A stretch of DNA of 55,364 nt. It comes from Elusimicrobiota bacterium (lineage in GTDB: Bacteria; CG03). How positions within the stretch are numbered: the stretch's first letter is position 1; each line of letters opens with the position of its first letter. The position numbers were made by a program, and so were the translations under genes. The stretch covers positions 1 to 55,364 of the forward strand of contig JAYEJT010000074.1 in assembly GCA_034660675.1 (NCBI GenBank), written 5' to 3'. Shown piece after piece: positions 1 through 55,364 of this stretch. Under the pieces are notes generated by a model. That model made no database searches and had not been told where the DNA came from. It saw only the letters and a program-made list of their open reading frames with translations.

Positions 1-100
1 TACCTGTTTCCGATGCCGAAGAAATTGATATAGACACGGAAACGGCAATGAGGATTATCGCGTCAGGGGGTATGATAAAGTGAAGAGGAAGTGTTTCCAA

Positions 101-129
101 TTGACAATTTTTGAACAAATGGTATAATT
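101..129 (+). promoter_or_regulatory. sigma70-like promoter (-35 TTGACA 101-106, 17-nt spacer, -10 TATAAT 124-129) ending 6 nt before the pilM ATG
   Basis: Perfect consensus hexamers read directly. The predicted TSS coincides with the ATG at 136, which implies a leaderless mRNA. No SD sequence is present. Confidence 0.5.
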
Positions 130-135
130 CAGGCT

Positions 136-1278
136 ATGGCTATTGATATAAAATCTATCATAGGGAAGCTCACCGCTATTCACAAGGGCGGTGACATTAT
201 CGGCGTTGACTTCGGCCGGTCATCTGTAAAGGTGGCGAAACTCAAAAAGGCCGGGGATAAATATGCGCTTGATTTCTGCGGTGTGCTGCCTGTTGCCGCA
301 GCTTCTGCCGGAGCTGAGGTAACGGAAGAGGAAATTGATTCTACAGTAAAGGCTGTTAAAACTTTTTTAAATTCCAATTCTGTGAAGTCGGGCGTGGGCG
401 CAGCAGCGGTTATGGGAAATTTTGTTATTGTCAGATATGTGAAATTTCCGAAGATGTCCAATGACGAGCTCGCGAAGAGTTTACGATTTGAAGCCGAGGA
501 ATTTATCCCCTTTGACATAACGGATGTTTATCTGTCCACTTCTATAATAAAGGATATTGAAGAAGAGGGGCAGCCCAAAATGGAAGCTGTCCTCGTGGCT
601 GCGAAAAAAGACATTGTGGATACGCGTATAAGCATGATGAAAAGAGCCGGACTCGATCCGCTTATAATAGATGTGGACGGTTTCTGTGTCAATAATGTCT
701 ATGAATACTGTTATCCCGATTTTGCGGAAAGCAACATCATGTTTCTAAATGTGGGAGCTTCCATGACAACGTTGTCAATAACCGAGCACGGCGTTGTGCG
801 TGTTGTCAGGGATATTCCTTTCAGCGGTAACGGCCTTACCAATCTTGTGATGAATGTTTTTGCCAGTGATTTTTCTCAGGCGGAAGCGCTTAAAAGGCAG
901 TATGGAATAGTGCCGTCGGCTGAAATGGAAACAATGTCCGACGCGGAAACAGCCGAGCAGGTAACATCGGCGCTCATTCAGGGCGTTGATGAGCAGCTGC
1001 ATGTGGAAATGCAGAGATCCCTGGATTATTTTAACACAATATCAAATTCTTCGGAGGAAATCAGCAAGATTGTGCTTTCCGGCGGCGGAGCGATGTTGAA
1101 AAATCTGGATAAATATCTTAACAGGCAGATGGATATACCCGTGGAAGTGTTTAACCCTCTTGATTTTATAGAGCATGCGGATGATCCTGAACTGCTCAAA
1201 AACGCGCCGGCATATGCTGTGGCAATAGGCTTGGCGCTGAGAAAAGCAGGGGATTCTTCGGCTATCAGGGCGGTATAA
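136..1278 (+). CDS. pilM: Type IV pilus assembly protein PilM (actin-like ATPase fold)
   Basis: 380 aa. The N-terminal GVDFGRSSVKVAKL matches the PilM/FtsA-like GxDxGxxxxK start. The gene heads a pilMNOPQ array. Confidence 0.85.
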   Translation: MAIDIKSIIGKLTAIHKGGDIIGVDFGRSSVKVAKLKKAGDKYALDFCGVLPVAAASAGAEVTEEEIDSTVKAVKTFLNSNSVKSGVGAAAVMGNFVIVRYVKFPKMSNDELAKSLRFEAEEFIPFDITDVYLSTSIIKDIEEEGQPKMEAVLVAAKKDIVDTRISMMKRAGLDPLIIDVDGFCVNNVYEYCYPDFAESNIMFLNVGASMTTLSITEHGVVRVVRDIPFSGNGLTNLVMNVFASDFSQAEALKRQYGIVPSAEMETMSDAETAEQVTSALIQGVDEQLHVEMQRSLDYFNTISNSSEEISKIVLSGGGAMLKNLDKYLNRQMDIPVEVFNPLDFIEHADDPELLKNAPAYAVAIGLALRKAGDSSAIRAV

Positions 1279-1856
1279 TGATAAGAATAAATCTGCTTCC
1301 GCAGGAGATAGAAAAAAAAGCCATTGCGCAGCGGCGGATGATTCTTGCCGTGTCTGCCGGAGTGCTGGTTGTTGTCGTGTTTATCGGTATTTATCTTCTG
1401 AGGGTGGCGAAAATAACGGCACTCAAATCCGAGTTTAAAAAGGTCCGGATAGAATTGAAAAAATATGATGCGGCCCTTGCGAAAGTGCGGAAAATAGAAG
1501 CCGAAAAAAAGCGCCTTGAAAACCAGCTGAATGTTATAACCAGTCTCATAGAATCAAGGCTGGATTATCCCGTGATGATGGAGGTTATCACGCGAAGCGA
1601 ATTTTTGCCGTCGAATGCTAAAATAAACACTTTTTCCGCGACTTCCGCGGCAGGGGGCATAAAATTTGGTTTTACCGTGGAAGCTGCTGATAACTATTCG
1701 GTGGCGGATGTGCTCACCAATCTGGAAAAATCCCCCCGCTTTAAGGATGTGAAAGTGAGCGGTTTTTCCTCTGTGGGAGCTTCGGGGCCGGGGGTGTCGG
1801 CTCCGCGAAACATGTCTGTTACATGTGTGTACACACCGGAAAGGAGCAAAAAATAA
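1278..1856 (+). CDS. pilN: Type IV pilus assembly protein PilN
   Basis: The protein begins MIRINLLPQE, the classic PilN INLLP motif. It has a single N-terminal TM helix. Its start overlaps the pilM stop (ATAATG). Confidence 0.8.
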   Translation: MIRINLLPQEIEKKAIAQRRMILAVSAGVLVVVVFIGIYLLRVAKITALKSEFKKVRIELKKYDAALAKVRKIEAEKKRLENQLNVITSLIESRLDYPVMMEVITRSEFLPSNAKINTFSATSAAGGIKFGFTVEAADNYSVADVLTNLEKSPRFKDVKVSGFSSVGASGPGVSAPRNMSVTCVYTPERSKK

Positions 1857-2405
1857 ATGGCTGAAGCCCAACCCGTTCCGAAAGAACAAAAAGTCGTTCT
1901 GGTCGTGCTGGCCCTTGTGGGGCTTTTTATGTTTTATAAAAAAGCTTATATGCCTCAGGGAAAGCAGATAAAAGACCTGACCAAGAAAATAGAGGATACC
2001 AACAGGAAAATAGTTGATATAAAAAGAAAAGTCGCAAAGATGGCGCAGCTTGAAGCTGATTATGAGGTGTTGAAAACAAAGGTGGCGGCGGCGGAGAAGC
2101 AGCTTCCCAAATCCGAAGAATTGCCCGATCTCATAAGAAGCATAACAAAATTAGGTGCTAAACACGGCATAGAGATAGACAGCTGGCGTATCGGCTCGGT
2201 GCGCCCGCAACAGTATTATAAAGAGCACACCTATAGTTTTGCCGTAAATTCCAGTTATCACAAAGCGGCACAGTTTTTTGTTGATGTGTGTCAGCGGGAA
2301 AGAATAATGACGGTAAAAGACGTTAAGATTACTCCTTCTGCCGGTGCTGCGGGGAACAATATGGGCGTTAGTTTTACTTTGGTGGTCTACACATATAAGG
2401 GATGA
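1857..2405 (+). CDS. pilO: Type IV pilus assembly protein PilO
   Basis: N-terminal TM helix followed by coiled coil and a C-terminal periplasmic domain. The position between pilN and pilP supports the call. Confidence 0.65.
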   Translation: MAEAQPVPKEQKVVLVVLALVGLFMFYKKAYMPQGKQIKDLTKKIEDTNRKIVDIKRKVAKMAQLEADYEVLKTKVAAAEKQLPKSEELPDLIRSITKLGAKHGIEIDSWRIGSVRPQQYYKEHTYSFAVNSSYHKAAQFFVDVCQRERIMTVKDVKITPSAGAAGNNMGVSFTLVVYTYKG

Positions 2406-2409
2406 TGTT

Positions 2410-2913
2410 ATGGTAAAAATTTCCAGATTTTACGGTTTCCGCTGCGTTGTTTTTTTTGTTGTCTGCGCGGCGTTTGTTTCCTGCGGCAAAAAAAAGAAAC
2501 AGACGAGGGCGTACAAACCGCCGGTTAGAAAAGTGAAAAAAGTGAAAAAGCAGGAAGTGAAGAAACCGGAAAAATATGTTTATAAAGGATACAAAAACCG
2601 TAACCCGTTTTTTATAGTGGGTTCGGGCGGTTCATCCAGGCAGGCGGTTGATATGGAGGCTGTGTCCGCGGAAGCGTCCGGATTCAGATTGTCCGGTATA
2701 ATGACCGATGCCTCCGGTGTTAGATATGCCCTAATGTCTGACGCCTCAGGCGGAAGTTATATATTGAAAAACGGATGGCTCTATGATGTTGAAGGAAAAA
2801 GAGTTTCTTCCGTGACAGGTACCGTGTTTGAAAATAGAATTATAATTATATCAGGTACCACGATGAAAGAGCTAAAATTACCGGAAGATGGCATCTCTGC
2901 TAAACTGGAATAA
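2410..2913 (+). CDS. pilP: PilP-like lipoprotein
   Basis: ATG at 2410 is in frame with the tracked ORF 2344-2913. It has a signal peptide with lipobox-like FVSC, a lysine-rich linker and a C-terminal beta domain. It lies immediately upstream of the secretin region. Confidence 0.5.
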   Translation: MVKISRFYGFRCVVFFVVCAAFVSCGKKKKQTRAYKPPVRKVKKVKKQEVKKPEKYVYKGYKNRNPFFIVGSGGSSRQAVDMEAVSAEASGFRLSGIMTDASGVRYALMSDASGGSYILKNGWLYDVEGKRVSSVTGTVFENRIIIISGTTMKELKLPEDGISAKLE

Positions 2914-2933
2914 TTAGAATTATACGAATACCC

Positions 2934-2962
2934 TTGACAAACCCGCAAAATAGTATTAACAT
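2934..2962 (+). promoter_or_regulatory. Putative sigma70 promoter (-35 TTGACA 2934-2939; -10 TAACAT/TATTAA about 2954-2962) upstream of the HTH gene and pilQ
   Basis: Hexamers read in the pilP-HTH intergenic region. The downstream gene has a GGAGG-like SD (agagaggggggaag) before the ATG at 3007. Confidence 0.35.
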
Positions 2963-3006
2963 GTACTGAAGGTGTTTTGTGGTAAGATGAAAGAGAGGGG
3001 GGAAGT

Positions 3007-3192
3007 ATGGTGGTTAAAAAATATTTAAATGCCGGTGAGGTTGCCTCTTCGCTGGGAATATCCAAGCAGACCCTGATTAAATACGAGCAAAAAACGATAT
3101 TTCCAAAGCCGCGGAGAAACAATCTTAACGGCTGGAGGGAATATACGCTTGAGGAACTTGCTAAGCTGAAAAAAATAATGGGGAGGTCATAA
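3007..3192 (+). CDS. Small helix-turn-helix DNA-binding protein (MerR/excisionase-like HTH)
   Basis: 61 aa. The GEVASSLGISKQTLIKYE region is a typical HTH. It ends 1 nt before the pilQ ATG, so the two genes are co-transcribed. Confidence 0.45.
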   Translation: MVVKKYLNAGEVASSLGISKQTLIKYEQKTIFPKPRRNNLNGWREYTLEELAKLKKIMGRS

Positions 3193-5025
3193 ATGAAGAA
3201 TATTATAAAACACCGGTTTTTAAAAAACAGTGTAAGGGGGGCAGGCGCGGTTTTTGCCGTGTTTGTGCTGGCCGCGTCTTTTGTTTACGCCCAGGAATTT
3301 GAAAAAATCAAAGATGTAAACGCGAAAGCGGATTCGGCGGATAAGTTGACCGTTACGGTTGATATGAGCGCACCTGCGAATTATTATCTTTTTAAAATAT
3401 CTAATCCTCCGCGGCTGGTAATTGAGTTTACAAGCACGCTTGCGGCAACGGATAAAAAAGATATAAAAGTGAAGAACTGTTTTATCAAACAAATCAGGGT
3501 CGGACAATATAAGGATAAACCCATAAAAATAGCGCGCATAGTTTTGGATCTGCCGTCGGCAGAAGTTTATTATGACGCTCTTGCCGCGGGAGATCAGGTG
3601 ATTGTGTCCGTTTCGTCTAAATCCGACAAAGCTGTTGTTAAAATGCCGGCGGTAATAAAGAGACGGAAAAAAACCGCGGTAAAAAAAATACCGGCTATTG
3701 AGAGAAACGTTCCCACCGCTGATCACAAAAATAAAATAAAGGAAATAAAAATCGCCGGTGAAACCGTTGCTCCCGCAGCAGAAGCTGTTGAGGAAGAGAG
3801 CGTTGGAAAGGTGAGCACTCATGGAGGAGTTCTTCAGATAAGCAAAAAAATAATATCCATGAATTTTTATCAGACAGATATAAGAACTATACTGAGAGCC
3901 GTTTCGGATCAGACCGGAATTAACATAATATACGGCCCTGATGTACAGGGTAATGTTACGCTTAAATTAAAAGATGTCACCTTTGATGACGCATTGAGAA
4001 TAATGCTCAAAATGTCCGGTCTTGTCGTTGAAAAGGAGGCGGATAACATCATAAGGATTATTACGCCCCAGGCGCTGAAAGACGAGCGTTCCCGTTCGGT
4101 GCAGTTCACAAGGGTGCTGCCGCTTAAATACACCCGCGCGGAAGACATAAAAACGCAGTTGTCATCTATAAAAGTGGAGGGCATCACGGCCACAATAGGT
4201 GAGGATCCTCTCACAAACAGCATTGTGCTCACAACAACGCCTGAGGGCATAGCAAAATATCAGGAGCTTATAAGCATTTTTGATGTGAAACCCAGGCAGG
4301 TGCTGATAGAGGCGAGTATTATGGAAGTGGATTATTATGACGGCCTGGATCTGGGCATATCATGGCAGTCCAGCGGTTTTAACGTCTATAACAAAGATGC
4401 CAATAACCTGGTTCAGGGAGCTATACAGAACAGTCCCGCCGCAACGCCGGGTGCGGGTGGCCGTCCTGCTCTAAACTCGTCGTCAGTGGGTCTTTCGTTA
4501 GCCGTGGGAGGTTTGATAAACTCAAATCAGTTCAGCGCGTTGATAGAGGCTCTTCAACAGAAAAGCAAAGCCAAGACTTTGGCAAAACCCAAGATTGTAA
4601 CCATGAATAATGAAAAGGCGACCATAATGTCCGGTGATCAGGTGCCTTTTTCCCAGACGACCGTTACCACCGCGGGCTCCACTCAGTCAACCATGTTTAC
4701 GGATGTGGGGATTCAGCTTGAAGTGACGCCCACCATACATTCTGATGAATATGTCACCCTTGAGGTGAAGCCCACCGTGAGTTCTTATAAAATGTCCACA
4801 GCAGGGCCCATTATAACAACAAGGGAAACGGACACCAAGGTTATGGTTAAAAGTAATGAAACGGTTGTTATAGGCGGTCTCATAAACGAGGCCGATCTTG
4901 AGGCCGTGGATCAGATGCCCATTTTAGGAGATCTGCCGATAATAGGGTATCTCTTTAAAAGACATCAGTCCTCAAAGGACAGGGTTGAGCTTCTTGTCTT
5001 CCTGAAACCGGTTATTCTTGACTGA
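3193..5025 (+). CDS. pilQ: Type IV pilus secretin PilQ
   Basis: 610 aa with a signal peptide and N-terminal AMIN-like region. The C-terminal secretin domain carries LAKPKIVTMNNEKATI...VVIGGL...MPILGDLPIIGYLFK. Confidence 0.9.
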   Translation: MKNIIKHRFLKNSVRGAGAVFAVFVLAASFVYAQEFEKIKDVNAKADSADKLTVTVDMSAPANYYLFKISNPPRLVIEFTSTLAATDKKDIKVKNCFIKQIRVGQYKDKPIKIARIVLDLPSAEVYYDALAAGDQVIVSVSSKSDKAVVKMPAVIKRRKKTAVKKIPAIERNVPTADHKNKIKEIKIAGETVAPAAEAVEEESVGKVSTHGGVLQISKKIISMNFYQTDIRTILRAVSDQTGINIIYGPDVQGNVTLKLKDVTFDDALRIMLKMSGLVVEKEADNIIRIITPQALKDERSRSVQFTRVLPLKYTRAEDIKTQLSSIKVEGITATIGEDPLTNSIVLTTTPEGIAKYQELISIFDVKPRQVLIEASIMEVDYYDGLDLGISWQSSGFNVYNKDANNLVQGAIQNSPAATPGAGGRPALNSSSVGLSLAVGGLINSNQFSALIEALQQKSKAKTLAKPKIVTMNNEKATIMSGDQVPFSQTTVTTAGSTQSTMFTDVGIQLEVTPTIHSDEYVTLEVKPTVSSYKMSTAGPIITTRETDTKVMVKSNETVVIGGLINEADLEAVDQMPILGDLPIIGYLFKRHQSSKDRVELLVFLKPVILD

Positions 5026-5048
5026 ATGCCGGCCGGGTTAAAAATCTG

Positions 5049-5648
5049 ATGGATGCCGCCCAGATACAGGAAGCCAAGGTTTTGCGCGAAGCCGGTATGT
5101 TTACCGAAGCCGCGGAATTTTATCTCAGAATACTTAAGCAGAATCCGGCTGATAAACTGGCGAAACTCGGCTACGCAAAATCCCTGGTGAAGCAGGGGCA
5201 GAAAGAAAATATCAAGCCGCTGCTTTTGAGGGCCGAAAGAAAGTTGTTTGAGCTTATAACGGAAGATTACACTTTTGAACAGGGGCATGATGATCTTATT
5301 TTTCTGAGTCATTATCTCAATCACATGGACAGTCTGTCAAAATATTACCATGAAAAACTTATGCAGCATCCGGGGCGGGCCATATATGCCCAATGTATAA
5401 AAAAAATATCAGCCACCGCGATGCTGACAATTCCCGATACAGAGGCTTCGGGTAAAAAACACAAAACGCCGTTTTTGCTGCGTCTCATTTTTCATAGTTT
5501 TATTCTGACTCTTTGCGGCATGCTCGTTTTGAGTCTTACGATGGACAAATTCAGCAACTTATTTGTTCCGTGCGCGCTTGCGCTGACACTTTTTATAGGG
5601 GCGGGGGTATACAGTTATATGAATAAACCCCGCTCCGGTCAGTGGTAA
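5049..5648 (+). CDS. TPR-repeat protein with C-terminal transmembrane helices (hypothetical)
   Basis: N-terminal TPR-like helices (FTEAAEFYLRILKQNP) and a hydrophobic C-terminal half. It lies downstream of pilQ. Confidence 0.4.
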   Translation: MDAAQIQEAKVLREAGMFTEAAEFYLRILKQNPADKLAKLGYAKSLVKQGQKENIKPLLLRAERKLFELITEDYTFEQGHDDLIFLSHYLNHMDSLSKYYHEKLMQHPGRAIYAQCIKKISATAMLTIPDTEASGKKHKTPFLLRLIFHSFILTLCGMLVLSLTMDKFSNLFVPCALALTLFIGAGVYSYMNKPRSGQW

Positions 5649-6970
5649 TCTTACTTTTTCCGGCGGTGGCGCCGGCGCTTTTTTTTATTTACGATTTATG
5701 GGCGGTGATGCTGGCAATGGTTGTTTCTTTGCCGTTTGTGTTTAAAAAGCACGTATTTTCTCCTGTGTTCGCGTGGATTTTATTTTTTATTTTCTCCGGA
5801 ATTTTTGTTTCCGCACGCTCTGCAGCGTCTTTTGACAGTTTTACCTTTGTTCTTCAAAGTGTTCTTTATGCGGTGTTTTTTATCGCGGGTACGCAATCTT
5901 CCGGGAAACTTTGCCTCATACCTCTGGCGGCGCTGGCTATTATGCCTTTTTTTTCCGCATCCAATATCAATCCGAATATTGTTTCATCTTACACCGGACT
6001 TTTGTTTGTGCTGCTTATGATTTCCCCGGCCCCCAAAAAACTAAAATATATTATAGGAGCGGGATCTCTTTTTTTTATTTTTCGTAACGGTTCATGGACG
6101 GTTATTTTTGCGATAGGAGCGGCAGCGGCTCTGACTGTGAAAAAGAAATATCTGCTGTTTGCGATTCTGGCGGGAATAGCTGCGGCGGCGTTCAATCCCG
6201 GCTCAGTTATGGATAGATTCTTCTGGTGGTCGGAGTCTGTGAGAATTTTTGCGGCAAATCCTCAGGGCATAGGTTTTTTTGCATCAAAATACCATCTTGC
6301 GGCGACTTCTGCGCAGAACACGATTTTTGCTCACAGTTTTTTTCTTCAGCTTCTTGCCGAAGGCGGAATCTTGTGTCTGATACCCGTTATTTTCGTCGTG
6401 AGCTGTTTGTTTAAAAACAAAAAAGAAGGGGCGTATGATTTTGCTCTTTACGCCGTTCTTATGCTCGGTGTTCTGGATTTGTCATATCACATCACCGCGC
6501 ACGGGATGATAGGGGCTTTTATTGCAGGCCTCACTCAGCGAACCCCTGATGTGAGGGGGAAAGCCGTCAGAATATACTCTGCCGTTTTTAAGGCCTTGTT
6601 TGTTTTTGCGCTTGCTCTAGGGTTTGTTATGTTTTATAATTCCCGCGTGCTCACCGCGGGGGCCCGTATCCTTTTTTCCGGCGATGCCGCGGCCGCGTCG
6701 GAAAAATTCGCTGAAGCCTGTGATTATCCCGCTTATCCCGCCCTGCTGTCGGCAAAAGCCGCAGCTTACAGTGTTGTCGCGGAAAAAGAGGGTATATCTG
6801 ATTTTAGAAAAAAAAGTTTTGCGCTTCAGGAAAAAGCTCTTCCGGCGAAGGTCTTAAAAATACCGGCTTACAGGGATTTCGACGCTGCCCGTAAAACCGG
6901 TGATTTGGGGCTTCTCAGAAATTCCTGTATGAAAATACTTTTTTTAAACGGCGTCAGGCCCGGCCGCTAA
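5642..6970 (+). CDS. O-antigen ligase-like (Wzy_C) polytopic membrane protein with C-terminal TPR-like tail
   Basis: GTG start overlaps the previous stop. It has at least 10 TM segments and the Wzy_C-type motif FAHSFFLQLLAEGGI. The C-terminal 100 aa are soluble and helical. Confidence 0.5.
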   Translation: MVILLFPAVAPALFFIYDLWAVMLAMVVSLPFVFKKHVFSPVFAWILFFIFSGIFVSARSAASFDSFTFVLQSVLYAVFFIAGTQSSGKLCLIPLAALAIMPFFSASNINPNIVSSYTGLLFVLLMISPAPKKLKYIIGAGSLFFIFRNGSWTVIFAIGAAAALTVKKKYLLFAILAGIAAAAFNPGSVMDRFFWWSESVRIFAANPQGIGFFASKYHLAATSAQNTIFAHSFFLQLLAEGGILCLIPVIFVVSCLFKNKKEGAYDFALYAVLMLGVLDLSYHITAHGMIGAFIAGLTQRTPDVRGKAVRIYSAVFKALFVFALALGFVMFYNSRVLTAGARILFSGDAAAASEKFAEACDYPAYPALLSAKAAAYSVVAEKEGISDFRKKSFALQEKALPAKVLKIPAYRDFDAARKTGDLGLLRNSCMKILFLNGVRPGR

Positions 6971-6972
6971 GA

Positions 6973-7144
6973 TATATTAGGATAATCAGTTTTCTCGCGA
7001 TATAGGAAATTTTAGGCAAAAACAATCGTTAAAAAATTACGCTTGTTTGACCCCGCTGAGAAGCGGGGGAGTTGCGTAATTTTAGATTTTTTTGCCGTAA
7101 AAAAATTTCCGTCAAGCGAAAAACTGATTATCCTAATATAAATA
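6973..7144. repeat. About 170-bp element bounded by 21-bp perfect terminal inverted repeats (tatattaggataatcagtttt / aaaactgattatcctaatata) with nested internal palindromes; MITE-like or an extended bidirectional terminator
   Basis: Read directly. The outer inverted repeat is at 6973-6993 and 7123-7143. The inner pair is ttacgc...gcgtaa around a gaccccgct-gagaa-gcgggggag hairpin. The element sits between convergent genes. Confidence 0.45.
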
Positions 7145-7155
7145 AGGTGAGTGAA

Positions 7156-8067
7156 TTATTTTTTTGACAGTTTGAAATAGACGAGGGGGCTTGCTATAAA
7201 TATTGAAGAGTATGTTCCCACAATGATGCCGATGAAAAGTGAGAGGGCAAAACTGTGAATTATTTCTCCTCCGAAAACGAGCAGGCAAATAACCACCGCA
7301 GTTGTTGTCAGCGATGTTATAAGCGTGCGGGAAAGAGTTTGCTTTATTGAGCTGTTGAAAATGGCAGAAGTTTTTTGACGCTGCGCTTTCCTGAGGTTTT
7401 CGCGGATTCTGTCGTAAATAACAATGGTGTCGTTGACAGAATAGCCGGCTATAAAAAGAAGCGATGTTACCACGATCAGGTCAACGGTTGTTCCCAGCGC
7501 GGCCAGTATGCCGAAGGTTATAAGGACATCGTGAATGATGGCTCCGACTGCCGCGAAACCCCATATGCTCCCCTTAAAGCGCAGCGCGACATAGAGGATG
7601 ATTCCCAGGAGAGCCCCCCCGAAAGCGGATGCGGCGGCCTTTTTAAGGAATTTTCCGACAACCGGCCCCACCATTTCAAAACGTTCAATCACAACTTTAT
7701 TTTTCGGATATTCCTTTTTGAATTTGGCAGATATATCCGCGCTTAAATTTTTCATTTCGTCCGATTGGGAAAATTTTAGAATAAAAATTCTTGCGCCCGG
7801 GACTTCCTGTATCACGGGTTTGTATTCTGAAAAGGTTTTACGGAGTTTGGAAATGTCCGCCGGTTTTTCAAATTTTATCTGAGCAACGGTGCCGCCTGTA
7901 AAATCTATTCCCCAGTTTATGCCTTTCATAAGGCTCGCTGCCGCAAAAATTATAAGAAGCGCGGATGCCGTGAAAGCCGGTTTGCTCATCCCCGTGAAAT
8001 TAATTTCTTTCTTTAAACTCATATTGACACCTTTTCGATGGTTTTTCCGAACAGCAGCGCGTCCCAC
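7156..8067 (-). CDS. secF: Protein translocase subunit SecF
   Basis: 303 aa with a 6-TM topology and typical SecF motifs (GIDFTGG, TVDLIVVTS). It lies downstream of secD. Confidence 0.9.
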   Translation of the reverse strand: MGRAAVRKNHRKGVNMSLKKEINFTGMSKPAFTASALLIIFAAASLMKGINWGIDFTGGTVAQIKFEKPADISKLRKTFSEYKPVIQEVPGARIFILKFSQSDEMKNLSADISAKFKKEYPKNKVVIERFEMVGPVVGKFLKKAAASAFGGALLGIILYVALRFKGSIWGFAAVGAIIHDVLITFGILAALGTTVDLIVVTSLLFIAGYSVNDTIVIYDRIRENLRKAQRQKTSAIFNSSIKQTLSRTLITSLTTTAVVICLLVFGGEIIHSFALSLFIGIIVGTYSSIFIASPLVYFKLSKK

Positions 8068-9344
8068 AGCGTGTGGGTCACAAATATCGCCGTAAACATA
8101 CTGGCCATAATTCCGAGGCTGAGCGTTACCGCGAAGCCTTTGATGGGACCCGAACCGAACTGGAACAGAAAGGCGGCCGCAATCAGCGTGGTTATGTTGG
8201 CGTCGAGAATTGTGCTGAAGGCTTTTTCATAACCGGAATCTATGGCGACAAGCGGTGTTTTGCCGGCGGATATTTCTTCCCGTATTCTTGAAAAGATAAG
8301 GACATTGGCGTCAACAGCCATTCCTATCGTGAGCACGAGTCCGGCAATACCCGGGAGGGTAAGGGTTGCTCCGGCTGCCACCATAACGGCGGAAATTATA
8401 AGAAAATTCATCAGCAGCGCCATATCGGCAAGCAGTCCCGCTTTTTTGTAATAAACAGGCATAAAAAGACAGACCGCCAGGAAACCTATGAGCGTGGCCA
8501 TTGTCCCTTTTTTGATGGAATCGCTTCCGAGGGAAGGCCCTATTGTCCTGTTTTCTATTATTTTTACCGGAGCCGGAAGAGCTCCCGCCCTCAGTACAAT
8601 CGCCAGATATTTTGCTTCCTCCATGGAGAACATGCCTTCTATAATGGCCTTTCCGTTGGGAATGCGGCTTTTTATTACGGGGGCCGACTGCACAACATTG
8701 TCAAGGACAATGGCAAGCTGCCTGTTTATATTCGCGCCCGTGATGGATGCGAATTGAGAAGCGCCTTCTTTTGTGAATTCAAGCGCGATGTGGGGAAGAT
8801 TGTAGGCCCCTCCTATTTCAACATGGGCGTTTTTAAGAGCGGCTCCCGTTATTTCGGCGGTCTTTTTTACTATTATGGAACCGCCTGATTTTCTTTCAAG
8901 AAGCTCAAACCCTTCCGGAATATTTTCAGTGTCTGCATTTTTATCATCTGCGAGTTTGAATTCAAGGAGCGCTGTTTTTCCCACGATGTCAATGGCTTTT
9001 TGAGGGTCTTTTATCCCCGGCAGCTGTACGACGATCCATTTCTCGCCCTGACTCACTATAAGAGGTTCGGAAACACCGAACTGATCGATTCTGTTCCGTA
9101 TTATCTCCAGAGCGCGGGAAACAAGATCTTCTCTGTCGTCCTCCGGCACCTTGTCTGTTTGAACTTCCAGCAGCAGTCTGACTCCACCCTGAAGATCCAG
9201 TCCGAGCCTCAGTATTTTCTGTTGTGCGGATTCGTAGAAATCAGTTTTTTTTGAATATGCGCGGAAAGAAGGTATAAGATAATAAACAGAAGCTCCGATA
9301 ACGCAGAGGATAAAAATTATTTTGTATTGTAATTTTCGCGGCAT
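8019..9344 (-). CDS. secD: Protein translocase subunit SecD
   Basis: 441 aa with a large periplasmic domain and a C-terminal RND-like TM bundle ([35 protein letters not shown]). Confidence 0.9.
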   Translation of the reverse strand: [441 protein letters not shown]

Positions 9345-9367
9345 GGTTTTTAATTAAAGAAAGAACG

Positions 9368-9694
9368 TCATTTTTTTATTTGCGGGCTTTGCCCGGCCAA
9401 AGCGCTGACGGAATTTTTTGTTAACCTGATAAGGTTGTTATTTCCGGTGCTGACAACGATCTCTTTTTCCTCTATGGTCTCAATAATACCTATTATTCCG
9501 CCGGATGTTACGACCTTATTCCCTTTTTTGAGATCGCCCAGCATTTTTTTGTGTTCTTTGGCCTGCTTCTGCTGGGGCCTTATAAGGAGAAAGTAAAAGA
9601 TTACGAATATAAAAATGAGGGGCATAAAATCCTGTATTCCGGGTTGTTTGACCGCCGCCGTTCCTCCAGCATATAACATGGTTTCAAAAAACAT
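9368..9694 (-). CDS. yajC: Preprotein translocase subunit YajC
   Basis: 108 aa with a single TM helix (PLIFIFVIFYFLLIRPQQKQ), the YajC signature. Confidence 0.85.
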   Translation of the reverse strand: MFFETMLYAGGTAAVKQPGIQDFMPLIFIFVIFYFLLIRPQQKQAKEHKKMLGDLKKGNKVVTSGGIIGIIETIEEKEIVVSTGNNNLIRLTKNSVSALAGQSPQIKK

Positions 9695-10797
9695 TAATTT
9701 TCCCCCTTCCAGTTTTTCATAAATTTTTTCTTCTCTTCCGTGAAAGTTCCGTTTTTAATGGAATCCCGGATAATTCGCGTCAAGTTTATCATAAAAGATA
9801 TGTTGTGTAAAGAAGTCAGTGTTTGAGCCAGCATTTCCCGCACATTGAAAAGATGGTGTATGTAGCCGCGCGAATATTTCGTGCACGCGTGGCATCCGCA
9901 TGACGGGTCTATGGGGGACGGGTCGTTTTTAAATTTTGCGTTGCGCAGATTCATTTTTCCCGAAAAGGTGAAGGCCTGCGCGTTTCTTCCGTTTCTCGTC
10001 GGTAAAACGCAGTCCATCATGTCGGCGCCCATTTCCACCGTGTCCCATATCTCCGGCGCCGGCCCCATCCCCATGACATACCGCGGTTTGTCTTTCGGGA
10101 GCATATCCAGGTTTTCCGCGAGATGCTGCTGTCGGAGTGCAAGGGGTTCTCCCACGCCCAGGCCGCCTATGGCAAAGCCGGGGAAAGGGTGTTCCATGAG
10201 TTTTTCGGTGCACTCTCTTCTGAGGTCGGAAAAGGTGCCGCCCTGAGTGATGGCGAAAAGTTTCTGGCCGGTTTCATAACGCTTGGAGGCGTTAAGCCCT
10301 TTTTCCGCCCAGTCGCATGTTGTCCTGACGGCGCTTGCGATGTCAGCCCGGGGGGAAGGGTATTTCATGCATCTGTCCAGAGACATCACGATATCGCTGC
10401 CTATCTCAAATTGAAAAGTAACAGCTTCTTCGGGTGTTAAAAAATGTTTGCTGCCGTCGAATTTCGAACGGAATTCCACCCCGTTTTTCCGTATTTTAAA
10501 GAGAGACGACAGGGAAAAGATCTGAAAGCCGCCGGAATCAGTGAGGATGGCATTGTTCCAGTTCATGAAACGGTGGAGGCCACCGAAATTTTTCAGGGTT
10601 TTTAGACCCGGCTTCAGATAAAGGTAATACGCGTTGGAAAGAATGATCGGGCAGTTCAGCATATCGTGAGGAACGCCCTTTATGCTCGCCTGCGTTCCCA
10701 CGGGCATAAAAATAGGCGTTTCAATGACTCCGTGCGGTGTGGTCAGCTTTCCAGCTCTCGCTTTTCCACACTGCGCTGTTACTTCAAAATCTTTCAT
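9694..10797 (-). CDS. tgt: Queuine tRNA-ribosyltransferase
   Basis: 367 aa with a TIM barrel and a zinc site (CGCHACTKYSRGYIHHL). The tgt-yajC-secD-secF order is conserved. Confidence 0.9.
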   Translation of the reverse strand: MKDFEVTAQCGKARAGKLTTPHGVIETPIFMPVGTQASIKGVPHDMLNCPIILSNAYYLYLKPGLKTLKNFGGLHRFMNWNNAILTDSGGFQIFSLSSLFKIRKNGVEFRSKFDGSKHFLTPEEAVTFQFEIGSDIVMSLDRCMKYPSPRADIASAVRTTCDWAEKGLNASKRYETGQKLFAITQGGTFSDLRRECTEKLMEHPFPGFAIGGLGVGEPLALRQQHLAENLDMLPKDKPRYVMGMGPAPEIWDTVEMGADMMDCVLPTRNGRNAQAFTFSGKMNLRNAKFKNDPSPIDPSCGCHACTKYSRGYIHHLFNVREMLAQTLTSLHNISFMINLTRIIRDSIKNGTFTEEKKKFMKNWKGEN

Positions 10798-10854
10798 GGC
10801 GTTCAGTATATCATAGAAATTCCCGGAAAGGAAGAAGCTGTAAATGCTATAGAA

Positions 10855-10883
10855 TTGACAAAAAAACGTTTAATTGCGAATAT
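10855..10883 (+). promoter_or_regulatory. Putative promoter for the tRNA cluster (-35 TTGACA 10855-10860, 17-nt spacer, -10 GAATAT)
   Basis: Hexamers read 12 nt upstream of tRNA-Tyr. Confidence 0.3.
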
Positions 10884-10895
10884 AAGTGCCTTAAC

Positions 10896-10979
10896 GGACA
10901 GGTGGGAGAGTGGTTAAATCCAGCAGACTGTAAATCTGCCGTCCATCGGGCTACGGTGGTTCGAATCCACCCCTGTCCA
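10896..10979 (+). tRNA. tRNA-Tyr (GTA), type II with long variable arm
   Basis: Cloverleaf folded by hand. The acceptor is GGACAGG/CCTGTCC, the anticodon loop CTGTAAA and the T-loop TTCGAAT. Confidence 0.85.
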
Positions 10980-10987
10980 GAAATTTT

Positions 10988-11058
10988 GCGGGAGTTGCAT
11001 AGTGGTAGTGCTCCAGCCTTCCAAGCTGGAAGTGTGGGTTCGATTCCCATCTCCCGCT
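10988..11058 (+). tRNA. tRNA-Gly (TCC)
   Basis: Acceptor GCGGGAG/CTCCCGC, anticodon stem CCAGC/GCTGG with loop CTTCCAA, and T-loop TTCGATT. Confidence 0.85.
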
Positions 11059-11177
11059 TTTAATTTGAGAGGAATCGAAGCCGACCCGAAGCGCGTCCTG
11101 TGGACGATAGTGAGCGTAGCGAACGGCAAGCAAGGGCGGCCGGCTTCGGCGGAAACGCGAAAGCGTTGGGGGAGAAG

Positions 11178-11203
11178 GATTCCCATCTCCCGCTTTTAAT
11201 TTG
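11178..11203. repeat. 26-nt perfect direct repeat of the tRNA-Gly 3' end plus 9 nt of downstream flank (gattcccatctcccgcttttaatttg)
   Basis: 11042-11067 is identical to 11178-11203. The T-arm is partially similar upstream of the second copy. The arrangement is attL/attR-like with only about 110 bp between the copies. Confidence 0.6.
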
Positions 11204-11273
11204 TGATGAGTCTGCCGTGGGGCGGATGAGGATGTTTTGGTAGAAGTTGTGAGGGTTCACCCGTCACGGCATC

Positions 11274-11346
11274 GCCTGGATAGCTCAGTTGGTAGAGCAC
11301 TTCCTTGGTAAGGACGAGGTCCCGGGTTCAAATCCCGGTCCAGGCT
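11274..11346 (+). tRNA. tRNA-Thr (GGT)
   Basis: Acceptor GCCTGGA/TCCAGGC, anticodon loop TTGGTAA and T-loop TTCAAAT. There is one T-C mismatch in the anticodon stem. Confidence 0.75.
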
Positions 11347-11385
11347 TATAAAACCGGATCAATCCGGTGAAGATAGTGAGGTAAA

Positions 11386-11550
11386 ATGGCTGTAGATTTA
11401 ATGACGATAGCTTTGCGCTGTTCCGAATGTAAAATGAAGAATTATTTTTTCAGGAAGAACAAGAAAAAGAAAGGCGCGAAAAAGCTTGAGTTGAAAAAAT
11501 ATTGCTCAACCTGCAAAAAGCACACTGTGCACAAGCAGGCAAAAGTTTAG
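11386..11550 (+). CDS. rpmG: 50S ribosomal protein L33
   Basis: 54 aa, below the ORF-track cutoff. MAVDLMTIALRCSECKMKNYFFRKNKKKKGAKKLELKKYCSTCKKHTVHKQAKV fits the L33 zinc-ribbon pattern (C-x2-C ... C-x2-C, ELKKYC). It has a GAGG SD, and its stop overlaps the tRNA-Trp 5' end. Confidence 0.8.
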   Translation: MAVDLMTIALRCSECKMKNYFFRKNKKKKGAKKLELKKYCSTCKKHTVHKQAKV

Positions 11551-11622
11551 GCCCGTAGCACAACTGGCTAGTGCGCCGGTCTCCAAAACCGGAGGTTGAA
11601 GGTTCAAGTCCTTCCGGGCCTG
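11549..11622 (+). tRNA. tRNA-Trp (CCA)
   Basis: Acceptor AGGCCCG/CGGGCCT, anticodon stem CCGGT/ACCGG with loop CTCCAAA, and T-arm GAAGG-TTCAAGT-CCTTC. Confidence 0.85.
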
Positions 11623-11634
11623 ATAAAATAACTT

Positions 11635-12342
11635 TTAACAGTCGCCGCGGAGCTGGGTGAGGCGTTGTTTCATCAGTTCCCGTGCGGGTTCTTCCGCGTT
11701 GATCGTTTTCTCTATTGTAAGTTTTGTCCTGGACTGTTTATTGATAAAATCTTTTAACCATATAATACCGCCGATTTCGACGGTTACGTTTTCCATCTTT
11801 GACAGCATCTGCCTGTAAAATTCCAGCTGAAGGGAATATTTTGCGAGTTTGCCGCGGTTTATCATGCGGCTTGTTTTTATGTCCCAGACAACCCAGCGGT
11901 CGGAATGTTTTTCAATTATGTCTATGGTGCCGGCGATCAGAAGTTGTTCGTCATGCACAATTGTTTCCGACAGGAGTTCCCCTTTAAAATCCAGATCCGA
12001 AAATTGATTGACAACCGAGAGCATGTTCCTGTCTTCCGGCTTTTTCCGGTGCTTGATGTAATCTTCAATTGACGAATGAACGTCGCAGCCGGTTTGGGTT
12101 GTTTTTTCCCAGAAGGCCAGCACCTCTTTTTTTGTCCATCCGTAATAACGGCTGTTTTTATAACGTCTGACTTTATCGGCTATTTTTTCCGCGTCAAATG
12201 TTTCAGAATTTTGTGCTATCAGCTGCGTGACGCTTATATAATCATTGCCGTTTTCGTCCCTGTAGCTGTGATCTTCCTCGGTAAAAGTTATTTTTGCCAT
12301 TTTTCCTCCCGGAGACGGAATCAATCCTGTCCCGCTAATCAT
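11635..12342 (-). CDS. PD-(D/E)XK-family nuclease-like protein (hypothetical)
   Basis: 235 aa. GTIDII ... VVWDIKTS resembles the PD-(D/E)XK core (D ... D/E-x-K). It occupies the position where secE-nusG usually follows tRNA-Trp. Confidence 0.45.
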   Translation of the reverse strand: MISGTGLIPSPGGKMAKITFTEEDHSYRDENGNDYISVTQLIAQNSETFDAEKIADKVRRYKNSRYYGWTKKEVLAFWEKTTQTGCDVHSSIEDYIKHRKKPEDRNMLSVVNQFSDLDFKGELLSETIVHDEQLLIAGTIDIIEKHSDRWVVWDIKTSRMINRGKLAKYSLQLEFYRQMLSKMENVTVEIGGIIWLKDFINKQSRTKLTIEKTINAEEPARELMKQRLTQLRGDC

Positions 12343-12548
12343 CTATATACGGCTTTTTCCGGACCCGCCGTATATGTATATATAGCATTTTTTCCGCAAA
12401 AAAATAATGAGGCCGTTCCGGCTTAAGTGTTGAATCTGTCATTTCGGGATTTTCTCGAAATATCATTTTTTATTAAGGACGTCCCCATTTTCTGATAACT
12501 GCAAAAAAAATGTTATACTGTGCTGATTCAGAAAAAAAAGGAGGGGAG

Positions 12549-13817
12549 ATGCTTGAATACGAAAAATATAAACTGAAGAACGGGATTACGGTTCTTTTGG
12601 CGCCTTTGGCCAACACCATGATAGCCAACATAGAGATATACGTAAAAATAGGTTCACGTTACGAGAGAGCCGCCAATAACGGGATAACGCATTTGATAGA
12701 ACACATGCTTTTTAAAGGCACGAAAAAGCGTCCGCGGGGAATTGATATCTCCATGGAGGCCGAAAATATGGGGGCTCACATGAATGCCGGAACGGCTAAG
12801 AGCTTCTGCCGGCTTTACGCGAATTCTCTGTCGGAGTATTTTGAAAAATGTATGGACATGCTCTCGGACATGCTTTGCAATTCCCAATTCAGGGAGGAAA
12901 ACATAGCTCTTGAGCGCGGTTCAATCATGGAGGAGATAAAGCATTACAGAGATATCCCTTCTTACCGTGTCGGCGAGATGTACGACAGGCTTCTGTTTAA
13001 AGACAACCCTCTTTCACTGCCCATAGGAGGCAGCGAGGAAAGTCTTGCCGGCATGAAACGGAAAAATTTGTTTGATTTTGTTAAAAAGCATTTTACCGCA
13101 AAGAATATTATTATTTCCGCCTCGGGCGGGATTGAACCGGGAAAGACCAGAGAACTTATAGAAAATTATTTTGGGGGAGTAAAACCCGGTGTGAAAAACA
13201 GATACCGGACTTTGAGCGTGAGTCAAAGCCGGAGCGCGATGATTTCCGAGTTGAAGAAAACGGAACAGACACAGATATGGATAGGCGCAAGGTCCTTTGA
13301 ATACGGTCATCCTGATTTTTTTGCCCTCGGGATTATGAATATTCTTCTCGGAGGCAGTCCGTCTTCGCGGCTTTTCAAGGCCCTTCGCGAAAACACTGGC
13401 CTTGTTTATTCGGTACAGTCCGCGAACATGAGCGGCCGCGATTACGGGCATTTGCTCATTACCGCTGGATGCGCTCACGCCAAGAGCGGCGCAGTTGTAA
13501 AAATCATTCTTTCGGAATTGAGAAAACTGCGGGAAAAAAATGTCACAGCATCCGAATTAAAAAGAGTGAAGAACGCTGTAAGAAGTTCGCTTTATATGTC
13601 GCTGGACAGTTCCGCGGGCATAGCTCATTATCTTGTGAGCGAGGAAACGGCCAAGGGTAAAATTATGTCACCTGAGGAAAAACTTTCTCTGATTGACAGG
13701 GTGACAGCATCGGACATAAGGAGAGTGTCCGGGAGAATTTTCAAAAACAGCCGTATGAATCTGGCTATGATAGGGCCCGTTCCGGAGCAGGAAATAAAAC
13801 CGCTGTTTAAGTTATGA
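12549..13817 (+). CDS. M16-family zinc metallopeptidase (insulinase/pitrilysin-like)
   Basis: HLIEHMLFKGT inverted zinc motif (HxxEH). The start is set at the ATG preceded by AAGGAGG (12537-12543). The tracked ORF begins upstream at 12510. Confidence 0.8.
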   Translation: MLEYEKYKLKNGITVLLAPLANTMIANIEIYVKIGSRYERAANNGITHLIEHMLFKGTKKRPRGIDISMEAENMGAHMNAGTAKSFCRLYANSLSEYFEKCMDMLSDMLCNSQFREENIALERGSIMEEIKHYRDIPSYRVGEMYDRLLFKDNPLSLPIGGSEESLAGMKRKNLFDFVKKHFTAKNIIISASGGIEPGKTRELIENYFGGVKPGVKNRYRTLSVSQSRSAMISELKKTEQTQIWIGARSFEYGHPDFFALGIMNILLGGSPSSRLFKALRENTGLVYSVQSANMSGRDYGHLLITAGCAHAKSGAVVKIILSELRKLREKNVTASELKRVKNAVRSSLYMSLDSSAGIAHYLVSEETAKGKIMSPEEKLSLIDRVTASDIRRVSGRIFKNSRMNLAMIGPVPEQEIKPLFKL

Positions 13818-13824
13818 GATTTTG

Positions 13825-13853
13825 TTGACACTGTGCGGGCAACTTTGTATAAA
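13825..13853 (+). promoter_or_regulatory. sigma70-like promoter (-35 TTGACA 13825-13830, 17-nt spacer, -10 TATAAA 13848-13853) 6 nt upstream of the ATG at 13860
   Basis: Read directly. It lies inside the 5' extension of tracked ORF 13833-14510, so the real start is probably 13860 and the transcript leaderless. Confidence 0.5.
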
Positions 13854-13859
13854 TTACCG

Positions 13860-14510
13860 ATGAACGCAAATAAAAATAATAAAACCAGAACCGTCCCCGT
13901 TTTTTCCGTTTTTTCCGTTTTGCTGATTGTGTTTGCGGGGTGTGTTTTCGCTCAGGACCCGCTCGCGCCTTCCTGCGAAGCCAGCCTTTCTCCGGTGCAG
14001 GCCGGGATTGTTATGGAGTGGGATAATTATTCCAAGAGCGCTTTCGGGAACGATTTCAGGAGCGGAAAATATTTTTTAAGACTCAGAAAATATTCGTTTC
14101 CCTATCTTTACGGGTTCAAGGTGGGGAGAGAGGATGTTTTCGAGCCCGATCATCTGTCGCTTGGTTCTGTCGGGGCTGAATTTTCTTATGTGTTTGTGGA
14201 AGACAGCATCATAACCCCTATGGTCATGACAGGCGGCGAAGTTCTTTATTCCAGGAATTTTGACAGTGAACGTGTTTTTGCCGCTTCGGCGCATGCGCTT
14301 TTTTCAAAGGAAATAAATAAAATTATGCCTTATTTCGGGCCGGAACTTAAATATGTAAAATTGAACAATGACATGTTTTCGGACGATTCGCTTAAATTAA
14401 ATTTGATACTCGGTGTGAAATTTTATTCGTATCCGGGGTCAAGTTACGGCATAAGTTTTTCGCTGGGGAGCCTTGGCGGATGGGGCGTGTTCTTTAACAA
14501 CTCATGGTAG
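13860..14510 (+). CDS. Secreted small beta-barrel-like outer membrane protein (hypothetical)
   Basis: MNANKNNK... start followed by a hydrophobic signal peptide (VPVFSVFSVLLIVFAGCVFA). It has alternating amphipathic strands and a C-terminal aromatic residue (NNSW), typical of OM beta-barrels. Confidence 0.45.
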   Translation: MNANKNNKTRTVPVFSVFSVLLIVFAGCVFAQDPLAPSCEASLSPVQAGIVMEWDNYSKSAFGNDFRSGKYFLRLRKYSFPYLYGFKVGREDVFEPDHLSLGSVGAEFSYVFVEDSIITPMVMTGGEVLYSRNFDSERVFAASAHALFSKEINKIMPYFGPELKYVKLNNDMFSDDSLKLNLILGVKFYSYPGSSYGISFSLGSLGGWGVFFNNSW

Positions 14511-15004
14511 AGGAAATAACCATATACGGCGATCCTGTTTTAAGAAGACGCGCGGAAGAAATAAAAAATGTGGGGGACCGTATAAAAAACATGCTGCGCG
14601 ATATGGCTCAGACAATGATTGAAGGCGGCGGGATAGGCCTTGCCGCGCCGCAGATAGGAATACCTTTGCGCGCTGCGGTTATAAATACAACCGGCCGGGA
14701 TGAGGATCTTATTTGCGTGGTAAACCCTGTTATAGAATCAACCTCGGGCGGAAACGTCATAAAAGAAGGGTGTTTGAGCATTCCCGGTATTTTTGAAAAG
14801 GTGAAAAGACCGGAATTTGTCAGGGTGAGAGCGCTGGATATGGAAGGCCGGGAGCGGGTGATAGAGACGGGTGATATGGCCGCGCGGGTTCTGCAGCATG
14901 AAATAGATCATTTGAACGGTGTGCTTTTTGTAGACAAAATAGCTTTTTACAGAAAAATTTTTATACGCAAGGCTTTATCAAGATTAAAATCAGCCGGAAA
15001 ATAA
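14504..15004 (+). CDS. def: Peptide deformylase
   Basis: Motifs GIGLAAPQIG, EGCLSIPG and HEIDHLNG. Confidence 0.9.
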   Translation: MVEEITIYGDPVLRRRAEEIKNVGDRIKNMLRDMAQTMIEGGGIGLAAPQIGIPLRAAVINTTGRDEDLICVVNPVIESTSGGNVIKEGCLSIPGIFEKVKRPEFVRVRALDMEGRERVIETGDMAARVLQHEIDHLNGVLFVDKIAFYRKIFIRKALSRLKSAGK

Positions 15005-15017
15005 GGGGCCAAAACCA

Positions 15018-15920
15018 ATGAGGGCTATAGTTTTTTCAACATCTCCGGATTTTATTGCCACGATTCCGCATGCTTTGCGGAACGCCGGATGCGAGGTGCC
15101 GGCGGTTGTTTGCGGTCACTCTTCCTTTTTTAATGAAAATTCACCGGAATTTCCGGGCACTGAAATTATCAGGGTGTCCCAGGTTAACACGCCTTCGTTT
15201 TTAGACAGACTAAAAAATTTTAGCCCCGATTTGTTCGTTGTTGTGTCGTTCGGAAAAATATTTTCTGAAGAATTTCTTGCCGTGCCGAAGCTGGGAGCGG
15301 TTAACATACATTTTTCACTTTTGCCCGCTTACCGCGGAGCGGCTCCGATCGAGTGGTCTGTTTTTAACGGCGAAAAACGCACGGGAATTACTGTTTTTAA
15401 AATAATAAAGACGCTTGACGGCGGCGACATAATAAACGCGAGGTGTTTTGATATAGGTGACGGTGAGACAGCTTCGGCCCTTTACGGAAGGCTCGCGGCC
15501 GCGTCGGGGGATGTTATAAAAGAGACCATTCGTCTTATTTCAAACCCGGATTTTCAGCTTCGTCCGCAAAAAGGGGATGTTTCCTATGCTCCGCGGATTG
15601 AAAAAAGTGACGGTTTGCTGGATTTTAAAAAAGACAGCGCTGATGTGATATACAGAAAGGTGCGTGCGTTTTCGGGAAAGATAAACATGTCGGCTGTGAT
15701 TCGCGGAGAGAGGGTCATAATAAAGGAAGCGGAGCTTGTTGAAAATACCGTTAACGCTTCTCCGGGAACGCTGCTCTCCGCAGAAAAAGATAAAGGGTTT
15801 TCCGTCAACTGCGCGGAAGGCGCGGTGATGCTGACTTCCGTTCAGCCGGCGGGGAAAAAACAAATGGGCGGATGGGAATTCGTCATAGGCCGCCGCTTAT
15901 CCCAGGGCGATAAAATATAA
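15018..15920 (+). CDS. fmt: Methionyl-tRNA formyltransferase
   Basis: 300 aa following def. It has a formyltransferase N-domain (NIHFSLLPAYRGAAPIEW) and a C-terminal domain. Confidence 0.85.
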   Translation: MRAIVFSTSPDFIATIPHALRNAGCEVPAVVCGHSSFFNENSPEFPGTEIIRVSQVNTPSFLDRLKNFSPDLFVVVSFGKIFSEEFLAVPKLGAVNIHFSLLPAYRGAAPIEWSVFNGEKRTGITVFKIIKTLDGGDIINARCFDIGDGETASALYGRLAAASGDVIKETIRLISNPDFQLRPQKGDVSYAPRIEKSDGLLDFKKDSADVIYRKVRAFSGKINMSAVIRGERVIIKEAELVENTVNASPGTLLSAEKDKGFSVNCAEGAVMLTSVQPAGKKQMGGWEFVIGRRLSQGDKI

Positions 15921-15960
15921 CCTGATCTCAATTTTCTAACGCAACACCAGCCAGCTTTTT

Positions 15961-15983
15961 AAACGCCTCATAAGGCGTTTTCC
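15961..15983 (+). terminator. Intrinsic terminator after fmt (aacgcc-tcataa-ggcgtt followed by a T-rich tract)
   Basis: Hairpin and T-run read directly. Confidence 0.4.
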
Positions 15984-16104
15984 AATCCCAAACTTTTCGC
16001 GGCCTACCGAATGGACAGCCGCGTTTTGTTCCGGTGAGGCTTGACAGATATGGAAAAGTATAGTAAATTACATTATAGAAAAAAGTATAATGCTTTAAGT
16101 TATA

Positions 16105-17253
16105 GTGGTTTTTTTGAGGAGAGCTTTTATGGAAAATCCTTTTAGGTATGGTGAAACGGTAACGGGCAAATATTTTACGAATCGTAAAAAAGAGATTCGT
16201 GATATAAAGAATACCATAAAATCAGCCCAGAATATGTTTATTTATTCATCCCGCAGAATGGGAAAAACGTCGTTATTAAAAACAGTTATTGAATTACTGA
16301 AGAAGGATCATTCAATTGTGCCGGTTTATGTTGATTTGCAGCGAGCTGCTTCAGCGGGGCAGTTTGTTGAAATTTATTCTGCCGCGATAAGCAGGGCTTT
16401 TATTACAAAAGAGGCAAAAATAAAAAAGGCGGGAAGTTTTTTTAAAAGGATTGTGCCGAGTTTCGAAATTGCCGAAGACGGAAAATTGAGGTTTTCGTTT
16501 GATTTTTCAAAAACGTCAAAAGGGGTAGAAAAAGCGATAGAGGAAGTGTACGAAATACCCCAGAAAATAGCCGTAAAATATAAAAAGAGGGTGGTGGTTG
16601 TTTTTGATGAGTTTCAGGAAATAAGTCAGTATGACGGGGCGGCATTTGAAAAGAAATTAAGATCTTTTATCCAGCACCATGATAAGGTTTGTTATATTTT
16701 CATGGGCAGTAAAACGCATATAATTCTGGATATGTTCAAGAATCCCCATCGGGCTTTTTATCAATCTGCTAAAATATATCCGCTTTTTGCTATTCCGCAA
16801 AAGGATTTAGAAAAGTTTATTATTGAGAGATTTAAATCCACAGGAAGACAGATAACAAAAGAATTGGCCTGTAAAATTGTAAGAATGGTCAGGCAAAGTC
16901 CATATCATCTTCAGCAACTGTGTTCCACGATCTGGCTGGCGGGTAAAAATAAAATTAAAGAAGTGGATATGCAGACAGCGCTGGATAATATTATGCGCAC
17001 GCAGAACGAATTGTTTTACAGTTGGTATGATTCTGTTTCTATGCATCAACGGGCGGTTTTGGGGGCGTTGCCGCAAGAGCGGGGAATATTTTCAAACGAT
17101 GTAAGACTGAAGTATAATCTGGGCAGCTCTTCCACGGTGCAGGCTTCGGTTGGGGCTCTTGTTAAGAAAAATTTTATTGTTAAAGACGGAAATCAATATA
17201 GATTGTTTGATCCTTTTTTTGAAATGTGGCTTATAAAAAATATTTCCGGTTAG
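16105..17253 (+). CDS. AAA+ ATPase of the archaeal-ATPase type (PF01637/COG1672-like)
   Basis: Walker A SRRMGKTSLL and Walker B VVVFDEFQE. The C-terminal part is winged-helix-like. The gene is monocistronic with a GAGGAG SD. Confidence 0.65.
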   Translation: MVFLRRAFMENPFRYGETVTGKYFTNRKKEIRDIKNTIKSAQNMFIYSSRRMGKTSLLKTVIELLKKDHSIVPVYVDLQRAASAGQFVEIYSAAISRAFITKEAKIKKAGSFFKRIVPSFEIAEDGKLRFSFDFSKTSKGVEKAIEEVYEIPQKIAVKYKKRVVVVFDEFQEISQYDGAAFEKKLRSFIQHHDKVCYIFMGSKTHIILDMFKNPHRAFYQSAKIYPLFAIPQKDLEKFIIERFKSTGRQITKELACKIVRMVRQSPYHLQQLCSTIWLAGKNKIKEVDMQTALDNIMRTQNELFYSWYDSVSMHQRAVLGALPQERGIFSNDVRLKYNLGSSSTVQASVGALVKKNFIVKDGNQYRLFDPFFEMWLIKNISG

Positions 17254-17306
17254 TATTTTTTGGCTTCGCTCCTGTGTGACTTGAGAAGAAATACAAAAAT
17301 TTTCAA

Positions 17307-18347
17307 TCAGAGTTCGGAAATGACGGAGTTTGAGACTAACCAGCCTTTTTCCGTAAAAACGCTTTTTTCATTTTTCTTTTTCACCCAGCCGCGGGCTATG
17401 AATTTATCGTGTTTTTTCCTGTAGGGAATGCCTTCAAGTGTTCTTAGCGCGAGGAATTTTTTCTCAAAATTCATTTTTTTCCTATCCAGTGTTTCTTCCG
17501 ATTTTTTTAGAGGTGCGCGCAGATAGCTTTTTATGAACGCTCCCGTGAGACGTTTGCTGCCGAATGATGAAACCGCGCCCGCGCCCAGACCTGCGTAGCC
17601 GCCCCGCCGCCAGTAGTTGATATTATGGCGGGATTTTTTTCCCGGTTTTGCGAAATTTGATATCTCATAATGTGCGAATCCGGATTTTTTCAATTCACGG
17701 CACAGTGTTTCGTACATAGACGCGATTATATTGTTTTTCGGGGGAGCTTCTTTCAGAATATTTTTTCTTCCCGAAGGAGGCGTGTAAATATAGGCGGAGA
17801 TGTGTTCGGGGTCAAGAGCTGTGATTCTTTTTAAAGTGCCGTAAAATGACTGTGCGCTTTGTCCGGGGAAACCGTAGATGATATCCGTGTTGATGTTGGA
17901 AAATCCCGCTTTCCGGGCATTAAGGAAAACCTTTTCCGCATCTTCAGGAGAGTGATCTCTGTTTGCTTTTAATAGAAGCTTCCTGTCCAGAAACTGTATG
18001 CCTATGGAAAGGCGGTTGACGCTGTTTGCGCGCAAAAAGGACAGAATGCGTTCTGTCGCCGATCGCGGGTTCACCTCTACCGTTGTTTCACAGTTTTTTG
18101 AAAAGCGGAAATTCCGACGCAGGATCTCAAAAACAGCGGAAAACTCTCCAGCGCTGAAAACGGAGGGGGTACCGCCGCCGATATAAAGAGTTTTTATTTC
18201 TCCGCAAAGGGACCTGAAATAAACAGCGTCTTTTTCCAGCGCGCGGATATAGCTGCTTTTTAAAGAAAGGTCTGTCTGCGAATAGAAATCGCAGTAAGAG
18301 CAGCGCCGCAGACAGAAGGGCAGATGTATATAAACAGAGTTGATCAT
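17307..18347 (-). CDS. hemW: Radical SAM protein, HemW/HemN-like (oxygen-independent coproporphyrinogen-III oxidase-like)
   Basis: IHLPFCLRRCSYCDF carries the CxxxCxxC cluster motif, and a HemN C-terminal domain is present. Confidence 0.8.
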   Translation of the reverse strand: MINSVYIHLPFCLRRCSYCDFYSQTDLSLKSSYIRALEKDAVYFRSLCGEIKTLYIGGGTPSVFSAGEFSAVFEILRRNFRFSKNCETTVEVNPRSATERILSFLRANSVNRLSIGIQFLDRKLLLKANRDHSPEDAEKVFLNARKAGFSNINTDIIYGFPGQSAQSFYGTLKRITALDPEHISAYIYTPPSGRKNILKEAPPKNNIIASMYETLCRELKKSGFAHYEISNFAKPGKKSRHNINYWRRGGYAGLGAGAVSSFGSKRLTGAFIKSYLRAPLKKSEETLDRKKMNFEKKFLALRTLEGIPYRKKHDKFIARGWVKKKNEKSVFTEKGWLVSNSVISEL

Positions 18348-18355
18348 TTTTTTTA

Positions 18356-18428
18356 AGCCCGAGAGCGGGATCGAACCGCTGACCTGCTCATTACGAATGA
18401 GCTGCTCTACCAGCTGAGCTACCCGGGC
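18356..18428 (-). tRNA. tRNA-Thr (CGT)
   Basis: The reverse complement folds as GCCCGGG-TA-GCTC..GAGC-A-GCTCA-TTCGTAA-TGAGC-AGGTC-AGCGG-TTCGATC-CCGCT-CTCGGGC-T. Confidence 0.8.
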
Positions 18429-18482
18429 TATAGATTAAGGACTCATTAACAGAGATTATAATTTTTGCTATCATAATTTGCA

Positions 18483-18908
18483 ATGACTAAAAAAGATAAA
18501 ATATGGCTTGTGACAGCGCTTCCTCTGTTTGCCGTGATGCTTATTATCATGCTGAGGGTGTTCTCCTATGATAACAGCGTGGCGGGCAGCAGTAAAATAA
18601 AAACCGTTAAATACACCATAGATCTTGACGGCGGCAAATTCATAAGTTTCTGGAGAAATTTCTACAGAATAAAAAAGAATGCCGCGGATAAACCGCTTTT
18701 TATAAGGGTGGTGTCTCCGGAAGATATGATTTACGCGATGGTTAATTTCGAAATAAAGGGAATAAACCCCGCCCGCGCGGATTTGTCGGGTGCCGCTTTT
18801 ACGGAAATAGACAAGTGGGGCGATACAATAAAATTCACAATCCGCGCCGGAAGCAGAAAGAACATAATTTTGCGCATACGGGAAAAGCCTTTGGAGAACA
18901 GCAGATGA
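18483..18908 (+). CDS. Hypothetical membrane-anchored protein
   Basis: N-terminal signal-anchor (IWLVTALPLFAVMLIIML). It is preferred over the overlapping minus-strand ORFs, which are Arg/His-rich and of low complexity. Confidence 0.35.
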   Translation: MTKKDKIWLVTALPLFAVMLIIMLRVFSYDNSVAGSSKIKTVKYTIDLDGGKFISFWRNFYRIKKNAADKPLFIRVVSPEDMIYAMVNFEIKGINPARADLSGAAFTEIDKWGDTIKFTIRAGSRKNIILRIREKPLENSR

Positions 18909-18972
18909 TGGAAGGATATTTGCCGTCAATTGAAAGGGGGGCCGGCCTGCTCACAGCCCGGCGGACAGGGAT

Positions 18973-19449
18973 ATGATAGAGGTTGATGTCCAGAGGGTGT
19001 TTTTTGATTTTGTTTCGGCTTCGGCTATGGTGATACTTGTGAATAAAGACAATAACAGGGTGATGCCGATATGGATAGGGGTTTTTGAGGCGCAGGCTAT
19101 ACAGAGCGCACTTGAGGGGGAATCTTTTAAAAGGCCGATGACGCACGATCTCTTAAAAAATATCATAGACGCTTCCGGCGGGAAATTGGATCATATTCTC
19201 ATTTCTAAGGTTATGGACAACACTTTTTACAGCCGTATATACATAGAGCGCGGAGGTGTGCAAACGGATATTGATTCGCGTCCTTCGGATTCTCTGTGTA
19301 TGGCCGTAAAATCAGGCGCGAAAATATATGTCGCGGACAAAATATATGATAAGTTTGAGCCGCGTGAGGAATTTGAAAAAAAGCTAAAGAGCGATTTTTA
19401 CAGCATGTTCCTCGGAAGTATGAACAAAAATGAATTGAAAAAAGCGTGA
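18973..19449 (+). CDS. Bifunctional nuclease (BFN/DUF151 family)
   Basis: The core VMPIWIGVFEAQAIQSALEG...RPMTHDLL matches the BFN fold signature. Confidence 0.75.
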   Translation: MIEVDVQRVFFDFVSASAMVILVNKDNNRVMPIWIGVFEAQAIQSALEGESFKRPMTHDLLKNIIDASGGKLDHILISKVMDNTFYSRIYIERGGVQTDIDSRPSDSLCMAVKSGAKIYVADKIYDKFEPREEFEKKLKSDFYSMFLGSMNKNELKKA

Positions 19450-19465
19450 GAGTTAAAATTGAGAT

Positions 19466-19981
19466 ATGAGAAAAACAAAAAATAAAACAAAACCGGGGAA
19501 GAGCCGGGCTGTTTATCCCGGCAGTTTTGATCCCGTGACCAGGGGGCACATAGATGTGGCCAGGCGCGCGATATCGCTTTTTGACGAAGTCGTGATAGCT
19601 GTTATAAACAATCCTTCGAAAAAAACGTGTTTTACCGTGCGGGAAAGGGTTTCTATGCTGAAAAAGGCGTTTGCGCGCGAGGGCCTTGATAAGGTGAAGG
19701 TGGATTCATTTGAGGGACTGCTGGTTAATTATATGAAAAACATCAAAGCCGGAATTATAGTCAGGGGCCTTCGGGCGGTCAGTGATTTTGAATATGAATT
19801 TCAGATGGCTCTTATGAACAGAAAACTTGCCCCCGGAATTGAAACCGTGTTTTTTATGACTGACGCTAAATACGCTTATTTGAGTTCGTCCATTGTTAAA
19901 GAAGTTGCTTTTCTCGGGGGAGATGTGTCCTCAGCCGTTCCTTTGCCGGCGGCGGTAAAACTAAAGGAGAAGAAAGTATGA
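19466..19981 (+). CDS. coaD: Phosphopantetheine adenylyltransferase
   Basis: AVYPGSFDPVTRGHIDV with the T/HxGH motif. There is a 15-aa Lys-rich N-terminal extension. Confidence 0.9.
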   Translation: MRKTKNKTKPGKSRAVYPGSFDPVTRGHIDVARRAISLFDEVVIAVINNPSKKTCFTVRERVSMLKKAFAREGLDKVKVDSFEGLLVNYMKNIKAGIIVRGLRAVSDFEYEFQMALMNRKLAPGIETVFFMTDAKYAYLSSSIVKEVAFLGGDVSSAVPLPAAVKLKEKKV

Positions 19982-21612
19982 ATTCGGTTGTTGTTGCTTT
20001 GGTGTCGCTCGTCTTGTTTGCGGCGGGTTACAGATATTATGAGGCGAAGATGAAAAGTGTCTGGAAGATTTCAAAAGACAATGTCACGCCGGCTCATGAG
20101 AAATATAACGGTGTGGATTTTGTGCCGGCCCGCAACTGGTTTTTTCTGTTCGGGCACCATTTTTCATCCATCGCCGGAGCGGGACCCATCCTCGGCCCTG
20201 TGATAGCGTGTGCCATATGGGGCTGGCTGCCCGCCCTCGTATGGGTTGTTCTGGGCTCGGTGTTTATAGGAGGGCCGCACGATTTTTCGGCGCTGATGAT
20301 TTCTGTCAGAAACGGCGGGGCGTCCATCGCGGACGTGTCGGAGGAGCTGCTGGGCAGAACCGCGCGCTTTTTCTTTTCGGTTTTTATTTTTCTCGCGCTT
20401 ATTCTTGTTATAGCGGTTTTTGCCATTGTTACGGCAAAAACGCTTATTGCAACACCGCAGATAGTGATACCGACTTTCGGTCTCATATTTGTGGCTGTGC
20501 TGACGGGGGTAATGCTTTACCGCTGGAAAATGAACGCGGCAGCGGCAACCGTTATTGGTTTGGCGCTTATGGCGCTGCTCGTCGCGGCGGGCCAAAAGTA
20601 TCCTCTCGGCCTGAACTGCGCCGAACCTCTGCGTGTGTGGATACTGGTTCTTCTGGTTTACGCCGGCACCGCTTCGGTGCTGCCGGTAAATATTCTGCTT
20701 CAGCCGAGGGATTATCTTTCTTCTTATTTTTTGTTTGCCGGATTGCTTATGGGCTATGCCGGAATTTTTATCTCGCATCCCGTCATAAACGCTCCGGCGG
20801 TTGTCTTGTTTGGCACCGATAAAGGTTTTGTGTGGCCCACTTTGTGTATTATTGTCGCTTGCGGGGCCATATCCGGATTCCATTCTCTTGTGGCGTCGGG
20901 AACGACTTCCAAACAGATCTCCGATGAGAGAGACGCTTTTAAGATTGGTTACGGAACCATGATTCTTGAGGGAATTCTTGCGGTGCTGGCCATAATAGCC
21001 GTGACGGCCGGACTCGGGTGGACCGGCGCCGGTTCTTATCCGGCGATGGTTTCCGGCGGTGACTGGATAGGGACTTTTGCGGCGGGTTTCGGGAACATAT
21101 CCAGGCCTGTTGCCGGAAAATGGGGTTTTGTCTTTGCCATGATAATGCTCAATGCTTTTGTCATGACCACGCTTGATTCGGCCACGAGGATCACCAGATA
21201 CATAGGGCAGGAGTTGTTCGGCGGCTTTCTTAAAATCCGTATATTGAAAAACAGTTTTGCTGTGACAGCGCTGATTCTTGTCGCGGTGTGGTGGTTTTCA
21301 ACCGGCCCGCAGGCGAGGATATGGCCGCTTTTCGGCGCGTCAAATCAGCTGATTGCGGCGCTCGGGCTTCTTGTTGCGGCGGCTTATCTTTTTGCGAAAA
21401 AAAAGCCGGCCGCACACATTGTTGTGCCCGGCGTGTTCATGCTCGTTACCACGATCGCTGCCCTTGTTTTTGAGATGATCAGAAATTTCGGCGAAAACAC
21501 TTTTCTTTTTACGCTGGCGTTTTTTCTGCTGGCCATGGCATTTTTTATGATAATTGCCGCGGCGAAACAAATATTAAAAGAACGGGCGAAGTCATCCGGG
21601 GGGAGGCAATAA
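19978..21612 (+). CDS. cstA: Carbon starvation protein A (peptide/pyruvate transporter family)
   Basis: 544 aa and polytopic, with the CstA N-terminal signature (FGHHFSSIAGAGPILGPV). Confidence 0.85.
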   Translation: MNSVVVALVSLVLFAAGYRYYEAKMKSVWKISKDNVTPAHEKYNGVDFVPARNWFFLFGHHFSSIAGAGPILGPVIACAIWGWLPALVWVVLGSVFIGGPHDFSALMISVRNGGASIADVSEELLGRTARFFFSVFIFLALILVIAVFAIVTAKTLIATPQIVIPTFGLIFVAVLTGVMLYRWKMNAAAATVIGLALMALLVAAGQKYPLGLNCAEPLRVWILVLLVYAGTASVLPVNILLQPRDYLSSYFLFAGLLMGYAGIFISHPVINAPAVVLFGTDKGFVWPTLCIIVACGAISGFHSLVASGTTSKQISDERDAFKIGYGTMILEGILAVLAIIAVTAGLGWTGAGSYPAMVSGGDWIGTFAAGFGNISRPVAGKWGFVFAMIMLNAFVMTTLDSATRITRYIGQELFGGFLKIRILKNSFAVTALILVAVWWFSTGPQARIWPLFGASNQLIAALGLLVAAAYLFAKKKPAAHIVVPGVFMLVTTIAALVFEMIRNFGENTFLFTLAFFLLAMAFFMIIAAAKQILKERAKSSGGRQ

Positions 21613-22919
21613 TGACTAAAGTTTTTGTTTTGGATACCAATGTGCTGATACACAATCCGGATAGTATTTTTTCGTTTGGAGACAACAATGTGGTGCTGCC
21701 GATAACCGTTATAGAAGAGCTGGACGGTTTGAAAAAAATGCATGACGAGAGAGGCAAAAGCGCCAGAAGCGCTTCGCGCCGTATTGACGGGCTGAGAAAA
21801 AGGGGCTCTCTGGTGAAAGGTGTAAAAAGCCGCTCGGGCGGCACCGTGAGGGTGATGATAGGCGAGGGTGAAAAACTTCCCGCTTCTTTTGCCTCAAAAG
21901 CCGACAACACGATTCTTTCTTTTGCTATGCGGCTTAACAAAACCGAGGGCGGGGTCGTTTTTATTTCAAAAGATATAAATATGAGGATAAAGGCGCAGGT
22001 TCTCGGTCTTGAAACCGAGGACTATGAGACGATGAAAGTTAATTTTTCGGAGCTCTATAACGGTTGGCGTGAAATAGAGCTTTCTCCTGATAAAGTAAAT
22101 AAATTTTATTCAGACGGTGCTCTCGAGCTTGAAGAAGCAAAATTTTTAGAAAATGAGTTTTTAATAATGAAGAACTCCGCTGATGGCAAGCAGACGGCAC
22201 TTGCAAGGGTTAAAAAAGGAAAAGCCGTGAAGCTTCTTCAGTCCAAGACCATGCTATGGGGTGTGAAGGCACTCAATGTGCAGCAGACATTTGCCATGGA
22301 AAGTTTGCTGGATGACAAGATAAAACTTGTGGCATTCCTCGGTATTGCGGGGACGGGTAAAACTCTTTTGGCGCTCGCCGGCGGCTTGTCAAAAGTTTTT
22401 GACGATAACGCTTACCGCAAGCTGCTCATTTCCCGTCCTGTCGTGGCGATGGGCAAGGATATAGGTTATCTTCCCGGTACCAAAGAGGAAAAACTTGCTC
22501 CGTGGATGAGGGCTGTTAATGATAATCTGGAATTCCTTGTTTCCGCTTCGGGCAAAGGCGACATGGGCGGAGAGGATATGGAGTCTCAGGTGGACTGGCT
22601 TTTTTCCTCGGGAAAAATAGAGGTGGAGGCGCTGACATATATAAGGGGCAGAAGCATTCCTAAACAGTTCATGATTGTGGACGAAGCTCAAAATCTCACG
22701 CCCCATGAGTTGAAAACTATTATTTCACGCGCGGGAGAAGACACAAAAATAGTGCTGACCGGAGATCCTTATCAGATTGACAATCCTTATCTTGACGCTT
22801 CATCCAACGGGCTGACTTATGTCATAGAGAGATTCAAAGGGCAGGAAGTGTTTTCCAGCCTGACTTTTGTGAAATCCGAACGAAGTCCCCTGGCCCGGCT
22901 GGCCGCGGAATTGCTATGA
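21612..22919 (+). CDS. PhoH2-type protein: N-terminal PIN nuclease domain fused to a PhoH-like ATPase
   Basis: The PIN N-terminus is VFVLDTNVLIHNP. The PhoH part has Walker A GIAGTGKT and Walker B MIVDEAQN. Confidence 0.85.
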   Translation: MTKVFVLDTNVLIHNPDSIFSFGDNNVVLPITVIEELDGLKKMHDERGKSARSASRRIDGLRKRGSLVKGVKSRSGGTVRVMIGEGEKLPASFASKADNTILSFAMRLNKTEGGVVFISKDINMRIKAQVLGLETEDYETMKVNFSELYNGWREIELSPDKVNKFYSDGALELEEAKFLENEFLIMKNSADGKQTALARVKKGKAVKLLQSKTMLWGVKALNVQQTFAMESLLDDKIKLVAFLGIAGTGKTLLALAGGLSKVFDDNAYRKLLISRPVVAMGKDIGYLPGTKEEKLAPWMRAVNDNLEFLVSASGKGDMGGEDMESQVDWLFSSGKIEVEALTYIRGRSIPKQFMIVDEAQNLTPHELKTIISRAGEDTKIVLTGDPYQIDNPYLDASSNGLTYVIERFKGQEVFSSLTFVKSERSPLARLAAELL

Positions 22920-23809
22920 ACGCAGAAGCCATCAGCAAAGAAATGTGTGTGGATCTTCATCTGCACACATATTTTTCCGACGGTGCATCCAGCCCGGAGG
23001 AGGTGATAAGAATGGCTTGTGTCCGTGGACTCAGCGCCATAGCCCTCACGGATCACGACACGACTGACGGCGTGGAGAGAGGAATCCTTGCGGGAGCCCG
23101 TTACGGCGTGGAGGTGATCCCTGCCATTGAACTTTCCACGAAGGGCCTCGCTGCCGGCCACGACGAGATACACATACTGGGTTATTACATAAACTGGCGC
23201 ACGGTTTATTTTCAGAAGAAGCTCGCTCTTTTTCGCGGCGCCAGGCTTAAAAGGGCGCACGCTATTTGCGATAAGCTGAACGATCTGGGAATACCCGTAG
23301 ACAGAAGAATCATATTTGAAATGGAAGGGCAGGGCAGTGTTGGCAGAATGCATATTGCCAAAGCTCTTTTCTCCGGCGGTTACGTCAAGGATTTAGACGA
23401 GGCTTTTAGTAAATACCTGATAAGGGGAAAGCCCGCTTTTGTGGAACGAATTAGATTCCTGCCGGAAGAGGCTATTGATATGATACGGAATATAGGCGGC
23501 ATTCCGGTGCTTGCGCATCCGAAATTCGGGGTGCCCACAAAAAAAATAGCGAAATATCTTGTCAGAAAGGGGCTTCAGGGCATAGAAGCGCACTACCTCG
23601 GGCACACGGAAGACGAAACCAAAAAATATCTTTCATGGGCAGAGGAAATGAATCTGCTTGTCACCGGCGGTTCCGACAGCCACGGTGAGCTTCCCGGAAG
23701 ACCGGAAGCCATAGGCCGCCAGTATGTGCCGTATACATCGGTGGTGAAAATGAAAGAGTTTAAATACATGATGATGAGAAGGAATATGAGGTTATTTGAG
23801 GAAGTATGA
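22916..23809 (+). CDS. PHP-domain phosphoesterase (TrpH/RNase AM-like)
   Basis: N-terminal VDLHLHTYFSDG with HxH...D. Further motifs are ALTDHD and GSDSHG. Confidence 0.75.
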   Translation: MNAEAISKEMCVDLHLHTYFSDGASSPEEVIRMACVRGLSAIALTDHDTTDGVERGILAGARYGVEVIPAIELSTKGLAAGHDEIHILGYYINWRTVYFQKKLALFRGARLKRAHAICDKLNDLGIPVDRRIIFEMEGQGSVGRMHIAKALFSGGYVKDLDEAFSKYLIRGKPAFVERIRFLPEEAIDMIRNIGGIPVLAHPKFGVPTKKIAKYLVRKGLQGIEAHYLGHTEDETKKYLSWAEEMNLLVTGGSDSHGELPGRPEAIGRQYVPYTSVVKMKEFKYMMMRRNMRLFEEV

Positions 23810-25095
23810 TGAAGAAACGATTTTACAATGAATATTACGGTAGTTCCGTGGTACGCGACTTGGTGAAAAGGCAGTTCCGTGACGCGGCTTTTGCTGTCGG
23901 GAGCGGTCCCATTTTGAAAGATAAGAAATGGCATTTTCCGGTGAAAATTTCTCCCGTGAGCGGTCTGGATGTGTTTATGGATGAGGGCCTTGATATCTAC
24001 AGGCCGGCTGTTTCGACGGGAGATTCTTTTTACATATTCTGGGATCTTGAATATTACAACAAAAAACAGAGATCCTATGTTTACAGGCATCAGCGCGAGG
24101 TTTTTGAATGGATGGAACCTTTTATAAAACAGATAAGCGGCAGGCTGGACGGATACGGGATAAATTATATTCTTGATACCACCGCGTCGGGGTATCATTA
24201 CTGGATGAAAATTTCAAAAAAATCCGAGGTTTTCAAAATGCTCGCGAAAGAGGGTTTTATCACTAAGAGCCTGAAAGAAAAGTATAAGCAGGTTTTTCCC
24301 GGCGATGTGAAGCGCTCAAAGCCTGTGTCCGAAGATGATGGCCGGGCTTATGATTGTGCGGGGAAGCTGCTTGAATACATTTCACAGAGGATACGTCTGG
24401 AAATGGCTCCGGGCGCCGCCAAGCTTGATATAACTGTTTCCGATGCTCCTGTTGCCGGCAGCGGCCGTCATGACGGTTTTTCGTCGGACATAACACAGTA
24501 TGCACATCCGCTGTACATGAGAGTTTTCAGGGTGATAGGCTCTCTCCATCAGAAAAACATACTTCATTACGGCGGGAGGTCGCCGGCCGTTGATATCGTC
24601 AGAGCGGGGGATATGTCCGTTGATGAAGTGCTTGACCGCATGTGGAATGCGGGCAAGGCGGTGGAAATAGCCGGAGATTCCCGTTCGGAACTTGATTATT
24701 CGGATACGGGTTTTTTAAAACTTTTCAGTGAATATAAAAAAAGCAAGACGAGGAAATTTCACAGAGAATTTGAGGCCGCCGCTCCGGAAAAACTGAAGAT
24801 TGAGAGCGAGCCGGAAAAAATAAAAAAGTATTTTACCGGAAAAAAAGTCAACCCGTCGCTGCTTGAGCCCTCTGCCCTGCAGTTAATGATAAATTATTAT
24901 TCCGCCAGGAGCACGGAACAGCTCAAGGGCCTGCTCGAGGCTATAACCGGCCGCTACAATGATCCGTCTTACCGCTGGTATAACAATGAGCGTTTTACGG
25001 GGATAGACTGGAGAAAATACGACGCTGCCCAGGCCGCTCATTTCTGGGGCAGAGTTTATTTTACACAGTACAGGCTAGATAATAAAAATGGATAA
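23806..25095 (+). CDS. Hypothetical protein (no recognisable domain), translationally coupled between the PHP gene and clpC
   Basis: 429 aa. Start and stop overlap the neighbouring genes (ATGA at 23806 and 25088-25095). The sequence is not of low complexity. Confidence 0.4.
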   Translation: MMKKRFYNEYYGSSVVRDLVKRQFRDAAFAVGSGPILKDKKWHFPVKISPVSGLDVFMDEGLDIYRPAVSTGDSFYIFWDLEYYNKKQRSYVYRHQREVFEWMEPFIKQISGRLDGYGINYILDTTASGYHYWMKISKKSEVFKMLAKEGFITKSLKEKYKQVFPGDVKRSKPVSEDDGRAYDCAGKLLEYISQRIRLEMAPGAAKLDITVSDAPVAGSGRHDGFSSDITQYAHPLYMRVFRVIGSLHQKNILHYGGRSPAVDIVRAGDMSVDEVLDRMWNAGKAVEIAGDSRSELDYSDTGFLKLFSEYKKSKTRKFHREFEAAAPEKLKIESEPEKIKKYFTGKKVNPSLLEPSALQLMINYYSARSTEQLKGLLEAITGRYNDPSYRWYNNERFTGIDWRKYDAAQAAHFWGRVYFTQYRLDNKNG

Positions 25096-27541
25096 CAGGT
25101 TTACGAAAAGGGCCCAGCGGGTGCTTGCCAATGCGGACAAAGCGGCGAAAGGTATGAATCACTCTTACATAGGAAGTGAGCACGTGCTTATGGGTATTTT
25201 AATGCTCAGTGACGGAATAGCCGTGCAGATTCTTGCCGCGCTGGGTGTAAAGGCCGAGAATATGATTGATGATATAAGCCGCTTGCTCGGGGAGGGGGAC
25301 AATCTCATCCGTCTGGGGCCTATTCCTTTTTCGCCGCGTGCCAAAAGAATAATAAACACCGCTTCGGAAGAGGCCAAGTCTCTCGGGCAGCCCTTTGTGG
25401 GAACGGAGCACATACTCCTTGCGGTGCTCAGGGAGGAAAGCAGTATTGCCGCTCAGGTGTTGAAATCAGCGGGTATCAATTACGAAAATGTGGCGGATTA
25501 TTTGAAAGAAGAGCCGGGGGAAGGGGAAAATTTTTATCAGGAGCCGAAAAAAAATACGAATTTCGCCCCGTCTGTCAAAACCCCCCTTCTTAATAAATTC
25601 AGCAGAGACCTCACAAAAGCCGCTCGTGACGGTGAGCTGGATCCGATAGTCGGGCGGGAGAAAGAAGTCTCGCGGATTATACAGATCCTGTGCAGGCGTA
25701 CAAAAAATAATCCTGTTCTTATAGGAGATCCGGGGGTCGGCAAAACCGCCGTGGTGGAGGGAATAGCCCAGAATATCATCGGCGAAACGGTGCCGGATAT
25801 AATTAGCGGAAAAAGAGTGGTGTCTCTTGATATGGGTTCAATCGTGGCCGGTACCAAATACAGGGGGGAGTTTGAGGACAGGATGAGAAAACTTCTTGAT
25901 GAAATCAAGAAAGAAAAGGGCAAAATAATTCTTTTTATAGACGAGCTTCATCTTGTGGTCGGCAGCGGCTCAGCCGAAGGTGCTCCGCTGGATGCCGCTA
26001 ATATGCTCAAGCCTCTTCTCGCCCGCGGCGAGCTTCAGTGTGTCGGGGCGACAACCCTGAATGAATACAGGAAACACATTGAAAAAGATACCGCTTTGGC
26101 AAGGCGTTTTCAGCCGGTTATGCTTGAAGCCCCGACAGTTGAAGAAACCGTTGAGATACTGAAAGGTCTCAGGGACAAATATGAGGCTTATCACGGCGTC
26201 AGGTATACCGACGGGGCTCTCGCGGCAGCCGCGAAACTTTCGGATAGATACATAACTGACAGGTTTCTTCCGGACAAAGCCATAGATCTTATGGATGAGG
26301 CGGGCAGTGAACTCAGGATAAAAAAATCCGCGCATTCTCCGGAATTTACGGCGCTGCAGAAAAAAATTAAACAAACGCGTTCTGAAAAAGCGGAAGCCAT
26401 TTCCGGCCAGGAATTTGAAAAAGCCGCGCTGCTGAAAAAGGAAGAAGCTCATCTCACCGGAGAAATCAGGAAAATAAAAGACGCAGACAAGAGCGATAAA
26501 AAAGTGTCAGAGGTATCGGCCGATGACATTGCCCGCATTGTCGCCGGGGTTACGGGTATTCCTGTTTTTAAGCTGACGGAAAAAGAATCCTCAAGGCTTC
26601 TGAATATGGAAAAAGAGCTGCACAGGGATATTGTGTCTCAGGATGAGGCCATAAGCGTTGTGTCCAGGGCACTGCGGCGCGCAAGGACGGGTTTGCATGA
26701 ATCGGGACGGCCCATAGGCTCGTTCATTTTTTTGGGCCCCACGGGTGTGGGCAAAACGTATCTGGCCCAATGCCTGTCAAAATTTCTTTTTGGCGATGAG
26801 CATTCCGTTATAAGGGTGGATATGTCCGAATACATGGAACGGCACACCGTTTCACGACTGGTGGGAGCGCCTCCCGGATATGTCGGTTACGATGAGGGTG
26901 GGATACTGACCGGCCATGTGCGCAGAAAGCCGTATTCGGTTGTTCTGCTGGATGAGATAGAGAAGGCGCATCCCGATGTGTTTAACATTCTTCTTCAGAT
27001 AATGGACTCCGGCTTTTTAACGGATTCTCTCGGGCACAAAGTGAATTTTAAAAACACCGTTCTTATTATGACAAGCAATCTTGGTGTTAAAAGCTTACAT
27101 GAAAACAGCACCATAGGGTTTGCCGAAAAATCGGAATATGATTTCAGGGAAATGGAGAATGAAATCAAAGAAGAACTGAAAAAATCTTTTCGGCCGGAAT
27201 TTCTCAACAGGATTGATGCTGCCGTTGTGTTTAAGCATCTTGCGAAAAAAGATGTTCTGCAAATTGTTGACATGCTTCTGGGGCAGCTCAAAAAACGGCT
27301 TGACGAAAAAGGCATCAGCGTTGAGTTCGGTAAAAAAACAAAAGAGTTTCTGGCAGAGAAAGGGTTTGACCGCGCAAGCGGCGCGCGTCTGCTCAAAAGA
27401 ACAATACAGGAACTTGTGGAAGACCCTCTGTCGGATAAAATTCTCTCGGGCGGGCTCGCCGGCGGCGCAAAGTTGAAAGCTGTTATTAAAGACGGCAAAA
27501 TGGAATTTCAGCCGGTGTCTTTAAAAAAGATAGCATCCTGA
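25088..27541 (+). CDS. clpC: ATP-dependent Clp protease ATP-binding subunit ClpC (Clp_N x2, two AAA+ modules, UVR linker)
   Basis: 817 aa. Walker A motifs GDPGVGKT and GPTGVGKT. The UVR-like motif [13 protein letters not shown] lies in the M-domain. Confidence 0.9.
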
Positions 27542-27584
27542 CGGTTTAACAATCATATAATTCGCGGCGGAACTGCCGCGCCGA

Positions 27585-28085
27585 TTACGCCCAGACGAGC
27601 GTTTTTGTGACTTTTTCTTCTGTTTTTACCGGATAAATGCGGTAAACGAGTTCTTCGGGCTTAAACCAGAGCTTGATTTCTCTTTCCGCTTCATCGGCCG
27701 CCGAAGAGGCGTGTATTATGTTTTCAAAAAGGCCTTTGGTCGTTATTCTGCCGTAAGCTCCGCGGATTGATGTGGGATCTGCGGATTCGGGATTTGTGCC
27801 GCCGCAGATGTTGCGCACCCGGGCTATGGCGTTATCGCCGTGATACACGAGAGCGAGCACTTTTCTTCTATCGTGAAGATTTCCCATGAGATAATCAAGC
27901 AGTTCGTCAAAGAAAGGCTTATCCTGCATGTGGCGGTAATGTTCGCTTGCCAGCTCTCTGGTCACGCAAACGGCTTTTGCCGCCGCTATCTCCAGCTTTG
28001 TCTCAGACAGTCGCGTGAGGATATTCCCTGTCAGGGATTTCTTCAGTCCGTCCGGTTTTATAAGCACTAATGTTTGGTCAGCCAT
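27585..28085 (-). CDS. ndk: Nucleoside diphosphate kinase
   Basis: TLVLIKPDG, NIIHASS (active-site His) and the overall NDK pattern. There is a C-terminal extension of about 20 aa. Confidence 0.85.
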   Translation of the reverse strand: MADQTLVLIKPDGLKKSLTGNILTRLSETKLEIAAAKAVCVTRELASEHYRHMQDKPFFDELLDYLMGNLHDRRKVLALVYHGDNAIARVRNICGGTNPESADPTSIRGAYGRITTKGLFENIIHASSAADEAEREIKLWFKPEELVYRIYPVKTEEKVTKTLVWA

Positions 28086-28183
28086 AATTATCAGCAGAAT
28101 AGTAAATTAAAAAATAAAAAGCAAGAGCCGGCTTTGTTGTCCGGCGCTTGATTAAAGAATTCAGGTGTGTGATAAATGTCAAC

Positions 28184-28213
28184 TTGCATAAAAGCCTGTT
28201 TCTTGTGTATAAT
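28184..28213 (+). promoter_or_regulatory. sigma70-like promoter (-35 TTGCAT 28184-28189, 18-nt spacer, -10 TATAAT 28208-28213) 6 nt upstream of the ATG at 28220
   Basis: Read directly. It lies inside the 5' extension of tracked ORF 28148-28579. Confidence 0.45.
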
Positions 28214-28219
28214 TCAGTT

Positions 28220-28579
28220 ATGGGTATAAGGCAATCGCATAGAAAATATGACAGAATAAAAGACACCCTGCTTTTGGATGTGTACAAGCCGGGCGCTTTT
28301 CAGCCGTCCTGCCGCGCATGTCTGACGGACATCAGTGCAGGCAGTGCGGGTTTAGAGTCAACATACCGTTTCAATCTGGGAGACAGAATAAATCTTGTTT
28401 TTAAGATGCAGGTTGAAGATAATCCTGATCGCCCTGAAAAGGAATATGTGGTAGATGCCATTATCAGAAGAGTGTCGCGTTCCACGGGGACTTTTTCTTA
28501 CGGAGTTGAATTTATTGTGCGCGGATTTTTTAAGCGCTGGGCGTTAAAAAGATTTGTAAAAAAACTTCTGGGATATTGA
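28220..28579 (+). CDS. PilZ-domain (c-di-GMP-binding) protein
   Basis: RQSHRKYDR gives the RxxxR motif and DISAGSAG the D/NxSxxG motif, about 35 aa apart. The start is moved to the ATG after the promoter. Confidence 0.5.
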   Translation: MGIRQSHRKYDRIKDTLLLDVYKPGAFQPSCRACLTDISAGSAGLESTYRFNLGDRINLVFKMQVEDNPDRPEKEYVVDAIIRRVSRSTGTFSYGVEFIVRGFFKRWALKRFVKKLLGY

Positions 28580-29056
28580 ATGAGGTATTTAGCGGCACCG
28601 TGGCGTGACAAATATTTTGGAATGAAACAGAAAGGATGTATTTTCTGCAGGGCCGGCAGCGGAAAGAAGGACGCAAAAAATTTTGTTATTGCAAGAGGTG
28701 ATAAATGCTTTCTCATGCTCAATCTTTTCCCTTACACAAATGCGCATGTGATGGTTGCTCCCTACCGGCACACCGGTGATGTGACGAAGCTCAAATCCGA
28801 TGAGCTCGCCGAAATGATGAAATGGTCCCAAAGGGCCGTTTCCGCCATGAAAAAGCTTTTCAAGTGCGAGGGTTTCAACATAGGCGTGAATCAGGGGGCG
28901 GCTGCCGGAGCGGGTTTTGCTTCGCATATACACATGCACATTGTGGGCCGGTGGAAGGGCGACACCAACTTTATGACAACTGTGGGCGCCACTCGCGTGA
29001 CGCCCTCTTCTCCCCAAAAAATATATAAAATGCTTAAGAAGGAGCTGGGTAAGTAG
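28580..29056 (+). CDS. HIT-family nucleotide hydrolase/transferase
   Basis: CIFC zinc motif and the histidine triad HIHMHIV. Confidence 0.7.
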   Translation: MRYLAAPWRDKYFGMKQKGCIFCRAGSGKKDAKNFVIARGDKCFLMLNLFPYTNAHVMVAPYRHTGDVTKLKSDELAEMMKWSQRAVSAMKKLFKCEGFNIGVNQGAAAGAGFASHIHMHIVGRWKGDTNFMTTVGATRVTPSSPQKIYKMLKKELGK

Positions 29057-30477
29057 TGGAAATTGTTTTTTTGTCGTCTGAGGTGGTGCCGTTTGCGAAA
29101 ACCGGAGGTCTTGCCGATGTGGGGCGGGCTCTTCCCGACGCGCTCTCCCGGGAAGGCGTCAAAGTCAGGGTTTTTATGCCGTTGTACGGAAATGTGGATT
29201 ATAAAAAGCACGGAATAAAAAAAATAAAAAAACTCACTCAGCGTTTCAGCGGGAAGGCTTATCCTTACGAGGTGTTCGGCAAAAAAGAGAAGGGTGTTGA
29301 TTTTTATTTCATAAGACAGAAAAAATTCTTTGACCGTCCGGGTATTTACGGTTCGGTTGCGGGGGATTACCCCGACAATGCGCTGCGTTTTATTTTTTTT
29401 CAGAAATCCGTTATGCATTCTTTGAAAAGTTTGAAAATCAAAGCGGATGTGATACACATCAATGACTGGCAGACGGCTCTTATACCGAAATTTCTTTCAA
29501 ACGGGGCTTCCTCAGTTCCCACCGTGCTCACTGTGCACAATCTCGCTTATCAGGGCGAATATGACGCGAAATTCGCAAAATACGCCGGTCTGAAAAAGAG
29601 TGATTTGCTTTACGAGGGCAGATTCAACAGCCTTTCCTACGGAATCCGCAACGCCTCTGCCGTGACAACGGTGAGCCCGACATACGCCAGAGAAATGAAG
29701 ACAAAAGAGTTCGGGTGCGGCCTGGACTATTTTCTGAAAAAAAGAGGCTCTTATTTCAAAGGAATTTTGAACGGTCTTGACTATGGCTTGTGGAATCCCG
29801 CATCGGATAAAGCCATATCCTGTTCTTACAGCGCGGCATCGCCGGGCGGTAAAGAAAAATGCAAAAAAGCGTTGCAGAAAGAAATGGGGCTTCCCCAAAA
29901 TGGCGCGATGCTTGTCAGTTTTGTGGGCCGCCTTGCCATGCAGAAAGGGATGGATATCATGGTGCCTGCTCTGAAAAAATTAATTTCCGGAAAAATACAG
30001 TTTGTTATGCTCGGGACAGGGGACGTTTATTATCATCGTGTTTTAAGCGTGCTCGCAAAGCGTTTCCCTGATAATTTCGCGCTGCGTCTTGATTTTGATA
30101 ACGATCTGGCTCACAGAATTTATGCGGGCAGTGATTTTTTTCTTATGCCTTCTCAATACGAGCCTTGCGGTCTGGGCCAGATGATAGCTTTTGCTTACGG
30201 CACTGTTCCCATTGTCAACAGTGTTGGCGGACTCAAAGACACTGTGTCGGAGTATCTGCCCGGGGAACGCACCGGCACGGGTTTCCTTCTTAAAAATTAC
30301 AGTTCCGGCGCTCTTGAAAAAGCCTTGAGGAAAGCCATGAGACTTTATGCCAGTCCGGGGCTTTTTAAGAAATTGTCTGTGAGGTGTATGAGACAGAAAT
30401 TCTCGTGGGAGAAATCCGCGCGCGGTTATATGAGGCTCTATAGAAAACTTATACGTGAATCGGGCGGGGAACTCTGA
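29056..30477 (+). CDS. glgA: Glycogen synthase (ADP-glucose type, GT5)
   Basis: N-terminal KTGGLADV motif, 473 aa, and a GT-B C-terminal E-x7-E region. Confidence 0.9.
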   Translation: MEIVFLSSEVVPFAKTGGLADVGRALPDALSREGVKVRVFMPLYGNVDYKKHGIKKIKKLTQRFSGKAYPYEVFGKKEKGVDFYFIRQKKFFDRPGIYGSVAGDYPDNALRFIFFQKSVMHSLKSLKIKADVIHINDWQTALIPKFLSNGASSVPTVLTVHNLAYQGEYDAKFAKYAGLKKSDLLYEGRFNSLSYGIRNASAVTTVSPTYAREMKTKEFGCGLDYFLKKRGSYFKGILNGLDYGLWNPASDKAISCSYSAASPGGKEKCKKALQKEMGLPQNGAMLVSFVGRLAMQKGMDIMVPALKKLISGKIQFVMLGTGDVYYHRVLSVLAKRFPDNFALRLDFDNDLAHRIYAGSDFFLMPSQYEPCGLGQMIAFAYGTVPIVNSVGGLKDTVSEYLPGERTGTGFLLKNYSSGALEKALRKAMRLYASPGLFKKLSVRCMRQKFSWEKSARGYMRLYRKLIRESGGEL

Positions 30478-30479
30478 AA

Positions 30480-31325
30480 ATGGAAATAGGAATATCAACA
30501 GGGCTTTTTTATCATAAGGACATCTTTCCGTGCCTTGATAAGTTTGCCCGTGCCGGTTTTAAAAATATAGAAATATGGGCGGGCTCGAGTGACTGGGGAA
30601 AAAACACCCATTTTGATTACAATGACGAAGATGTGCTGATTAAAATCAAAAAAACAGCGCTGTTAAAAAAAATGAAAATATGTTCTATCAACGCGCCTTT
30701 CAGCGAAAATCTTGATATATCGTCTGTGGATGAAATACAGAGGAGCATAGCTGTCAGCGAGATTAAAAAAACCGTTGTCCTGTGCGAATTTTTCAAGGCG
30801 GATCACATTGTCGTTCATCCTGCCGTAAAAGCGCTGCCGTTGTCAGATAAGGATTTTGTGAAAAAAAAGATCGCCCAGGCGAAAAAAAGTCTTGCTGAGA
30901 TCATTGAAAATGCCATGCTGCACGGGGTGAAAATTGCCTGCGAGAATCCGTCTCCGAATCTTCTGGGCGGGTGGGCGCAGGATCTTATGGAAATAATAAA
31001 GGGTTTTCCCGAAGAGCACCTGGGAATATGTCTTGACACGGGGCACGCGAACCTGATAGAAAAACCGGATGAGTATCTGGAAAAAATAGCCCCGCGGCTG
31101 ATGTCGCTGCATGTGTCGGATAATTCAGGTGATTATTCATCCCATCTTCCGCCGGGTGACGGAAACATAGACTGGGACAAGTTTTCCGCGGCCTTGTATT
31201 CACACGGTTTTAACGGCGTGTTTATGATGGAGATTCTCGGTGCCGCGCGTTTCGGGGATTCGGATGCGGTGCTGGCAAAAGCGTTTAAAAGCGCGTCGGG
31301 CATTGTACGGCGGGGGGATATGTGA
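30480..31325 (+). CDS. Sugar phosphate isomerase/epimerase (xylose-isomerase-like TIM barrel)
   Basis: AP_endonuc_2-like pattern (IEIWAG ... HPA ... CENP ... LDTGHAN). Confidence 0.7.
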   Translation: MEIGISTGLFYHKDIFPCLDKFARAGFKNIEIWAGSSDWGKNTHFDYNDEDVLIKIKKTALLKKMKICSINAPFSENLDISSVDEIQRSIAVSEIKKTVVLCEFFKADHIVVHPAVKALPLSDKDFVKKKIAQAKKSLAEIIENAMLHGVKIACENPSPNLLGGWAQDLMEIIKGFPEEHLGICLDTGHANLIEKPDEYLEKIAPRLMSLHVSDNSGDYSSHLPPGDGNIDWDKFSAALYSHGFNGVFMMEILGAARFGDSDAVLAKAFKSASGIVRRGDM

Positions 31326-31804
31326 AGCTGGGAATAATTTCCGATTCGCATGAGAATATGCCGGCCATAGCCGCGGCGGTGGAAATATTTAACAGCGAGA
31401 AGGTGGAGAAAGTGTTTCACGCGGGAGATATTATTTCTCCGATCACGCATGCCGAATTTAAAAATCTGAAGTGCCCTATGATCGCGGTTTTCGGCAATAA
31501 TGACGGCGAGAGGGCCTATCTCAGGGAAAAATTCAGGGGGCTTGCCGAATTTTATGATTTTTATTCGGGCGAAGCCGGCGGCCGACGGATATTTATGGTT
31601 CATGTGCCGGATTTTGTGGAAGACATCGCGGCAAAGGGCAACTATGATATTGTTATATACGGTCACACTCACATAACGGACATAAGAAGGACCGCGGGTA
31701 CACTTATAATAAATCCCGGGGAAAGCGGTTCGTGGCTTTTGGGCAAAAAGACCGTCGTTATTCTTGAAACGGATGATTTGTCCTACAGGTTAATTGATTT
31801 ATAG
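31322..31804 (+). CDS. Metallophosphoesterase (YfcE/MJ0936 family)
   Basis: Motifs D-x-H, GDIISP, GNND and GHTH. Confidence 0.8.
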   Translation: MKLGIISDSHENMPAIAAAVEIFNSEKVEKVFHAGDIISPITHAEFKNLKCPMIAVFGNNDGERAYLREKFRGLAEFYDFYSGEAGGRRIFMVHVPDFVEDIAAKGNYDIVIYGHTHITDIRRTAGTLIINPGESGSWLLGKKTVVILETDDLSYRLIDL

Positions 31805-31816
31805 GAGGGTATTTTT

Positions 31817-32965
31817 ATGGATATGATAGATATTCTGACATCGGCGGTTAAACTGGGGGTTTCCGATATTCACGTGGTGCCGAAAAAACCTGTGATGGTC
31901 AGAAAAAACGGCGCGATGACGCCTCTCCCCGAATATAAGGACACGGCTCTTTCGGGAGATGAGACAAAAACTCTCATATATGGAATTCTTCTTGATGAGC
32001 AGAAAAGCCAGTTTGAGGAAAACCTTGAACTGGACTGTTCTTTTCAGATAGAGAACATAAGCCGTTTCAGGGTGAATGTCCTCATGCAGAAAGACGGTGT
32101 CGGGGCGGTGCTGAGAGTTATCTCGTCGGAGATTCCCTCTACCGAGGCTCTGGCTTTTACTCCCGCCATGATGGCCTGCATGAAATATCCGAGAGGCCTT
32201 GTTCTTGTCACCGGCCCCACGGGTTCCGGAAAATCAACGACGCTTGCGGCCATGCTTGAAACCATCAATCAGGAGAGGCAGGATCACATTCTCACCATAG
32301 AGGACCCCATAGAATTTGTTTACAAATCAAAGGGCTGTATTTTTACGCAGAGGGAAGTGGGCGCTTCAACCCGCAGTTTTACAAGCGCTCTCCGCGCGGC
32401 GCTGAGGGAAGATCCCGATATCGTGCTCGTGGGTGAGATGCGGGATCTTGAAACGATAGGCGCGGCTCTGACGATTGCCGAAACGGGGCATCTTGTTTTC
32501 GGCACGCTTCACACAACCGACGCTCCTCAGACGGTTGACAGAATAATAGACGTTTTTCCTTCCCATCAGCAAGCGCAGGTGAGAACTCAGCTTTCGGTGA
32601 CTCTGAAAGCTGTGATAACACAGCAGCTTCTGCAAACGCCCGACGGGAAGGGCCGCTGCGCGGCGAGGGAGATTCTTGTTGTCACTCCGGCTATAGCCAA
32701 TCTCATAAGAGACGGGAAAACGCATCTTATTTACGGAGCCCTGGAAACGGGAATGAAATTTGGTATGATTTCCATGGACAAGGCTCTGGCCCAGCTTGTA
32801 AAAGCGGGTAAAATAACAAAGGAAGCCGCTGTGGCGAAAGCCGGCAACCCTGACATGCTGAATCAGTATATAGCCGCCGCGGGCAGAGTGGCGGGCAGAG
32901 CGCCCGGTATGTCCGGCGGAATGTCCGGCGGTGGCGGAGCGGCTCCCGCCAAAAGGCCTTTTTAA
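31817..32965 (+). CDS. pilT: Twitching-motility retraction ATPase PilT
   Basis: Walker A GPTGSGKST, Walker B VLVGEMRD and the PilT AIRNLIRE-like AIANLIRDGK motif. There is a Gly-rich C-terminal tail of about 30 aa. Confidence 0.9.
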   Translation: MDMIDILTSAVKLGVSDIHVVPKKPVMVRKNGAMTPLPEYKDTALSGDETKTLIYGILLDEQKSQFEENLELDCSFQIENISRFRVNVLMQKDGVGAVLRVISSEIPSTEALAFTPAMMACMKYPRGLVLVTGPTGSGKSTTLAAMLETINQERQDHILTIEDPIEFVYKSKGCIFTQREVGASTRSFTSALRAALREDPDIVLVGEMRDLETIGAALTIAETGHLVFGTLHTTDAPQTVDRIIDVFPSHQQAQVRTQLSVTLKAVITQQLLQTPDGKGRCAAREILVVTPAIANLIRDGKTHLIYGALETGMKFGMISMDKALAQLVKAGKITKEAAVAKAGNPDMLNQYIAAAGRVAGRAPGMSGGMSGGGGAAPAKRPF

Positions 32966-32974
32966 GGAGAGAGT

Positions 32975-34090
32975 ATGAACGAACTTAACGATTATCTGAA
33001 AAAGCTTGTGGAGCTTGACGGGAGCGACCTGCACATAAAATGCGGTCAGCCCGCTATATACAGGGTGAACGGCCAGCTGACAAAAAGCGAAGAAGCCCCT
33101 TTTACCGCGGAGGCGATAGAAACGCTTTTCAAAAACGCCGTCGGTGAGGAAAAATATGCCCGTTTTGTCGAGGAAAAGGAATACGATTTTGCCGTGGCGA
33201 TTGAGGGTAGAGGGAGATTCAGGGGGAATCTTTTTTTTCAGAAGGGCGCGCCCGGCGGGGTGTTCCGTCTCATACCGGAGGCCATACCGTCCATTGACGA
33301 AATGGGGCTGCCTGAAGTTCTCAAAGAAATAGTGAAGAAGTCCAACGGACTTGTTCTTGTTGTCGGCCCCACCGGTTCGGGCAAATCAACGACTCTGGCG
33401 GCGATGATAAACGAAATAAACCAGACCGAAAAGCTCAACATCATAACCGTGGAGGATCCCATAGAATTCGTCCACAAGGACGCCGGATGTATTGTGAACC
33501 AGAGGGAAATAGGCATGGACACCGTTTCGTGGGAGAGTTCTCTCAAGAGAGCCCTGCGCCAGGATCCCGATGTCATTCTTGTCGGAGAGATGAGGGATGC
33601 CTCTTCTATCTCTATAGCTATAAGCGCCGCGGAAACGGGTCACCTTGTTTTTTCCACGCTTCACACGAACGACGCGAAACAGACGATAGAACGAATTGTT
33701 GATTCTTTTCCGCCCGAAGGGCAGGACTTTGTGCGCCATCAGCTTTCTCTTGCTCTTGTGTCCATTGTTTCGCAGAGGCTTTGTAAGACGAAGGACGGCG
33801 CGGGGCGTGTGGCCGCCCATGAGATAATGATAAACACGCCCGTTATAGCCAAGGCCATAGAGGAGAACCAGCCCGGAAAAATACAGCAGTTTATAGCGGA
33901 CTCGGCTTCTTTCTATAACATGTCCACCCTTAATCAGTCTTTGTTCCGTCTCATAAATGAGGATAAAATAAGCGAGGAAGAGGCCATGGGCATAAGCAAC
34001 AATCCCAACGATCTGAAAATAAAAATAAAAACAACAGGGCCTGCCGCGGAAGCCGCCGCGGAACCCGAAAAAAAGTTGAGGAAGTTCTGA
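32975..34090 (+). CDS. pilU: Second PilT/PilU-family ATPase
   Basis: Motifs GPTGSGKST, ILVGEMRD and VIAKAIEEN. It is a paralog of the upstream gene. Confidence 0.85.
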   Translation: MNELNDYLKKLVELDGSDLHIKCGQPAIYRVNGQLTKSEEAPFTAEAIETLFKNAVGEEKYARFVEEKEYDFAVAIEGRGRFRGNLFFQKGAPGGVFRLIPEAIPSIDEMGLPEVLKEIVKKSNGLVLVVGPTGSGKSTTLAAMINEINQTEKLNIITVEDPIEFVHKDAGCIVNQREIGMDTVSWESSLKRALRQDPDVILVGEMRDASSISIAISAAETGHLVFSTLHTNDAKQTIERIVDSFPPEGQDFVRHQLSLALVSIVSQRLCKTKDGAGRVAAHEIMINTPVIAKAIEENQPGKIQQFIADSASFYNMSTLNQSLFRLINEDKISEEEAMGISNNPNDLKIKIKTTGPAAEAAAEPEKKLRKF

Positions 34091-34980
34091 TGCTGAAAAA
34101 GAAACTTGAAAACATACCCCTTTTCGCGTCGCTGGCGGATGATGAGTTGGCTGCCCTGGCGGAGATTTCCGAAATCAAAAAATACAATCAGGGAGAAGCT
34201 GTATTCGCCGAGGGTGATAAGGGAAAGGATATTTTTTTTCTCGTGAGCGGCGAGGTTTCCATCCGGAAAAAAATATCGTCGGGCTTTAAAACCATAGCGG
34301 TTCTCCGTGAAGGCGATTTGTTCGGAGAAATGTCTTTTTTTGAAAATGCCCCCCGTTCGGCGGATGCTCTTGCTTCGGATGACTGCGATATTCTCGGCAT
34401 AAATGGCGCTGAGTTTGAGAGTTTCCTGTCTGACAAACCCCGTAAAAGTTTCAGCATTCTCATGAAGATGCTGGCAATATCTTCGGCGAGGCTGAGAAAC
34501 ATGGACAGGTATTTTACCACACTTTATCAGACTGCCAGGATTATGTCTTCCTGCTCTTCTGTGGAAGAGCTTGCGGAAAAGATTCTTCCGGAGATTATTG
34601 ATTCTCTGCCTGTCTCCGGCGCGGCCCTGTATATGTACAGCGTGTTTGACGGGGAATACAATCTGGCCGCGGCCGTATCAGCGGAGGCGGCTCAAACCGT
34701 TTCCAGCGGTTCTTCTTTTATGGAAAAACTCTCCGCGGGTAAAAATATCTGTGACGCAAATGTGCCGGATTTGCCGGGTTTGAGGTTTTTTTCACCGATA
34801 GAAGACGGAAACGGGCTGATAGGATTTATAGGGATTGCCGCGGCAAATGATCCCGCCGCTGAAGACAGAATACTGATCGGTACCGTCTGTAACATGATAA
34901 GTCCTGTCATTGTTAATCTGAGGACAAAACAGGAGGAGCTTATGAAAGACAGGCTTAAAAATAAAAAATGGCAGCTTTAG
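34090..34980 (+). CDS. Cyclic-nucleotide-binding (CAP_ED) domain protein with an uncharacterised C-terminal domain
   Basis: The cNMP-binding signature is GDLFGEMSFF ... RSADA. The start overlaps the pilT2 stop (TGATG). Confidence 0.65.
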   Translation: MLKKKLENIPLFASLADDELAALAEISEIKKYNQGEAVFAEGDKGKDIFFLVSGEVSIRKKISSGFKTIAVLREGDLFGEMSFFENAPRSADALASDDCDILGINGAEFESFLSDKPRKSFSILMKMLAISSARLRNMDRYFTTLYQTARIMSSCSSVEELAEKILPEIIDSLPVSGAALYMYSVFDGEYNLAAAVSAEAAQTVSSGSSFMEKLSAGKNICDANVPDLPGLRFFSPIEDGNGLIGFIGIAAANDPAAEDRILIGTVCNMISPVIVNLRTKQEELMKDRLKNKKWQL

Positions 34981-35681
34981 CGAGACTTTTTTTAGCGCAT
35001 GTCATAGCGGATTTTCCTCTGCAGTTTGACGGTATATTTGCGTGGAAAAAGAAAAATTACACCGGCTGCCTCGTACACGGTATCATACATGCTGTTGTAA
35101 CGGTGTCTTTCTTTCTGGGCAGCCTGAAATCGTTTTCTTTCTGGTCTTATATAATTTTGCTCGTAGCTGTTCACAGCACTCAGGATTACATTAAAGTGAA
35201 TCTTTGGAGAAAGCCGGAAGACGATAAAATATCTTATTTTCTCATAGACCAGGTTTTGCACATTGCTTTTATTTTTTGTGCGCTGCTGTTTCCTTTTTCT
35301 TCCGGAACCGCTTACTACGGAGGCCTGTTTCCGGTGGATTGGCTGATTCTGTATAATGACGCGGCCTTTATGAACGTTGTTTCGGCCGCTGTTCTTGCCG
35401 GCTGGGGCGGCGTGATTCTGCTGTATTATCTGGATAAGAGCGTTTATAAAGTTGAGATTGATGCCCTGAACAGGTTTGAGAGGAGTTATGGCGTCATAGA
35501 GAGAGCTCTTGTGGTTATTGTGATAATGAAAGGAGGACTTTATTATCTTCTGGTGCCGTGCCTTTTCCTCCTGAGGCTTTCGGGTATGAAAAAGCAGCCG
35601 CTGTACAGGGGTATTTTGTCGCTGGTTTTTTCTTCCGCAATTGGTTTTTGCGTGTATTTCATAAATGCCGCCGGTTTTTGA
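34968..35681 (+). CDS. Polytopic membrane protein (hypothetical)
   Basis: 237 aa with about 6 TM segments. It is preferred over the Arg/Lys-rich antisense ORF 34992-35690. Confidence 0.4.
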   Translation: MAALARLFLAHVIADFPLQFDGIFAWKKKNYTGCLVHGIIHAVVTVSFFLGSLKSFSFWSYIILLVAVHSTQDYIKVNLWRKPEDDKISYFLIDQVLHIAFIFCALLFPFSSGTAYYGGLFPVDWLILYNDAAFMNVVSAAVLAGWGGVILLYYLDKSVYKVEIDALNRFERSYGVIERALVVIVIMKGGLYYLLVPCLFLLRLSGMKKQPLYRGILSLVFSSAIGFCVYFINAAGF

Positions 35682-35714
35682 AAAGCGCATAGGGCTGTTA
35701 AAACAGAAGCAAAA

Positions 35715-37184
35715 TTGCTAAAATTCCAAAATATGGGTGCTGTTGATATGAAAACAATGAATAATCCGCATGGCTGCAGGGGAAAAGCTGCCATTTTTTT
35801 TAAGCGCGCGCCGGCCGTAATCATCTTATTTGCCGCAGCGTTGCTGTTTTTTTCCAGGTTTACCGCTGTTTCTTACGCGTCAACGCCTCCTGAACTGGAA
35901 AAAATTTTTGACAGGGCAGCCGACAAATATCTCGCAAAAGACTGGCCGGGCGCGATAGAGGATTTAAAAAAAGTTATAGCGCAGGACCCGGGTAATCTCC
36001 GGGCTGTTGGGCTTTTGGGAAGGGCGCTCGACGAGCAGGCTGTCCTTTTTGCCGGGAAGGGGCAGTTGGACAAAGCTCTGCGTGTTGTTAATGAGGCGCT
36101 GAATTATTCTCCCGAACTCCAGACTGCCGCGGAAACAAAAACAAAAATTCTGAAGGAAATAAAGAAGCGTGATGAAAAAGATGCCGCCCGCCGCGCCCGC
36201 AGAGCTTATGCCGAAAAGAAAAAACGAGAGGATGCTGTCGTCCGCCGGGCTCAGGATGAAGCCTATAACAAGAAAATAGAGGATGAAAAACGCCAGCGTG
36301 AGTTGAGAGAGAAAGCCCTGCTGGAACAGGTTGAGCGTCAGGACAAAGAAATATTAGACAGAAAAGAGGAAATAGAGGTGCTGCGTCAGCAGACGAACAT
36401 GATAGCCACGAAGTGGCTGATATATTTCTCCATAGCGGTGCTGCTGGCGATAGGGGTCAGTTATTTTATCTCATCTAAAATAGTGGATAATATAGCTTCC
36501 CGCATGCGCCGTCAGCTTGCGGACAGCAATGACCGTATCACGGAGCTCGTCAATGATCTTGCGCAGAAAAACAACGCGACGGAATCTTTGAGTGATCTGA
36601 AAACCGCGAATGCCGAGATCATGTCGCAGTTGGCGAGTCAGCGTTCAAATCCGATGGAGGAAAAACTTCTTGCCCAGACAGAAAACCTTATAAAAGTTGT
36701 GGAGCAGTCGCAGGGTTCTTCCGGGGGGCAACTTGACAACATAGAGTTTGATGATGTCGCAACGCGGCGTGTTATAACGGATGTTTCGCCGACAAACAGG
36801 GCGAAAGCTAAAAGCGTGGTTTCAATATCCCAGACAATAAATAATCCGTCTCTGGCCGCCCGGCTAATTGCGCCTTATCTGCAGGATGACAATAACAGGG
36901 TGAGGGCAGTAGCGGTTGTTGAAATGTTTAAATTTGATTCGGCGGCGGCGGAAAATACACTCAGGGCTATGACGGCGTCCGGGAAAAAATGGGACAGGCT
37001 TTCGGCCGCATGGGCGGCAGGCGAGATCGCCCAGACTTCTGTTATGGAAACGCTTGAAATTCTTATAGACGATTATGAGCCCCTGGTGAAATCCCGGGCG
37101 CTTTCCGCGGCGAAGAAAGCCGGAGAAAAAATGAAGGGTAAATTTCCGGCGACATTAAAAGTGAAATTGAGCCGGAGGAAATAA
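35715..37184 (+). CDS. Membrane protein with N-terminal TPR-like region, charged coiled coil, TM helix and C-terminal HEAT-like repeats (hypothetical)
   Basis: It has a signal or TM segment at the N-terminus, a KR/E-rich coiled coil, a TM helix (WLIYFSIAVLLAIGVSYFI) and a HEAT-like NNRVRAVAVVEM ... KWDRLSAAWAAGEI region. Confidence 0.45.
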   Translation: MLKFQNMGAVDMKTMNNPHGCRGKAAIFFKRAPAVIILFAAALLFFSRFTAVSYASTPPELEKIFDRAADKYLAKDWPGAIEDLKKVIAQDPGNLRAVGLLGRALDEQAVLFAGKGQLDKALRVVNEALNYSPELQTAAETKTKILKEIKKRDEKDAARRARRAYAEKKKREDAVVRRAQDEAYNKKIEDEKRQRELREKALLEQVERQDKEILDRKEEIEVLRQQTNMIATKWLIYFSIAVLLAIGVSYFISSKIVDNIASRMRRQLADSNDRITELVNDLAQKNNATESLSDLKTANAEIMSQLASQRSNPMEEKLLAQTENLIKVVEQSQGSSGGQLDNIEFDDVATRRVITDVSPTNRAKAKSVVSISQTINNPSLAARLIAPYLQDDNNRVRAVAVVEMFKFDSAAAENTLRAMTASGKKWDRLSAAWAAGEIAQTSVMETLEILIDDYEPLVKSRALSAAKKAGEKMKGKFPATLKVKLSRRK

Positions 37185-37193
37185 GGAGGCAGC

Positions 37194-37934
37194 ATGGGTT
37201 ATTTTCCGTTAGCGGTAATTGTGGTTATAGTATTTTTGAATGCCGTAAGGGTTGTGAAAGAATATGAGAGGGGCGTTATTTTTCGTCTCGGCAGACTTGT
37301 GGGAGCAAGAGGTCCCGGCCTTTTTTTACTCATTCCCGGCCTGGAAAAAATGGCCAAAATAGACCTGAGGGTGATAACTCTGGATGTGCCGTCACAGGAA
37401 GTGATAACAAAAGACAATGTGCCGGTTAAAGTAAATGCCGTGTGCTATTTCAGGGTGATGGATCCGGAAAAAGCCATTGTTGAGATAGAGGATTTTGTGA
37501 TGGCGACAAGCCAGATTTCGCAGACGACCTTGCGCAGCGTGGTCGGTCAGGCGGATCTTGACGAAGTGCTCTCTTCAAGGGACAAGATCAACACCGAGCT
37601 TCAGAAAATAATTGATGAGGCCACCGATCCATGGGGCATAAAGATATCACGTGTTGAAATAAAGGATGTGCAGCTTCCCGCGGATATGCAGAGAGCCATT
37701 GCCCGTCAGGCCGAGGCCGAACGGGACCGTAGAGCCAAAATAATACACGCCGCTGGAGAATTTGAGGCATCCATGAAACTCACCGAAGCGGCCAAGGTCA
37801 TTGACCAGTCTCCGGCAGCGATACAGTTGAGATATCTTCAGACTCTCACCGAAATAGCCACGGAGAATAATTCCGTGACGGTGTTTCCCGTGCCGATAGA
37901 TATACTCAAGGCAATAACGCAGAAAAAAAGCTGA
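37194..37934 (+). CDS. SPFH/band-7 (stomatin-like) protein
   Basis: N-terminal TM helix followed by an SPFH domain ([15 protein letters not shown] ... [10 protein letters not shown] ... [11 protein letters not shown]). Confidence 0.85.
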
Positions 37935-37939
37935 ACAAT

Positions 37940-38100
37940 TACGTCAGAGCTATCTGTAGACGGACGCTCACGTATGCGGTTCGCTACCTATGTCAGGCTT
38001 CGCCTGCAATTATGCTTGGCCTTATGCATTGTCGTTTCGGGAACGAGGCAAAATCCCTCACTCATATGGCCCGCTACAGATACCGTCTGACGTAATACTT
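37940..38100 (+). ncRNA. Candidate structured RNA: about 20-bp closing helix (ttacgtcaga..tatctgtag / ctacagata..tctgacgtaa) enclosing about 110 nt and ending in a U-tract
   Basis: The long-range inverted repeat was read directly and ends in tactttttt. The element could equally be an elaborate terminator for the band-7 gene. Its class is unknown; a 6S-like architecture is speculative. Confidence 0.3.
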
Positions 38101-38169
38101 TTTTGTTAGTGACGCTTAAGTTTTTGACAAACCCCACGCGTTAAAGTAAAATATCAAATAAATTTGCTT

Positions 38170-39168
38170 ATGTTAGACAATATCTTTATTCTGGGAGGCG
38201 GTTGCTGGGCAACGGCTGTTGCTTCCGTGCTGAAGGACAGTAAGTCTGTAACCATTTGGGAGATTGATCCTTCCCGCCGCGCTTATTTCAGGGAGCATGG
38301 GCATCCTGAATTTTTTCCTTATGTCAAACTGCACGGCGTGAAATTTGCGGAGGAGTTAACAATTCCCGACGGCACGGATCTTTTGATTGCCGCTGTGCCC
38401 GCCCAGACATTGAGGGCTGCTATTGTTCAAACTTCTTCTTTTGTGAGAAAAAAGCGTTTGCCTGTTCTTGTTCTGAGTAAAGGGATAGAAATCAAATCGC
38501 TAAAAAGCCTGGACGCTGTTTGTTCGGAAATTTTGGGAAGGCGCGTTCCGGTTGCTGTCATGACCGGGCCCTCTCATGCTGAGGAGCTTGCCGTGAAGCA
38601 GCCCACAAGCGTTGTCGTGGCGTCAAAAAACCGCGAGTTTGCGTTAAAAATACAGAAACTTTTTACAAAGCCTTATTTCAGACCGTATTTTCAAAGCGAC
38701 ATCCGCGGCGCGGCCGTGGGCGGCGCGGTTAAAAATGTTATGGCAGTTGCCGCCGGTGTTTGTGACGGTCTTGGGTTGGGGATGAATGCCAAAGCCGCGC
38801 TGCTGACGAGAAGCCTGGCGGAAATGACACGCATAGGGATCTATATGGGTGGTAAGCGTGCCACGTTCAGCGGGCTGTCGGGAGTCGGAGATCTCATCGT
38901 GACGGCTTTTTCCTCACATAGCAGAAACAGGAATCTGGGCGAGGCGCTCGGACGGGGTATGTCGCTTGACCGGGCGAAGAAAAAAGTGAAGACGACAGCC
39001 GAAGGCGCTGAAACGGTGAAGGCTCTCATGAAAATAGCCGCAAAAGGAAAGGTTGCGGCCCCTGTTACAAAAGAGCTTTTTGGTATAATGTACCGCAGCC
39101 GTTCTGCCCGCGAGGCCATAGGGCGGCTTATGGGCAGGTCGGTGAAGAGTGAAAATGAAAAAAATTGA
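38170..39168 (+). CDS. gpsA: NAD(P)H-dependent glycerol-3-phosphate dehydrogenase
   Basis: N-terminal Rossmann motif ILGGGCWATAVA and a GpsA C-terminal domain. The ATG at 38170 is preferred over the tracked TTG at 38164. Confidence 0.9.
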   Translation: MLDNIFILGGGCWATAVASVLKDSKSVTIWEIDPSRRAYFREHGHPEFFPYVKLHGVKFAEELTIPDGTDLLIAAVPAQTLRAAIVQTSSFVRKKRLPVLVLSKGIEIKSLKSLDAVCSEILGRRVPVAVMTGPSHAEELAVKQPTSVVVASKNREFALKIQKLFTKPYFRPYFQSDIRGAAVGGAVKNVMAVAAGVCDGLGLGMNAKAALLTRSLAEMTRIGIYMGGKRATFSGLSGVGDLIVTAFSSHSRNRNLGEALGRGMSLDRAKKKVKTTAEGAETVKALMKIAAKGKVAAPVTKELFGIMYRSRSAREAIGRLMGRSVKSENEKN

Positions 39169-39195
39169 AAGAATGCTGAAGGAGGCTGCTGCGAT

Positions 39196-39471
39196 ATGAA
39201 CAAAATAGATATAATAGAGGCTGTTAGCGACGTGACCTGTGCTAAAAGCGAGGCCAGTGATGCCGTAAATAAAGTTTTTGAAGTGATTGTGGAAGCGCTT
39301 CGCCGTAAAGAAAAAGTTGTGGTACAGAATTTCGGTTCTTTTCATGTGAGATTGAAAAAACCTTATGAAGCCCGCAATCCCAAGACGGGGGAAAAGGTGC
39401 ATGTGCCTCCGAGAAATGTCGTAAAATTTACAATTTCTCCCGGAGTTTTTAATGAAGGAGGGGGGAAATGA
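39196..39471 (+). CDS. hup: DNA-binding protein HU
   Basis: 91 aa with the HU signature (GFGSF.V ... RNPKTGE.V..P) and a GGAGG SD. Confidence 0.9.
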   Translation: MNKIDIIEAVSDVTCAKSEASDAVNKVFEVIVEALRRKEKVVVQNFGSFHVRLKKPYEARNPKTGEKVHVPPRNVVKFTISPGVFNEGGGK

Positions 39472-39713
39472 CAAAGAAAAACAAAATTCTCTCCCCATGC
39501 AGATTCAGGAAATATGACGGCATGATCTGTGTTTTGGGGAATGTTCCCAGAACCATAACCATACAGGATTGCATTGATTGTAATGTGCCGGATGAAGAAA
39601 GGGCCGTTGATAAGAGAGGAATTGAAAGAAGAAAACCTGTGAAAGAACGGAGATTTAAGGGAGGCCGTGCACCCGACCGCAGAAAAAAAGACAGGAGAAA
39701 AAAGGACATATAG
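39468..39713 (+). CDS. Small basic four-Cys (zinc-ribbon-like) protein, translationally coupled to hup
   Basis: 81 aa with Cys at positions 11, 21, 36 and 39 and a C-terminal Arg/Lys-rich tail. Its ATG overlaps the hup stop (AATGA). Confidence 0.35.
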   Translation: MTKKNKILSPCRFRKYDGMICVLGNVPRTITIQDCIDCNVPDEERAVDKRGIERRKPVKERRFKGGRAPDRRKKDRRKKDI

Positions 39714-39724
39714 TCCGGAAAAAA

Positions 39725-40078
39725 ATGCATATCCCCGGAAAGAAATTTTTTACGATAAAAGAGACCAGCGCCATAACGAAGGTGGCGCCGCATGTTTTAA
39801 GATATTGGGAAAAAGAATTTCAGCTTCTTAAACCCGTCCGCCGCGAAAGCGGACAGAGGAGATATACCGCCAATCACATACACGTGATTGAGGATATCAA
39901 GGAACTTCTTTACAGAAAAAAATTTACTATAGCCGGTGCCAAGAAGGAGCTCGGCAAAGCCAGAAAAAAGAATCCGCAGATTGAGTTGCCGATGGAGCAG
40001 AACCCCGCGGCGATAGAGATGCTGAAAAAAGTAAAAACCGAACTGAAGACAATTTTTAAAATGCTGTCTAAGAATTGA
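39725..40078 (+). CDS. MerR-family transcriptional regulator
   Basis: HTH region FTIKETSAITKVAPHVLRYWEKEF followed by a C-terminal coiled coil. Confidence 0.6.
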   Translation: MHIPGKKFFTIKETSAITKVAPHVLRYWEKEFQLLKPVRRESGQRRYTANHIHVIEDIKELLYRKKFTIAGAKKELGKARKKNPQIELPMEQNPAAIEMLKKVKTELKTIFKMLSKN

Positions 40079-40132
40079 CGGCGGTTTTTCGTGATTGAAT
40101 AAAATCCTTTTTTTTGATATTTAAAGGTTTTC

Positions 40133-40187
40133 CGGGGTGTGGCCCAGTTGGCTAGGGCGTCCGCCTCCGGCGGAAGGTCGGCGGTTA
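40133..40187 (+). pseudogene. Truncated tRNA fragment: 5' acceptor plus D-arm identical to the downstream tRNA-Pro, a degenerate anticodon arm, the variable loop and the T-stem 5' half, then a break
   Basis: 40133-40159 is identical to 40436-40462 and aggtcggcggtt is shared. The anticodon arm is 2 nt short, and no T-loop or 3' acceptor follows. Confidence 0.55.
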
Positions 40188-40191
40188 TTAA

Positions 40192-40434
40192 ATGTATTTT
40201 GCTTATGTTTTGAAAAATGAAATCAACGGGAAATATTATCACGGTCATACGGATAATTTGTCCCGTCGGTTATATGAGCATAATGAAGAGAAAAGGCATT
40301 ATGCGGGTGTTCGCGGTCCTTGGAAAATAGTATATTATGAAGAATTTTCCACACGCGCAAAAGCGATGGAAAGAGAAAAGTTTTTTAAAACCGGTTCCGG
40401 CCGCGAATTTTTGAAAAGTATTTTAGGTAAATAA
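40192..40434 (+). CDS. Small standalone GIY-YIG nuclease (COG2827-like)
   Basis: 80 aa. MYFAYVLKNEINGKYYHGHTDNLSRRLYEHN carries the GIY...YIG, R and E motifs. The gene lies exactly between the tRNA fragment and the intact tRNA-Pro. Confidence 0.8.
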   Translation: MYFAYVLKNEINGKYYHGHTDNLSRRLYEHNEEKRHYAGVRGPWKIVYYEEFSTRAKAMEREKFFKTGSGREFLKSILGK

Positions 40435-40435
40435 A

Positions 40436-40509
40436 CGGGGTGTGGCCCAGTTGGCTAGGGCGCTGCGTTCGGGACGCAGAGGTCGGCGGTTCAAGTCCGC
40501 CCACCCCGA
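40436..40509 (+). tRNA. tRNA-Pro (CGG)
   Basis: Acceptor CGGGGTG/CACCCCG, anticodon stem CTGCG/CGCAG with loop TTCGGGA, and T-arm GGCGG-TTCAAGT-CCGCC. Confidence 0.85.
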
Positions 40510-40546
40510 TAATTTCAAACTTGTTACGCGATTTTCAAAATTTTTC

Positions 40547-40570
40547 GGTGAGCAGAGCTCACCTTTCTTT
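40547..40570 (+). terminator. Intrinsic terminator after tRNA-Pro (ggtgagc-aga-gctcacc followed by tttcttt)
   Basis: Hairpin followed by a T-rich tract, read directly. Confidence 0.45.
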
Positions 40571-40799
40571 GAAGAGCCTCTTTTTTTCTCTTTTTTCAAA
40601 TTCACACAACATATTTTACACTACCTAAAAAGTGCCTTAAAGCCGGATTGAAGCCGCCGGAATTTCATCCGGATAACGGTTTTCGTACTAACCGCATGGA
40701 GAAAAAAGGCCGAGGCAAAGCCGTCAGAGCCGGAGTCCGGTACCAGTTCAGTACCAGTCAACGCCGATAAAATTTGCTATAATTAAGTTATGATAAACA

Positions 40800-41960
40800 A
40801 TGTCAAACCCCCTGGTATTCTGTTCCCGCGGATTCTTTTTGAGAGGTGAAAAATTGAATAGAAACCTTTTAATATGGTCGCCGCGTTATAATATCAGCGC
40901 GGAAATTGCCAAAGTTCTCATGGAGATAGAAGCCGCTAAGGCCATAGTTGAAAACACATATCTGCCGCCTTCAACGGAAGAAGAACTGCGTCGCCGGGCC
41001 CGTGTCCGCTCAACGCATTACTCAACGCGGATAGAGGGAAACCGGCTGTCGCTAAAGGAAGCTGAGTCGGTTATTGAAAAAAAGAAAACTTATTTTCATG
41101 GCCGGGAACGCGATGTGAAGGAAGTCAAAAATTACTGGGACGCTCTTCTGAAGGTTGAAAAATGGGCGGCTGACAAGATGGAGCTGACAGAAGATTTGAT
41201 TAAAAGATTGCACGCCGTGGTCGAAAGAGGCAAGCGGGCGAAGGCAACGCCGTATCGTGACGGCCAGAATGTTATACGCGAATCCGGCTCCGGGGCAATA
41301 GTTTATTTGCCGCCCGAAGCTAAAGATGTGCCGAAACTTATGGCTGAGATGCTGCGCTGGGTGCGTAAATCCGAAAAAGAAAATGTGCCCGCGCCGCTAA
41401 TTGCGGCTTTGCTTCATTATCAATTTGTTACAATCCACCCATACTATGACGGCAACGGACGCACGGCGCGCCTTTTGGCAACATTCATTTTGCAAAGGGA
41501 CGGTTACGGGCTTAACGGCTTCTTTTCTATGGAGGAACATCACGCCCGGGATCTGAATCGTTACTATAAATCATTAGCGACTCACAAGCACCACAATTAT
41601 TACGAAGGAAGGGCTGATGTTGAACTGACTTCATGGGTAGCGTATTTTGTATCTCTTTTGGCAAAAGTCTTTATGCTGGCCAGGGATGAAGCTGTCAGTC
41701 TGGCTGAGCAAGGCATAAAACAAGAACCTTCCGAATTAAGGAAGCTTGACCGGCGCGCAAGGCAGGTGTTTGCCCTATTCTCAAAACAGGATAAGATTAC
41801 TGCTCAGGATGTGGCTCATGTTCTTGGATTAACGGCCCGTATGGCGCGCATTCTTCTGCAGAAATGGGTTTCCAACGGATTTCTTGAGGTTGTGGACAAA
41901 TCTAACAGGTCCCGAGCCTATGGCTTATCGGAAATTTACCGGAAATTTGTCGGAAATTAA
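40800..41960 (+). CDS. Fic-family (AMPylation/adenylyltransferase) protein
   Basis: Canonical Fic motif HPYYDGNGRTARLL (HPFx[D/E]GNGR) with a C-terminal winged-helix-like region. The start is uncertain, because the TATAAT at 40778 is 17 nt upstream. Confidence 0.8.
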   Translation: MSNPLVFCSRGFFLRGEKLNRNLLIWSPRYNISAEIAKVLMEIEAAKAIVENTYLPPSTEEELRRRARVRSTHYSTRIEGNRLSLKEAESVIEKKKTYFHGRERDVKEVKNYWDALLKVEKWAADKMELTEDLIKRLHAVVERGKRAKATPYRDGQNVIRESGSGAIVYLPPEAKDVPKLMAEMLRWVRKSEKENVPAPLIAALLHYQFVTIHPYYDGNGRTARLLATFILQRDGYGLNGFFSMEEHHARDLNRYYKSLATHKHHNYYEGRADVELTSWVAYFVSLLAKVFMLARDEAVSLAEQGIKQEPSELRKLDRRARQVFALFSKQDKITAQDVAHVLGLTARMARILLQKWVSNGFLEVVDKSNRSRAYGLSEIYRKFVGN

Positions 41961-42243
41961 TCGTTAACTTTAATAATTTCAAATTTTCAAACAGAGCTTG
42001 TGCATAGACCGGCAAATTCCCAATCCCCGCCTAATCTGCTGCAATTCAGGCATGAAAAATGAACTCAATTTTTCAGATGTACAATGTTGGGTCGCCGAAG
42101 CTGTAGTTAAATAATAATGGCTCTTCCATACAAAATAATATAATTTCTTCAGAGATTGCAGAAGTTTTTGATATTTTTTTGAGGGTTATCAAAATCCGGA
42201 TTTTTAGTTATAATCTAAAAATACACAGAACAGGAGAGAGGCT

Positions 42244-43182
42244 ATGATTGAAATTTTCAAAATAAAAGAAAACGTTTTTGAGCGCCTGGGCGATTATGAA
42301 AAGGACAGCTGGGTTAATGTTGCGGCGCCGGACACAAACGAGATAAAAACTCTCGCCTCAGAATTTGATATTCCCGAAGATTTTCTCACAGACTCTCTTG
42401 ACGCGAACGAAAGAGCCAGAATAGAGACGGAAGGCGGCTGTATGATTATCATTGTGCGGGTGCCGTTCCTCAATGACGAAGATTCGAATATCCCGTTCTC
42501 GACGCTGCCCGTGGGTATCATCCTGCCGAAAGCAGGGAATCGGATAATTACGATATGCAGCAGGAACAACAAGGTTCTGACAGATTTTATAACGGGAAAG
42601 GTGAGGAATCTGCATCTTAAAAACAGGATTGATTTTATTCTGAAAATATTTCTGCGCACGACTCTTCTTTATTTGTTTGATTTGCAGGAGATAAATAAGA
42701 TGACCACGGATATTGAGGAGGAGCTGCACGGGTCAATTAAAAACAGGGAGCTCATAGAACTGCTGAATCTGGAAAAAAGCCTTGTTTATTTTACGACCTC
42801 GCTGAAGTCCAACGATTTGATGATGATGAAGCTGCAGAAAGTGAAGAAAATTTCCCTCAGTGAGGAAGAGGGGGATATGCTGGAAGATATTGTCATAGAC
42901 AACCGCCAGGCCATAGCGATGGCGGATATTTACAGCAACATACTCAGCGGCATGATGGACGCGTTCGCTTCCGTTATTTCAAACAACCTCAACATTGTGA
43001 TGAAATTTCTTACGAGCATTTCCATAATCCTTATGATACCGACTCTGATAGCGAGTTTATACGGTATGAATGTGAAGCTGCCGTTTCAGGCGTCGCCGTA
43101 CGCTTTTCTCATCACAATTATTGTATCTCTGATACTTTCAATCGGGGGAATAAGTTTTTTCATAAGAAGAAAGTGGTTTTAA
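42244..43182 (+). CDS. corA: CorA-family Mg2+/Co2+ transporter
   Basis: Two C-terminal TM helices with the YGMN motif (LYGMNVKLPF). Confidence 0.85.
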   Translation: MIEIFKIKENVFERLGDYEKDSWVNVAAPDTNEIKTLASEFDIPEDFLTDSLDANERARIETEGGCMIIIVRVPFLNDEDSNIPFSTLPVGIILPKAGNRIITICSRNNKVLTDFITGKVRNLHLKNRIDFILKIFLRTTLLYLFDLQEINKMTTDIEEELHGSIKNRELIELLNLEKSLVYFTTSLKSNDLMMMKLQKVKKISLSEEEGDMLEDIVIDNRQAIAMADIYSNILSGMMDAFASVISNNLNIVMKFLTSISIILMIPTLIASLYGMNVKLPFQASPYAFLITIIVSLILSIGGISFFIRRKWF

Positions 43183-43229
43183 ATGCATGAGGCTATTTTA
43201 AAAAACATTAAATTTGTCATTCCGGATTT

Positions 43230-44144
43230 ATGTATGTTGTAGGAATAGACGAAAACGGACTCGGCCCGCGACTTGGAATGTTCTGTGTGACAGCTGCTGT
43301 TTTTGAATGCAGCTCTTATGACAAAAATCTTTTCTGGAAAAACGCTTCCGATGGTGCCGTTGATGACAGCAAAAAAGTGATGGCATCCGGCCGCACGGGG
43401 AAGGGAAGAAGGATAGCCGCCGCGTATCTGGCGCAACTCGGACATTTTCCGGAAACCGACGCGGATTTTATAGAATTTGTTAATCACAGAAGCGCCGGTT
43501 CCCTCAGTAATGATTGCCCCCCGTGTGTAAGAAGCATGTGCAGGGCGGGGCATTCTCCTTTTTGTGAAGACAGCGTTTCAGCCGTTTCGGATAACCTGTT
43601 TTCGCTGCTGAAGGACGCCGGAATAAGATTTGCCGGAGCGGAAAGCGTGTTTCTTTGTCCGAAAGAATTCAACAGGGGGATAGACAGATTTGGTTCCAAA
43701 ATGATGCTGGAGTTTTTTATCATGGAGAAGTTTTTCAGGAAATACGGCGCAGCGGATACCGGAAGAGGGGAGACTCTTTTTATATGCGGAAAACTCGGAG
43801 GTACCAAAAGATACGGCCGGTATTTTGATTATCTCAAAAAATATAGGGTCGCAAATTTGCAGGAGGGCACTGATTCCTTCTATGAATTTGACGGGTTAGG
43901 GAGGATAGAGTTTGTTAAAGACGGCGATGCCCTGCATTTGCCGGTGGCGCTGGCTTCTGTTTTCGGTAAGCTTGTCCGTGAAATATTCATGGACAGTCTC
44001 AACGGATATTTTGGAAATCTTGACAAGAGCCTCCCCGTGGTTTCGGGTTATAACGACCATTTGACCCGTGAGTTTATAGAAAAGACCGTGCCGGTGAGGA
44101 GGGAGCGGGGTATACCGGATATCTGCTTTCTGAGAAAGCGCTGA
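43230..44144 (+). CDS. Divergent RNase HII-like protein with an internal Cys-rich insertion
   Basis: The N-terminus VVGIDENGLGPRLG ... DDSKKV parallels RNase HII motifs GxDEAGRGP and DSK. The C-terminal VALASVFGKLVRE resembles AASIxAKxxRD. There is an insertion of about 130 aa containing CPPCVRSMCRAGHSPFC. Confidence 0.45.
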   Translation: MYVVGIDENGLGPRLGMFCVTAAVFECSSYDKNLFWKNASDGAVDDSKKVMASGRTGKGRRIAAAYLAQLGHFPETDADFIEFVNHRSAGSLSNDCPPCVRSMCRAGHSPFCEDSVSAVSDNLFSLLKDAGIRFAGAESVFLCPKEFNRGIDRFGSKMMLEFFIMEKFFRKYGAADTGRGETLFICGKLGGTKRYGRYFDYLKKYRVANLQEGTDSFYEFDGLGRIEFVKDGDALHLPVALASVFGKLVREIFMDSLNGYFGNLDKSLPVVSGYNDHLTREFIEKTVPVRRERGIPDICFLRKR

Positions 44145-44224
44145 AAAATATTAAGGACGTCCCCTTTTCCTCTTTACACTTCCAACTTTTCAAACTATAA
44201 TAGTACTGAAAGGCCTGAGAAGGG

Positions 44225-44335
44225 TGCCTCTGAATTGGCTGGTCCAATATCGGCAAATCCGTCGTAAGGCGGAGACGCAAAGCCACGGGTCCCGTGCGGG
44301 AGCGGGGGACAGCCGGGTTGCCTGAGGATGGTGCG
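44225..44335 (+). promoter_or_regulatory. c-di-GMP-I (GEMM) riboswitch aptamer
   Basis: GGCAAA-TCCGTC-GTAA-GGCGGA-G-ACGCAAAGCC at 44252-44285 reproduces the GEMM signature: GGCAAA, a 6-bp P1 hairpin with a GNRA loop, then the invariant ACGCAAAGC. A GC-rich second hairpin follows. The element lies in a 230-nt 5' leader. Confidence 0.6.
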
Positions 44336-44339
44336 TCAA

Positions 44340-44370
44340 GGTTCAGTCAGACGAGGCTGAACCTTTTTTT
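44340..44370 (+). terminator. Intrinsic terminator (expression platform of the riboswitch): ggttcag-tcagacgagg-ctgaacc followed by TTTTTTT
   Basis: 7-bp stem and U7 tract read directly, ending 9 nt before the ATG at 44379. Confidence 0.6.
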
Positions 44371-44378
44371 AATTTATT

Positions 44379-45971
44379 ATGAAAAATAGAAAAGAAATTA
44401 CCGGATTGATGCTTACGGCAGCCGCTATTTTTGCGTTCAATTTCTATCTTGAAGCAGAAAAAGGGACGGGCGGCATGCCCGGAGCTTTTTTATCTTACGG
44501 AGCCGGAGCGAGGTCGCTGGCCATGGGTAAGGCCTTTGTCGCCGAAGCTTCCGACGCTTCCGCCACTTACTGGAATCCCGCCGGGCTCGGCAATGTGGAG
44601 AGACAGGAGGCGATGATGCTCCACACAATGCTTTGGGCGGGCACCACTTATGATTTCTTGAGTTATGTGCGGCCGATGACACAGCTCGGGGCGGTGGGTT
44701 TGAGTATGGTCAAAATGACGACCGGCGGTTTTGAAGGGTACGATGTGTATAATGACAAAGCTACCAATTTTAGCGATAATCAGATGGCGGTGACGATGAG
44801 CATGGGAAAAAAATTCATGAAAACTTTGTCTCTCGGAGCTAATTTCAGATATATGACGCACACTCTGGCATGGCACACAAATTCAAGCTTTCTCATTGAT
44901 ATGGGAGGGCTCTACGCTCTGCCGAAAACGCCGAATCTCCGGCTGGGTTTTAATATACAGAATATTTTTGAGAACAAGCTCTCGCCGACGGAAGACAAAA
45001 TGCCGTTGACAATACGCATGGGCGCGGTGTATAAGCAGTTTAAGGACAAGCTCTCCGTAACAACAGATATTGTCAGCATAGCGGGCGTGCCGGATCTGGA
45101 AACTCATTTCGGCGTGGAGTACTGGCTTCTGGATTATTTCGCGTTTCGCGCCGGGATGGACGCTCAGGAAAAGAGTTTCGGGTTTGGCGTAAACTGGCAG
45201 AGTATAGGTTTTGATTACGCCATGTCCATGCATGACCTCGGGCTTTCTCACAGGATGTCTGCGAGTCTCCGTTTCGGTCCTTCCATAGCGGCGAAAAGAA
45301 GGCTTGACGCGCGTCAGGAGTATTTGAAAGCACATGCGGCTTTTGAAAAAGGTTATCTCTCCCGCGGTAAGGATTTTCTGGGCAGAGCCGTTTCGCTGGA
45401 TCCGCAGAACACGGATTACATATATGAATTTGACCGGATAGACGTCATTATCCCCATTTACAGGGAGGCTCCGAAGCCCAGCAAGGAACACGAGCTTTTG
45501 CGCCGTAGCGTGAAAAAATATCTTGACCGCAGAGTTGAACACAGCCTGCAGATACTCCGTTATCTCCTCACGCTGGACCCCGGCAATGCCAAAGTTATCG
45601 CGCTTATACAGGCGGTCAAAAACAAAGAGGGTTTAACCGATCTGGAGCCGGAACTCCCGTCAGGGATGAATCTCGTGGACAAAAACCTCTATGATTCGCT
45701 TAATTATTTTTATGACGGGAAATATGAGCAGGCGCTGAAACTGGCTCAGGATGTTCTGATACTGGAGCCTAATTCGGCGCTGGCATACAAGAGAATAGGG
45801 TCCGCTTTTTTCGCGATAGGAGAAAGGGATAGGGCCGTGGCAAACTGGAAAAAATCCATAGAGCTCGATCCCACAGATGAAAAGCTGCGGCAGTTTGTGT
45901 CAAAGATAGAAAGAGAAGCCTCGGAGGCCGCTCCGACGGAAGGGCTGGATTTTCTGGATAATATGGAGTGA
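44379..45971 (+). CDS. Outer-membrane beta-barrel (FadL/PorV-like N-terminal region) fused to a C-terminal TPR domain
   Basis: Signal peptide. The GAGARSLAMGKAFVAEASDASATYWNPAGLG motif is typical of OMPP1/FadL/PorV-type barrels. The C-terminal 230 aa hold TPR repeats (YEQALKLAQDVLILEPNSALAYKRIGSAFFAIGERDRAVANWKKSIELDP). Confidence 0.55.
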   Translation: MKNRKEITGLMLTAAAIFAFNFYLEAEKGTGGMPGAFLSYGAGARSLAMGKAFVAEASDASATYWNPAGLGNVERQEAMMLHTMLWAGTTYDFLSYVRPMTQLGAVGLSMVKMTTGGFEGYDVYNDKATNFSDNQMAVTMSMGKKFMKTLSLGANFRYMTHTLAWHTNSSFLIDMGGLYALPKTPNLRLGFNIQNIFENKLSPTEDKMPLTIRMGAVYKQFKDKLSVTTDIVSIAGVPDLETHFGVEYWLLDYFAFRAGMDAQEKSFGFGVNWQSIGFDYAMSMHDLGLSHRMSASLRFGPSIAAKRRLDARQEYLKAHAAFEKGYLSRGKDFLGRAVSLDPQNTDYIYEFDRIDVIIPIYREAPKPSKEHELLRRSVKKYLDRRVEHSLQILRYLLTLDPGNAKVIALIQAVKNKEGLTDLEPELPSGMNLVDKNLYDSLNYFYDGKYEQALKLAQDVLILEPNSALAYKRIGSAFFAIGERDRAVANWKKSIELDPTDEKLRQFVSKIEREASEAAPTEGLDFLDNME

Positions 45972-46027
45972 GGGGCCAGAATATCATCTGCCGCACTTTG
46001 GCAAAATGTCAAATCTTAAATGTCTTC

Positions 46028-46057
46028 TTGCTCATCACCGTCTCTAATGTGTATAAT
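46028..46057 (+). promoter_or_regulatory. sigma70-like promoter (-35 TTGCTC 46028-46033, 18-nt spacer, -10 TATAAT 46052-46057) 5 nt upstream of the ATG at 46063
   Basis: Read directly. It shows the same leaderless geometry as the pilM, 13860 and PilZ genes. Confidence 0.45.
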
Positions 46058-46062
46058 ACAAA

Positions 46063-48162
46063 ATGCGTAAACTTATAATATTCGCGGCGATTTTTATAGG
46101 GGTCTCGGCGGCCCGCGCCGCTGAAAATAGCCCCGTTTTACAGGATATAGATTACACCGCTGTCATCGAACAGAAGATGAAGCTTGAAAACAAGCTTGAA
46201 AAATACGTGAACGGGGTTCTTGACAAATGGTTGGGCCCGGATAAAGCCTTGGTGAGAATTGATATAACGCCCAATGCCAGCAAGTCGCGCGTGGAAACCG
46301 AATCATGGGCGCAGAAGCAGTCCGATTCCGACGGTGTAGAGGCGCAGAGTTCCGCGATGTCGGAATTTCTTCCGGGCATTCCCAGAAAACAGGACATTAT
46401 GCAGAAGGCAAAAAAGGAAGGCGGTCCCGGGGAGGCGTCCGGCCAGAAAAGAAGTATAGAAAGCGTTGTGAAAATACCGGAAGCTTTTATAAAAAAAATA
46501 GACGCCACTCTGATCGTTGATCAGGCGCTGAAAGATGAAGAGTTTACCGCTGTCAAAACAACCGTTGTTGATATGCTGGGGATAGACCTCAAGAGAGGAG
46601 ATAAGCTGAACGTGATGAAGGTAAAATTTTCACCGTTCAAAAAACTTTTGTCATATCTGACCAATCTCGATTTTTATCTTGCCCTTGTCGCCATTGCTCT
46701 TTGTCTTTTGTTTTTGCGTTTCCTTTTTTCCATAGGGCCGACCCTGAAAGATTTGAAGCAACTGAAAAGTGAAGTTGACACGACCGGCGATGTCGCCGGA
46801 GGCGGCGGCGGAGGCGGTGGCGCAGGCGGCGGAGGAAGCGCCGGCGTTTCCGGTGAGCAGGAAGGGGAAGCCGAGGAAAAAGAGGCCGGGGCAGTTGAAG
46901 ACGAAATACCAGAGGAAATAAAACAGAAGGAACTGAAGGAATTGGTGGCATCACTTCCTGTTCCCGGCGAGGAGGTCGGAAAAATGGCGTTTAAACCGTT
47001 TAAATTTGTTGAAGAGAGTGACCTGAAAAAAATAGCATATCTGCTGTCTAATGAAGAGCCTGAGGTGACGGCGACGGTGATACATTACCTTGACGATGCA
47101 AAAGCCGCAAAATTGCTCAAACTGTTTCCGGAACACAAGAAACCCGATGTGATAATGGCTATAACTAAAGTACAGTTTGTTGAGCAGAAAAAGATAGCGT
47201 GTCTGGAGAGGGTGCTGAAAAGGCGGATAGATCTCACTTCCGGAGGGGTTGACCGGCTGCTTGACATATTATCCCTGATGGATGACAGCACGAAAAAAGA
47301 GGTGATGGGTCATCTTTCGTCCGAGAATCCTGAAATTGCCGAAAAGGTGGAAGCCATGATGTTTTCTTTTGAGAAAATGATATCTTTTGACGATCACACG
47401 CTTCAAACGGTGCTTGCGGAAATAAACGCTCCCGAACTGGCCATAGCCATGAAAGGCACGGGCGATGATTTTAAGGCTAAAATTATGACTAATCTGTCAG
47501 AAGCGGCGGGTAAACTTGTGGAAGAGGAACAGGAAGCCGGCCGTGCGGCAACCGCCACTGACGCGCAGGTGACATTACAGCGCCGGGCAATAATAACAAA
47601 GCTTAAAGAGTTAGATGACGAGGGGAAAATAAATCTTGGCGGAACAAAAGAAATATCAGTGTTTGAAGATGAGTTGACCGCTGTTTCGTCCAAAAACATA
47701 ATGGAAGAAGTAGAAGAGGAAATGGAAAAAGAAAAAAAGAGAGAAGCAGAAAGAGAGGAGAGGAGAAAAAAAATAGGTATGACGGAAGATGTCGTGCCGG
47801 TCCTGGACAATGAGAAATCATTTGAGCATTATTCGCGGGGTGAGGAGTTTTTCCAGGAGGGAAATTACGAAGACGCTATCCTTGAATTTGAGGCTTCAAT
47901 ACAGTATAACCCCGAAATATGGCAGACATATCAGTTTATGGGTTCGGCACTGTTTGCTTTAGGCCGTGAGCAGGCGGCGGTGACGGCGTATGAAAAATGT
48001 CTGGAACTCAACCCCGGCAATGAGGAACTCACTAAGTGGATGAAAGAGTACCATCACAAAAATAAACAGTCCGCGGAGGCCGCCGCGGAAGAGAATCAGC
48101 AGAAAGAAACCTCCGAGACCGGTGAGCCGGACTCAGTTGCGTCTTCTCAGGAGACTGAATAA
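46063..48162 (+). CDS. FliF-FliG fusion protein: signal peptide, periplasmic FliF/YscJ-like ring-building domain, TM helix, Gly/acidic linker, FliG middle and C-terminal (torque) domains, and a C-terminal TPR tail
   Basis: GIDLKRGDKLNVMKVKFSPF followed by TM LALVAIALCLLFLRF parallels the FliF region just before TM2 (GFSDKRGDTLNVVNSPFS). PEIAEKVEAMMFSFEKMISFDDHTLQTVLAEINAPELAIAMKGTGDDFKAKIMTNLSEAAG aligns with the FliG_C consensus (MFVFEDI..LDD..IQ.VLREVD...LALALKGASDELKEKI..NMS.RAA). Confidence 0.6.
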   Translation: MRKLIIFAAIFIGVSAARAAENSPVLQDIDYTAVIEQKMKLENKLEKYVNGVLDKWLGPDKALVRIDITPNASKSRVETESWAQKQSDSDGVEAQSSAMSEFLPGIPRKQDIMQKAKKEGGPGEASGQKRSIESVVKIPEAFIKKIDATLIVDQALKDEEFTAVKTTVVDMLGIDLKRGDKLNVMKVKFSPFKKLLSYLTNLDFYLALVAIALCLLFLRFLFSIGPTLKDLKQLKSEVDTTGDVAGGGGGGGGAGGGGSAGVSGEQEGEAEEKEAGAVEDEIPEEIKQKELKELVASLPVPGEEVGKMAFKPFKFVEESDLKKIAYLLSNEEPEVTATVIHYLDDAKAAKLLKLFPEHKKPDVIMAITKVQFVEQKKIACLERVLKRRIDLTSGGVDRLLDILSLMDDSTKKEVMGHLSSENPEIAEKVEAMMFSFEKMISFDDHTLQTVLAEINAPELAIAMKGTGDDFKAKIMTNLSEAAGKLVEEEQEAGRAATATDAQVTLQRRAIITKLKELDDEGKINLGGTKEISVFEDELTAVSSKNIMEEVEEEMEKEKKREAEREERRKKIGMTEDVVPVLDNEKSFEHYSRGEEFFQEGNYEDAILEFEASIQYNPEIWQTYQFMGSALFALGREQAAVTAYEKCLELNPGNEELTKWMKEYHHKNKQSAEAAAEENQQKETSETGEPDSVASSQETE

Positions 48163-51100
48163 TGGCGGATAAAAAAAACAAACCGAATCCCTTTTCGGGG
48201 GGGATGAAACCTCCTTCTTTTGCCGCGCCCGGGCCGCCCGGGGGTCCGTCTAAAATTCCTCCAAAGGGTCATGTTCCTCCCGGAGCCTTTTCGTCTTCCC
48301 CGGCGCAGCCGCAGGAAGATCAGAGACGGCCTTTACCCCGGAAGGGGGCGTTTGTTCCGGGTGGTTCAGGTTACACCGATCAGCTGAAATTAAAAATAGA
48401 ACAGGCGAAAAAAACTCTTGAAGACAGCCGGTTCAGAAAAAAAGAAAAATTTGAGCAGAGAGAACTTTACTGGATGAGCCTCCTCAAAGAAAAAGAAAAA
48501 GAAGCGGATACTATCAAGCGGGAGATGAAGGAAGCTCTTGAAAATATGGAAGACAGCCAGACTGAAAAAGAAACGGCTTTGCGCGGTGCTTTGCAGCAGT
48601 TTGAGAGCCGGCTCATGGGGGTTTCAAGAGAACTTGATGACGAAAAGAAAAAATCTTACAGGTCAATGCAGAAGGCGAAAGAGGAAAGTGAGGCTTCTCT
48701 TAAAATTGAAATGGCGCTGAAAGAAATAGTGTCATCCAAGGATTACGAAGACAAGCTGGAAAATCTTCAGAACGCCCGTGAGAATCTGCTCAAAGACATG
48801 ATAAGGCAGAAAGACAATTTTAACAGAGAGAAATCAGCGTTAGAAGATCAGATAGGGACGCTTAACGAACAAATATCTAATCAGCGGCAAATTATTTCAA
48901 GGAAAGAATCCGCGGAGCAGATTTTTGAGGCGCAGAAAGAAAAAGATATAGAATCCGCCCGTGCGGAAGCCAAAGCGCGGCTGGAAGATCTCCTGAGGCA
49001 GGTCAGGGGCCGGGAAGAAAGTGTGCGTCTCAAGGAAAATGAGTTCAGGGTACAGGAATTCGCGAACAAACAGCAGCTGGATAATATGAGCGGTGATCTG
49101 CGAAAAAAGGAATCTGAACTTTCGGCCGCCAGAGATACTGCCTCGCGCCTTGCCAGAGAACTCACCGCCGCCAGAAATGCCCTGGAAGAAGGAAATTCCA
49201 AGTTTGTCAAAGAGATAGATTGGCTCAAAAAACATTTTGATGAAGAACGCGCTGTTTGGGGCGGCCGTTTTGATAAGGAGGGGCGCTTGAGAAAGGAAGC
49301 CGTTTCCGCCCGCACGGACATCGCAAAAGAAAGAGACTCCATTTTTCGCGAACTTGCCAGGTCGCGGGTGAAAGAGGAAGATTTGTCTTCACGGCTTGCC
49401 GGAAAAGAAAAAGACATATCTGATTTAAAAAATTCTTTTGAAAAAGAGAAAAATGAAATCAAAGGCCTCTATGAATCAGGATTAGAACGCATAACATCCG
49501 CAAGAGACGCGCTCACCGGCGAGTTGAGGGCATCAGAAATTTCTATAAAGCGGCTCGAGGGTGAAAAGAAAGAAATTGAAGAAGAATTGGTGTCGGTAAG
49601 GAAAGCGTTTGCGGAAAAAGAGACCCGGGATAAAGTTCTTAGGGCTAAAATAGATGAATTGTCTTCTGAAAAACAAGGCCTTGAAAATGATGCGGAAGAA
49701 CGGCGGTTGTCGTTTGAAAGCGTGAAAAAACAGCTTTTTTTGCAAATAGATCAGTTGAAATCAGAAAAAGCGGAGATGGAGAAAGAAAACTTTGAAAACA
49801 AAAATATGCTGGACGGATTCAGCGGGGAGATTTCAAAGAAGGAGCGTGAAATCGAATTCGCGCGTAAATCTCTTCACGCAAAAATTTCGGAACATGCGCT
49901 GGAAAAAGAAAACCTTGAACGAAAAATAAAAATTCTGGAAGGGGAGAAATCAGAAGTGGAAAACGCCTGTTCGGAGTATTCCCGCGCAGGCAAAGACCTT
50001 GAGGAAAAGTTGAGGATCAAGACAGCGGATGAGGATAGCGCTTCCTCGGAGTTAAACGAATCAAAGCGTATCATCGGTGAACTTAACGGGCGTCTTTCGG
50101 AATCAAAAAAAGAGCTTTCGGGTTTTATGCGGAGAGAGGATGACCTGAAAGAAAAAATAGCAGATTACGAGAGAGTCATAGACGAACTCAATAAAAATAT
50201 CACAGTGATGCAGGAGGAAAGCGAAAAATCCGAAGCGCAAAAGGAACATGAATTAGAAAAAGCCATTTCTGAAATTGAGGAACTTAACGGAAAACTCAAT
50301 GGTTTTCTGAAAGAAAAAAACAAGCTTTCCGGGAAGGTTGATGCGATATCGCGTGAACTTTTTGATATGACAAAACAGCGGGACACGCTCTTTAAAGAAA
50401 AAAACATTGTTTCGGGAGAGCTTTCATCCGCAAAAACGCAAATTGAACAGCTCCTCGTCCGTGCCGCGGAGAACGCCGCGGCCATAGATGAGACGACGGA
50501 AGAAATCTCGCTGTTAAAGGACAAACTTAAAAATCTTTCCGCTTCACACAGTGTTGAAACGGTGGATCTTAAAAACAAGATTCTGGAACAGCACAAAAAA
50601 ATGGAGAAACTTTTTTCCAGAATCAACGAATACAATCTTGAAATAGAGGCTCTTAAGGCCGCGCCGCGTGAAACTGTTGAAGAATACAAGCGGAAATTAA
50701 TAGAGAGGCAGGACGCCGAATCTAAAATGAGAGAGGAGCTGGAAGAGCTCCGCGCTGAAAAAGAGCGTTCGGCTGAGAAAGACGGGAGAATAAAAGATTA
50801 CGACGGGAAAATAGAGCTGCTTGAGAAAAAACTTTCGGAGACGGAATCCGAAATGGGGAAAATGAGAGAGCAGAGCGCGGCGGCCTCCGGGATGGATGCC
50901 CAGATCGTGAGGAAAGACGCACAGCTTAAAGAAGCCTCAGGAGAGATCAGGGATCTCAGGGACAGGATAGAATCGCTTGAAGAAGAAAAGTCGGGTATCA
51001 GAAAAAAAATTGATACCGAGATAATTGACATAAAAGACGAATATAATCAACGCCGCGCGGAAATTGAGGAGAGAACAAAAGCTTTTGAAAAAACGAAAGA

Positions 51101-52055
51101 GGAATTAAATGAACTGCGGTCGAAATTTCAAAATTTGTCAGATGCGAATATTGCTTTGAAGGAAGAGGCGGAAGAAGCCGCTCTTGATAGCGAAAAATTC
51201 AAAAAATTTGCCGCGGACAAGGAGAGGGAAATAGGGGGCTTAAAAGAGCGTCTTGATCTGTCCAGGGAAGAAATCACGGCTTCGTACGAGGATAAAATCA
51301 AAAAACTTAGTGATGTGGCCGCCGAAAACGGAGACAAAGCGAAAAGTTTTGAAAATCAGCTGAAAGAAGCTGAGAAAGAGATAGCGCATTTGAAAGAATC
51401 ATCCTCTTCCGAATCACAACAGGCGGATGAGTTCAAAGAAAAACTTCGGGAGCTTGAAGCAATAATTGAAAAGCAAAAGAAAGATATTTCCGCGAAGATG
51501 GAGTACTTAAAAGACAAAGAGCTGGAATTCCACAAAATACTGAAAAAAAAGGATGAGGACATATCTGTTCTTAAAGCGCAGCTGGAAATAGGGCTGGAGG
51601 CCCTGGGCGGGAAGAGCGGCGCCGGCGCATCCGCCGTTAGCCCCGGTAGATCTTCAGATGCTTCTCCGGACAAAAAGTTGGACGAACTGCAAAAAATAAA
51701 TGAGGAGCTGAAAAGAAAATCGGCGGAACGTGAAGCCATGCTCAGGGAAGAAATAGAGAGAAAAGAGACCGAGGCGGCTGAATACAGAAACCAGATCAGC
51801 GCCGCCGAATCAAAACAGCCCGCGGAAAAAGCCGGCGCGCCGTCCGAGCTCAAAGATGAGATCAAAACCAGAACCATGGAAGCGGTCAGGCTCAAGTCGG
51901 AGATGACAAGGGCCAGAAATTATTACGAAAAACTCGAGGGTATTATAAAAAAGCAGGATGAGAAAATATCCCGGCTGCAGAATAAAGAAGACTCCGGCGG
52001 CGTTATTAAAAGGCATGACATTGTTTCCGATGATGAAGGGGATATAAAATTTTGA
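48162..52055 (+). CDS. Giant coiled-coil protein (1297 aa) with a Pro-rich N-terminal segment
   Basis: A single ORF with an AGGAG SD. More than 1100 aa are continuous E/K/R/L-rich heptad-like sequence with no NTPase motifs. The Ser-rich antisense ORFs are artefacts of the repetitive coding. Confidence 0.6.
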   Translation: MADKKNKPNPFSGGMKPPSFAAPGPPGGPSKIPPKGHVPPGAFSSSPAQPQEDQRRPLPRKGAFVPGGSGYTDQLKLKIEQAKKTLEDSRFRKKEKFEQRELYWMSLLKEKEKEADTIKREMKEALENMEDSQTEKETALRGALQQFESRLMGVSRELDDEKKKSYRSMQKAKEESEASLKIEMALKEIVSSKDYEDKLENLQNARENLLKDMIRQKDNFNREKSALEDQIGTLNEQISNQRQIISRKESAEQIFEAQKEKDIESARAEAKARLEDLLRQVRGREESVRLKENEFRVQEFANKQQLDNMSGDLRKKESELSAARDTASRLARELTAARNALEEGNSKFVKEIDWLKKHFDEERAVWGGRFDKEGRLRKEAVSARTDIAKERDSIFRELARSRVKEEDLSSRLAGKEKDISDLKNSFEKEKNEIKGLYESGLERITSARDALTGELRASEISIKRLEGEKKEIEEELVSVRKAFAEKETRDKVLRAKIDELSSEKQGLENDAEERRLSFESVKKQLFLQIDQLKSEKAEMEKENFENKNMLDGFSGEISKKEREIEFARKSLHAKISEHALEKENLERKIKILEGEKSEVENACSEYSRAGKDLEEKLRIKTADEDSASSELNESKRIIGELNGRLSESKKELSGFMRREDDLKEKIADYERVIDELNKNITVMQEESEKSEAQKEHELEKAISEIEELNGKLNGFLKEKNKLSGKVDAISRELFDMTKQRDTLFKEKNIVSGELSSAKTQIEQLLVRAAENAAAIDETTEEISLLKDKLKNLSASHSVETVDLKNKILEQHKKMEKLFSRINEYNLEIEALKAAPRETVEEYKRKLIERQDAESKMREELEELRAEKERSAEKDGRIKDYDGKIELLEKKLSETESEMGKMREQSAAASGMDAQIVRKDAQLKEASGEIRDLRDRIESLEEEKSGIRKKIDTEIIDIKDEYNQRRAEIEERTKAFEKTKEELNELRSKFQNLSDANIALKEEAEEAALDSEKFKKFAADKEREIGGLKERLDLSREEITASYEDKIKKLSDVAAENGDKAKSFENQLKEAEKEIAHLKESSSSESQQADEFKEKLRELEAIIEKQKKDISAKMEYLKDKELEFHKILKKKDEDISVLKAQLEIGLEALGGKSGAGASAVSPGRSSDASPDKKLDELQKINEELKRKSAEREAMLREEIERKETEAAEYRNQISAAESKQPAEKAGAPSELKDEIKTRTMEAVRLKSEMTRARNYYEKLEGIIKKQDEKISRLQNKEDSGGVIKRHDIVSDDEGDIKF

Positions 52056-52075
52056 AAAGAGGCGGTTAATAAAAA

Positions 52076-52858
52076 ATGGATTTTGCGACAATTGTAGGTT
52101 TTGCAGCGGGTATAGGGCTTATAGTCCTTGCTATTATCAGCCGTGTGGGGGTTGCGGGTTTTCTGACAAGTTTTGTGGATTACCAGTCTGTCGCTATCAC
52201 TCTTGGCGGCACCTTCGCCGCGACAATGGTTAATTATTCTTTCCATGAGCTTGTGAGTGTCTTTGCCATAGCCAAAAAGGTTTTTATGCAGAAAGATGAT
52301 GATGCCGTGGGAATTATAGATACCGTTGTAAGACTTACGAAAAAATCCAGGACACAGGGTATGCTCTCGATTGAGCAGGATATAAAGGAGTTACCCACCC
52401 CCTTTCTCCGTCACGGTTTTTCGCTCGTTCTGGCCAACATTGATGTTGAAACGATAAGAACGGAGCTTGAAACCGAAATAATTTTTTTGCGCGAACGGCA
52501 CAAGCTGGGGCAGGAGATATTTTTGACAATGGGGACATTTGCTCCCGCTTTCGGTATGTTGGGAACGATCATGGGTCTCATCATGATGCTTGCGAATCTG
52601 GAAGACCAGGCGGCTATTGCCGGCGGTATGGCCGTGGCTCTTCTTACAACTCTTTACGGCGCGCTTCTGGCGAATATCATATTTCTGCCTGTTTCCGGCA
52701 AACTCAAAAGAAAAAGCGAAGATGAAGTGCTGATCAAGGAAATAATAATAGAGGGAATAATATCAATGAAAAACGGTGACATTCCGTCAATAATAGAATC
52801 TAAACTCAAAGCTTATCTACCGCCGAAAAAAAGAGAAAGAAAAATCATAGAAAAATAA
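52076..52858 (+). CDS. motA: MotA/PomA-family stator (proton-channel) protein
   Basis: 260 aa with 2 TM helices, a cytoplasmic loop of about 100 aa, and 2 further TM helices carrying the conserved TFAPAFGMLGTIMGLI ... GGMAVALLTTLYGALLAN region. There is a GAGG SD. Confidence 0.8.
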   Translation: MDFATIVGFAAGIGLIVLAIISRVGVAGFLTSFVDYQSVAITLGGTFAATMVNYSFHELVSVFAIAKKVFMQKDDDAVGIIDTVVRLTKKSRTQGMLSIEQDIKELPTPFLRHGFSLVLANIDVETIRTELETEIIFLRERHKLGQEIFLTMGTFAPAFGMLGTIMGLIMMLANLEDQAAIAGGMAVALLTTLYGALLANIIFLPVSGKLKRKSEDEVLIKEIIIEGIISMKNGDIPSIIESKLKAYLPPKKRERKIIEK

Positions 52859-52859
52859 T

Positions 52860-53882
52860 ATGGTGAAAAAAAGGACGTCGGAGACAGAACAGGTTGGCCC
52901 GACAGCGCCGGGCTGGATGGTCACATACGGTGACCTCATGACACAGCTTCTTATCTTTTTTGTCATGATGTTTGCCCTGGCTTCCGCTATGAATGAGATG
53001 CAGCTGATCAATCTTCAAACAAAGATGCAGCAGTATATAGACAGAGAAGATCTGGGTAACGATGTTTCACTGGCTGTGGACGAGAGGGGGCTTATTGTTT
53101 CTTTTCACGGCGACAAGATGTATGAAAAAGGAGACGCCGAAATAAAACCCGCGGCGCTGACGGCTTTGGCCAATCTTGCGGCTTTCGTGCGGCCGCAGCC
53201 CAATGAGGTGCGGATAGAGGCCCACGCGGATAAGACAGAATCCCCGGGCAGATATTCATCGTTATGGAATCTTTCCTCTACGCGGGCCTCACTGATAGCG
53301 AAACAGCTTATTGGAAAAATATATTTTCCGCCTTACCGGCTTTCATCAGCCGGTTATGCCGAGCAGAAACCTTACATTGAAAAAGACGGCGATACATACA
53401 AAATGCTTGAAGGCCGGAGCGCAGATCTGCTTAAAACTTCTTCTTCCGCGTTTTTCTATGAAGTCAGCCGTATGATAAAAAGAAAGATAGATGCCGGATT
53501 GCTGGAAAAACGGAAAAAATTAGATAAAAAATACAGGAATGATCCCCGGGGCAAGGTTCTTATCCGTCTCATGTCGTCTAATTACAGAGCGGGGCTGGAA
53601 AAAAAATATAACAGGATATTTCAGCGTCTGAAATTAAAAACCGAATTCAAAAACAGAACGGGGAAATGGGCGGAGGCGGTCACGGCGCTTAAATTTGAAG
53701 ATTTTGAAATTGAAATCCTCGCGGCGAAGGAGGATTATATCAAAGCGCAGTTCTATGACAGACTGCAGAAGGAAATTGTGACGCTGGCTAACCTTTCCCC
53801 CTCGCAGCAGAACAGAAACCGCCGTGTGGACCTTATTGTGGCGCGTATTTCGCCGCAATCGGCGAAGGAACGCCTGCTGTAG
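52860..53882 (+). CDS. motB: MotB-family stator protein (TM helix with conserved Asp, OmpA-like peptidoglycan-binding domain, long Lys-rich C-terminal extension)
   Basis: WMVTYGDLMTQLLIFFVMMFAL matches the MotB plug/TM (WMVTYADLMT). The OmpA-like core is EAHADKT...NLSSTRASLIAKQL. About 140 aa of extra C-terminal sequence follow. Confidence 0.8.
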   Translation: MVKKRTSETEQVGPTAPGWMVTYGDLMTQLLIFFVMMFALASAMNEMQLINLQTKMQQYIDREDLGNDVSLAVDERGLIVSFHGDKMYEKGDAEIKPAALTALANLAAFVRPQPNEVRIEAHADKTESPGRYSSLWNLSSTRASLIAKQLIGKIYFPPYRLSSAGYAEQKPYIEKDGDTYKMLEGRSADLLKTSSSAFFYEVSRMIKRKIDAGLLEKRKKLDKKYRNDPRGKVLIRLMSSNYRAGLEKKYNRIFQRLKLKTEFKNRTGKWAEAVTALKFEDFEIEILAAKEDYIKAQFYDRLQKEIVTLANLSPSQQNRNRRVDLIVARISPQSAKERLL

Positions 53883-53939
53883 GGCAGGGCAAAACAATGA
53901 ATTTCCACTCCGGGAACTATGCCGTGTAAGGGTTTGGGT

Positions 53940-53962
53940 CCCGCGATTTCGCGGAATTTTGT
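53940..53962 (+). terminator. Possible terminator hairpin after motB (cccgcgatttcgcgg followed by aatttt)
   Basis: Short GC hairpin followed by a weak T-run. Confidence 0.25.
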
Positions 53963-55364
53963 GAGCGTATTATTTTTTCTGATACCTGTAGCCTTTTTCC
54001 CTTTTTTGAATGATTCTTTTGCTTTGCCGAAAGCTTTTCTTTTCTGGATGTTTGTTCCGCTTTTTTTTCTGACGGACGATTTTACCGCGGATAGAGAGGA
54101 AATACCCGTTTATTTTCTGGCGGGAATTTATTTTCTGCTGTCTCTTTTTTCAATATATCCCGCGCTCAGTTTCAAGGGGCTTTACAGATATTATTTCAGC
54201 GGTTTTTTCTCGCTTTTCGCGGGTCTTTCGTTATTCAGGATCTTGCGGAATTTTCCGGAAAAGGACGTTAAAAGACACATGTCTTTTCTGCTGCTCGCGG
54301 TTCTTCTGACATGCTCGGCGGTCTTTTTCGGACAGGGGAGAATTTCTTCCACATTCGGGAATCCGAATTTTTACGGCGGCGTGCTGGCGGCGCTGCTCCC
54401 GTATGCTCTGTATTGTTCGCTCTCAAAGAGGGTTTACGTGGTTCACCTGATATTTTTCGCGACAGCTCTTTTGATGACGTATTCCCGCGCTTCATGGGCG
54501 GGCAGTGCCGCGGGAATATTGTTCTTTGCTGCTGCCGGTAAGAAGGATGCCGCCTCCGGCCGGGCACGTGTCATTGCGGTACGGAATCTGCTTGCCGCGG
54601 CGGCCCTCATTTTTGCGGGGGCTTTGATCGTGGCGCCCGGGTTCGCGGCCGGAGTTTTTAAAAGAGCCGTTTCCGCGTTTGATCTGTCAGAGGCCGATAT
54701 CGTTTCAAGGTTTGAGGGATACACTGCGAGCATGGCGGTTTTCAGGGAAAAACCGTTGACCGGTTACGGCCCGGAAAGCTTTTCAATTCTTTTTCGTGCC
54801 CATGCTCCGGCCTCGTTTGTCAGGCAAACAGGGGGATTGGCTCATGCGGGTTACAGCCACTCTTATCCTCTGCAGATTCTCACCGAGACCGGCCTGGCGG
54901 GTTTGGGCGCCTGGGTTTTTCTAATATTCGTTCTTGTCAGGAAGGCGTTTGTTTCCCGGGAGCTCTTTAAAAAAGCCGCGGGGGCGGCTGTTACGGCGTT
55001 CTGTGTCACTAATTTATTCGCTTTTCCGTCTATCACCGAAATGCTTGTTTTCTGGTTCTCGGCCGCCGTGATATACGGTTTTCCGGCCGGTGGGCCGTCA
55101 CCGCGTGTAATGTTGCCGGCGTCTTTGACATTCCGTAAAAAGCGGTTTTTAACAGCGGTCAGATTTGCGATGGTTTCAGGTGCGCTGCTGATTTTATCAG
55201 CACCGCTGGTTTCGGAAGTATTTTTTACCGCGGGCGCGAAAACTTCATCCAGCGAGGAAGCGTATTCCCGCCTCCGGCGGGCGGCTTCTTTTTTTCCGGC
55301 TGATTATCATCTGATGAACGCCGGGAAAAGATGTTTACTGTTTTATGATGAGACCCTCTCTCCT
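53961..55364 (+). CDS. O-antigen ligase-like (Wzy_C) membrane protein, 3' partial (runs off the window); start uncertain (GTG 53961 or ATG 54048)
   Basis: The frame stays open to the window end and is absent from the ORF track because no stop is reached. Motifs GNPNFYGG, YSRASWAG and HAGYSHSYPLQILTETGLAG are typical of Wzy_C. It is a paralog of 5642-6970. Confidence 0.55.
   Translation, partial: MSVLFFLIPVAFFPFLNDSFALPKAFLFWMFVPLFFLTDDFTADREEIPVYFLAGIYFLLSLFSIYPALSFKGLYRYYFSGFFSLFAGLSLFRILRNFPEKDVKRHMSFLLLAVLLTCSAVFFGQGRISSTFGNPNFYGGVLAALLPYALYCSLSKRVYVVHLIFFATALLMTYSRASWAGSAAGILFFAAAGKKDAASGRARVIAVRNLLAAAALIFAGALIVAPGFAAGVFKRAVSAFDLSEADIVSRFEGYTASMAVFREKPLTGYGPESFSILFRAHAPASFVRQTGGLAHAGYSHSYPLQILTETGLAGLGAWVFLIFVLVRKAFVSRELFKKAAGAAVTAFCVTNLFAFPSITEMLVFWFSAAVIYGFPAGGPSPRVMLPASLTFRKKRFLTAVRFAMVSGALLILSAPLVSEVFFTAGAKTSSSEEAYSRLRRAASFFPADYHLMNAGKRCLLFYDETLSP

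Follow-up and report, generated by a model that had tools for sequence, protein, structure and literature searches.

The window analyzed here is the whole 55,364-nt contig JAYEJT010000074.1 from an uncultured Elusimicrobiota bacterium, and comparisons within the organism were confined to it. Toward its end, five ORFs at 44379-45971, 46063-48162, 48162-52055, 52076-52858, and 52860-53882 lie on the + strand, separated by gaps of 91, −1, 20, and 1 nt, and a sixth gene on the same strand runs from 53919 to the contig end. The initial annotation had described five co-directional genes behind one structured leader; the five + strand frames stand, but the count rises to six with the inclusion of gene 6, and the block forms a single operon of six or more genes. 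Domains were assigned with Pfam and NCBIfam profiles and the leader with Rfam models. The Pfam families suggested for these ORFs at the outset (FliG_C, FliG_M, YscJ_FliF_C, MotA_ExbB, and OmpA) all match, including the three in the central region, where failure to match FliG or YscJ_FliF models had been named as evidence against the proposed machine. The remainder of the window encodes pilM/O/Q, two PilT-like ATPases, and housekeeping genes. As first annotated, it contains no export-apparatus, fliM/fliN, rod, hook, or filament gene, nor did we find any other flagellar family in the rest of these 55 kb.

A c-di-GMP riboswitch precedes the operon

The top promoter-like site in positions 43900-55364 is a sigma-70-type promoter at 44173..44201 (+ strand; TTTACA-17 nt-TATAAT, 11 of 12 positions matching), and its −10 region is kept 5' of the aptamer as ACTATAAT/ATTATAAT in L001, L003, L004, and L009 (L numbers denote individual loci). 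Downstream on the same strand is a c-di-GMP-I-type aptamer at 44228..44332, which includes the extended 5' strand of the outer helix, CCUCUGAAUUGGC. Its core, 44243-44326, matches Rfam RF03167 with 60.1 bits against a gathering threshold (GA) of 59 (E 1e-11). This top-scoring model for the window is the GGC variant, about one bit above threshold, and the G that is diagnostic of that model is the canonical A here; the orthologous leaders score best with the plain c-di-GMP-I model. Twelve distinct orthologous aptamers lie 5' of the same gene in other loci. Among the 8 that were aligned, compensatory changes occur in 10 of 20 predicted pairs, so the proposed secondary structure is supported by covariation, and GGCAAA and ACGCAAAG do not vary; in the orthologous aptamer of L028, the G before GCAAA differs. 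An intrinsic terminator at 44338..44372 (+ strand), an 11-bp stem followed by TTTTTTT, forms the expression platform and stops 6 nt short of the gene 1 start codon. A terminator follows the aptamer in every leader inspected, and the original assignment of a c-di-GMP riboswitch plus intrinsic terminator is thus borne out.

The terminator 5' arm is complementary to the aptamer 5' flank; their predicted duplex has −23.0 kcal/mol, whereas 1000 shuffles gave −15.6±3.1 (fraction 0.021). The effect is modest in the window leader itself (z −2.4). In all 7 leaders tested, the terminator complements the 5' aptamer or flank better than 1000 shuffles do (fractions 0.000-0.027). This pattern indicates an OFF switch through which c-di-GMP would repress the operon. 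Transcription would begin at the promoter near 44200 and run through the aptamer; with no ligand, the aptamer 5' strand would pair with the terminator 5' arm and polymerase would read through, while binding of c-di-GMP would hold the 5' strand in the aptamer, let the terminator form, and turn the operon off. The Clostridioides difficile flgB flagellar operon has a c-di-GMP-I (GEMM-I) OFF switch upstream. The leader described here shares with c-di-GMP-I riboswitches the covarying helices, the two conserved motifs, the intrinsic terminator, and the predicted termination on ligand binding, but unlike the flgB switch it controls a non-flagellar operon. Expression at low c-di-GMP would be the regulatory logic of a motility-type function.

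A truncated FliF-FliG fusion

Gene 2 (46063..48162, + strand) encodes a FliF-FliG fusion by Pfam assignment, with scores of 30.8 bits for YscJ_FliF_C (GA 23.8), 50.8 for FliG_M, and 79.2 for FliG_C, plus TPR matches. A signal peptide (residues 1-20) is followed by the FliF S-ring domain RBM3 with a collar insertion (~25-190), a TM segment (~200-230), a Gly-rich/acidic linker, FliG_M (323-390), FliG_C (417-525), a charged helix, three TPRs (~583-655), and an acidic tail. The FliG_MC portion matches with E 4e-40. AF2 models have a moderate mean pLDDT of 63-65 and leave the presumed collar segment, residues 74-140, unmodelled. The predicted topology places the S-ring domain in the periplasm after signal-peptide cleavage, with one inner-membrane crossing and with FliG_M, FliG_C, and the TPRs in the cytoplasm.

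The claim of a natural FliF-FliG fusion with a TPR tail holds for the fusion and the TPRs, but the FliF part comprises only RBM3 and the collar region, RBM1 and RBM2 are not present in the fusion, and FliG_N is missing. The FliM-binding EHPQ motif reads EEPE. The protein lacks the FliF and FliG parts that contact the export gate, FliM, and the FliF C-terminus, and it joins in one polypeptide what the flagellar motor holds together by a non-covalent contact between the FliF C-terminus and FliG_N. Like flagellar FliG, it retains the MFxF and Gly-Gly hinges and the acidic torque helix. The charged ridge facing MotA, whose helix was first described as kept, is kept in part: three of its five classical charges are present (K264, D288, and D289 correspond to K464, E488, and E489), whereas 58 of 65 family members have G or A in place of R281 and the position of R297 shows no conservation in the family.

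A flagellar-type stator

Gene 4 (52076..52858, + strand; MotA_ExbB 100.7 bits) is a four-TM MotA/PomA-type stator subunit A. The MotP, PomA, and MotA equivalogs give 248, 230, and 185 bits, compared with 19.5 and 17.4 bits for TolQ and ExbB. The protein is ~40% identical to flagellar MotA and PomA and matches Clostridium sporogenes MotA from a stator bound to FliG (8ucs_C) with E 1e-53 and PomA with E 1e-48; it is of the 5:2-stator type and resembles solved flagellar stators most closely. It keeps both of the loop residues whose charges contact FliG in the flagellar motor, R92 and E100 aligning with PomA R88 and E96. Within the window clade the Arg is invariant, and in distant loci E100 becomes Q, which, together with the two ridge charges lost family-wide, implies an interface that differs from the flagellar one.

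Gene 5 (52860..53882, + strand; MotB_plug 48.4, OmpA 41.2 bits) is the MotB-type subunit B, so both original stator identifications hold. It retains a plug and a TM segment with Asp25, which is invariant, and an OmpA-like peptidoglycan-binding domain, with YGDLMT and NLSxxRA conserved. What had been taken for a 140-aa C-terminal extension is actually a helical insertion of ~145 aa (residues ~179-318) within the OmpA-like domain, between GYAEQKP and NRRVDLIV; alignment with the insertion-free orthologs of L007, L017, and L020 identifies NRRVDLIV as the last OmpA strand.

MotAB-like proteins also occur in Zorya-kind anti-phage defense systems, and MotB here weakly matches ZorB (36.6 bits), as does the coiled-coil protein described below the coiled coils of LmuB and JetC. 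However, MotA has no ZorA match and is of normal length, missing the long ZorA tail, and the block contains no ZorC, ZorD, other effector, nuclease, or other defense domain. Its chromosomal neighbors are conserved housekeeping genes (CorA and an RNase HII-like gene) rather than a defense island, and a role in defense is the least credible of the readings that we considered.

Non-flagellar partners

Gene 1 (44379..45971, + strand) encodes a PorV/PorQ-family beta-barrel (~35-300) with periplasmic TPR repeats (~305-510) by NCBIfam and Pfam assignment, in agreement with the outer-membrane barrel and TPR tail proposed earlier. It scores 136.1 bits against the NCBIfam PorV/PorQ family NF033709 (cutoff 90) and 25.8 bits against Pfam UPF0164 (GA 21.4), with TPR_2/TPR_1 above GA, and is far under the equivalog cutoffs for PorV (62 of 250 bits) and PorQ (66 of 220 bits). 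Full-length homologs (26-90% identity) lie directly 5' of the fusion gene in nearly every locus with that sequence present; in L021, one gene intervenes. In the Bacteroidota GldLM/PorLM T9SS and gliding systems, an ion-driven motor in the inner membrane is linked through the periplasm with barrels of the PorV/PorQ/PorP kind in the outer membrane. Gene 1 is a PorV/PorQ-family member, but the motor here would be MotAB with a FliG/FliF ring instead of GldL/GldM, and no GldK/N, SprA, or other T9SS core gene occurs in the window.

Gene 3 (48162..52055, + strand), whose start overlaps the gene 2 stop, encodes a 1297-aa protein that matches no curated family, with SMC-type coiled-coil matches only, far under cutoffs. 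It is assigned by composition as a cytoplasmic coiled-coil protein: a Pro/Gly-rich N-terminus (1-70) precedes ~1200 aa of predicted coiled coil (E 16.7%, K 13.3%, 5 prolines in 1227 residues), no hydrophobic or TM segment was found, and the chain ends in a conserved acidic peptide, ...HDIVSDDEGDIKF. Orthologs range from 426 to 1659 aa and have the start MAD..PPPPFGG in common, and the end D-I-x-S-D-D-x-G-x-I-K-F is common to the window clade. In L019, a Roadblock/LC7 (MglB-like) gene adjoins the coiled-coil gene. The Myxococcus Agl-Glt machinery likewise combines an ion-driven stator homolog, envelope-spanning partners, and TPR proteins with a long cytoplasmic coiled-coil protein, AglZ. Its stator AglRQS is TolQR-type, unlike the MotA/PomA-type stator of the block, and it is not known to contain FliG or FliF. 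The terms “gliding-like” and “AglZ-like” that had been applied to the machine and its coiled-coil protein are best read as analogies.

Gene 6 (53919..55364, + strand, partial) encodes a polytopic O-antigen-ligase-like membrane protein (Wzy_C 55.6 bits, GA 31.7) that runs off the contig; full-length orthologs bear C-terminal TPRs. We include it in the block because it is kept 3' of motB in at least 10 other loci, directly in L002, L003, L004, L007, L008, L009, L013, L026, and L028 and farther 3' in L024 and L033.

These partners bear on the possibility of a non-rotary, ion-driven envelope energizer, Tol-Pal/TonB-like in use, in which MotAB would pull or remodel a static FliF/FliG-like scaffold, either tethering or remodeling the outer membrane or powering the export or assembly of a Wzy_C-made glycan. 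The conserved barrel with periplasmic TPRs, the peptidoglycan-binding MotB with its large insertion, the Wzy_C-type polymerase/ligase, the PMT_2 glycosyltransferases that recur in the flanks of the block, and the partial loss of the flagellar electrostatic interface would all suit such a device. The stator, however, is of the MotA/PomA type (185-248 bits) and not of the TolQ/ExbB type (17-19 bits), and what it faces is a genuine FliG_MC, complete with hinge motifs and acidic torque helix, carried on a FliF ring-forming domain. No use other than rotation is known for these parts. The leader, moreover, resembles an OFF switch, whereas c-di-GMP usually activates polysaccharide production. We regard an energizer as rather unlikely, while giving it more weight than any other alternative.

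Conservation of the block outside flagellar contexts

A synteny search of the kind that the initial annotation had suggested found about 30 public loci with the block. The riboswitch precedes it in nearly all of them, and the genes stay together at identities ranging from 77% to about 25%. L002-L010, L013, and L024-L034 share the full order OMP-TPR / fusion / coiled coil / MotA / MotB / Wzy_C, and the distant L015, L017, L019, L020, and L021 retain the OMP-TPR and fusion core, usually with MotAB and a Pro-rich coiled coil. No motAB was found within 10 kb in L019 and L021, and in L035 it occurs on the opposite strand only. L017 and L019 adjoin T9SS-type CTD proteins with PorV or PorP/SprF genes, both behind c-di-GMP aptamers in L019. 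The RBM3-TM-FliG_MC architecture is present in at least 68 of the best 150 clusters at 50% identity.

This conservation leaves little room for the view that the block is what remains of an ancestral flagellar locus, now functionless and in decay. Some canonical residues have been lost, and Elusimicrobiota are mostly non-flagellated (10.1101/2022.07.08.499144), as such decay would predict, but the reading frames are all intact and tightly packed or overlapping, the riboswitch is conserved and covarying, and the block persists across this range of loci, identities, and clusters. Invariant functional residues also persist, including the MotB Asp, the window-clade MotA Arg, the FliG Gly-Gly hinge, the F-x-F core of MFxF, and, in the ring domain, RGD and LPG(I/V)P. 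We consider decay highly improbable.

No flagellar neighbor was found in any of the about 30 loci; for six of them, precomputed Pfam annotation covering ±10 kb contained no flagellar family, nor did the 25 commonest of the 46 families matched by 32 additional flank ORFs include one. A peripheral operon of a genuine flagellum, with the fusion replacing FliF and FliG or serving a second motor and the rest encoded elsewhere in the genome, is accordingly improbable. The three core families are all flagellar, and MotA has the flagellar identity noted above. Engineered fusions of FliF to FliG work in Salmonella, and the Vibrio S-ring structures were reportedly obtained with a fusion chain (PDB 8z4d). 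Those Salmonella deletion-fusions and the Vibrio chain (8z4d/8z4g) are, however, laboratory constructs of full-length FliF and FliG within a complete flagellum, whereas the present fusion is natural, has lost sequence from both partners where they meet, connects them by a Gly-rich linker, and is set in a non-flagellar gene context. RBM1 and RBM2, which surround the export gate in FliF, are missing along with FliG_N and an intact EHPQ, and the constant partners (PorV-family barrel with TPRs, giant coiled-coil protein, and Wzy_C protein) are non-flagellar additions. Complete flagellar gene sets do occur in a few Elusimicrobiota, but most of the free-living ones have no flagellar structural genes and still carry motAB and fliG homologs, whose role was described as “unclear” (preprint, 10.1101/2022.07.08.499144).

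A candidate rotor-stator machine

The reading that we favor, and hold to be moderately probable, is a non-flagellar, envelope-spanning, ion-driven rotor-stator machine encoded by one c-di-GMP-repressed operon. Of the two readings first offered, a reduced or rearranged flagellar motor locus and, as the more interesting one, a distinct machine reusing the FliF/FliG/MotAB core, the latter survives with several details corrected, favored by the conservation of the block as a unit in about 30 loci, none with a flagellar neighbor, by a fusion that lacks the interface parts for export gate, FliM, and FliF C-terminus, and by the preprint cited above.

By analogy with FliF and FliG, tens of fusion copies would form a membrane ring with a built-in 1:1 stoichiometry of S-ring to FliG, assuming that the ring can assemble without FliG_N, FliM, and FliN. 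Peptidoglycan-anchored MotAB, powered by the ion gradient, would push against the acidic helix of FliG_C (E487-E491), and the ring would then turn or be forced against its partners. More speculatively, in a machine that has no export gate, rod, hook, FliM, or FliN, the periplasmic TPRs of the PorV/PorQ-type barrel may connect the ring to the outside, and the TPRs of the ring protein may connect it to the ~1300-aa coiled-coil protein inside, possibly at the conserved acidic C-terminal peptide of the latter. The Wzy_C-TPR protein probably modifies or polymerizes a glycan that the apparatus requires. The machine would most likely produce surface-associated movement or carry components of the outer membrane or cell surface, rather than rotate a filament. 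The operon points to an undescribed motor assembled from flagellar pieces.

A FliF-FliG fusion protein

Gene 2 (46063-48162, + strand) encodes a protein of 699 residues that runs from a cleavable-looking signal peptide ending ARA-AE through a periplasmic domain of ~170 residues, one transmembrane (TM) helix and a Gly-rich/acidic linker to FliG_M, FliG_C, a charged helix, three TPRs and an acidic tail. FliG_M (PF14841) and FliG_C (PF01706) are matched at 50.8 and 79.2 bits, the FliG part aligns with T. maritima FliG_MC at E 4e-40, and structure models of moderate confidence resemble full-length FliG structures by fold (Foldseek E 6e-9). No match to FliG_N was found in gene 2, and the whole-protein FliG equivalog TIGR00207 reaches 119 bits against a cutoff of 226.7, covering model positions 109-333 only.

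By sequence the evidence for the periplasmic part is weak, with Pfam YscJ_FliF_C at 30.8 bits, and its only two PDB sequence matches are both FliF, at the RGD..L.V strand and at TM2. Residues 74-140, with an invariant EFLPGIPxK motif, occupy the position of the FliF collar insertion and lie outside the structure model. Of FliF, the protein has the S-ring domain RBM3 with a collar insertion and then a TM helix. RBM1, RBM2 (YscJ_FliF, PF01514) and an N-terminal TM helix were not found, PF01514 giving no match in gene 2, and the ~170 residues are all there is of a periplasmic stretch behind the signal peptide. On its domain matches, then, gene 2 is a FliF(RBM3 + collar)-TM-FliG(M + C)-TPR protein without RBM1/RBM2 and without FliG_N. 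The initial annotation had described a natural FliF-FliG fusion with a TPR tail, and this is borne out, with YscJ_FliF_C, FliG_M and FliG_C all matched and TPRs matched as well.

A flagellar-type stator and an altered interface

Gene 4 (52076-52858, +) scores 248, 230 and 185 bits against the MotP, PomA and MotA models, as opposed to 19.5 for TolQ and 17.4 for ExbB, and it aligns at E 1e-53 with the MotA chain in 8ucs, a solved complex of stator and FliG. Since these scores stay below the equivalog cutoffs for MotP, PomA and MotA (341-394 bits), it is a relative, and no orthologue by the NCBI criterion. Its loop residues R92 and E100 align with PomA R88 and E96. Gene 5 (52860-53882, +) matches MotB_plug (48.4 bits) and OmpA (41.2 bits), with YGD25LMT, NLSxxRA and NRRVDLIV conserved. 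Its identification as MotB stands, but the 140-aa C-terminal extension first attributed to it is an insertion of ~145 aa before the last OmpA strand, NRRVDLIV. This insertion (residues ~179-318) is basic and helical and lies inside the OmpA-like domain; among the public loci carrying related blocks (numbered from L001), the clade closest to the window and L006 have it, L008 has a shorter form, and L007, L017 and L020 lack it.

The defence system Zorya pairs ZorB and effectors with ZorA, a MotA-like protein with a long tail. PADLOC gave no ZorA match and only a generic ZorB match (36.6 bits), and on these results we rejected Zorya, or another defence system, as an exceedingly improbable identity for the cluster.

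For the face that FliG turns towards MotA we used the T. maritima FliG_MC alignment, with ridge residues that we take to be K264, R281, D288, D289 and R297 in E. coli numbering. Gene 2 keeps equivalents of K264 (K464), D288 (E488) and D289 (E489), together with the Gly-Gly and MFxF hinges, and has A481 in place of R281 and Thr in place of R297. Among 65 family members, K or R stands at K264 in 49, G or A at R281 in 58, E or Q at D288 in 49 and 16, respectively, and E at D289 in 46, and there is no conservation at R297. Of the conserved charged ridge proposed earlier, the charges at K264, D288 and D289 are kept and those at both arginines are lost. On the stator side, the MotA loop Arg is retained in the clade closest to the window, and distant loci have Gln in place of the loop Glu, as would fit the absence of R281, its partner in flagella. 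The FliM-binding EHPQ motif of FliG_M reads N-E-E-P-E in gene 2; across the family the E alone is invariant, and the P is conserved. Taken together, the altered ridge and loop residues and the EEPE motif describe a rotor-stator interface that is recognisably flagellar yet systematically changed. Judged by sequence, the docking features for FliM and for the FliF C-terminus are lost from gene 2. The family-wide loss of two ridge arginines, paralleled in distant members by an E-to-Q change in MotA, amounts to a natural experiment on the rotor-stator interface.

Operon partners and genomic surroundings

The best promoter of the region, a sigma-70-like TTTACA-17-TATAAT (44173-44201, +), stands before six genes on the + strand that are separated by gaps of 91, -1, 20, 1 and 36 nt. 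The initial annotation was right about co-direction and counted five genes, having missed gene 6 (53919 to the contig end, +), which encodes a polytopic Wzy_C (O-antigen-ligase-like) protein (55.6 bits) and runs off the contig; an orthologue follows motB on the 3' side in at least 10 other loci. At the other end of the window (136-6970), two genes come after a pilM-(N)-O-(P)-Q cluster: one for a small TPR protein (5049-5648), the other for another Wzy_C-like membrane protein (5642-6970), which scores 28 bits, under GA, and is no close paralogue of gene 6. Because a TPR gene adjoins a Wzy_C-like gene here too (5049-6970), the pairing of TPR and O-antigen-ligase-like protein occurs twice in the window.

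Gene 1 (44379-45971, +; 530 aa) matches the PorV/PorQ subfamily model NF033709 over residues 37-300, followed by TPRs, at 136.1 bits against a cutoff of 90, and stays below the equivalogs PorV (62.1 of 250), PorQ (66.5 of 220) and PorV2 (71.6 of 325); the product is a barrel of the outer membrane whose TPR arm lies in the periplasm. No T9SS core genes were found in the window. Gene 3 (48162-52055, +; 1297 aa) is Pro/Gly-rich in its first 70 residues and beyond them has five prolines only, 30% Glu + Lys and no hydrophobic segment. We rejected it as an SMC protein, since the coiled-coil stretches alone match SMC-type models, far below cutoffs, and there is no ATPase head. Its orthologues in L002-L010 range from 426 to 1659 aa, keep the Pro-rich MAD..PPPPFGG start and end in two kinds of C-terminal peptide, ...HDIxSDDxGxIKF in the clade closest to the window and ...KKPFxRKLxDKLxxSKxIxLL in L008 and L010.

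On the 5' side of the promoter lie a CorA gene and an RNase HII-like gene. The latter, an ORF of 304 aa (43230-44144), matches RNase HII only C-terminally, at residues 225-283 (30.6 bits, with no single stretch passing by itself), and is kept beside CorA, 5' of the cluster, in L001, L024, L025, L032 and L033. The window otherwise holds pilM/O/Q, secDF, tgt, tRNAs, two PilT-like ATPases and housekeeping genes. The PilT-like T2SSE ATPases (382 and 371 aa) are neighbours at 31817-34980, directly followed by a cyclic-nucleotide-binding-domain protein, and four of the six tRNA genes cluster at 10896-11622, the others lying at 18356-18428 (-) and 40436-40509. As first noted, no export-apparatus, C-ring, rod, hook or filament gene occurs in the 55-kb window, and family searches show no further flagellar family.

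Conservation and distribution of the block

Two peptide motifs retrieved 26 loci from GTDB species genomes and JGI metagenomes, the metagenome scan, with the family alignment A1, giving 15 loci, and exact look-ups added 11 more. A word-indexed profile search with the diverse alignment A3 recovered the known close clade only, and the distant members come from an exhaustive representative search and exact look-ups. In the close and intermediate clades, where the fusion is 32-77% identical, the gene order OMP-TPR / fusion / long coiled coil / MotA / MotB / Wzy_C-TPR never varies as far as each contig extends, except in L035, which has motAB on the opposite strand; this is the outcome of the synteny search that had been proposed for the block. 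Such conservation argues against a flagellar relic, which we consider highly improbable.

The RBM3-TM-FliG_MC architecture extends further, to at least 68 of the best 150 clusters in the exhaustive search of 1.84 billion cluster representatives. These proteins measure 470-840 aa; some have TPRs and others do not, and in one a histidine kinase forms the N-terminus. For five distant members the genomic context is available, and in each a full-length gene 1 homologue (26-40% identity) lies 5' of the fusion gene, next to it or close by; MotA and MotB follow the fusion in L015, L017 and L020, a Pro-rich coiled-coil protein follows it in L019 and L020, and two-component, GAF or cyclase regulators adjoin distant loci. 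No motAB was found within 10 kb in L019 and L021. In L020, on contigs of up to 204 kb, an 842-aa member (L020:10001-12529) places a complete HisKA/HATPase_c histidine kinase before a signal-anchor, RBM3 and FliG_MC, and a CHASE2-guanylate-cyclase gene lies 3' of motAB. In three loci of different subfamilies, an FMN riboswitch and a ribD-ribE-ribBA operon stand just 3' of the cluster (L013:20180-20307, L014:18927-19054, L021:7843-7981), which is probably a conserved neighbourhood only. As deposited, most MAGs are labelled Elusimicrobia/Elusimicrobiota or plainly 'bacterium'; one is labelled 'Caldiserica' and another 'Deltaproteobacteria'.

Export-apparatus, C-ring, rod, hook and filament genes were found in none of the flanks of the loci inspected, and fliM and fliN in neither the window nor any locus; the annotated flanks are likewise free of flagellar families, as are the 25 most frequent of the 46 Pfam families present in 32 further flank ORFs. 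The constant partners of the fusion are non-flagellar, its FliF and FliG interfaces are missing, and the literature also speaks against a peripheral flagellar operon, so that we regard this explanation as unlikely.

A c-di-GMP-I-type riboswitch in the leader

Between promoter and gene 1 lie an aptamer of the c-di-GMP-I clan, Rfam CL00126 (44243-44326, +), matched by RF03167 at 60.1 bits against a gathering score of 59, and an intrinsic terminator consisting of an 11-bp hairpin and a T-tract (44338-44372, +). Orthologous leaders score 41-73 bits with RF01051, RF03167 or RF03168. RNAalifold on eight of them predicts the two-hairpin aptamer fold with 20 pairs, 10 of which have changed on both sides (compensatory), and GGCAAA and ACGCAAAG are invariant in all eight. 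The c-di-GMP-I signature and terminator recognised by the initial annotation are thus confirmed by score, covarying helices and hairpin.

The window aptamer scores best with RF03167, the GGC variant, which we take to be marked by G for A at the intercalating position of ACGC-A-AAG (model consensus ACGCGAA). Against the RF03167 consensus GACGCGAAgCc it reads GACGCAAAGCC, with A where the GGC model has G, and all eight aligned orthologues read ACGCAAAG at that stretch; orthologues are assigned to plain c-di-GMP-I. With A at the diagnostic position and plain c-di-GMP-I orthologues, we treat it as an ordinary c-di-GMP-I aptamer and rejected a distinct GGC-variant specificity class despite the best score.

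An aptamer lies 5' of gene 1 in all loci of the six-gene type with sufficient upstream sequence, bar L006/L030, where none was found (L006 being scanned even at E ≤ 1), and L035, which has none at the gathering threshold, so that riboswitch control is frequent, not universal. Distinct aptamer sequences number 12 in six-gene loci, plus that of L019, which precedes a response-regulator gene, itself 5' of the gene 1 homologue; L015 and L017 have kinase or response-regulator genes in place of the riboswitch. L019 in fact carries two divergent c-di-GMP-I-type aptamers (5485-5568, -; 7379-7461, +), of which one heads the response regulator, OMP-TPR, fusion, an 830-aa coiled coil and a Roadblock/LC7 (MglB-like) gene and the other a subtilisin whose C-terminal domain is of T9SS type, along with a PorV-family gene. 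The aptamer at L028:5171-5249 (Rfam label c-di-GMP-I-UAU, 69.3 bits) reads AAGAGCAAAUCC where all others have ..GGCAAA, the G just 5' of GCAAA being A. This G-to-A change at a ligand-contact position is presumably the mark of the cGAMP-selective GEMM-Ib class, and the L028 aptamer may sense another dinucleotide.

Every leader inspected has an intrinsic terminator 3' of the aptamer, and the terminator region is matched by complementary sequence in the 5' flank or 5' portion of the aptamer. In the window, L001, L003, L009 and L013, strand CCUCUGAAUUGG pairs with arm AAGGUUCAG, and in L007, L008 and L010 GAUAAAGGCAA pairs with UUGCCUUUAUC. Duplex energies, with the terminator hairpins hand-checked, beat 1000 shuffles in 7 of 7 leaders (fractions 0.000-0.027). 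Binding of c-di-GMP should retain the 5' strand within the aptamer, leaving the terminator free to form; going by this complementarity, the leader should be a c-di-GMP OFF switch. The riboswitch is a ready experimental handle on the operon.

A possible motor and its output

One way to read the cluster is as a non-rotary energiser of the envelope or of a glycan, and the barrel, the MotB insertion and the Wzy_C protein all fit such a role. A MotA/PomA-type stator opposite a true FliG_MC fits it poorly, as does the predicted repression by c-di-GMP, and we find this reading rather doubtful.

The reading that we tentatively prefer, though we are far from confident of it, is a free-standing rotary motor: an FliF-S-ring/FliG rotor turned by MotAB, without type III export gate, rod, hook or filament, and found widely among uncultured bacteria, Elusimicrobiota for example, that mostly lack flagella. 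Its PorV-type barrel and giant coiled coil would couple it to a novel surface motility or surface-protein transport, and it would either have descended from the flagellar motor by reduction or have survived as a relative of that motor's pre-flagellar rotor-stator core.

Starting from the observed domains, topology signals, catalytic and interface residues, operon, block conservation and aptamer, and from what is known of FliF, FliG and MotAB, the fusion would form a large membrane ring, a periplasmic S-ring with a cytoplasmic FliG ring, driven by peptidoglycan-anchored MotAB units via the MotA Arg and the acidic FliG helix. The anatomy of the remaining parts suggests that the periplasmic TPR arm of the PorV-type barrel could couple this ring to the outer membrane, that the cytoplasmic TPRs could hold the coiled-coil protein, perhaps at its conserved ...SDDxGxIKF end, and that the Wzy_C-TPR protein might supply a glycan. 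By the OFF-switch logic, the operon would be expressed at low c-di-GMP. At two distant loci the neighbours are genes for T9SS-type CTD proteins together with PorV or PorP genes; one of the two, L019, has a Roadblock/LC7 gene besides. With the OFF-switch logic, these neighbours incline us towards an output in surface motility or in the movement of surface proteins, which is the weakest step of the model.

Full-text literature searches turned up no description of a natural FliF-FliG fusion, or of an FliG/MotAB cluster outside flagella. To our knowledge, and as far as these searches went, FliG and the FliF ring are known solely as parts of the flagellum, and although 5:2 motors of the MotAB type have been recruited elsewhere (Tol, Ton, Agl-Glt, GldLM, Zorya), we know of no case together with a flagellar rotor. 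The parts come from known families: what we describe is the rotor-stator core of the flagellum in a new setting. Should the machine indeed rotate and drive something besides a filament, it would count as a bacterial motor of a new kind. A conserved operon of rotor and stator only would show that this core is a portable module, here fused into a ring protein of fixed 1:1 composition and wired to new partners. Such an operon would supply a natural "motor without secretion system" and with it a new angle on how the flagellar motor was joined to the export apparatus.

A preprint on magnetotactic Elusimicrobiota reports that most free-living members are without flagellar structural genes yet have motAB and fliG homologues, whose role is called unclear (10.1101/2022.07.08.499144). 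The cluster offers a concrete candidate for these unexplained homologues of non-flagellated Elusimicrobiota, including magnetotactic ones without known means of swimming (10.1101/2022.07.08.499144).

Follow-up and report, generated by a model that had tools for sequence, protein, structure and literature searches.

In class I c-di-GMP (GEMM-I) riboswitches, the nucleotides G20, A47 and C92 (Vc2 numbering) contact the ligand. The Vc2 RNA from Vibrio cholerae (Rfam family RF01051) is built from two helices joined by a GGCAAA ... GACGCAAAGCC junction, with a GNRA tetraloop capping the first helix, and members of its class occupy 5′-leader sites before surface or motility genes. ON-type GEMM-I switches exist. 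For the variant family RF03167 (c-di-GMP-I-GGC), the letters "GGC" in the 2017 work of Weinberg et al. reportedly stand for the three ligand-contacting nucleotides, the parent class being "GAC" (G20/A47/C92). In Clostridioides difficile, class I c-di-GMP riboswitches, including the one before flgB (Cd1), are transcriptional OFF switches, and c-di-GMP represses motility (PMC11477304).

Here, we analyzed a window of 55,364 nucleotides, the whole stretch of contig JAYEJT010000074.1 presented above, which carries an aptamer of this kind in the leader of an operon for an OMP, a FliF-FliG fusion, a coiled-coil protein, MotA and MotB. The element shares with Vc2 and its class the two helices, the junction, the GNRA-capped first helix, the G20/A47/C92 pocket and the leader position before surface or motility genes. 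It differs from that class in its GUAA loop and the lack of the 11-nt receptor in P2, in an apparent displacement of one P1 strand by 20 nt in the upstream direction, in a small extra hairpin ahead of G20, and in its host phylum, Elusimicrobiota. With Cd1 it has in common a class I aptamer followed by an intrinsic terminator and a long motor or motility operon; whereas the OFF direction of Cd1 is established (PMC11477304), that of the window element is a prediction. Furthermore, the window operon, unlike that of Cd1, is limited in its flagellar genes to a FliF_C/FliG fusion and MotAB, which it encodes alongside an OMP and a giant coiled-coil protein; no other flagellar genes (export apparatus, rod, hook, filament) were found among the ORFs scanned. 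The RF03167 variant resembles the window element in its short P2 without a receptor and gives it its top covariance score of 60.1 bits, but the window has A rather than G at the A47 position. The scaffold is also common to the c-AMP-GMP (GEMM-Ib) riboswitches of Geobacter and relatives; the window has G20, while some Elusimicrobiota orthologues have A20.

Since the RNA class, its ligand and control by termination are well established, the element itself is a routine annotation. What is unusual about it is the probable distal P1 with the inserted hairpin and the misleading Rfam label. In the literature searched, nothing relevant was found on c-di-GMP riboswitches in Elusimicrobia, on non-flagellar FliG-MotAB systems or on a link between them, although earlier publication is possible. 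The features discussed below are collected in Table 1.

Table 1. Positions of the leader and operon features in the window
Feature	Position	Strand	Basis or remark
Sigma-70-type promoter, TTTACA-17 nt-TATAAT	44173..44201	+	11/12 consensus positions
TATAAT box	44196-44201	+	transcription start implied near 44208
Distal P1 5′ strand CCUCUG (proposed)	44227..44232	+	invariant in 10/10 window-clade leaders
Leader element CCUCUGAAUUGGCUGGUCC	44227..44245	+	complementary to terminator 5′ arm and loop (44340-44356)
Hairpin H0: AUUGG, loop CUGGU, CCAAU	44234..44248	+	between distal P1 and G20; P1-forced folds
GEMM-I aptamer core (Rfam match)	44243..44326	+	cmscan alignment
G20; A47; C92	44252; 44279; 44321	+	cmscan alignment, Vc2 numbering
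GC/GC clamp	44253-54 with 44277-78	+	cmscan alignment
P1a	44258-63 with 44268-73	+	cmscan alignment, covariation
GUAA tetraloop	44264-67	+	cmscan alignment
P2	44281-44293 with 44306-44319	+	cmscan alignment, covariation
Distal P1 3′ strand CUGAGG (proposed)	44322..44327	+	directly after C92; C-N-GAGG in all clade members
Intrinsic terminator: stem AAGGUUCAGUC / GGCUGAACCUU, loop AGACGA, U7	44338..44370	+	terminator scan
PorV/PorQ/UPF0164-family OMP beta-barrel with C-terminal TPR, 530 aa	44379..45971	+	Pfam; NCBIfam
FliF_C + FliG_M + FliG_C + TPR fusion, 699 aa	46063..48162	+	Pfam
Coiled-coil protein, 1297 aa	48162..52055	+	weak SMC, filament and coiled-coil matches only
MotA/PomA-like stator channel	52076-52858	+	Pfam; NCBIfam
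MotB, plug and OmpA peptidoglycan-binding domain	52860-53882	+	Pfam; NCBIfam

Aptamer identity, pocket and ligand

Searching the whole window with cmscan against Rfam gave a single riboswitch match, at 44243-44326 on the forward strand (60.1 bits, E 9.9e-12, clan CL00126). Together with a score of 79 bits on a covariance model made from orthologous aptamers, this bears out the GEMM class I signature that an earlier note had read from the letters of the sequence. The individual motifs on which that reading was built are all in place: GGCAAA at 44252-44257, a 6-bp helix (44258-44263 with 44268-44273) capped by a GNRA loop (GUAA at 44264-44267), and the conserved GACGCAAAGCC after the first helix at 44274-44284. 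The choice of class I rather than class II agrees with the search as well: for 44100-44450, c-di-GMP-II (RF01786) does not appear among the matches listed at E <= 10. The leader at 44219-44372 folds at -65.4 kcal/mol, compared with -52.8 +/- 3.5 kcal/mol for dinucleotide shuffles (z = -3.6), and none of the 200 shuffles was as good. Taken as a whole, it is very likely that the window holds a functional GEMM-I aptamer.

For comparison, 79 genome loci with OMP relatives (designated by L numbers) were collected, and the covariance model was made from 19 of the aptamers lying upstream. Homologues of this first downstream protein come almost only from Elusimicrobiota MAGs, and an exact-sequence look-up of the window OMP protein returned no record. 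In the 79 loci, the model finds 59 aptamers, every one on the coding strand. Among the Elusimicrobiota loci that hold a full-length OMP and extend upstream of it, 47 of 56 have an aptamer ahead of the OMP gene; of the 21 loci with only a PorV-domain homologue, none has one ahead of that gene. Two loci, L088 and L089 (OMP identity 54%), have at 1274-1500 a very A+T-rich leader of 228 nt with no detectable aptamer, suggesting that the riboswitch was lost or replaced in some lineages.

The alignment of the 19 orthologues supports both helices that are joined by the GGCAAA / GACGCAAAGCC junction. Double changes occur in all six P1a pairs and in five of the ten P2 pairs, and 92% of the cells at paired positions are paired; shuffles reach 75%, and sliding the partners leaves 21-44%. 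The earlier note had also named the second helix with its tetraloop receptor as a touchstone of GEMM identity. The helix stands, with its covarying pairs, but a receptor motif is absent from the window aptamer, whose GUAA is a GYRA-type loop. Among the orthologues, a receptor-like CUAA(A/G)/CCUAA motif accompanies 15 of 25 GAAA loops versus 1 of 23 GYRA loops, and this sole motif beside a GYRA loop, at the base of P2, appears fortuitous. Because the loop of the window is of the GYRA type and receptor-like motifs go mostly with GAAA loops, the missing receptor is no argument against membership. A GUAA loop without a receptor would, from its sequence, match the known GYRA subtype.

With regard to the Rfam family, the search suggested in the earlier note had been framed around RF01051. 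A clan member did score above its gathering score, but the family reported is RF03167, c-di-GMP-I-GGC, as the best-scoring model (60.1 bits, passing a gathering score of 59). Under clan competition only the best clan member is reported per site, here RF03167 rather than RF01051. In gathering mode, a further overlapping clan member was also above its own gathering score at the same place, and this second member is most likely RF01051 (gathering score 35). The closest genome homologue is L001, whose OMP is 90% identical to that of the window. Its aptamer, near-identical to the window's, has RF01051 as its best model at 65.2 bits.

The two families differ in their pocket consensus at one place, which is that of A47: RF03167 reads GACGCGAAgCc, with an upper-case G, and RF01051 reads GACGCAAAgCc. 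Set against the RF03167 consensus GACGCGAA, with G at the A47 position, the window sequence GACGCAAAG has A at 44279. The window therefore presents G20/A47/C92, the canonical c-di-GMP pocket. The hallmark of the GGC variant is absent not only from the window but also from 58 of 58 orthologous aptamers, other best scorers on RF03167 among them. In view of this A, it is extremely improbable that the window aptamer is a true RF03167 member with an altered ligand, even though its best clan score lies with that family. Instead, RF03167 seems to outscore the parent model on the short, receptor-less P2 and not on the pocket. The same combination, RF03167 as the best clan match above the gathering score despite A47, was found in L003 (2845-2919), L005 (2710-2784), L006 (1662-1736), L008 (307-381), L002 (2854-2947), L007 (78-175) and L019 (2272-2368). 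Clan competition thus labels aptamers with a canonical pocket as the "GGC" variant, which could inflate counts of this orphan variant.

Read from the pocket nucleotides alone, the ligand of the window aptamer is likely to be c-di-GMP. Across the orthologous aptamers, A47 and C92 are invariant (58/58), while position 20 is G in 47 and A in 11 of the 58. A20 is a change common in c-AMP-GMP-responsive variants (PMC9481103; PMC7266159), and its occurrence in these 11 genome aptamers, as well as in L085 and L082 within the window clade, raises the question of whether the window aptamer senses 3′,3′-cGAMP, or both dinucleotides, instead of c-di-GMP alone. In the window, the A20 signature of GEMM-Ib is absent, 44252 being G, and G is likewise found in the closest relatives L001, L080 and L002, which makes cGAMP sensing at this locus quite unlikely.

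Orthologues with A20 stand before the same operon in L018 (1240-1339), L026 (2056-2151), L029, L031, L032 and L033, further ones in L036, L037, L038, L052 and L069, and those of the window clade at L085 1296-1381 and L082 399-518. This alternation of G20 and A20 before one operon would offer a natural system in which to study changes in ligand specificity. Tandem aptamers, which are common in this riboswitch class (PMC9481103), were found in eight loci: L019 (1988-2082 and 2268-2371), L020, L026, L027, L028, L030, L039 and L061. In each pair, which again precedes this operon, 200-300 nt separate the two GEMM-I copies, and several of the pairs come from MAGs labelled Endomicrobiales. The pair in L026 is mixed, with A20 in the first copy and G20 in the second.

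Leader anatomy and the proposed switch

The promoter of the window has a counterpart, TTGACA-N17-TATAAT, at the same place in orthologous leaders. As the preceding gene stops at 44144, the terminator at 44338-44370 falls within the 5′ leader that belongs to the ATG at 44379, downstream of the conserved promoter. A 7-bp hairpin followed by U7 had been described here before. The U7 and the position directly ahead of the start codon are correct, but the stem measures 11 bp (44338-44348 with 44355-44365) around a 6-nt loop, the seven U occupying 44364-44370. The hairpin of the window has an energy of -15.6 kcal/mol, compared with about -13 to -18 kcal/mol for the terminators of its clade. This window clade consists of 10 leaders with an OMP identity of 68-92%, which are mutually related and hence are not independent evidence. 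Pairing in the terminator reaches 100% across them, and two of its base pairs show compensatory changes.

Upstream of G20, the P1 of the Rfam model (44243/45/46 with 44322/23/26) has two non-pairs in the window. A local alternative of 3-4 bp (UCC/GGA) was set aside in favor of a 6-bp distal P1, CCUCUG/CUGAGG, which is the probable closing helix of the window aptamer. In the 10 leaders of the clade, 93% of the distal P1 cells are paired, four pairs being invariant and two changed on one side, with no compensatory changes. The variable nucleotide of the C-N-GAGG strand is U in four leaders, G in five and A in one, and in the window it gives rise to a U-U mismatch (44231/44323). Hairpin H0, which separates distal P1 from G20, has equivalents in all clade members (UUGGC/GCCAA, UGGC/GCCA). 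Without any constraint, the full-length MFE structures of L003, L081 and L085 consist of distal P1, H0, the aptamer and the terminator, and that of L082 of P1, the aptamer and the terminator without H0.

When metagenomes were scanned for the P1a/core sequence, at least 120 matches turned up, of which 7 or 8 belong to the window clade, and no new P1 variation was found among the latter. Outside the clade, 112 of the at least 120 aptamers come without the leader element and without this terminator. A separate 5′-proximal hairpin, GGCC(U/C)-GARAAG-GG(U)GCC, is present at 44212-44228; it is kept only in L001, L080 and L002, the closest relatives of the window, and extends over the two initial nucleotides of the proposed 5′ strand of P1.

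The mismatched model P1, together with a distal P1 that shows no covariation and contains a U-U mismatch, could be taken as signs of a decaying relic, in which P1 no longer closes and the hairpin is a constitutive attenuator or a pause site. All core and pocket nucleotides are nevertheless intact. Moreover, orthologues whose OMPs are only 68-75% identical, and in which the neighbouring leader sequence has diverged, show no variation in the leader element, the 3′ strand of P1 or the arms of the terminator. With this pattern of conservation, decay is very unlikely.

The earlier note had raised the question of whether P1 and the terminator are mutually exclusive. They are not: the two can coexist, and when P1 is forced, each of the 10 leaders gives a terminator probability of 1.0. 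The full-length MFE contains the terminator with or without forced P1, so that any switching must be kinetic, which places it beyond proof by thermodynamic folding. A competitor of the terminator becomes visible when the RNA is ended before the 3′ arm of the terminator. In nine of the 10 leaders, the 5′ arm then pairs with the leader element (P = 0.45-0.85). For the window transcript, this antiterminator has P = 0.64, and 0 with P1 forced; across the leaders, forcing P1 likewise lowers it to approximately 0 (0.19 in L003). The P1-free state is more stable than the P1-forced state by 7-11 kcal/mol, a difference for which the energy of tight ligand binding could plausibly compensate.

In the MFE of the truncated transcript, the antiterminator consists of CCUC paired with GAGG, UUGGCUGG with UCAGUCAG, and CC with GG. 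A register CUGAAUU:GGUUCAG was considered and dropped, as the computed MFE prefers UUGGCUGG:UCAGUCAG plus CCUC:GAGG, and several registers are possible. A pairing of GACGC (44274-78) with GCGUC (44333-37) in the window MFE is not conserved in L001 or L002 and was taken as fortuitous. The duplex between leader element and terminator arm has an energy of -14.2 kcal/mol in the window, marginally better than the -8.3 +/- 2.9 kcal/mol of shuffles (z = -2.1; 4.8% of the shuffles reach it). In the other nine leaders, it amounts to -14.6 to -17.7 kcal/mol (z = -2.5 to -4.5). In the leaders of the clade, the energy of this duplex is comparable to that of the terminator hairpin.

From folding and comparison, the following mechanism can be proposed. 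Transcription would start about 7 nt past the TATAAT box (44196-44201), giving a leader of 44208-44378. With c-di-GMP bound, distal P1 (44227-32 with 44322-27) and H0 (44234-48) would close the aptamer and thereby sequester the leader element (44227-44245), leaving the terminator (44338-44370) free to form; polymerase would then halt 8 nt before the start codon (OFF). In the absence of ligand, P1 would stay open and the leader element would pair with 44340-44356 before the 3′ arm is transcribed; with the antiterminator in place, polymerase would read on into the OMP, FliF-FliG, coiled-coil, MotA and MotB genes. On balance, we consider it reasonably probable that the riboswitch is a kinetically controlled transcriptional OFF switch, with the distal P1, the antiterminator and the direction of control modelled in this way. 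The OFF direction is predicted because P1 competes with the antiterminator and not with the terminator.

The same aptamer and ligand could also serve an ON switch, with the terminator as the default, c-di-GMP preventing it and the operon being induced. The terminator is indeed thermodynamically favoured in every full-length fold, as such a default would be. On the other hand, the 3′ strand of P1 (44322-27) has no nucleotide in common with the terminator stem, 10 nt separating the two, and forcing P1 keeps the terminator at 1.0 and removes the only competitor found. The same pattern recurs in 13 of 14 orthologues from other clades, which makes induction by c-di-GMP improbable and repression the favored direction. 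In these other clades, whose sequences differ, the 5′ arm of the terminator is engaged by the aptamer or leader with P = 0.43-0.94 in the free state, dropping to 0-0.46 once the aptamer is forced (13 of 14 scored). In L010-L016 and L021, the complement of GAUAAAGGCAA lies inside the terminator (z = -2 to -6). A complement of the G20 segment within the terminator, as in the L010-L016 design, is absent from the window clade (z = -0.6).

The downstream operon and other genes of the window

Domain searches with Pfam agree with the location given in the earlier note, ahead of an OMP-FliFG-MotAB cluster, the riboswitch lying in the leader of the gene at 44379. The first product (44379-45971) matches the NCBIfam PorV_fam model with 136 bits (cut-off 90). 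In the second, residues 310-530 of the fusion match Thermotoga maritima FliG (3ajc, 1lkv) with E 4e-32. The NCBIfam matches of the stator proteins to MotP/PomA/MotA and MotB/MotS are all below the equivalog cut-offs. The OMP gene and the FliG-fusion gene are adjacent in about 45 loci, and in L081 (10001-21044) the gene order is kept, with Wzy_C/TPR and HD-domain genes following it there. As the earlier note had remarked, the start codon at 44379 has no Shine-Dalgarno-like motif before it in a crude scan. This is nothing special in the window, where the same scan finds such a motif at 16 of 36 ORF starts and about half of the starts are likewise without one.

A motility or surface machine, turned off at high c-di-GMP, is the probable product of the operon. 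More tentatively, the loci may represent an undescribed, phylum-wide c-di-GMP-repressed regulon for a non-flagellar, envelope-spanning rotary machine, in which the FliF_C-FliG fusion would act as rotor and MotAB as stator, with the 1297-aa coiled-coil protein and the PorV-like outer-membrane barrel as further parts; in some lineages, this machine would have moved to cGAMP control through A20. We regard this broader reading as speculative. For an uncharacterised FliG/MotAB/PorV-like/coiled-coil operon conserved Elusimicrobiota-wide, the tie to c-di-GMP signalling provides a testable regulatory handle and a hint of function.

Elsewhere in the window, a PilZ protein had been noted at 28220-28579, and a PilZ domain is indeed found in the ORF at 28148-28579 (28.1 bits, cut-off 22.5). 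Of the ORFs scanned, none encoded a GGDEF or EAL protein. Genes of a type IV pilus comprise PilM (136-1278), a secretin (3193-5025) and two PilT/T2SS-E ATPases (31817-34090), and a cNMP-binding protein is encoded at 34090-34980. Judging from these pilus, PilZ and cNMP-binding genes, the riboswitch-controlled operon is accompanied by pili and a second cyclic-nucleotide system. In addition, cmscan identified a cluster of four tRNA genes at 10896-11622 and two more at 18356-18428 and 40436-40509, six in all.

What the first reader, a model, noticed from the sequence alone, without database searches (positions are those of the whole stretch)
46063..48162. Natural FliF-FliG fusion with cleavable signal peptide and TPR C-terminus
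Canonical FliF has two TM helices and about 420 periplasmic residues, and it binds FliG_N non-covalently. Here the periplasmic part is about 200 aa, apparently RBM2/RBM3-like, ending in the conserved ...KRGD.LNV....FSPF-TM junction. TM1 is replaced by a signal peptide. FliG_N is missing and replaced by a covalent Gly-rich/acidic linker. About 170 extra residues with TPR repeats follow FliG_C, where FliM normally docks. The TPR sequence is very similar to the TPR tail of the upstream OMP gene (44379-45971), which suggests a shared partner or a periplasm-to-cytoplasm scaffold.
Basis: partly seen in the sequence, partly recalled or inferred. Interest (0 to 1): 0.8.

Follow-up and report, generated by a model that had tools for sequence, protein, structure and literature searches.

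The report
Flagellar rotor–stator parts in non-flagellar operon
This gene really is a natural fusion of a flagellar ring protein (FliF) piece to the torque-receiving rotor protein (FliG), and it sits with MotA/MotB stator genes in a c-di-GMP-riboswitch-controlled operon conserved across Elusimicrobiota, a phylum mostly without flagella, so it probably builds an undescribed ion-driven machine from flagellar motor parts.

Summary
ORF 46063..48162 (699 aa) reads: signal-peptide-like N-terminus, FliF RBM3-type ring domain, one TM helix, Gly/acidic linker, FliG middle and C domains, charged helix, 2.5 TPRs. It is not an assembly artefact: at least 16 independent full-length homologues, and about 90 clusters at 50% identity, share the plan.

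The gene is the second in a conserved unit: promoter, c-di-GMP-I riboswitch with terminator, PorV-like outer-membrane barrel with a TPR tail, the fusion, a 1297-aa Pro-rich/coiled-coil protein, flagellar-type MotA, then MotB. Distant relatives also carry FlbD before motA. Gene order holds at 22-35% identity, and the riboswitch was found in seven lineages. Every named member is from Elusimicrobiota. A 2022 preprint noted unexplained motAB/flbD/fliG genes in non-flagellated members of this phylum, without describing the architecture.

FliG_N, FliF RBM1/2 and the FliM-binding motif are missing. The Gly-Gly hinge, MFxF motif, acidic torque-helix pair, MotA contact charges and MotB channel Asp are kept.

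Best reading: a stand-alone, non-flagellar MotAB-driven rotor ring, switched off by high c-di-GMP. Its output is unknown; surface or envelope movement is the leading guess. The claims of "very similar TPR tails" and an RBM2 domain are not supported.

The parts
44173..44201 (+). Promoter-like site TTTACA-17-TATAAT ahead of the riboswitch
   Evidence: Best sigma-70-type match in 44100-54100, 11 of 12 positions. This is a consensus match only.
44243..44326 (+). c-di-GMP-I-clan (GEMM-I) riboswitch aptamer
   Evidence: Rfam RF03167, 60.1 bits (gathering 59), E 1e-11, full model length. Homologous aptamers lie in the same position in L001/L002, L006, L007, L008, L086 and L087. Of 21 consensus pairs, 12 show compensatory changes among 5 sequences.
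44338..44372 (+). Intrinsic terminator (expression platform): 11-bp stem AAGGTTCAGTC/GGCTGAACCTT plus T-run, ending 7 nt before the ATG
   Evidence: The same hairpin is conserved in L001. Hairpin plus U-run is also present in L006 and L008. The P1 5' strand can pair with the terminator 5' arm and loop instead, at -20 to -22 kcal/mol.
44379..45971 (+). Outer-membrane PorV/PorQ-family beta-barrel (aa ~30-300) with a ~230-aa C-terminal TPR tail
   Evidence: NCBIfam NF033709, 136 bits (cutoff 90); Pfam UPF0164, PorV and TPR. It precedes the fusion gene in every related locus at 32-67% identity.
46063..48162 (+). FliF(RBM3)-TM-FliG(M,C)-TPR fusion protein, 699 aa (the finding)
46063..46122 (+). Signal-peptide-like N-terminus (aa 1-20, MRK + LIIFAAIFIGV + SAARA|AE)
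   Evidence: Sequence. Family-wide short hydrophobic core, median 13 aa, with K/R before it in 76 of 83 members. Cleavage was not tested.
46147..46632 (+). Periplasmic RBM3-type ring-building domain (aa 29-190) with a low-confidence collar-like insert (aa ~85-130). Conserved motifs: LPG[IV]P and RGDxLxVxxVxF.
46678..46734 (+). Single transmembrane helix (hydrophobic core aa 206-224)
   Evidence: Kyte-Doolittle 2.67. Falls within model helix 202-237.
46774..46983 (+). Gly-rich/acidic disordered linker (aa 238-307), standing in place of FliF_C plus FliG_N
   Evidence: pLDDT below 50. In-frame imperfect GGN run. Its length varies in frame among homologues.
46993..47235 (+). FliG middle (ARM_M) domain, aa 311-391. 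EHPQ is reduced to E-x-P.
47242..47637 (+). Gly-Gly hinge (G394 G395), ARM_C, MFxF motif (MFSF 433-436) and FliG_C with torque helix (NLSEAAGKLVEEEQE, aa 477-491)
   Evidence: Family-wide: G394 in 68/68, F436 in 64/68, E488 in 53/68, E489 in 50/68. Position 481 (E. coli R281) is G in 58 and A in 5 of 68.
47698..47775 (+). Highly charged single helix (aa 546-571) between FliG_C and the TPR domain
47809..48117 (+). Cytoplasmic TPR domain (about 2.5 repeats plus a capping helix, aa 583-685)
48162..52055 (+). 1297-aa cytoplasmic protein: Lys-rich then Pro-rich N-terminus followed by ~1200 aa of coiled coil (37% E+K+R), no TM. Its start overlaps the fusion's stop codon by 1 nt.
   Evidence: A counterpart of 635-1439 aa with the same Pro-rich N-terminus is present in all related operons.
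52076..52858 (+). Flagellar-type MotA/PomA stator A subunit (260 aa)
   Evidence: PF01618. Full-length match to C. sporogenes MotA at E 1e-53 and PomA at E 1e-48. PomA R88, E96, P151 and P199 equivalents are conserved.
52860..53882 (+). MotB stator B subunit (340 aa): plug, channel Asp (TYGDLMT), OmpA-like peptidoglycan-binding domain with an insertion
   Evidence: PF13677 and PF00691. The Asp is conserved in all 7 clusters examined.
53994..55364 (+). Wzy_C (O-antigen-ligase-like) membrane protein, cut by the contig end. Linked in some lineages only.
   Evidence: tblastn at 40% identity to the L001 homologue, E 5e-79. Pfam Wzy_C. Follows MotB in L001, L003 and L008, but not in L006, L007, L086 or L087.

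Best explanation
The ORF encodes the rotor subunit of a non-flagellar, ion-driven machine that appears specific to Elusimicrobiota and is built from flagellar motor parts.

Shown:
- The protein combines, in one chain, the FliF ring-building domain RBM3, a TM anchor, and the FliG middle and C domains that carry the torque helix.
- It is encoded in a conserved, tightly packed operon with a flagellar-type MotA/MotB stator (plus FlbD in distant lineages), a PorV-like outer-membrane barrel with a periplasmic TPR tail, and a giant Pro-rich/coiled-coil cytoplasmic protein.
- A c-di-GMP-class riboswitch followed by a terminator precedes the operon.

Inferred:
1. After signal-peptide cleavage, the RBM3 domains oligomerise in the periplasm into an S-ring-like ring of roughly 30 subunits. 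This holds a matching ring of FliG_MC domains under the membrane. The covalent linker makes the FliF_C/FliG_N joint unnecessary.
2. MotA5B2 units are anchored to peptidoglycan by MotB. They conduct ions through the conserved Asp and push on the acidic torque helix of FliG_C, turning the ring.
3. There is no FliM/FliN switch, export gate, rod, hook or filament. Output is instead taken through the cytoplasmic TPR domain and the giant coiled-coil protein, and/or through the periplasmic collar towards the TPR tail of the outer-membrane barrel. My preferred guess for the output is surface-associated (gliding-like) movement or movement of an envelope component.
4. The riboswitch terminates transcription when c-di-GMP is high, so the machine is made in the low-c-di-GMP ('motile') state.
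For: Architecture.

Real and conserved.

Operon conserved from 77% down to 22-35% identity of the fusion.

The stator is the flagellar type, not ExbB/TolQ:
- Full-length MotA/PomA matches at E 1e-53 and 1e-48, with PomA R88/E96 kept in this clade.
- MotB has a plug, the channel Asp and an OmpA domain.
- FlbD sits directly before motA in L086 and L087.

Rotor features needed for torque are kept family-wide: Gly-Gly hinge (68/68), MFxF, the acidic pair equivalent to D288/D289 (53 and 50 of 68), and K/R at the K264 position (52/68).

Features needed only in a flagellum are lost:
- No FliG_N and no PF01514 RBM1/2.
- EHPQ is degenerate.
- TIGR00207 scores 119 bits against a cutoff of 226.7.
- No other flagellar gene in the 55-kb window or in 10-kb flanks of relatives.

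Taxonomy and independent support:
- Every named member is from Elusimicrobia/Elusimicrobiota.
- Preprint 10.1101/2022.07.08.499144 reports that most free-living Elusimicrobiota lack flagellar structural genes yet carry motAB, flbD and fliG homologues of unclear role.

Riboswitch: found in 7 lineages with strong covariation, followed by a terminator and with a competing anti-terminator pairing.

Precedent: engineered FliF-FliG fusions assemble rings (PMC6079021, PMC10941966, PMC11481574).
Against: - Nothing here shows ring formation, rotation or any phenotype.
- The Arg equivalent to E. coli FliG R281, a major MotA contact, is Gly/Ala in 63 of 68 members.
- The MotA R88/E96 equivalents are not conserved in every lineage: H/E in L006, S(K)/Q in L007 and L008.
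- The short, TPR-less form in L085 has the OMP partner but no adjacent MotAB, so some family members may work without a dedicated stator.
- I could not inventory whole genomes. The source MAG could encode flagellar genes on other contigs, and the preprint says a few Elusimicrobiota do have complete sets.
- A rigid link from a spinning ring to an outer-membrane barrel is mechanically awkward.
- The OFF direction of the riboswitch rests on thermodynamic prediction only. Two of the seven copies score best with the 'GGC' variant model, and I could not establish that variant's ligand.
Confidence: 0.55

Rival explanations
1. It is a lineage-specific component of a true flagellum. For example, it could be a second rotor or an accessory ring in flagellated Elusimicrobiota, with the rest of the flagellar genes on other contigs.
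For: All recognisable catalytic parts are flagellar: FliF RBM3, FliG_MC, MotA, MotB and FlbD. A few Elusimicrobiota genomes are reported to have full flagellar sets. The whole genome of this MAG was not available to me.
Against: - It lacks FliG_N. It lacks RBM1/RBM2, which house the export gate. The FliM-binding motif is degenerate.
- There are no flagellar genes in the 55-kb window or in the flanks of 9 related loci.
- The operon partners (PorV-like barrel, giant coiled coil) are not flagellar.
- The preprint finds these genes precisely in genomes without flagellar structural genes.
Confidence: 0.1
2. It is a non-rotating, stator-energised envelope system, analogous to Tol-Pal, ExbBD-TonB or Agl-Glt. 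MotAB would use ion flow to drive conformational work on an anchored FliG-bearing scaffold that bridges the cytoplasm, inner membrane and outer membrane. The function would be envelope integrity, secretion or adhesin handling, and the fusion need not form a freely turning ring.
For: - The module pairs a MotAB-type motor with an elongated helical/Pro-rich partner, an outer-membrane protein and TPR domains, as Tol-Pal and Agl-Glt do (own knowledge of those systems; parts).
- Genes with T9SS-type sorting tails flank the short form in L085, and the OMP is PorV-like.
- A Wzy_C gene is linked in several lineages.
- The R281 contact is lost.
Against: - RBM3 is a dedicated ring-building module.
- The stator is specifically the flagellar torque-generating type with a plug and FlbD, not the TolQR/ExbBD type.
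- The FliG hinge, MFxF motif and acidic torque helix are under strong conservation.
Confidence: 0.22
3. It is a Zorya-like anti-phage defence module: a MotAB-like motor plus a long coiled coil used as a signal transmitter.
For: MotA and MotB give weak PADLOC hits to ZorA/ZorB (E 1e-3 and 8e-10), and the giant protein gives weak hits to SMC-like defence proteins. A long coiled coil is reminiscent of the ZorA tail (own knowledge).
Against: - The ZorA/B hits are only the generic MotA/MotB similarity; the flagellar MotA/PomA matches are far stronger.
- There are no ZorC/D-like or nuclease effector genes.
- The coiled coil is a separate protein, not a MotA tail.
- The unit is a vertically conserved, phylum-wide operon with stable neighbours and a c-di-GMP riboswitch, unlike a mobile defence island.
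Confidence: 0.03
4. The fusion is an artefact: a frameshift or mis-join in the GGC-rich linker that merges separate fliF-like and fliG-like genes.
For: The linker is a low-complexity GGN repeat of a kind that can be error-prone.
Against: The same single ORF is found in at least 16 independent contigs from different samples and sources. About 90 further clusters, down to ~22% identity, have the TM helix and FliG_MC in one chain, many of them without any poly-Gly run.
Confidence: 0.01

Closest known systems
Flagellar MS-ring/C-ring joint: FliF plus FliG with the MotA5B2 stator
   Same: - RBM3 fold with a collar-like insert, ending in the RGDxLxVxxVxF-TM junction.
- FliG ARM_M, Gly-Gly hinge, ARM_C, MFxF motif, and a C-terminal six-helix domain with an acidic torque helix.
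- MotA with the R/E rotor-contact charges.
- MotB with plug, channel Asp and OmpA-like domain.
- FlbD before motA in distant lineages.

   Different: - One polypeptide instead of two.
- Signal peptide instead of TM1.
- No RBM1/RBM2, no FliF C-terminal helices, no FliG_N.
- EHPQR degenerate; R281 replaced by Gly/Ala.
- An added charged helix and TPR domain.
- No FliM/FliN, export apparatus, rod, hook or filament genes nearby.
- Partners are a PorV-like barrel and a giant coiled-coil protein.
- Riboswitch control.
Engineered FliF-FliG fusions (Salmonella full-frame fusion, PMC6079021; Vibrio FliFG, PMC10941966, PMC11481574; PDB 8z4d/8z4g)
   Same: FliF is covalently joined to FliG. The engineered proteins assemble into MS-ring-like rings, which shows that a 1:1 covalent rotor subunit is structurally viable.
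   Different: The engineered fusions retain full-length FliF (both TMs, RBM1-3) and full-length FliG including FliG_N. The natural protein is a pared-down version (RBM3 + TM + FliG_MC) with a flexible linker and a TPR tail.
Other MotAB-family 5:2 motors with elongated partners: ExbBD-TonB, TolQR-TolA-Pal-CpoB, GldLM of the T9SS, AglRQS-Glt of Myxococcus, ZorAB
   Same: An ion-driven stator is coupled to an extended protein and to outer-membrane and TPR components in order to do work across the envelope. This comparison rests on my own knowledge; the parts are.
   Different: Those systems have no FliG or FliF module, and their A/B subunits belong to the non-flagellar 'generic ion transporter' groups without a plug (PMC12505986). 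Here the stator is the flagellar type, and the elongated protein is cytoplasmic and without a TM segment.
c-di-GMP-I (GEMM-I) riboswitches upstream of motility and adhesion genes
   Same: The aptamer passes Rfam gathering scores, shows covariation and has a terminator expression platform.
   Different: As far as I could find, association with this operon has not been described. Some copies score best with the 'GGC' variant model.

Membership tests
FliF (flagellar MS-ring protein) | RBM3 ring-building domain with beta-collar (Pfam PF08345) | tested here: met
FliF (flagellar MS-ring protein) | RBM1 and RBM2 (Pfam PF01514 YscJ_FliF), which house the export gate | tested here: not met
   No PF01514 hit at E <= 0.1. 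Only ~30 residues lie between the signal peptide and the RBM3 helix.
FliF (flagellar MS-ring protein) | Two transmembrane helices flanking the periplasmic region | tested here: not met
   There is one strong TM segment (aa 206-224). The N-terminal hydrophobic core is short (14 aa here, family median 13) with K/R before it, which is signal-peptide-like.
FliF (flagellar MS-ring protein) | C-terminal cytoplasmic helices that co-fold with FliG_N | tested here: not met
   The TM helix is followed by a disordered Gly/acidic linker that runs directly into FliG_M.
FliF (flagellar MS-ring protein) | Assembly into a ~33-34-mer ring | not testable with these tools
   Only monomer prediction was available.
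FliG (flagellar rotor/switch protein, TIGR00207) | FliG_M and FliG_C domains with Gly-Gly hinge and MFxF motif | tested here: met
FliG (flagellar rotor/switch protein, TIGR00207) | FliG_N domain that binds FliF | tested here: not met
   The only FliG_N signal (E 0.018, zero significant stretches) overlaps FliG_M. The region before FliG_M is disordered.
FliG (flagellar rotor/switch protein, TIGR00207) | EHPQR motif for FliM binding | tested here: not met
   The window protein has N-E-E-P-E-V. Family-wide only E331 (60/68) and P333 (56/68) persist.
FliG (flagellar rotor/switch protein, TIGR00207) | Charged torque-helix residues (E. coli K264, R281, D288, D289, R297) | tested here: inconclusive
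   The K264 equivalent is K/R in 52 of 68. The D288/D289 equivalents are E in 53 and 50 of 68. The R281 equivalent is G in 58 and A in 5 of 68.
FliG (flagellar rotor/switch protein, TIGR00207) | Score above the NCBIfam equivalog cutoff | tested here: not met
   119 bits against a cutoff of 226.7.
FliG (flagellar rotor/switch protein, TIGR00207) | Genomic and functional association with fliM/fliN and the flagellar export and axial genes | tested here: not met
   None in the 55-kb window or in the flanks of related loci. Whole genomes were not tested; literature support comes.
Flagellar-type stator MotA/MotB (PomA/PomB) | MotA with a four-TM core, a large cytoplasmic torque-generating domain and the conserved R/E contact charges and channel prolines | tested here: met
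   Full-length matches at E 1e-53 (MotA 6ysf) and 1e-48 (PomA 8bri). PomA R88, E96, P151 and P199 equivalents are present.
Flagellar-type stator MotA/MotB (PomA/PomB) | MotB with plug helix, channel Asp and OmpA-like peptidoglycan-binding domain | tested here: met
   PF13677 at 48.4 bits, PF00691 at 41.2 bits. The Asp in TYGDLMT is conserved in 7 of 7 clusters.
c-di-GMP-I riboswitch (Rfam clan CL00126) | Covariance-model score above gathering and conserved secondary structure | tested here: met
   60.1 bits (gathering 59) in the window. Related loci score 44.7-69.5 bits against gathering scores of 35 or 59. 12 of 21 pairs are compensatory.
c-di-GMP-I riboswitch (Rfam clan CL00126) | Binds c-di-GMP and controls expression | not testable with these tools
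   The OFF logic is inferred from terminator and anti-terminator folding only.
PorV/PorQ family outer-membrane protein (NF033709) | Family HMM above cutoff | tested here: met
   136.1 bits against a cutoff of 90. The specific PorV, PorQ and PorV2 equivalogs are all far below their cutoffs.
PorV/PorQ family outer-membrane protein (NF033709) | Works with a type IX secretion system (PorK/L/M/N, Sov) | not tested
   No T9SS core genes were seen in the window. Genes with Por_Secre_tail flank the short-form locus L085.
Zorya anti-phage system | ZorA with a long C-terminal tail, plus ZorC/ZorD or other effectors | tested here: not met
   Only weak generic ZorA/ZorB hits. MotA is 260 aa with no tail, and there are no effector genes.

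The most novel reading that the evidence does not exclude
Elusimicrobiota possess a stand-alone rotary motor. A membrane ring of single-chain FliF(RBM3)-FliG(MC) subunits is spun by flagellar-type MotAB stators, with no secretion apparatus, axial structure or FliM/FliN switch. The ring is coupled instead to a giant cytoplasmic coiled-coil protein and an outer-membrane barrel. This would be a previously unrecognised motility or envelope machine. It would also be the minimal natural rotor-stator unit. It is either a radical exaptation of a lost flagellum or a relative of the pre-flagellar torque module.
Probability: 0.4. Interest if true: 0.92.

Novelty: new variant of a known kind. Interest (0 to 1): 0.78.

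Why it matters
1. It would be a natural experiment on what the flagellar rotor-stator core needs. It suggests that RBM3, one TM helix and FliG_MC may be enough to present a torque helix to MotAB. It also suggests that the FliF_C/FliG_N joint, RBM1/2 and the FliM/FliN switch can be dispensed with outside a flagellum.

2. It offers a concrete, testable candidate for the unexplained motAB/flbD/fliG genes of non-flagellated free-living Elusimicrobiota. This includes the magnetotactic ones, whose means of movement is an open question (10.1101/2022.07.08.499144).

3. Depending on phylogeny, it bears on how the flagellar motor was assembled in evolution, or taken apart: whether torque generation can exist independently of type III secretion.

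4. The seven-lineage riboswitch linkage ties the machine to c-di-GMP lifestyle switching. It also gives an easy experimental handle.

Tried and rejected
- **Assembly or frameshift artefact:** rejected on cross-lineage conservation.
- **Shared partner for the two TPR tails:** rejected. Identity is 30% over 83 aa, no closer than to designed consensus TPRs, and the tails are predicted to lie in different compartments.
- **RBM2 in the periplasmic part:** no PF01514 hit.
- **Sequence-only search of the N-terminal 230 aa against PDB:** only an insignificant FliF hit (E 0.19) over the RGDxLNV...F junction. The assignment needed Pfam plus structure comparison.
- **Defence system:** PADLOC gave only generic MotA/B and SMC-like noise.
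- **Profile search of the named protein collection with the diverse alignment:** it re-found only the close clade.
- **GTDB genome scan:** it was dominated by TPR patterns. Only L005-L012 were true relatives, and the first attempt with A2 failed for lack of a conserved stretch.
- **AFDB50 fold search:** unavailable.
- **E. minutum genome paper (PMC2681670):** not held. The groundwater Elusimicrobia paper does not discuss motility.
- **Literature searches for a natural FliF-FliG fusion or orphan FliG machine:** found only engineered fusions and the 2022 preprint.
- **Ligand of the 'c-di-GMP-I-GGC' variant:** nothing informative found.
- **Riboswitch in the P0019 lineage (L004) and the short-form locus (L085):** not detected.

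Full report
**1. Observation**

The ORF at 46063..48162 (+) is present and encodes 699 aa.

- Pfam finds YscJ_FliF_C (aa 53-189; 30.8 bits, gathering score 23.8), FliG_M (323-390), FliG_C (417-525) and TPR repeats (590-655).
- NCBIfam's FliG equivalog matches aa 311-528 at E 3e-34, but at 119 bits it is far below its 226.7-bit cutoff.
- A profile of the family aligns end to end with the T. maritima FliG middle-plus-C crystal constructs at E ~1e-40.

I made two AlphaFold2 models. The one built on a 68-sequence alignment has mean pLDDT 80.7. Its only low-confidence regions are an insert at aa 85-130, the linker at 238-307 and the extreme termini.

- The secondary structure of aa 29-187 is alpha-beta-beta, insert, beta-beta-alpha-beta. 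That is the RBM3 layout interrupted by a collar-like insert. It is followed by the conserved RGDxLxVxxVxF junction and a single TM helix with its core at aa 206-224.
- The N-terminus (MRK-LIIFAAIFIGV-SAARA|AE) has the form of a Sec signal peptide. Across 83 relatives its uncharged core has a median of 13 residues, against 19 for the TM helix, and 76 of 83 have K/R in front. No dedicated predictor was available, so cleavage is inferred.

**2. Not an artefact**

The Gly-rich linker is an in-frame, imperfect GGN run with mixed codons.

The same single-chain architecture occurs in 16 aligned full-length homologues at 47-77% identity, from independent contigs and data sources. An exhaustive HMM search of 1.84 billion cluster representatives found about 90 further 50%-identity clusters among the top 150 with the same plan. 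That plan is a signal-like N-terminus, ~180 residues, a TM helix near residue 200-230, then FliG_MC, either with a TPR tail (620-750 aa) or without one (470-550 aa).

In a 68-member alignment, all members have FliG_M and FliG_C. 36 reach E <= 1e-3 for YscJ_FliF_C, and 37 have TPRs.

**3.

The gene is the second of a tightly packed set.

| Coordinates | Gene product |
|---|---|
| 44379..45971 | PorV/PorQ-family outer-membrane barrel (NF033709, 136 bits, cutoff 90) with a ~230-aa TPR tail |
| 46063..48162 | The fusion |
| 48162..52055 | 1297-aa protein; its start overlaps the fusion's stop codon by one base |
| 52076..52858 | MotA |
| 52860..53882 | MotB |

- **MotA** is the flagellar type. It gives full-length matches to C. 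sporogenes MotA (E 1e-53) and Vibrio PomA (E 1e-48). The rotor-contact charges (PomA R88, E96) and channel prolines are present.
- **MotB** has the plug, the channel Asp (TYGDLMT) and an OmpA-like domain.
- **The giant protein** is 37% Glu+Lys+Arg and has no TM segment. In every relative it begins with a Lys-rich then Pro-rich N-terminus.
- **A Wzy_C membrane protein** follows MotB and runs off the contig end. It is linked in some lineages only.

**4. Conservation of the unit**

The order OMP, fusion, giant protein, MotA, MotB holds in the following loci:

- L001/L002 (fusion 57% identical) and L003/L004 (47%).
- L006, L007, L008 and L011 (29-35%).
- L086 and L087 (26-27% identity by tblastn; these are the P0053 and P0079 lineages).

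In L086 and L087 a 74-76-aa FlbD gene sits directly before motA. To my knowledge this is the flbD-motA-motB arrangement of spirochaete and Firmicute flagellar operons.

A short, TPR-less family member (L085) keeps the OMP partner but has no adjacent MotAB. It is flanked by genes with T9SS-type sorting tails.

Every family member that carries an organism name is from Elusimicrobia/Elusimicrobiota. A few GTDB bins are labelled 'uncultured Clostridia' or 'uncultured bacterium'.

**5. Regulation**

Rfam places a c-di-GMP-I-clan aptamer at 44243..44326, about 50 nt before the OMP start codon. A near-consensus promoter lies at 44173..44201, and a strong terminator hairpin plus U-run lies at 44338..44372.

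Aptamers of the same clan occupy the same position in L001/L002, L006, L007, L008, L086 and L087. That makes seven lineages in total. None was found in L004 or L085. Five aptamers share 21 predicted pairs, 12 of them with compensatory double changes.

In the window and in L001, the 5' strand of the outer P1 helix can pair with the terminator's 5' arm and loop instead, at -20 to -22 kcal/mol. This alternative dominates the nascent transcript.

The predicted logic is that ligand-stabilised P1 lets the terminator form, so the operon is OFF at high c-di-GMP. This direction is an inference. Some copies score best with the 'GGC' variant model, and I could not establish that variant's ligand.

**6. 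What is kept and what is lost relative to a flagellar rotor**

Kept family-wide:
- The Gly-Gly hinge (G394 in 68/68).
- MFxF (F436 in 64/68).
- The acidic pair equivalent to E. coli D288/D289 (E in 53 and 50 of 68).
- A K/R at the K264 position (52/68).

Lost:
- FliG_N. The only signal overlaps FliG_M.
- FliF RBM1/RBM2. There is no PF01514 hit.
- FliF TM1 and the FliF C-terminal helices.
- The FliM-binding EHPQ motif, of which only E-x-P remains.
- The R281-equivalent Arg, which is Gly/Ala in 63 of 68.

The MotA contact charges are conserved in this clade but vary in L006-L008. No other flagellar gene occurs in the 55-kb window. The window instead carries type IV pilus genes and housekeeping genes. 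None occurs in the 10-kb flanks of the related loci either.

**7. Literature**

I found no description of a natural FliF-FliG fusion or of this operon.

Engineered FliF-FliG fusions of Salmonella and Vibrio assemble MS-ring-like rings (PMC6079021, PMC10941966, PMC11481574; PDB 8z4d/8z4g).

A 2022 preprint on magnetotactic Elusimicrobiota (10.1101/2022.07.08.499144) makes several relevant statements:
- Cultured members are non-motile.
- Only a few genomes of the phylum have a complete flagellar gene set.

That trio is exactly the flagellar-type content of the operon described here. The preprint worked at the KEGG-annotation level. It does not describe the FliF part, the fusion, the OMP or giant-protein partners, or the riboswitch.

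**8. Mechanism**

Shown: a single chain carries a ring-building periplasmic domain, a membrane anchor and the torque-receiving FliG domains. It is co-encoded and co-conserved with a flagellar-type stator.

Inferred:
- RBM3 oligomerises into an S-ring-like ring, which arrays FliG_MC domains under the membrane.
- MotA5B2 units are anchored to peptidoglycan through MotB and turn this ring by acting on the acidic torque helix.
- Without a switch complex the motor is probably unidirectional, or regulated at the level of synthesis.
- Output is taken by the cytoplasmic TPR domain and the giant coiled-coil protein, and/or by the periplasmic collar towards the TPR tail of the outer-membrane barrel.

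My best guess for the output is surface-associated movement or movement of an envelope component. Repression by c-di-GMP fits a 'motile-state' function. The nature of the output is the weakest step.

**9. Rivals**

- An accessory part of a true flagellum (0.10).
- A non-rotating, stator-energised trans-envelope scaffold in the manner of Tol-Pal or Agl-Glt (0.22).
- A Zorya-like defence system (0.03).
- An artefact (0.01).

Their evidence is listed in the Rival explanations section.

**10. Verdict**

The protein should not be filed as FliF or as FliG, because defining features of both were tested and not met. It very probably works like the FliF-FliG rotor joint. I rate it a new variant of a known kind, with high interest. 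The orphan genes had been noticed before, but the architecture, the operon and its regulation had not been described in anything I could find. If it is a stand-alone rotary motor, that would be a significant addition to the known bacterial machines.

Noticed in passing
window 44243-44372: A c-di-GMP-I-clan riboswitch plus terminator sits directly upstream of the operon. The same arrangement is conserved in seven lineages. The predicted logic is an OFF switch.
   Followed up: yes
window 53994-55364: A Wzy_C (O-antigen-ligase-like) membrane protein gene follows MotB and is cut by the contig end, so the ORF lister omitted it. Homologues with added TPRs follow MotB in L001, L003 and L008, but not in L006, L007, L086 or L087.
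   Followed up: partly
L086 11551-11775; L087 13914-14144: A small FlbD (PF06289) gene lies immediately before motA in the most distant operons. It is absent from the window, where only 20 nt separate the giant gene from motA.
   Followed up: partly
window 48162-52055 and counterparts in L001, L003, L006, L007, L008, L011, L086, L087: The giant protein always starts with a Lys-rich then strongly Pro-rich N-terminus. In the close clade it ends in an acidic ...GDxDxxI[KR]F tail. Either end could be a ligand for the fusion's TPR domain.
   Followed up: partly
L085 1-2432 and 7374-8273: The short, TPR-less family member with its OMP partner is flanked by genes with T9SS-type C-terminal sorting domains (Por_Secre_tail; also FlgD_ig and fn3). 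It has no adjacent MotAB. A NTP_transf_2/HEPN pair sits directly downstream.
   Followed up: no
L086 3696-4070: A stand-alone response-regulator receiver gene lies just upstream of the riboswitch and operon in the RIFCSP groundwater Elusimicrobia genome.
   Followed up: no
L007 6146-7219: A second, shorter PorV-like barrel gene (357 aa, no TPR tail) lies directly upstream of the riboswitch and the OMP-TPR gene.
   Followed up: no
window 136-5025 and 31817-34980: The window carries type IV pilus genes: PilM, PilN-like, PilO and a secretin with an AMIN domain. Separately there are two T2SSE-family (PilB/PilT-like) ATPases, followed by a cyclic-nucleotide-binding protein.
   Followed up: no
window 43230-44144: The 304-aa ORF just upstream of the riboswitch matches only the C-terminal third of the RNase HII Pfam model (E 4e-7). 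It may be a divergent or degenerate RNase HII-like gene.
   Followed up: no
window 10896-11622; 40800-41960: There is a cluster of four tRNA genes. Elsewhere there is a Fic/DOC-family gene preceded by a tRNA at 40436-40509.
   Followed up: no
L001 20180-20307 (same in L002): An FMN riboswitch (115 bits) lies ahead of riboflavin biosynthesis genes, downstream of the operon.
   Followed up: no
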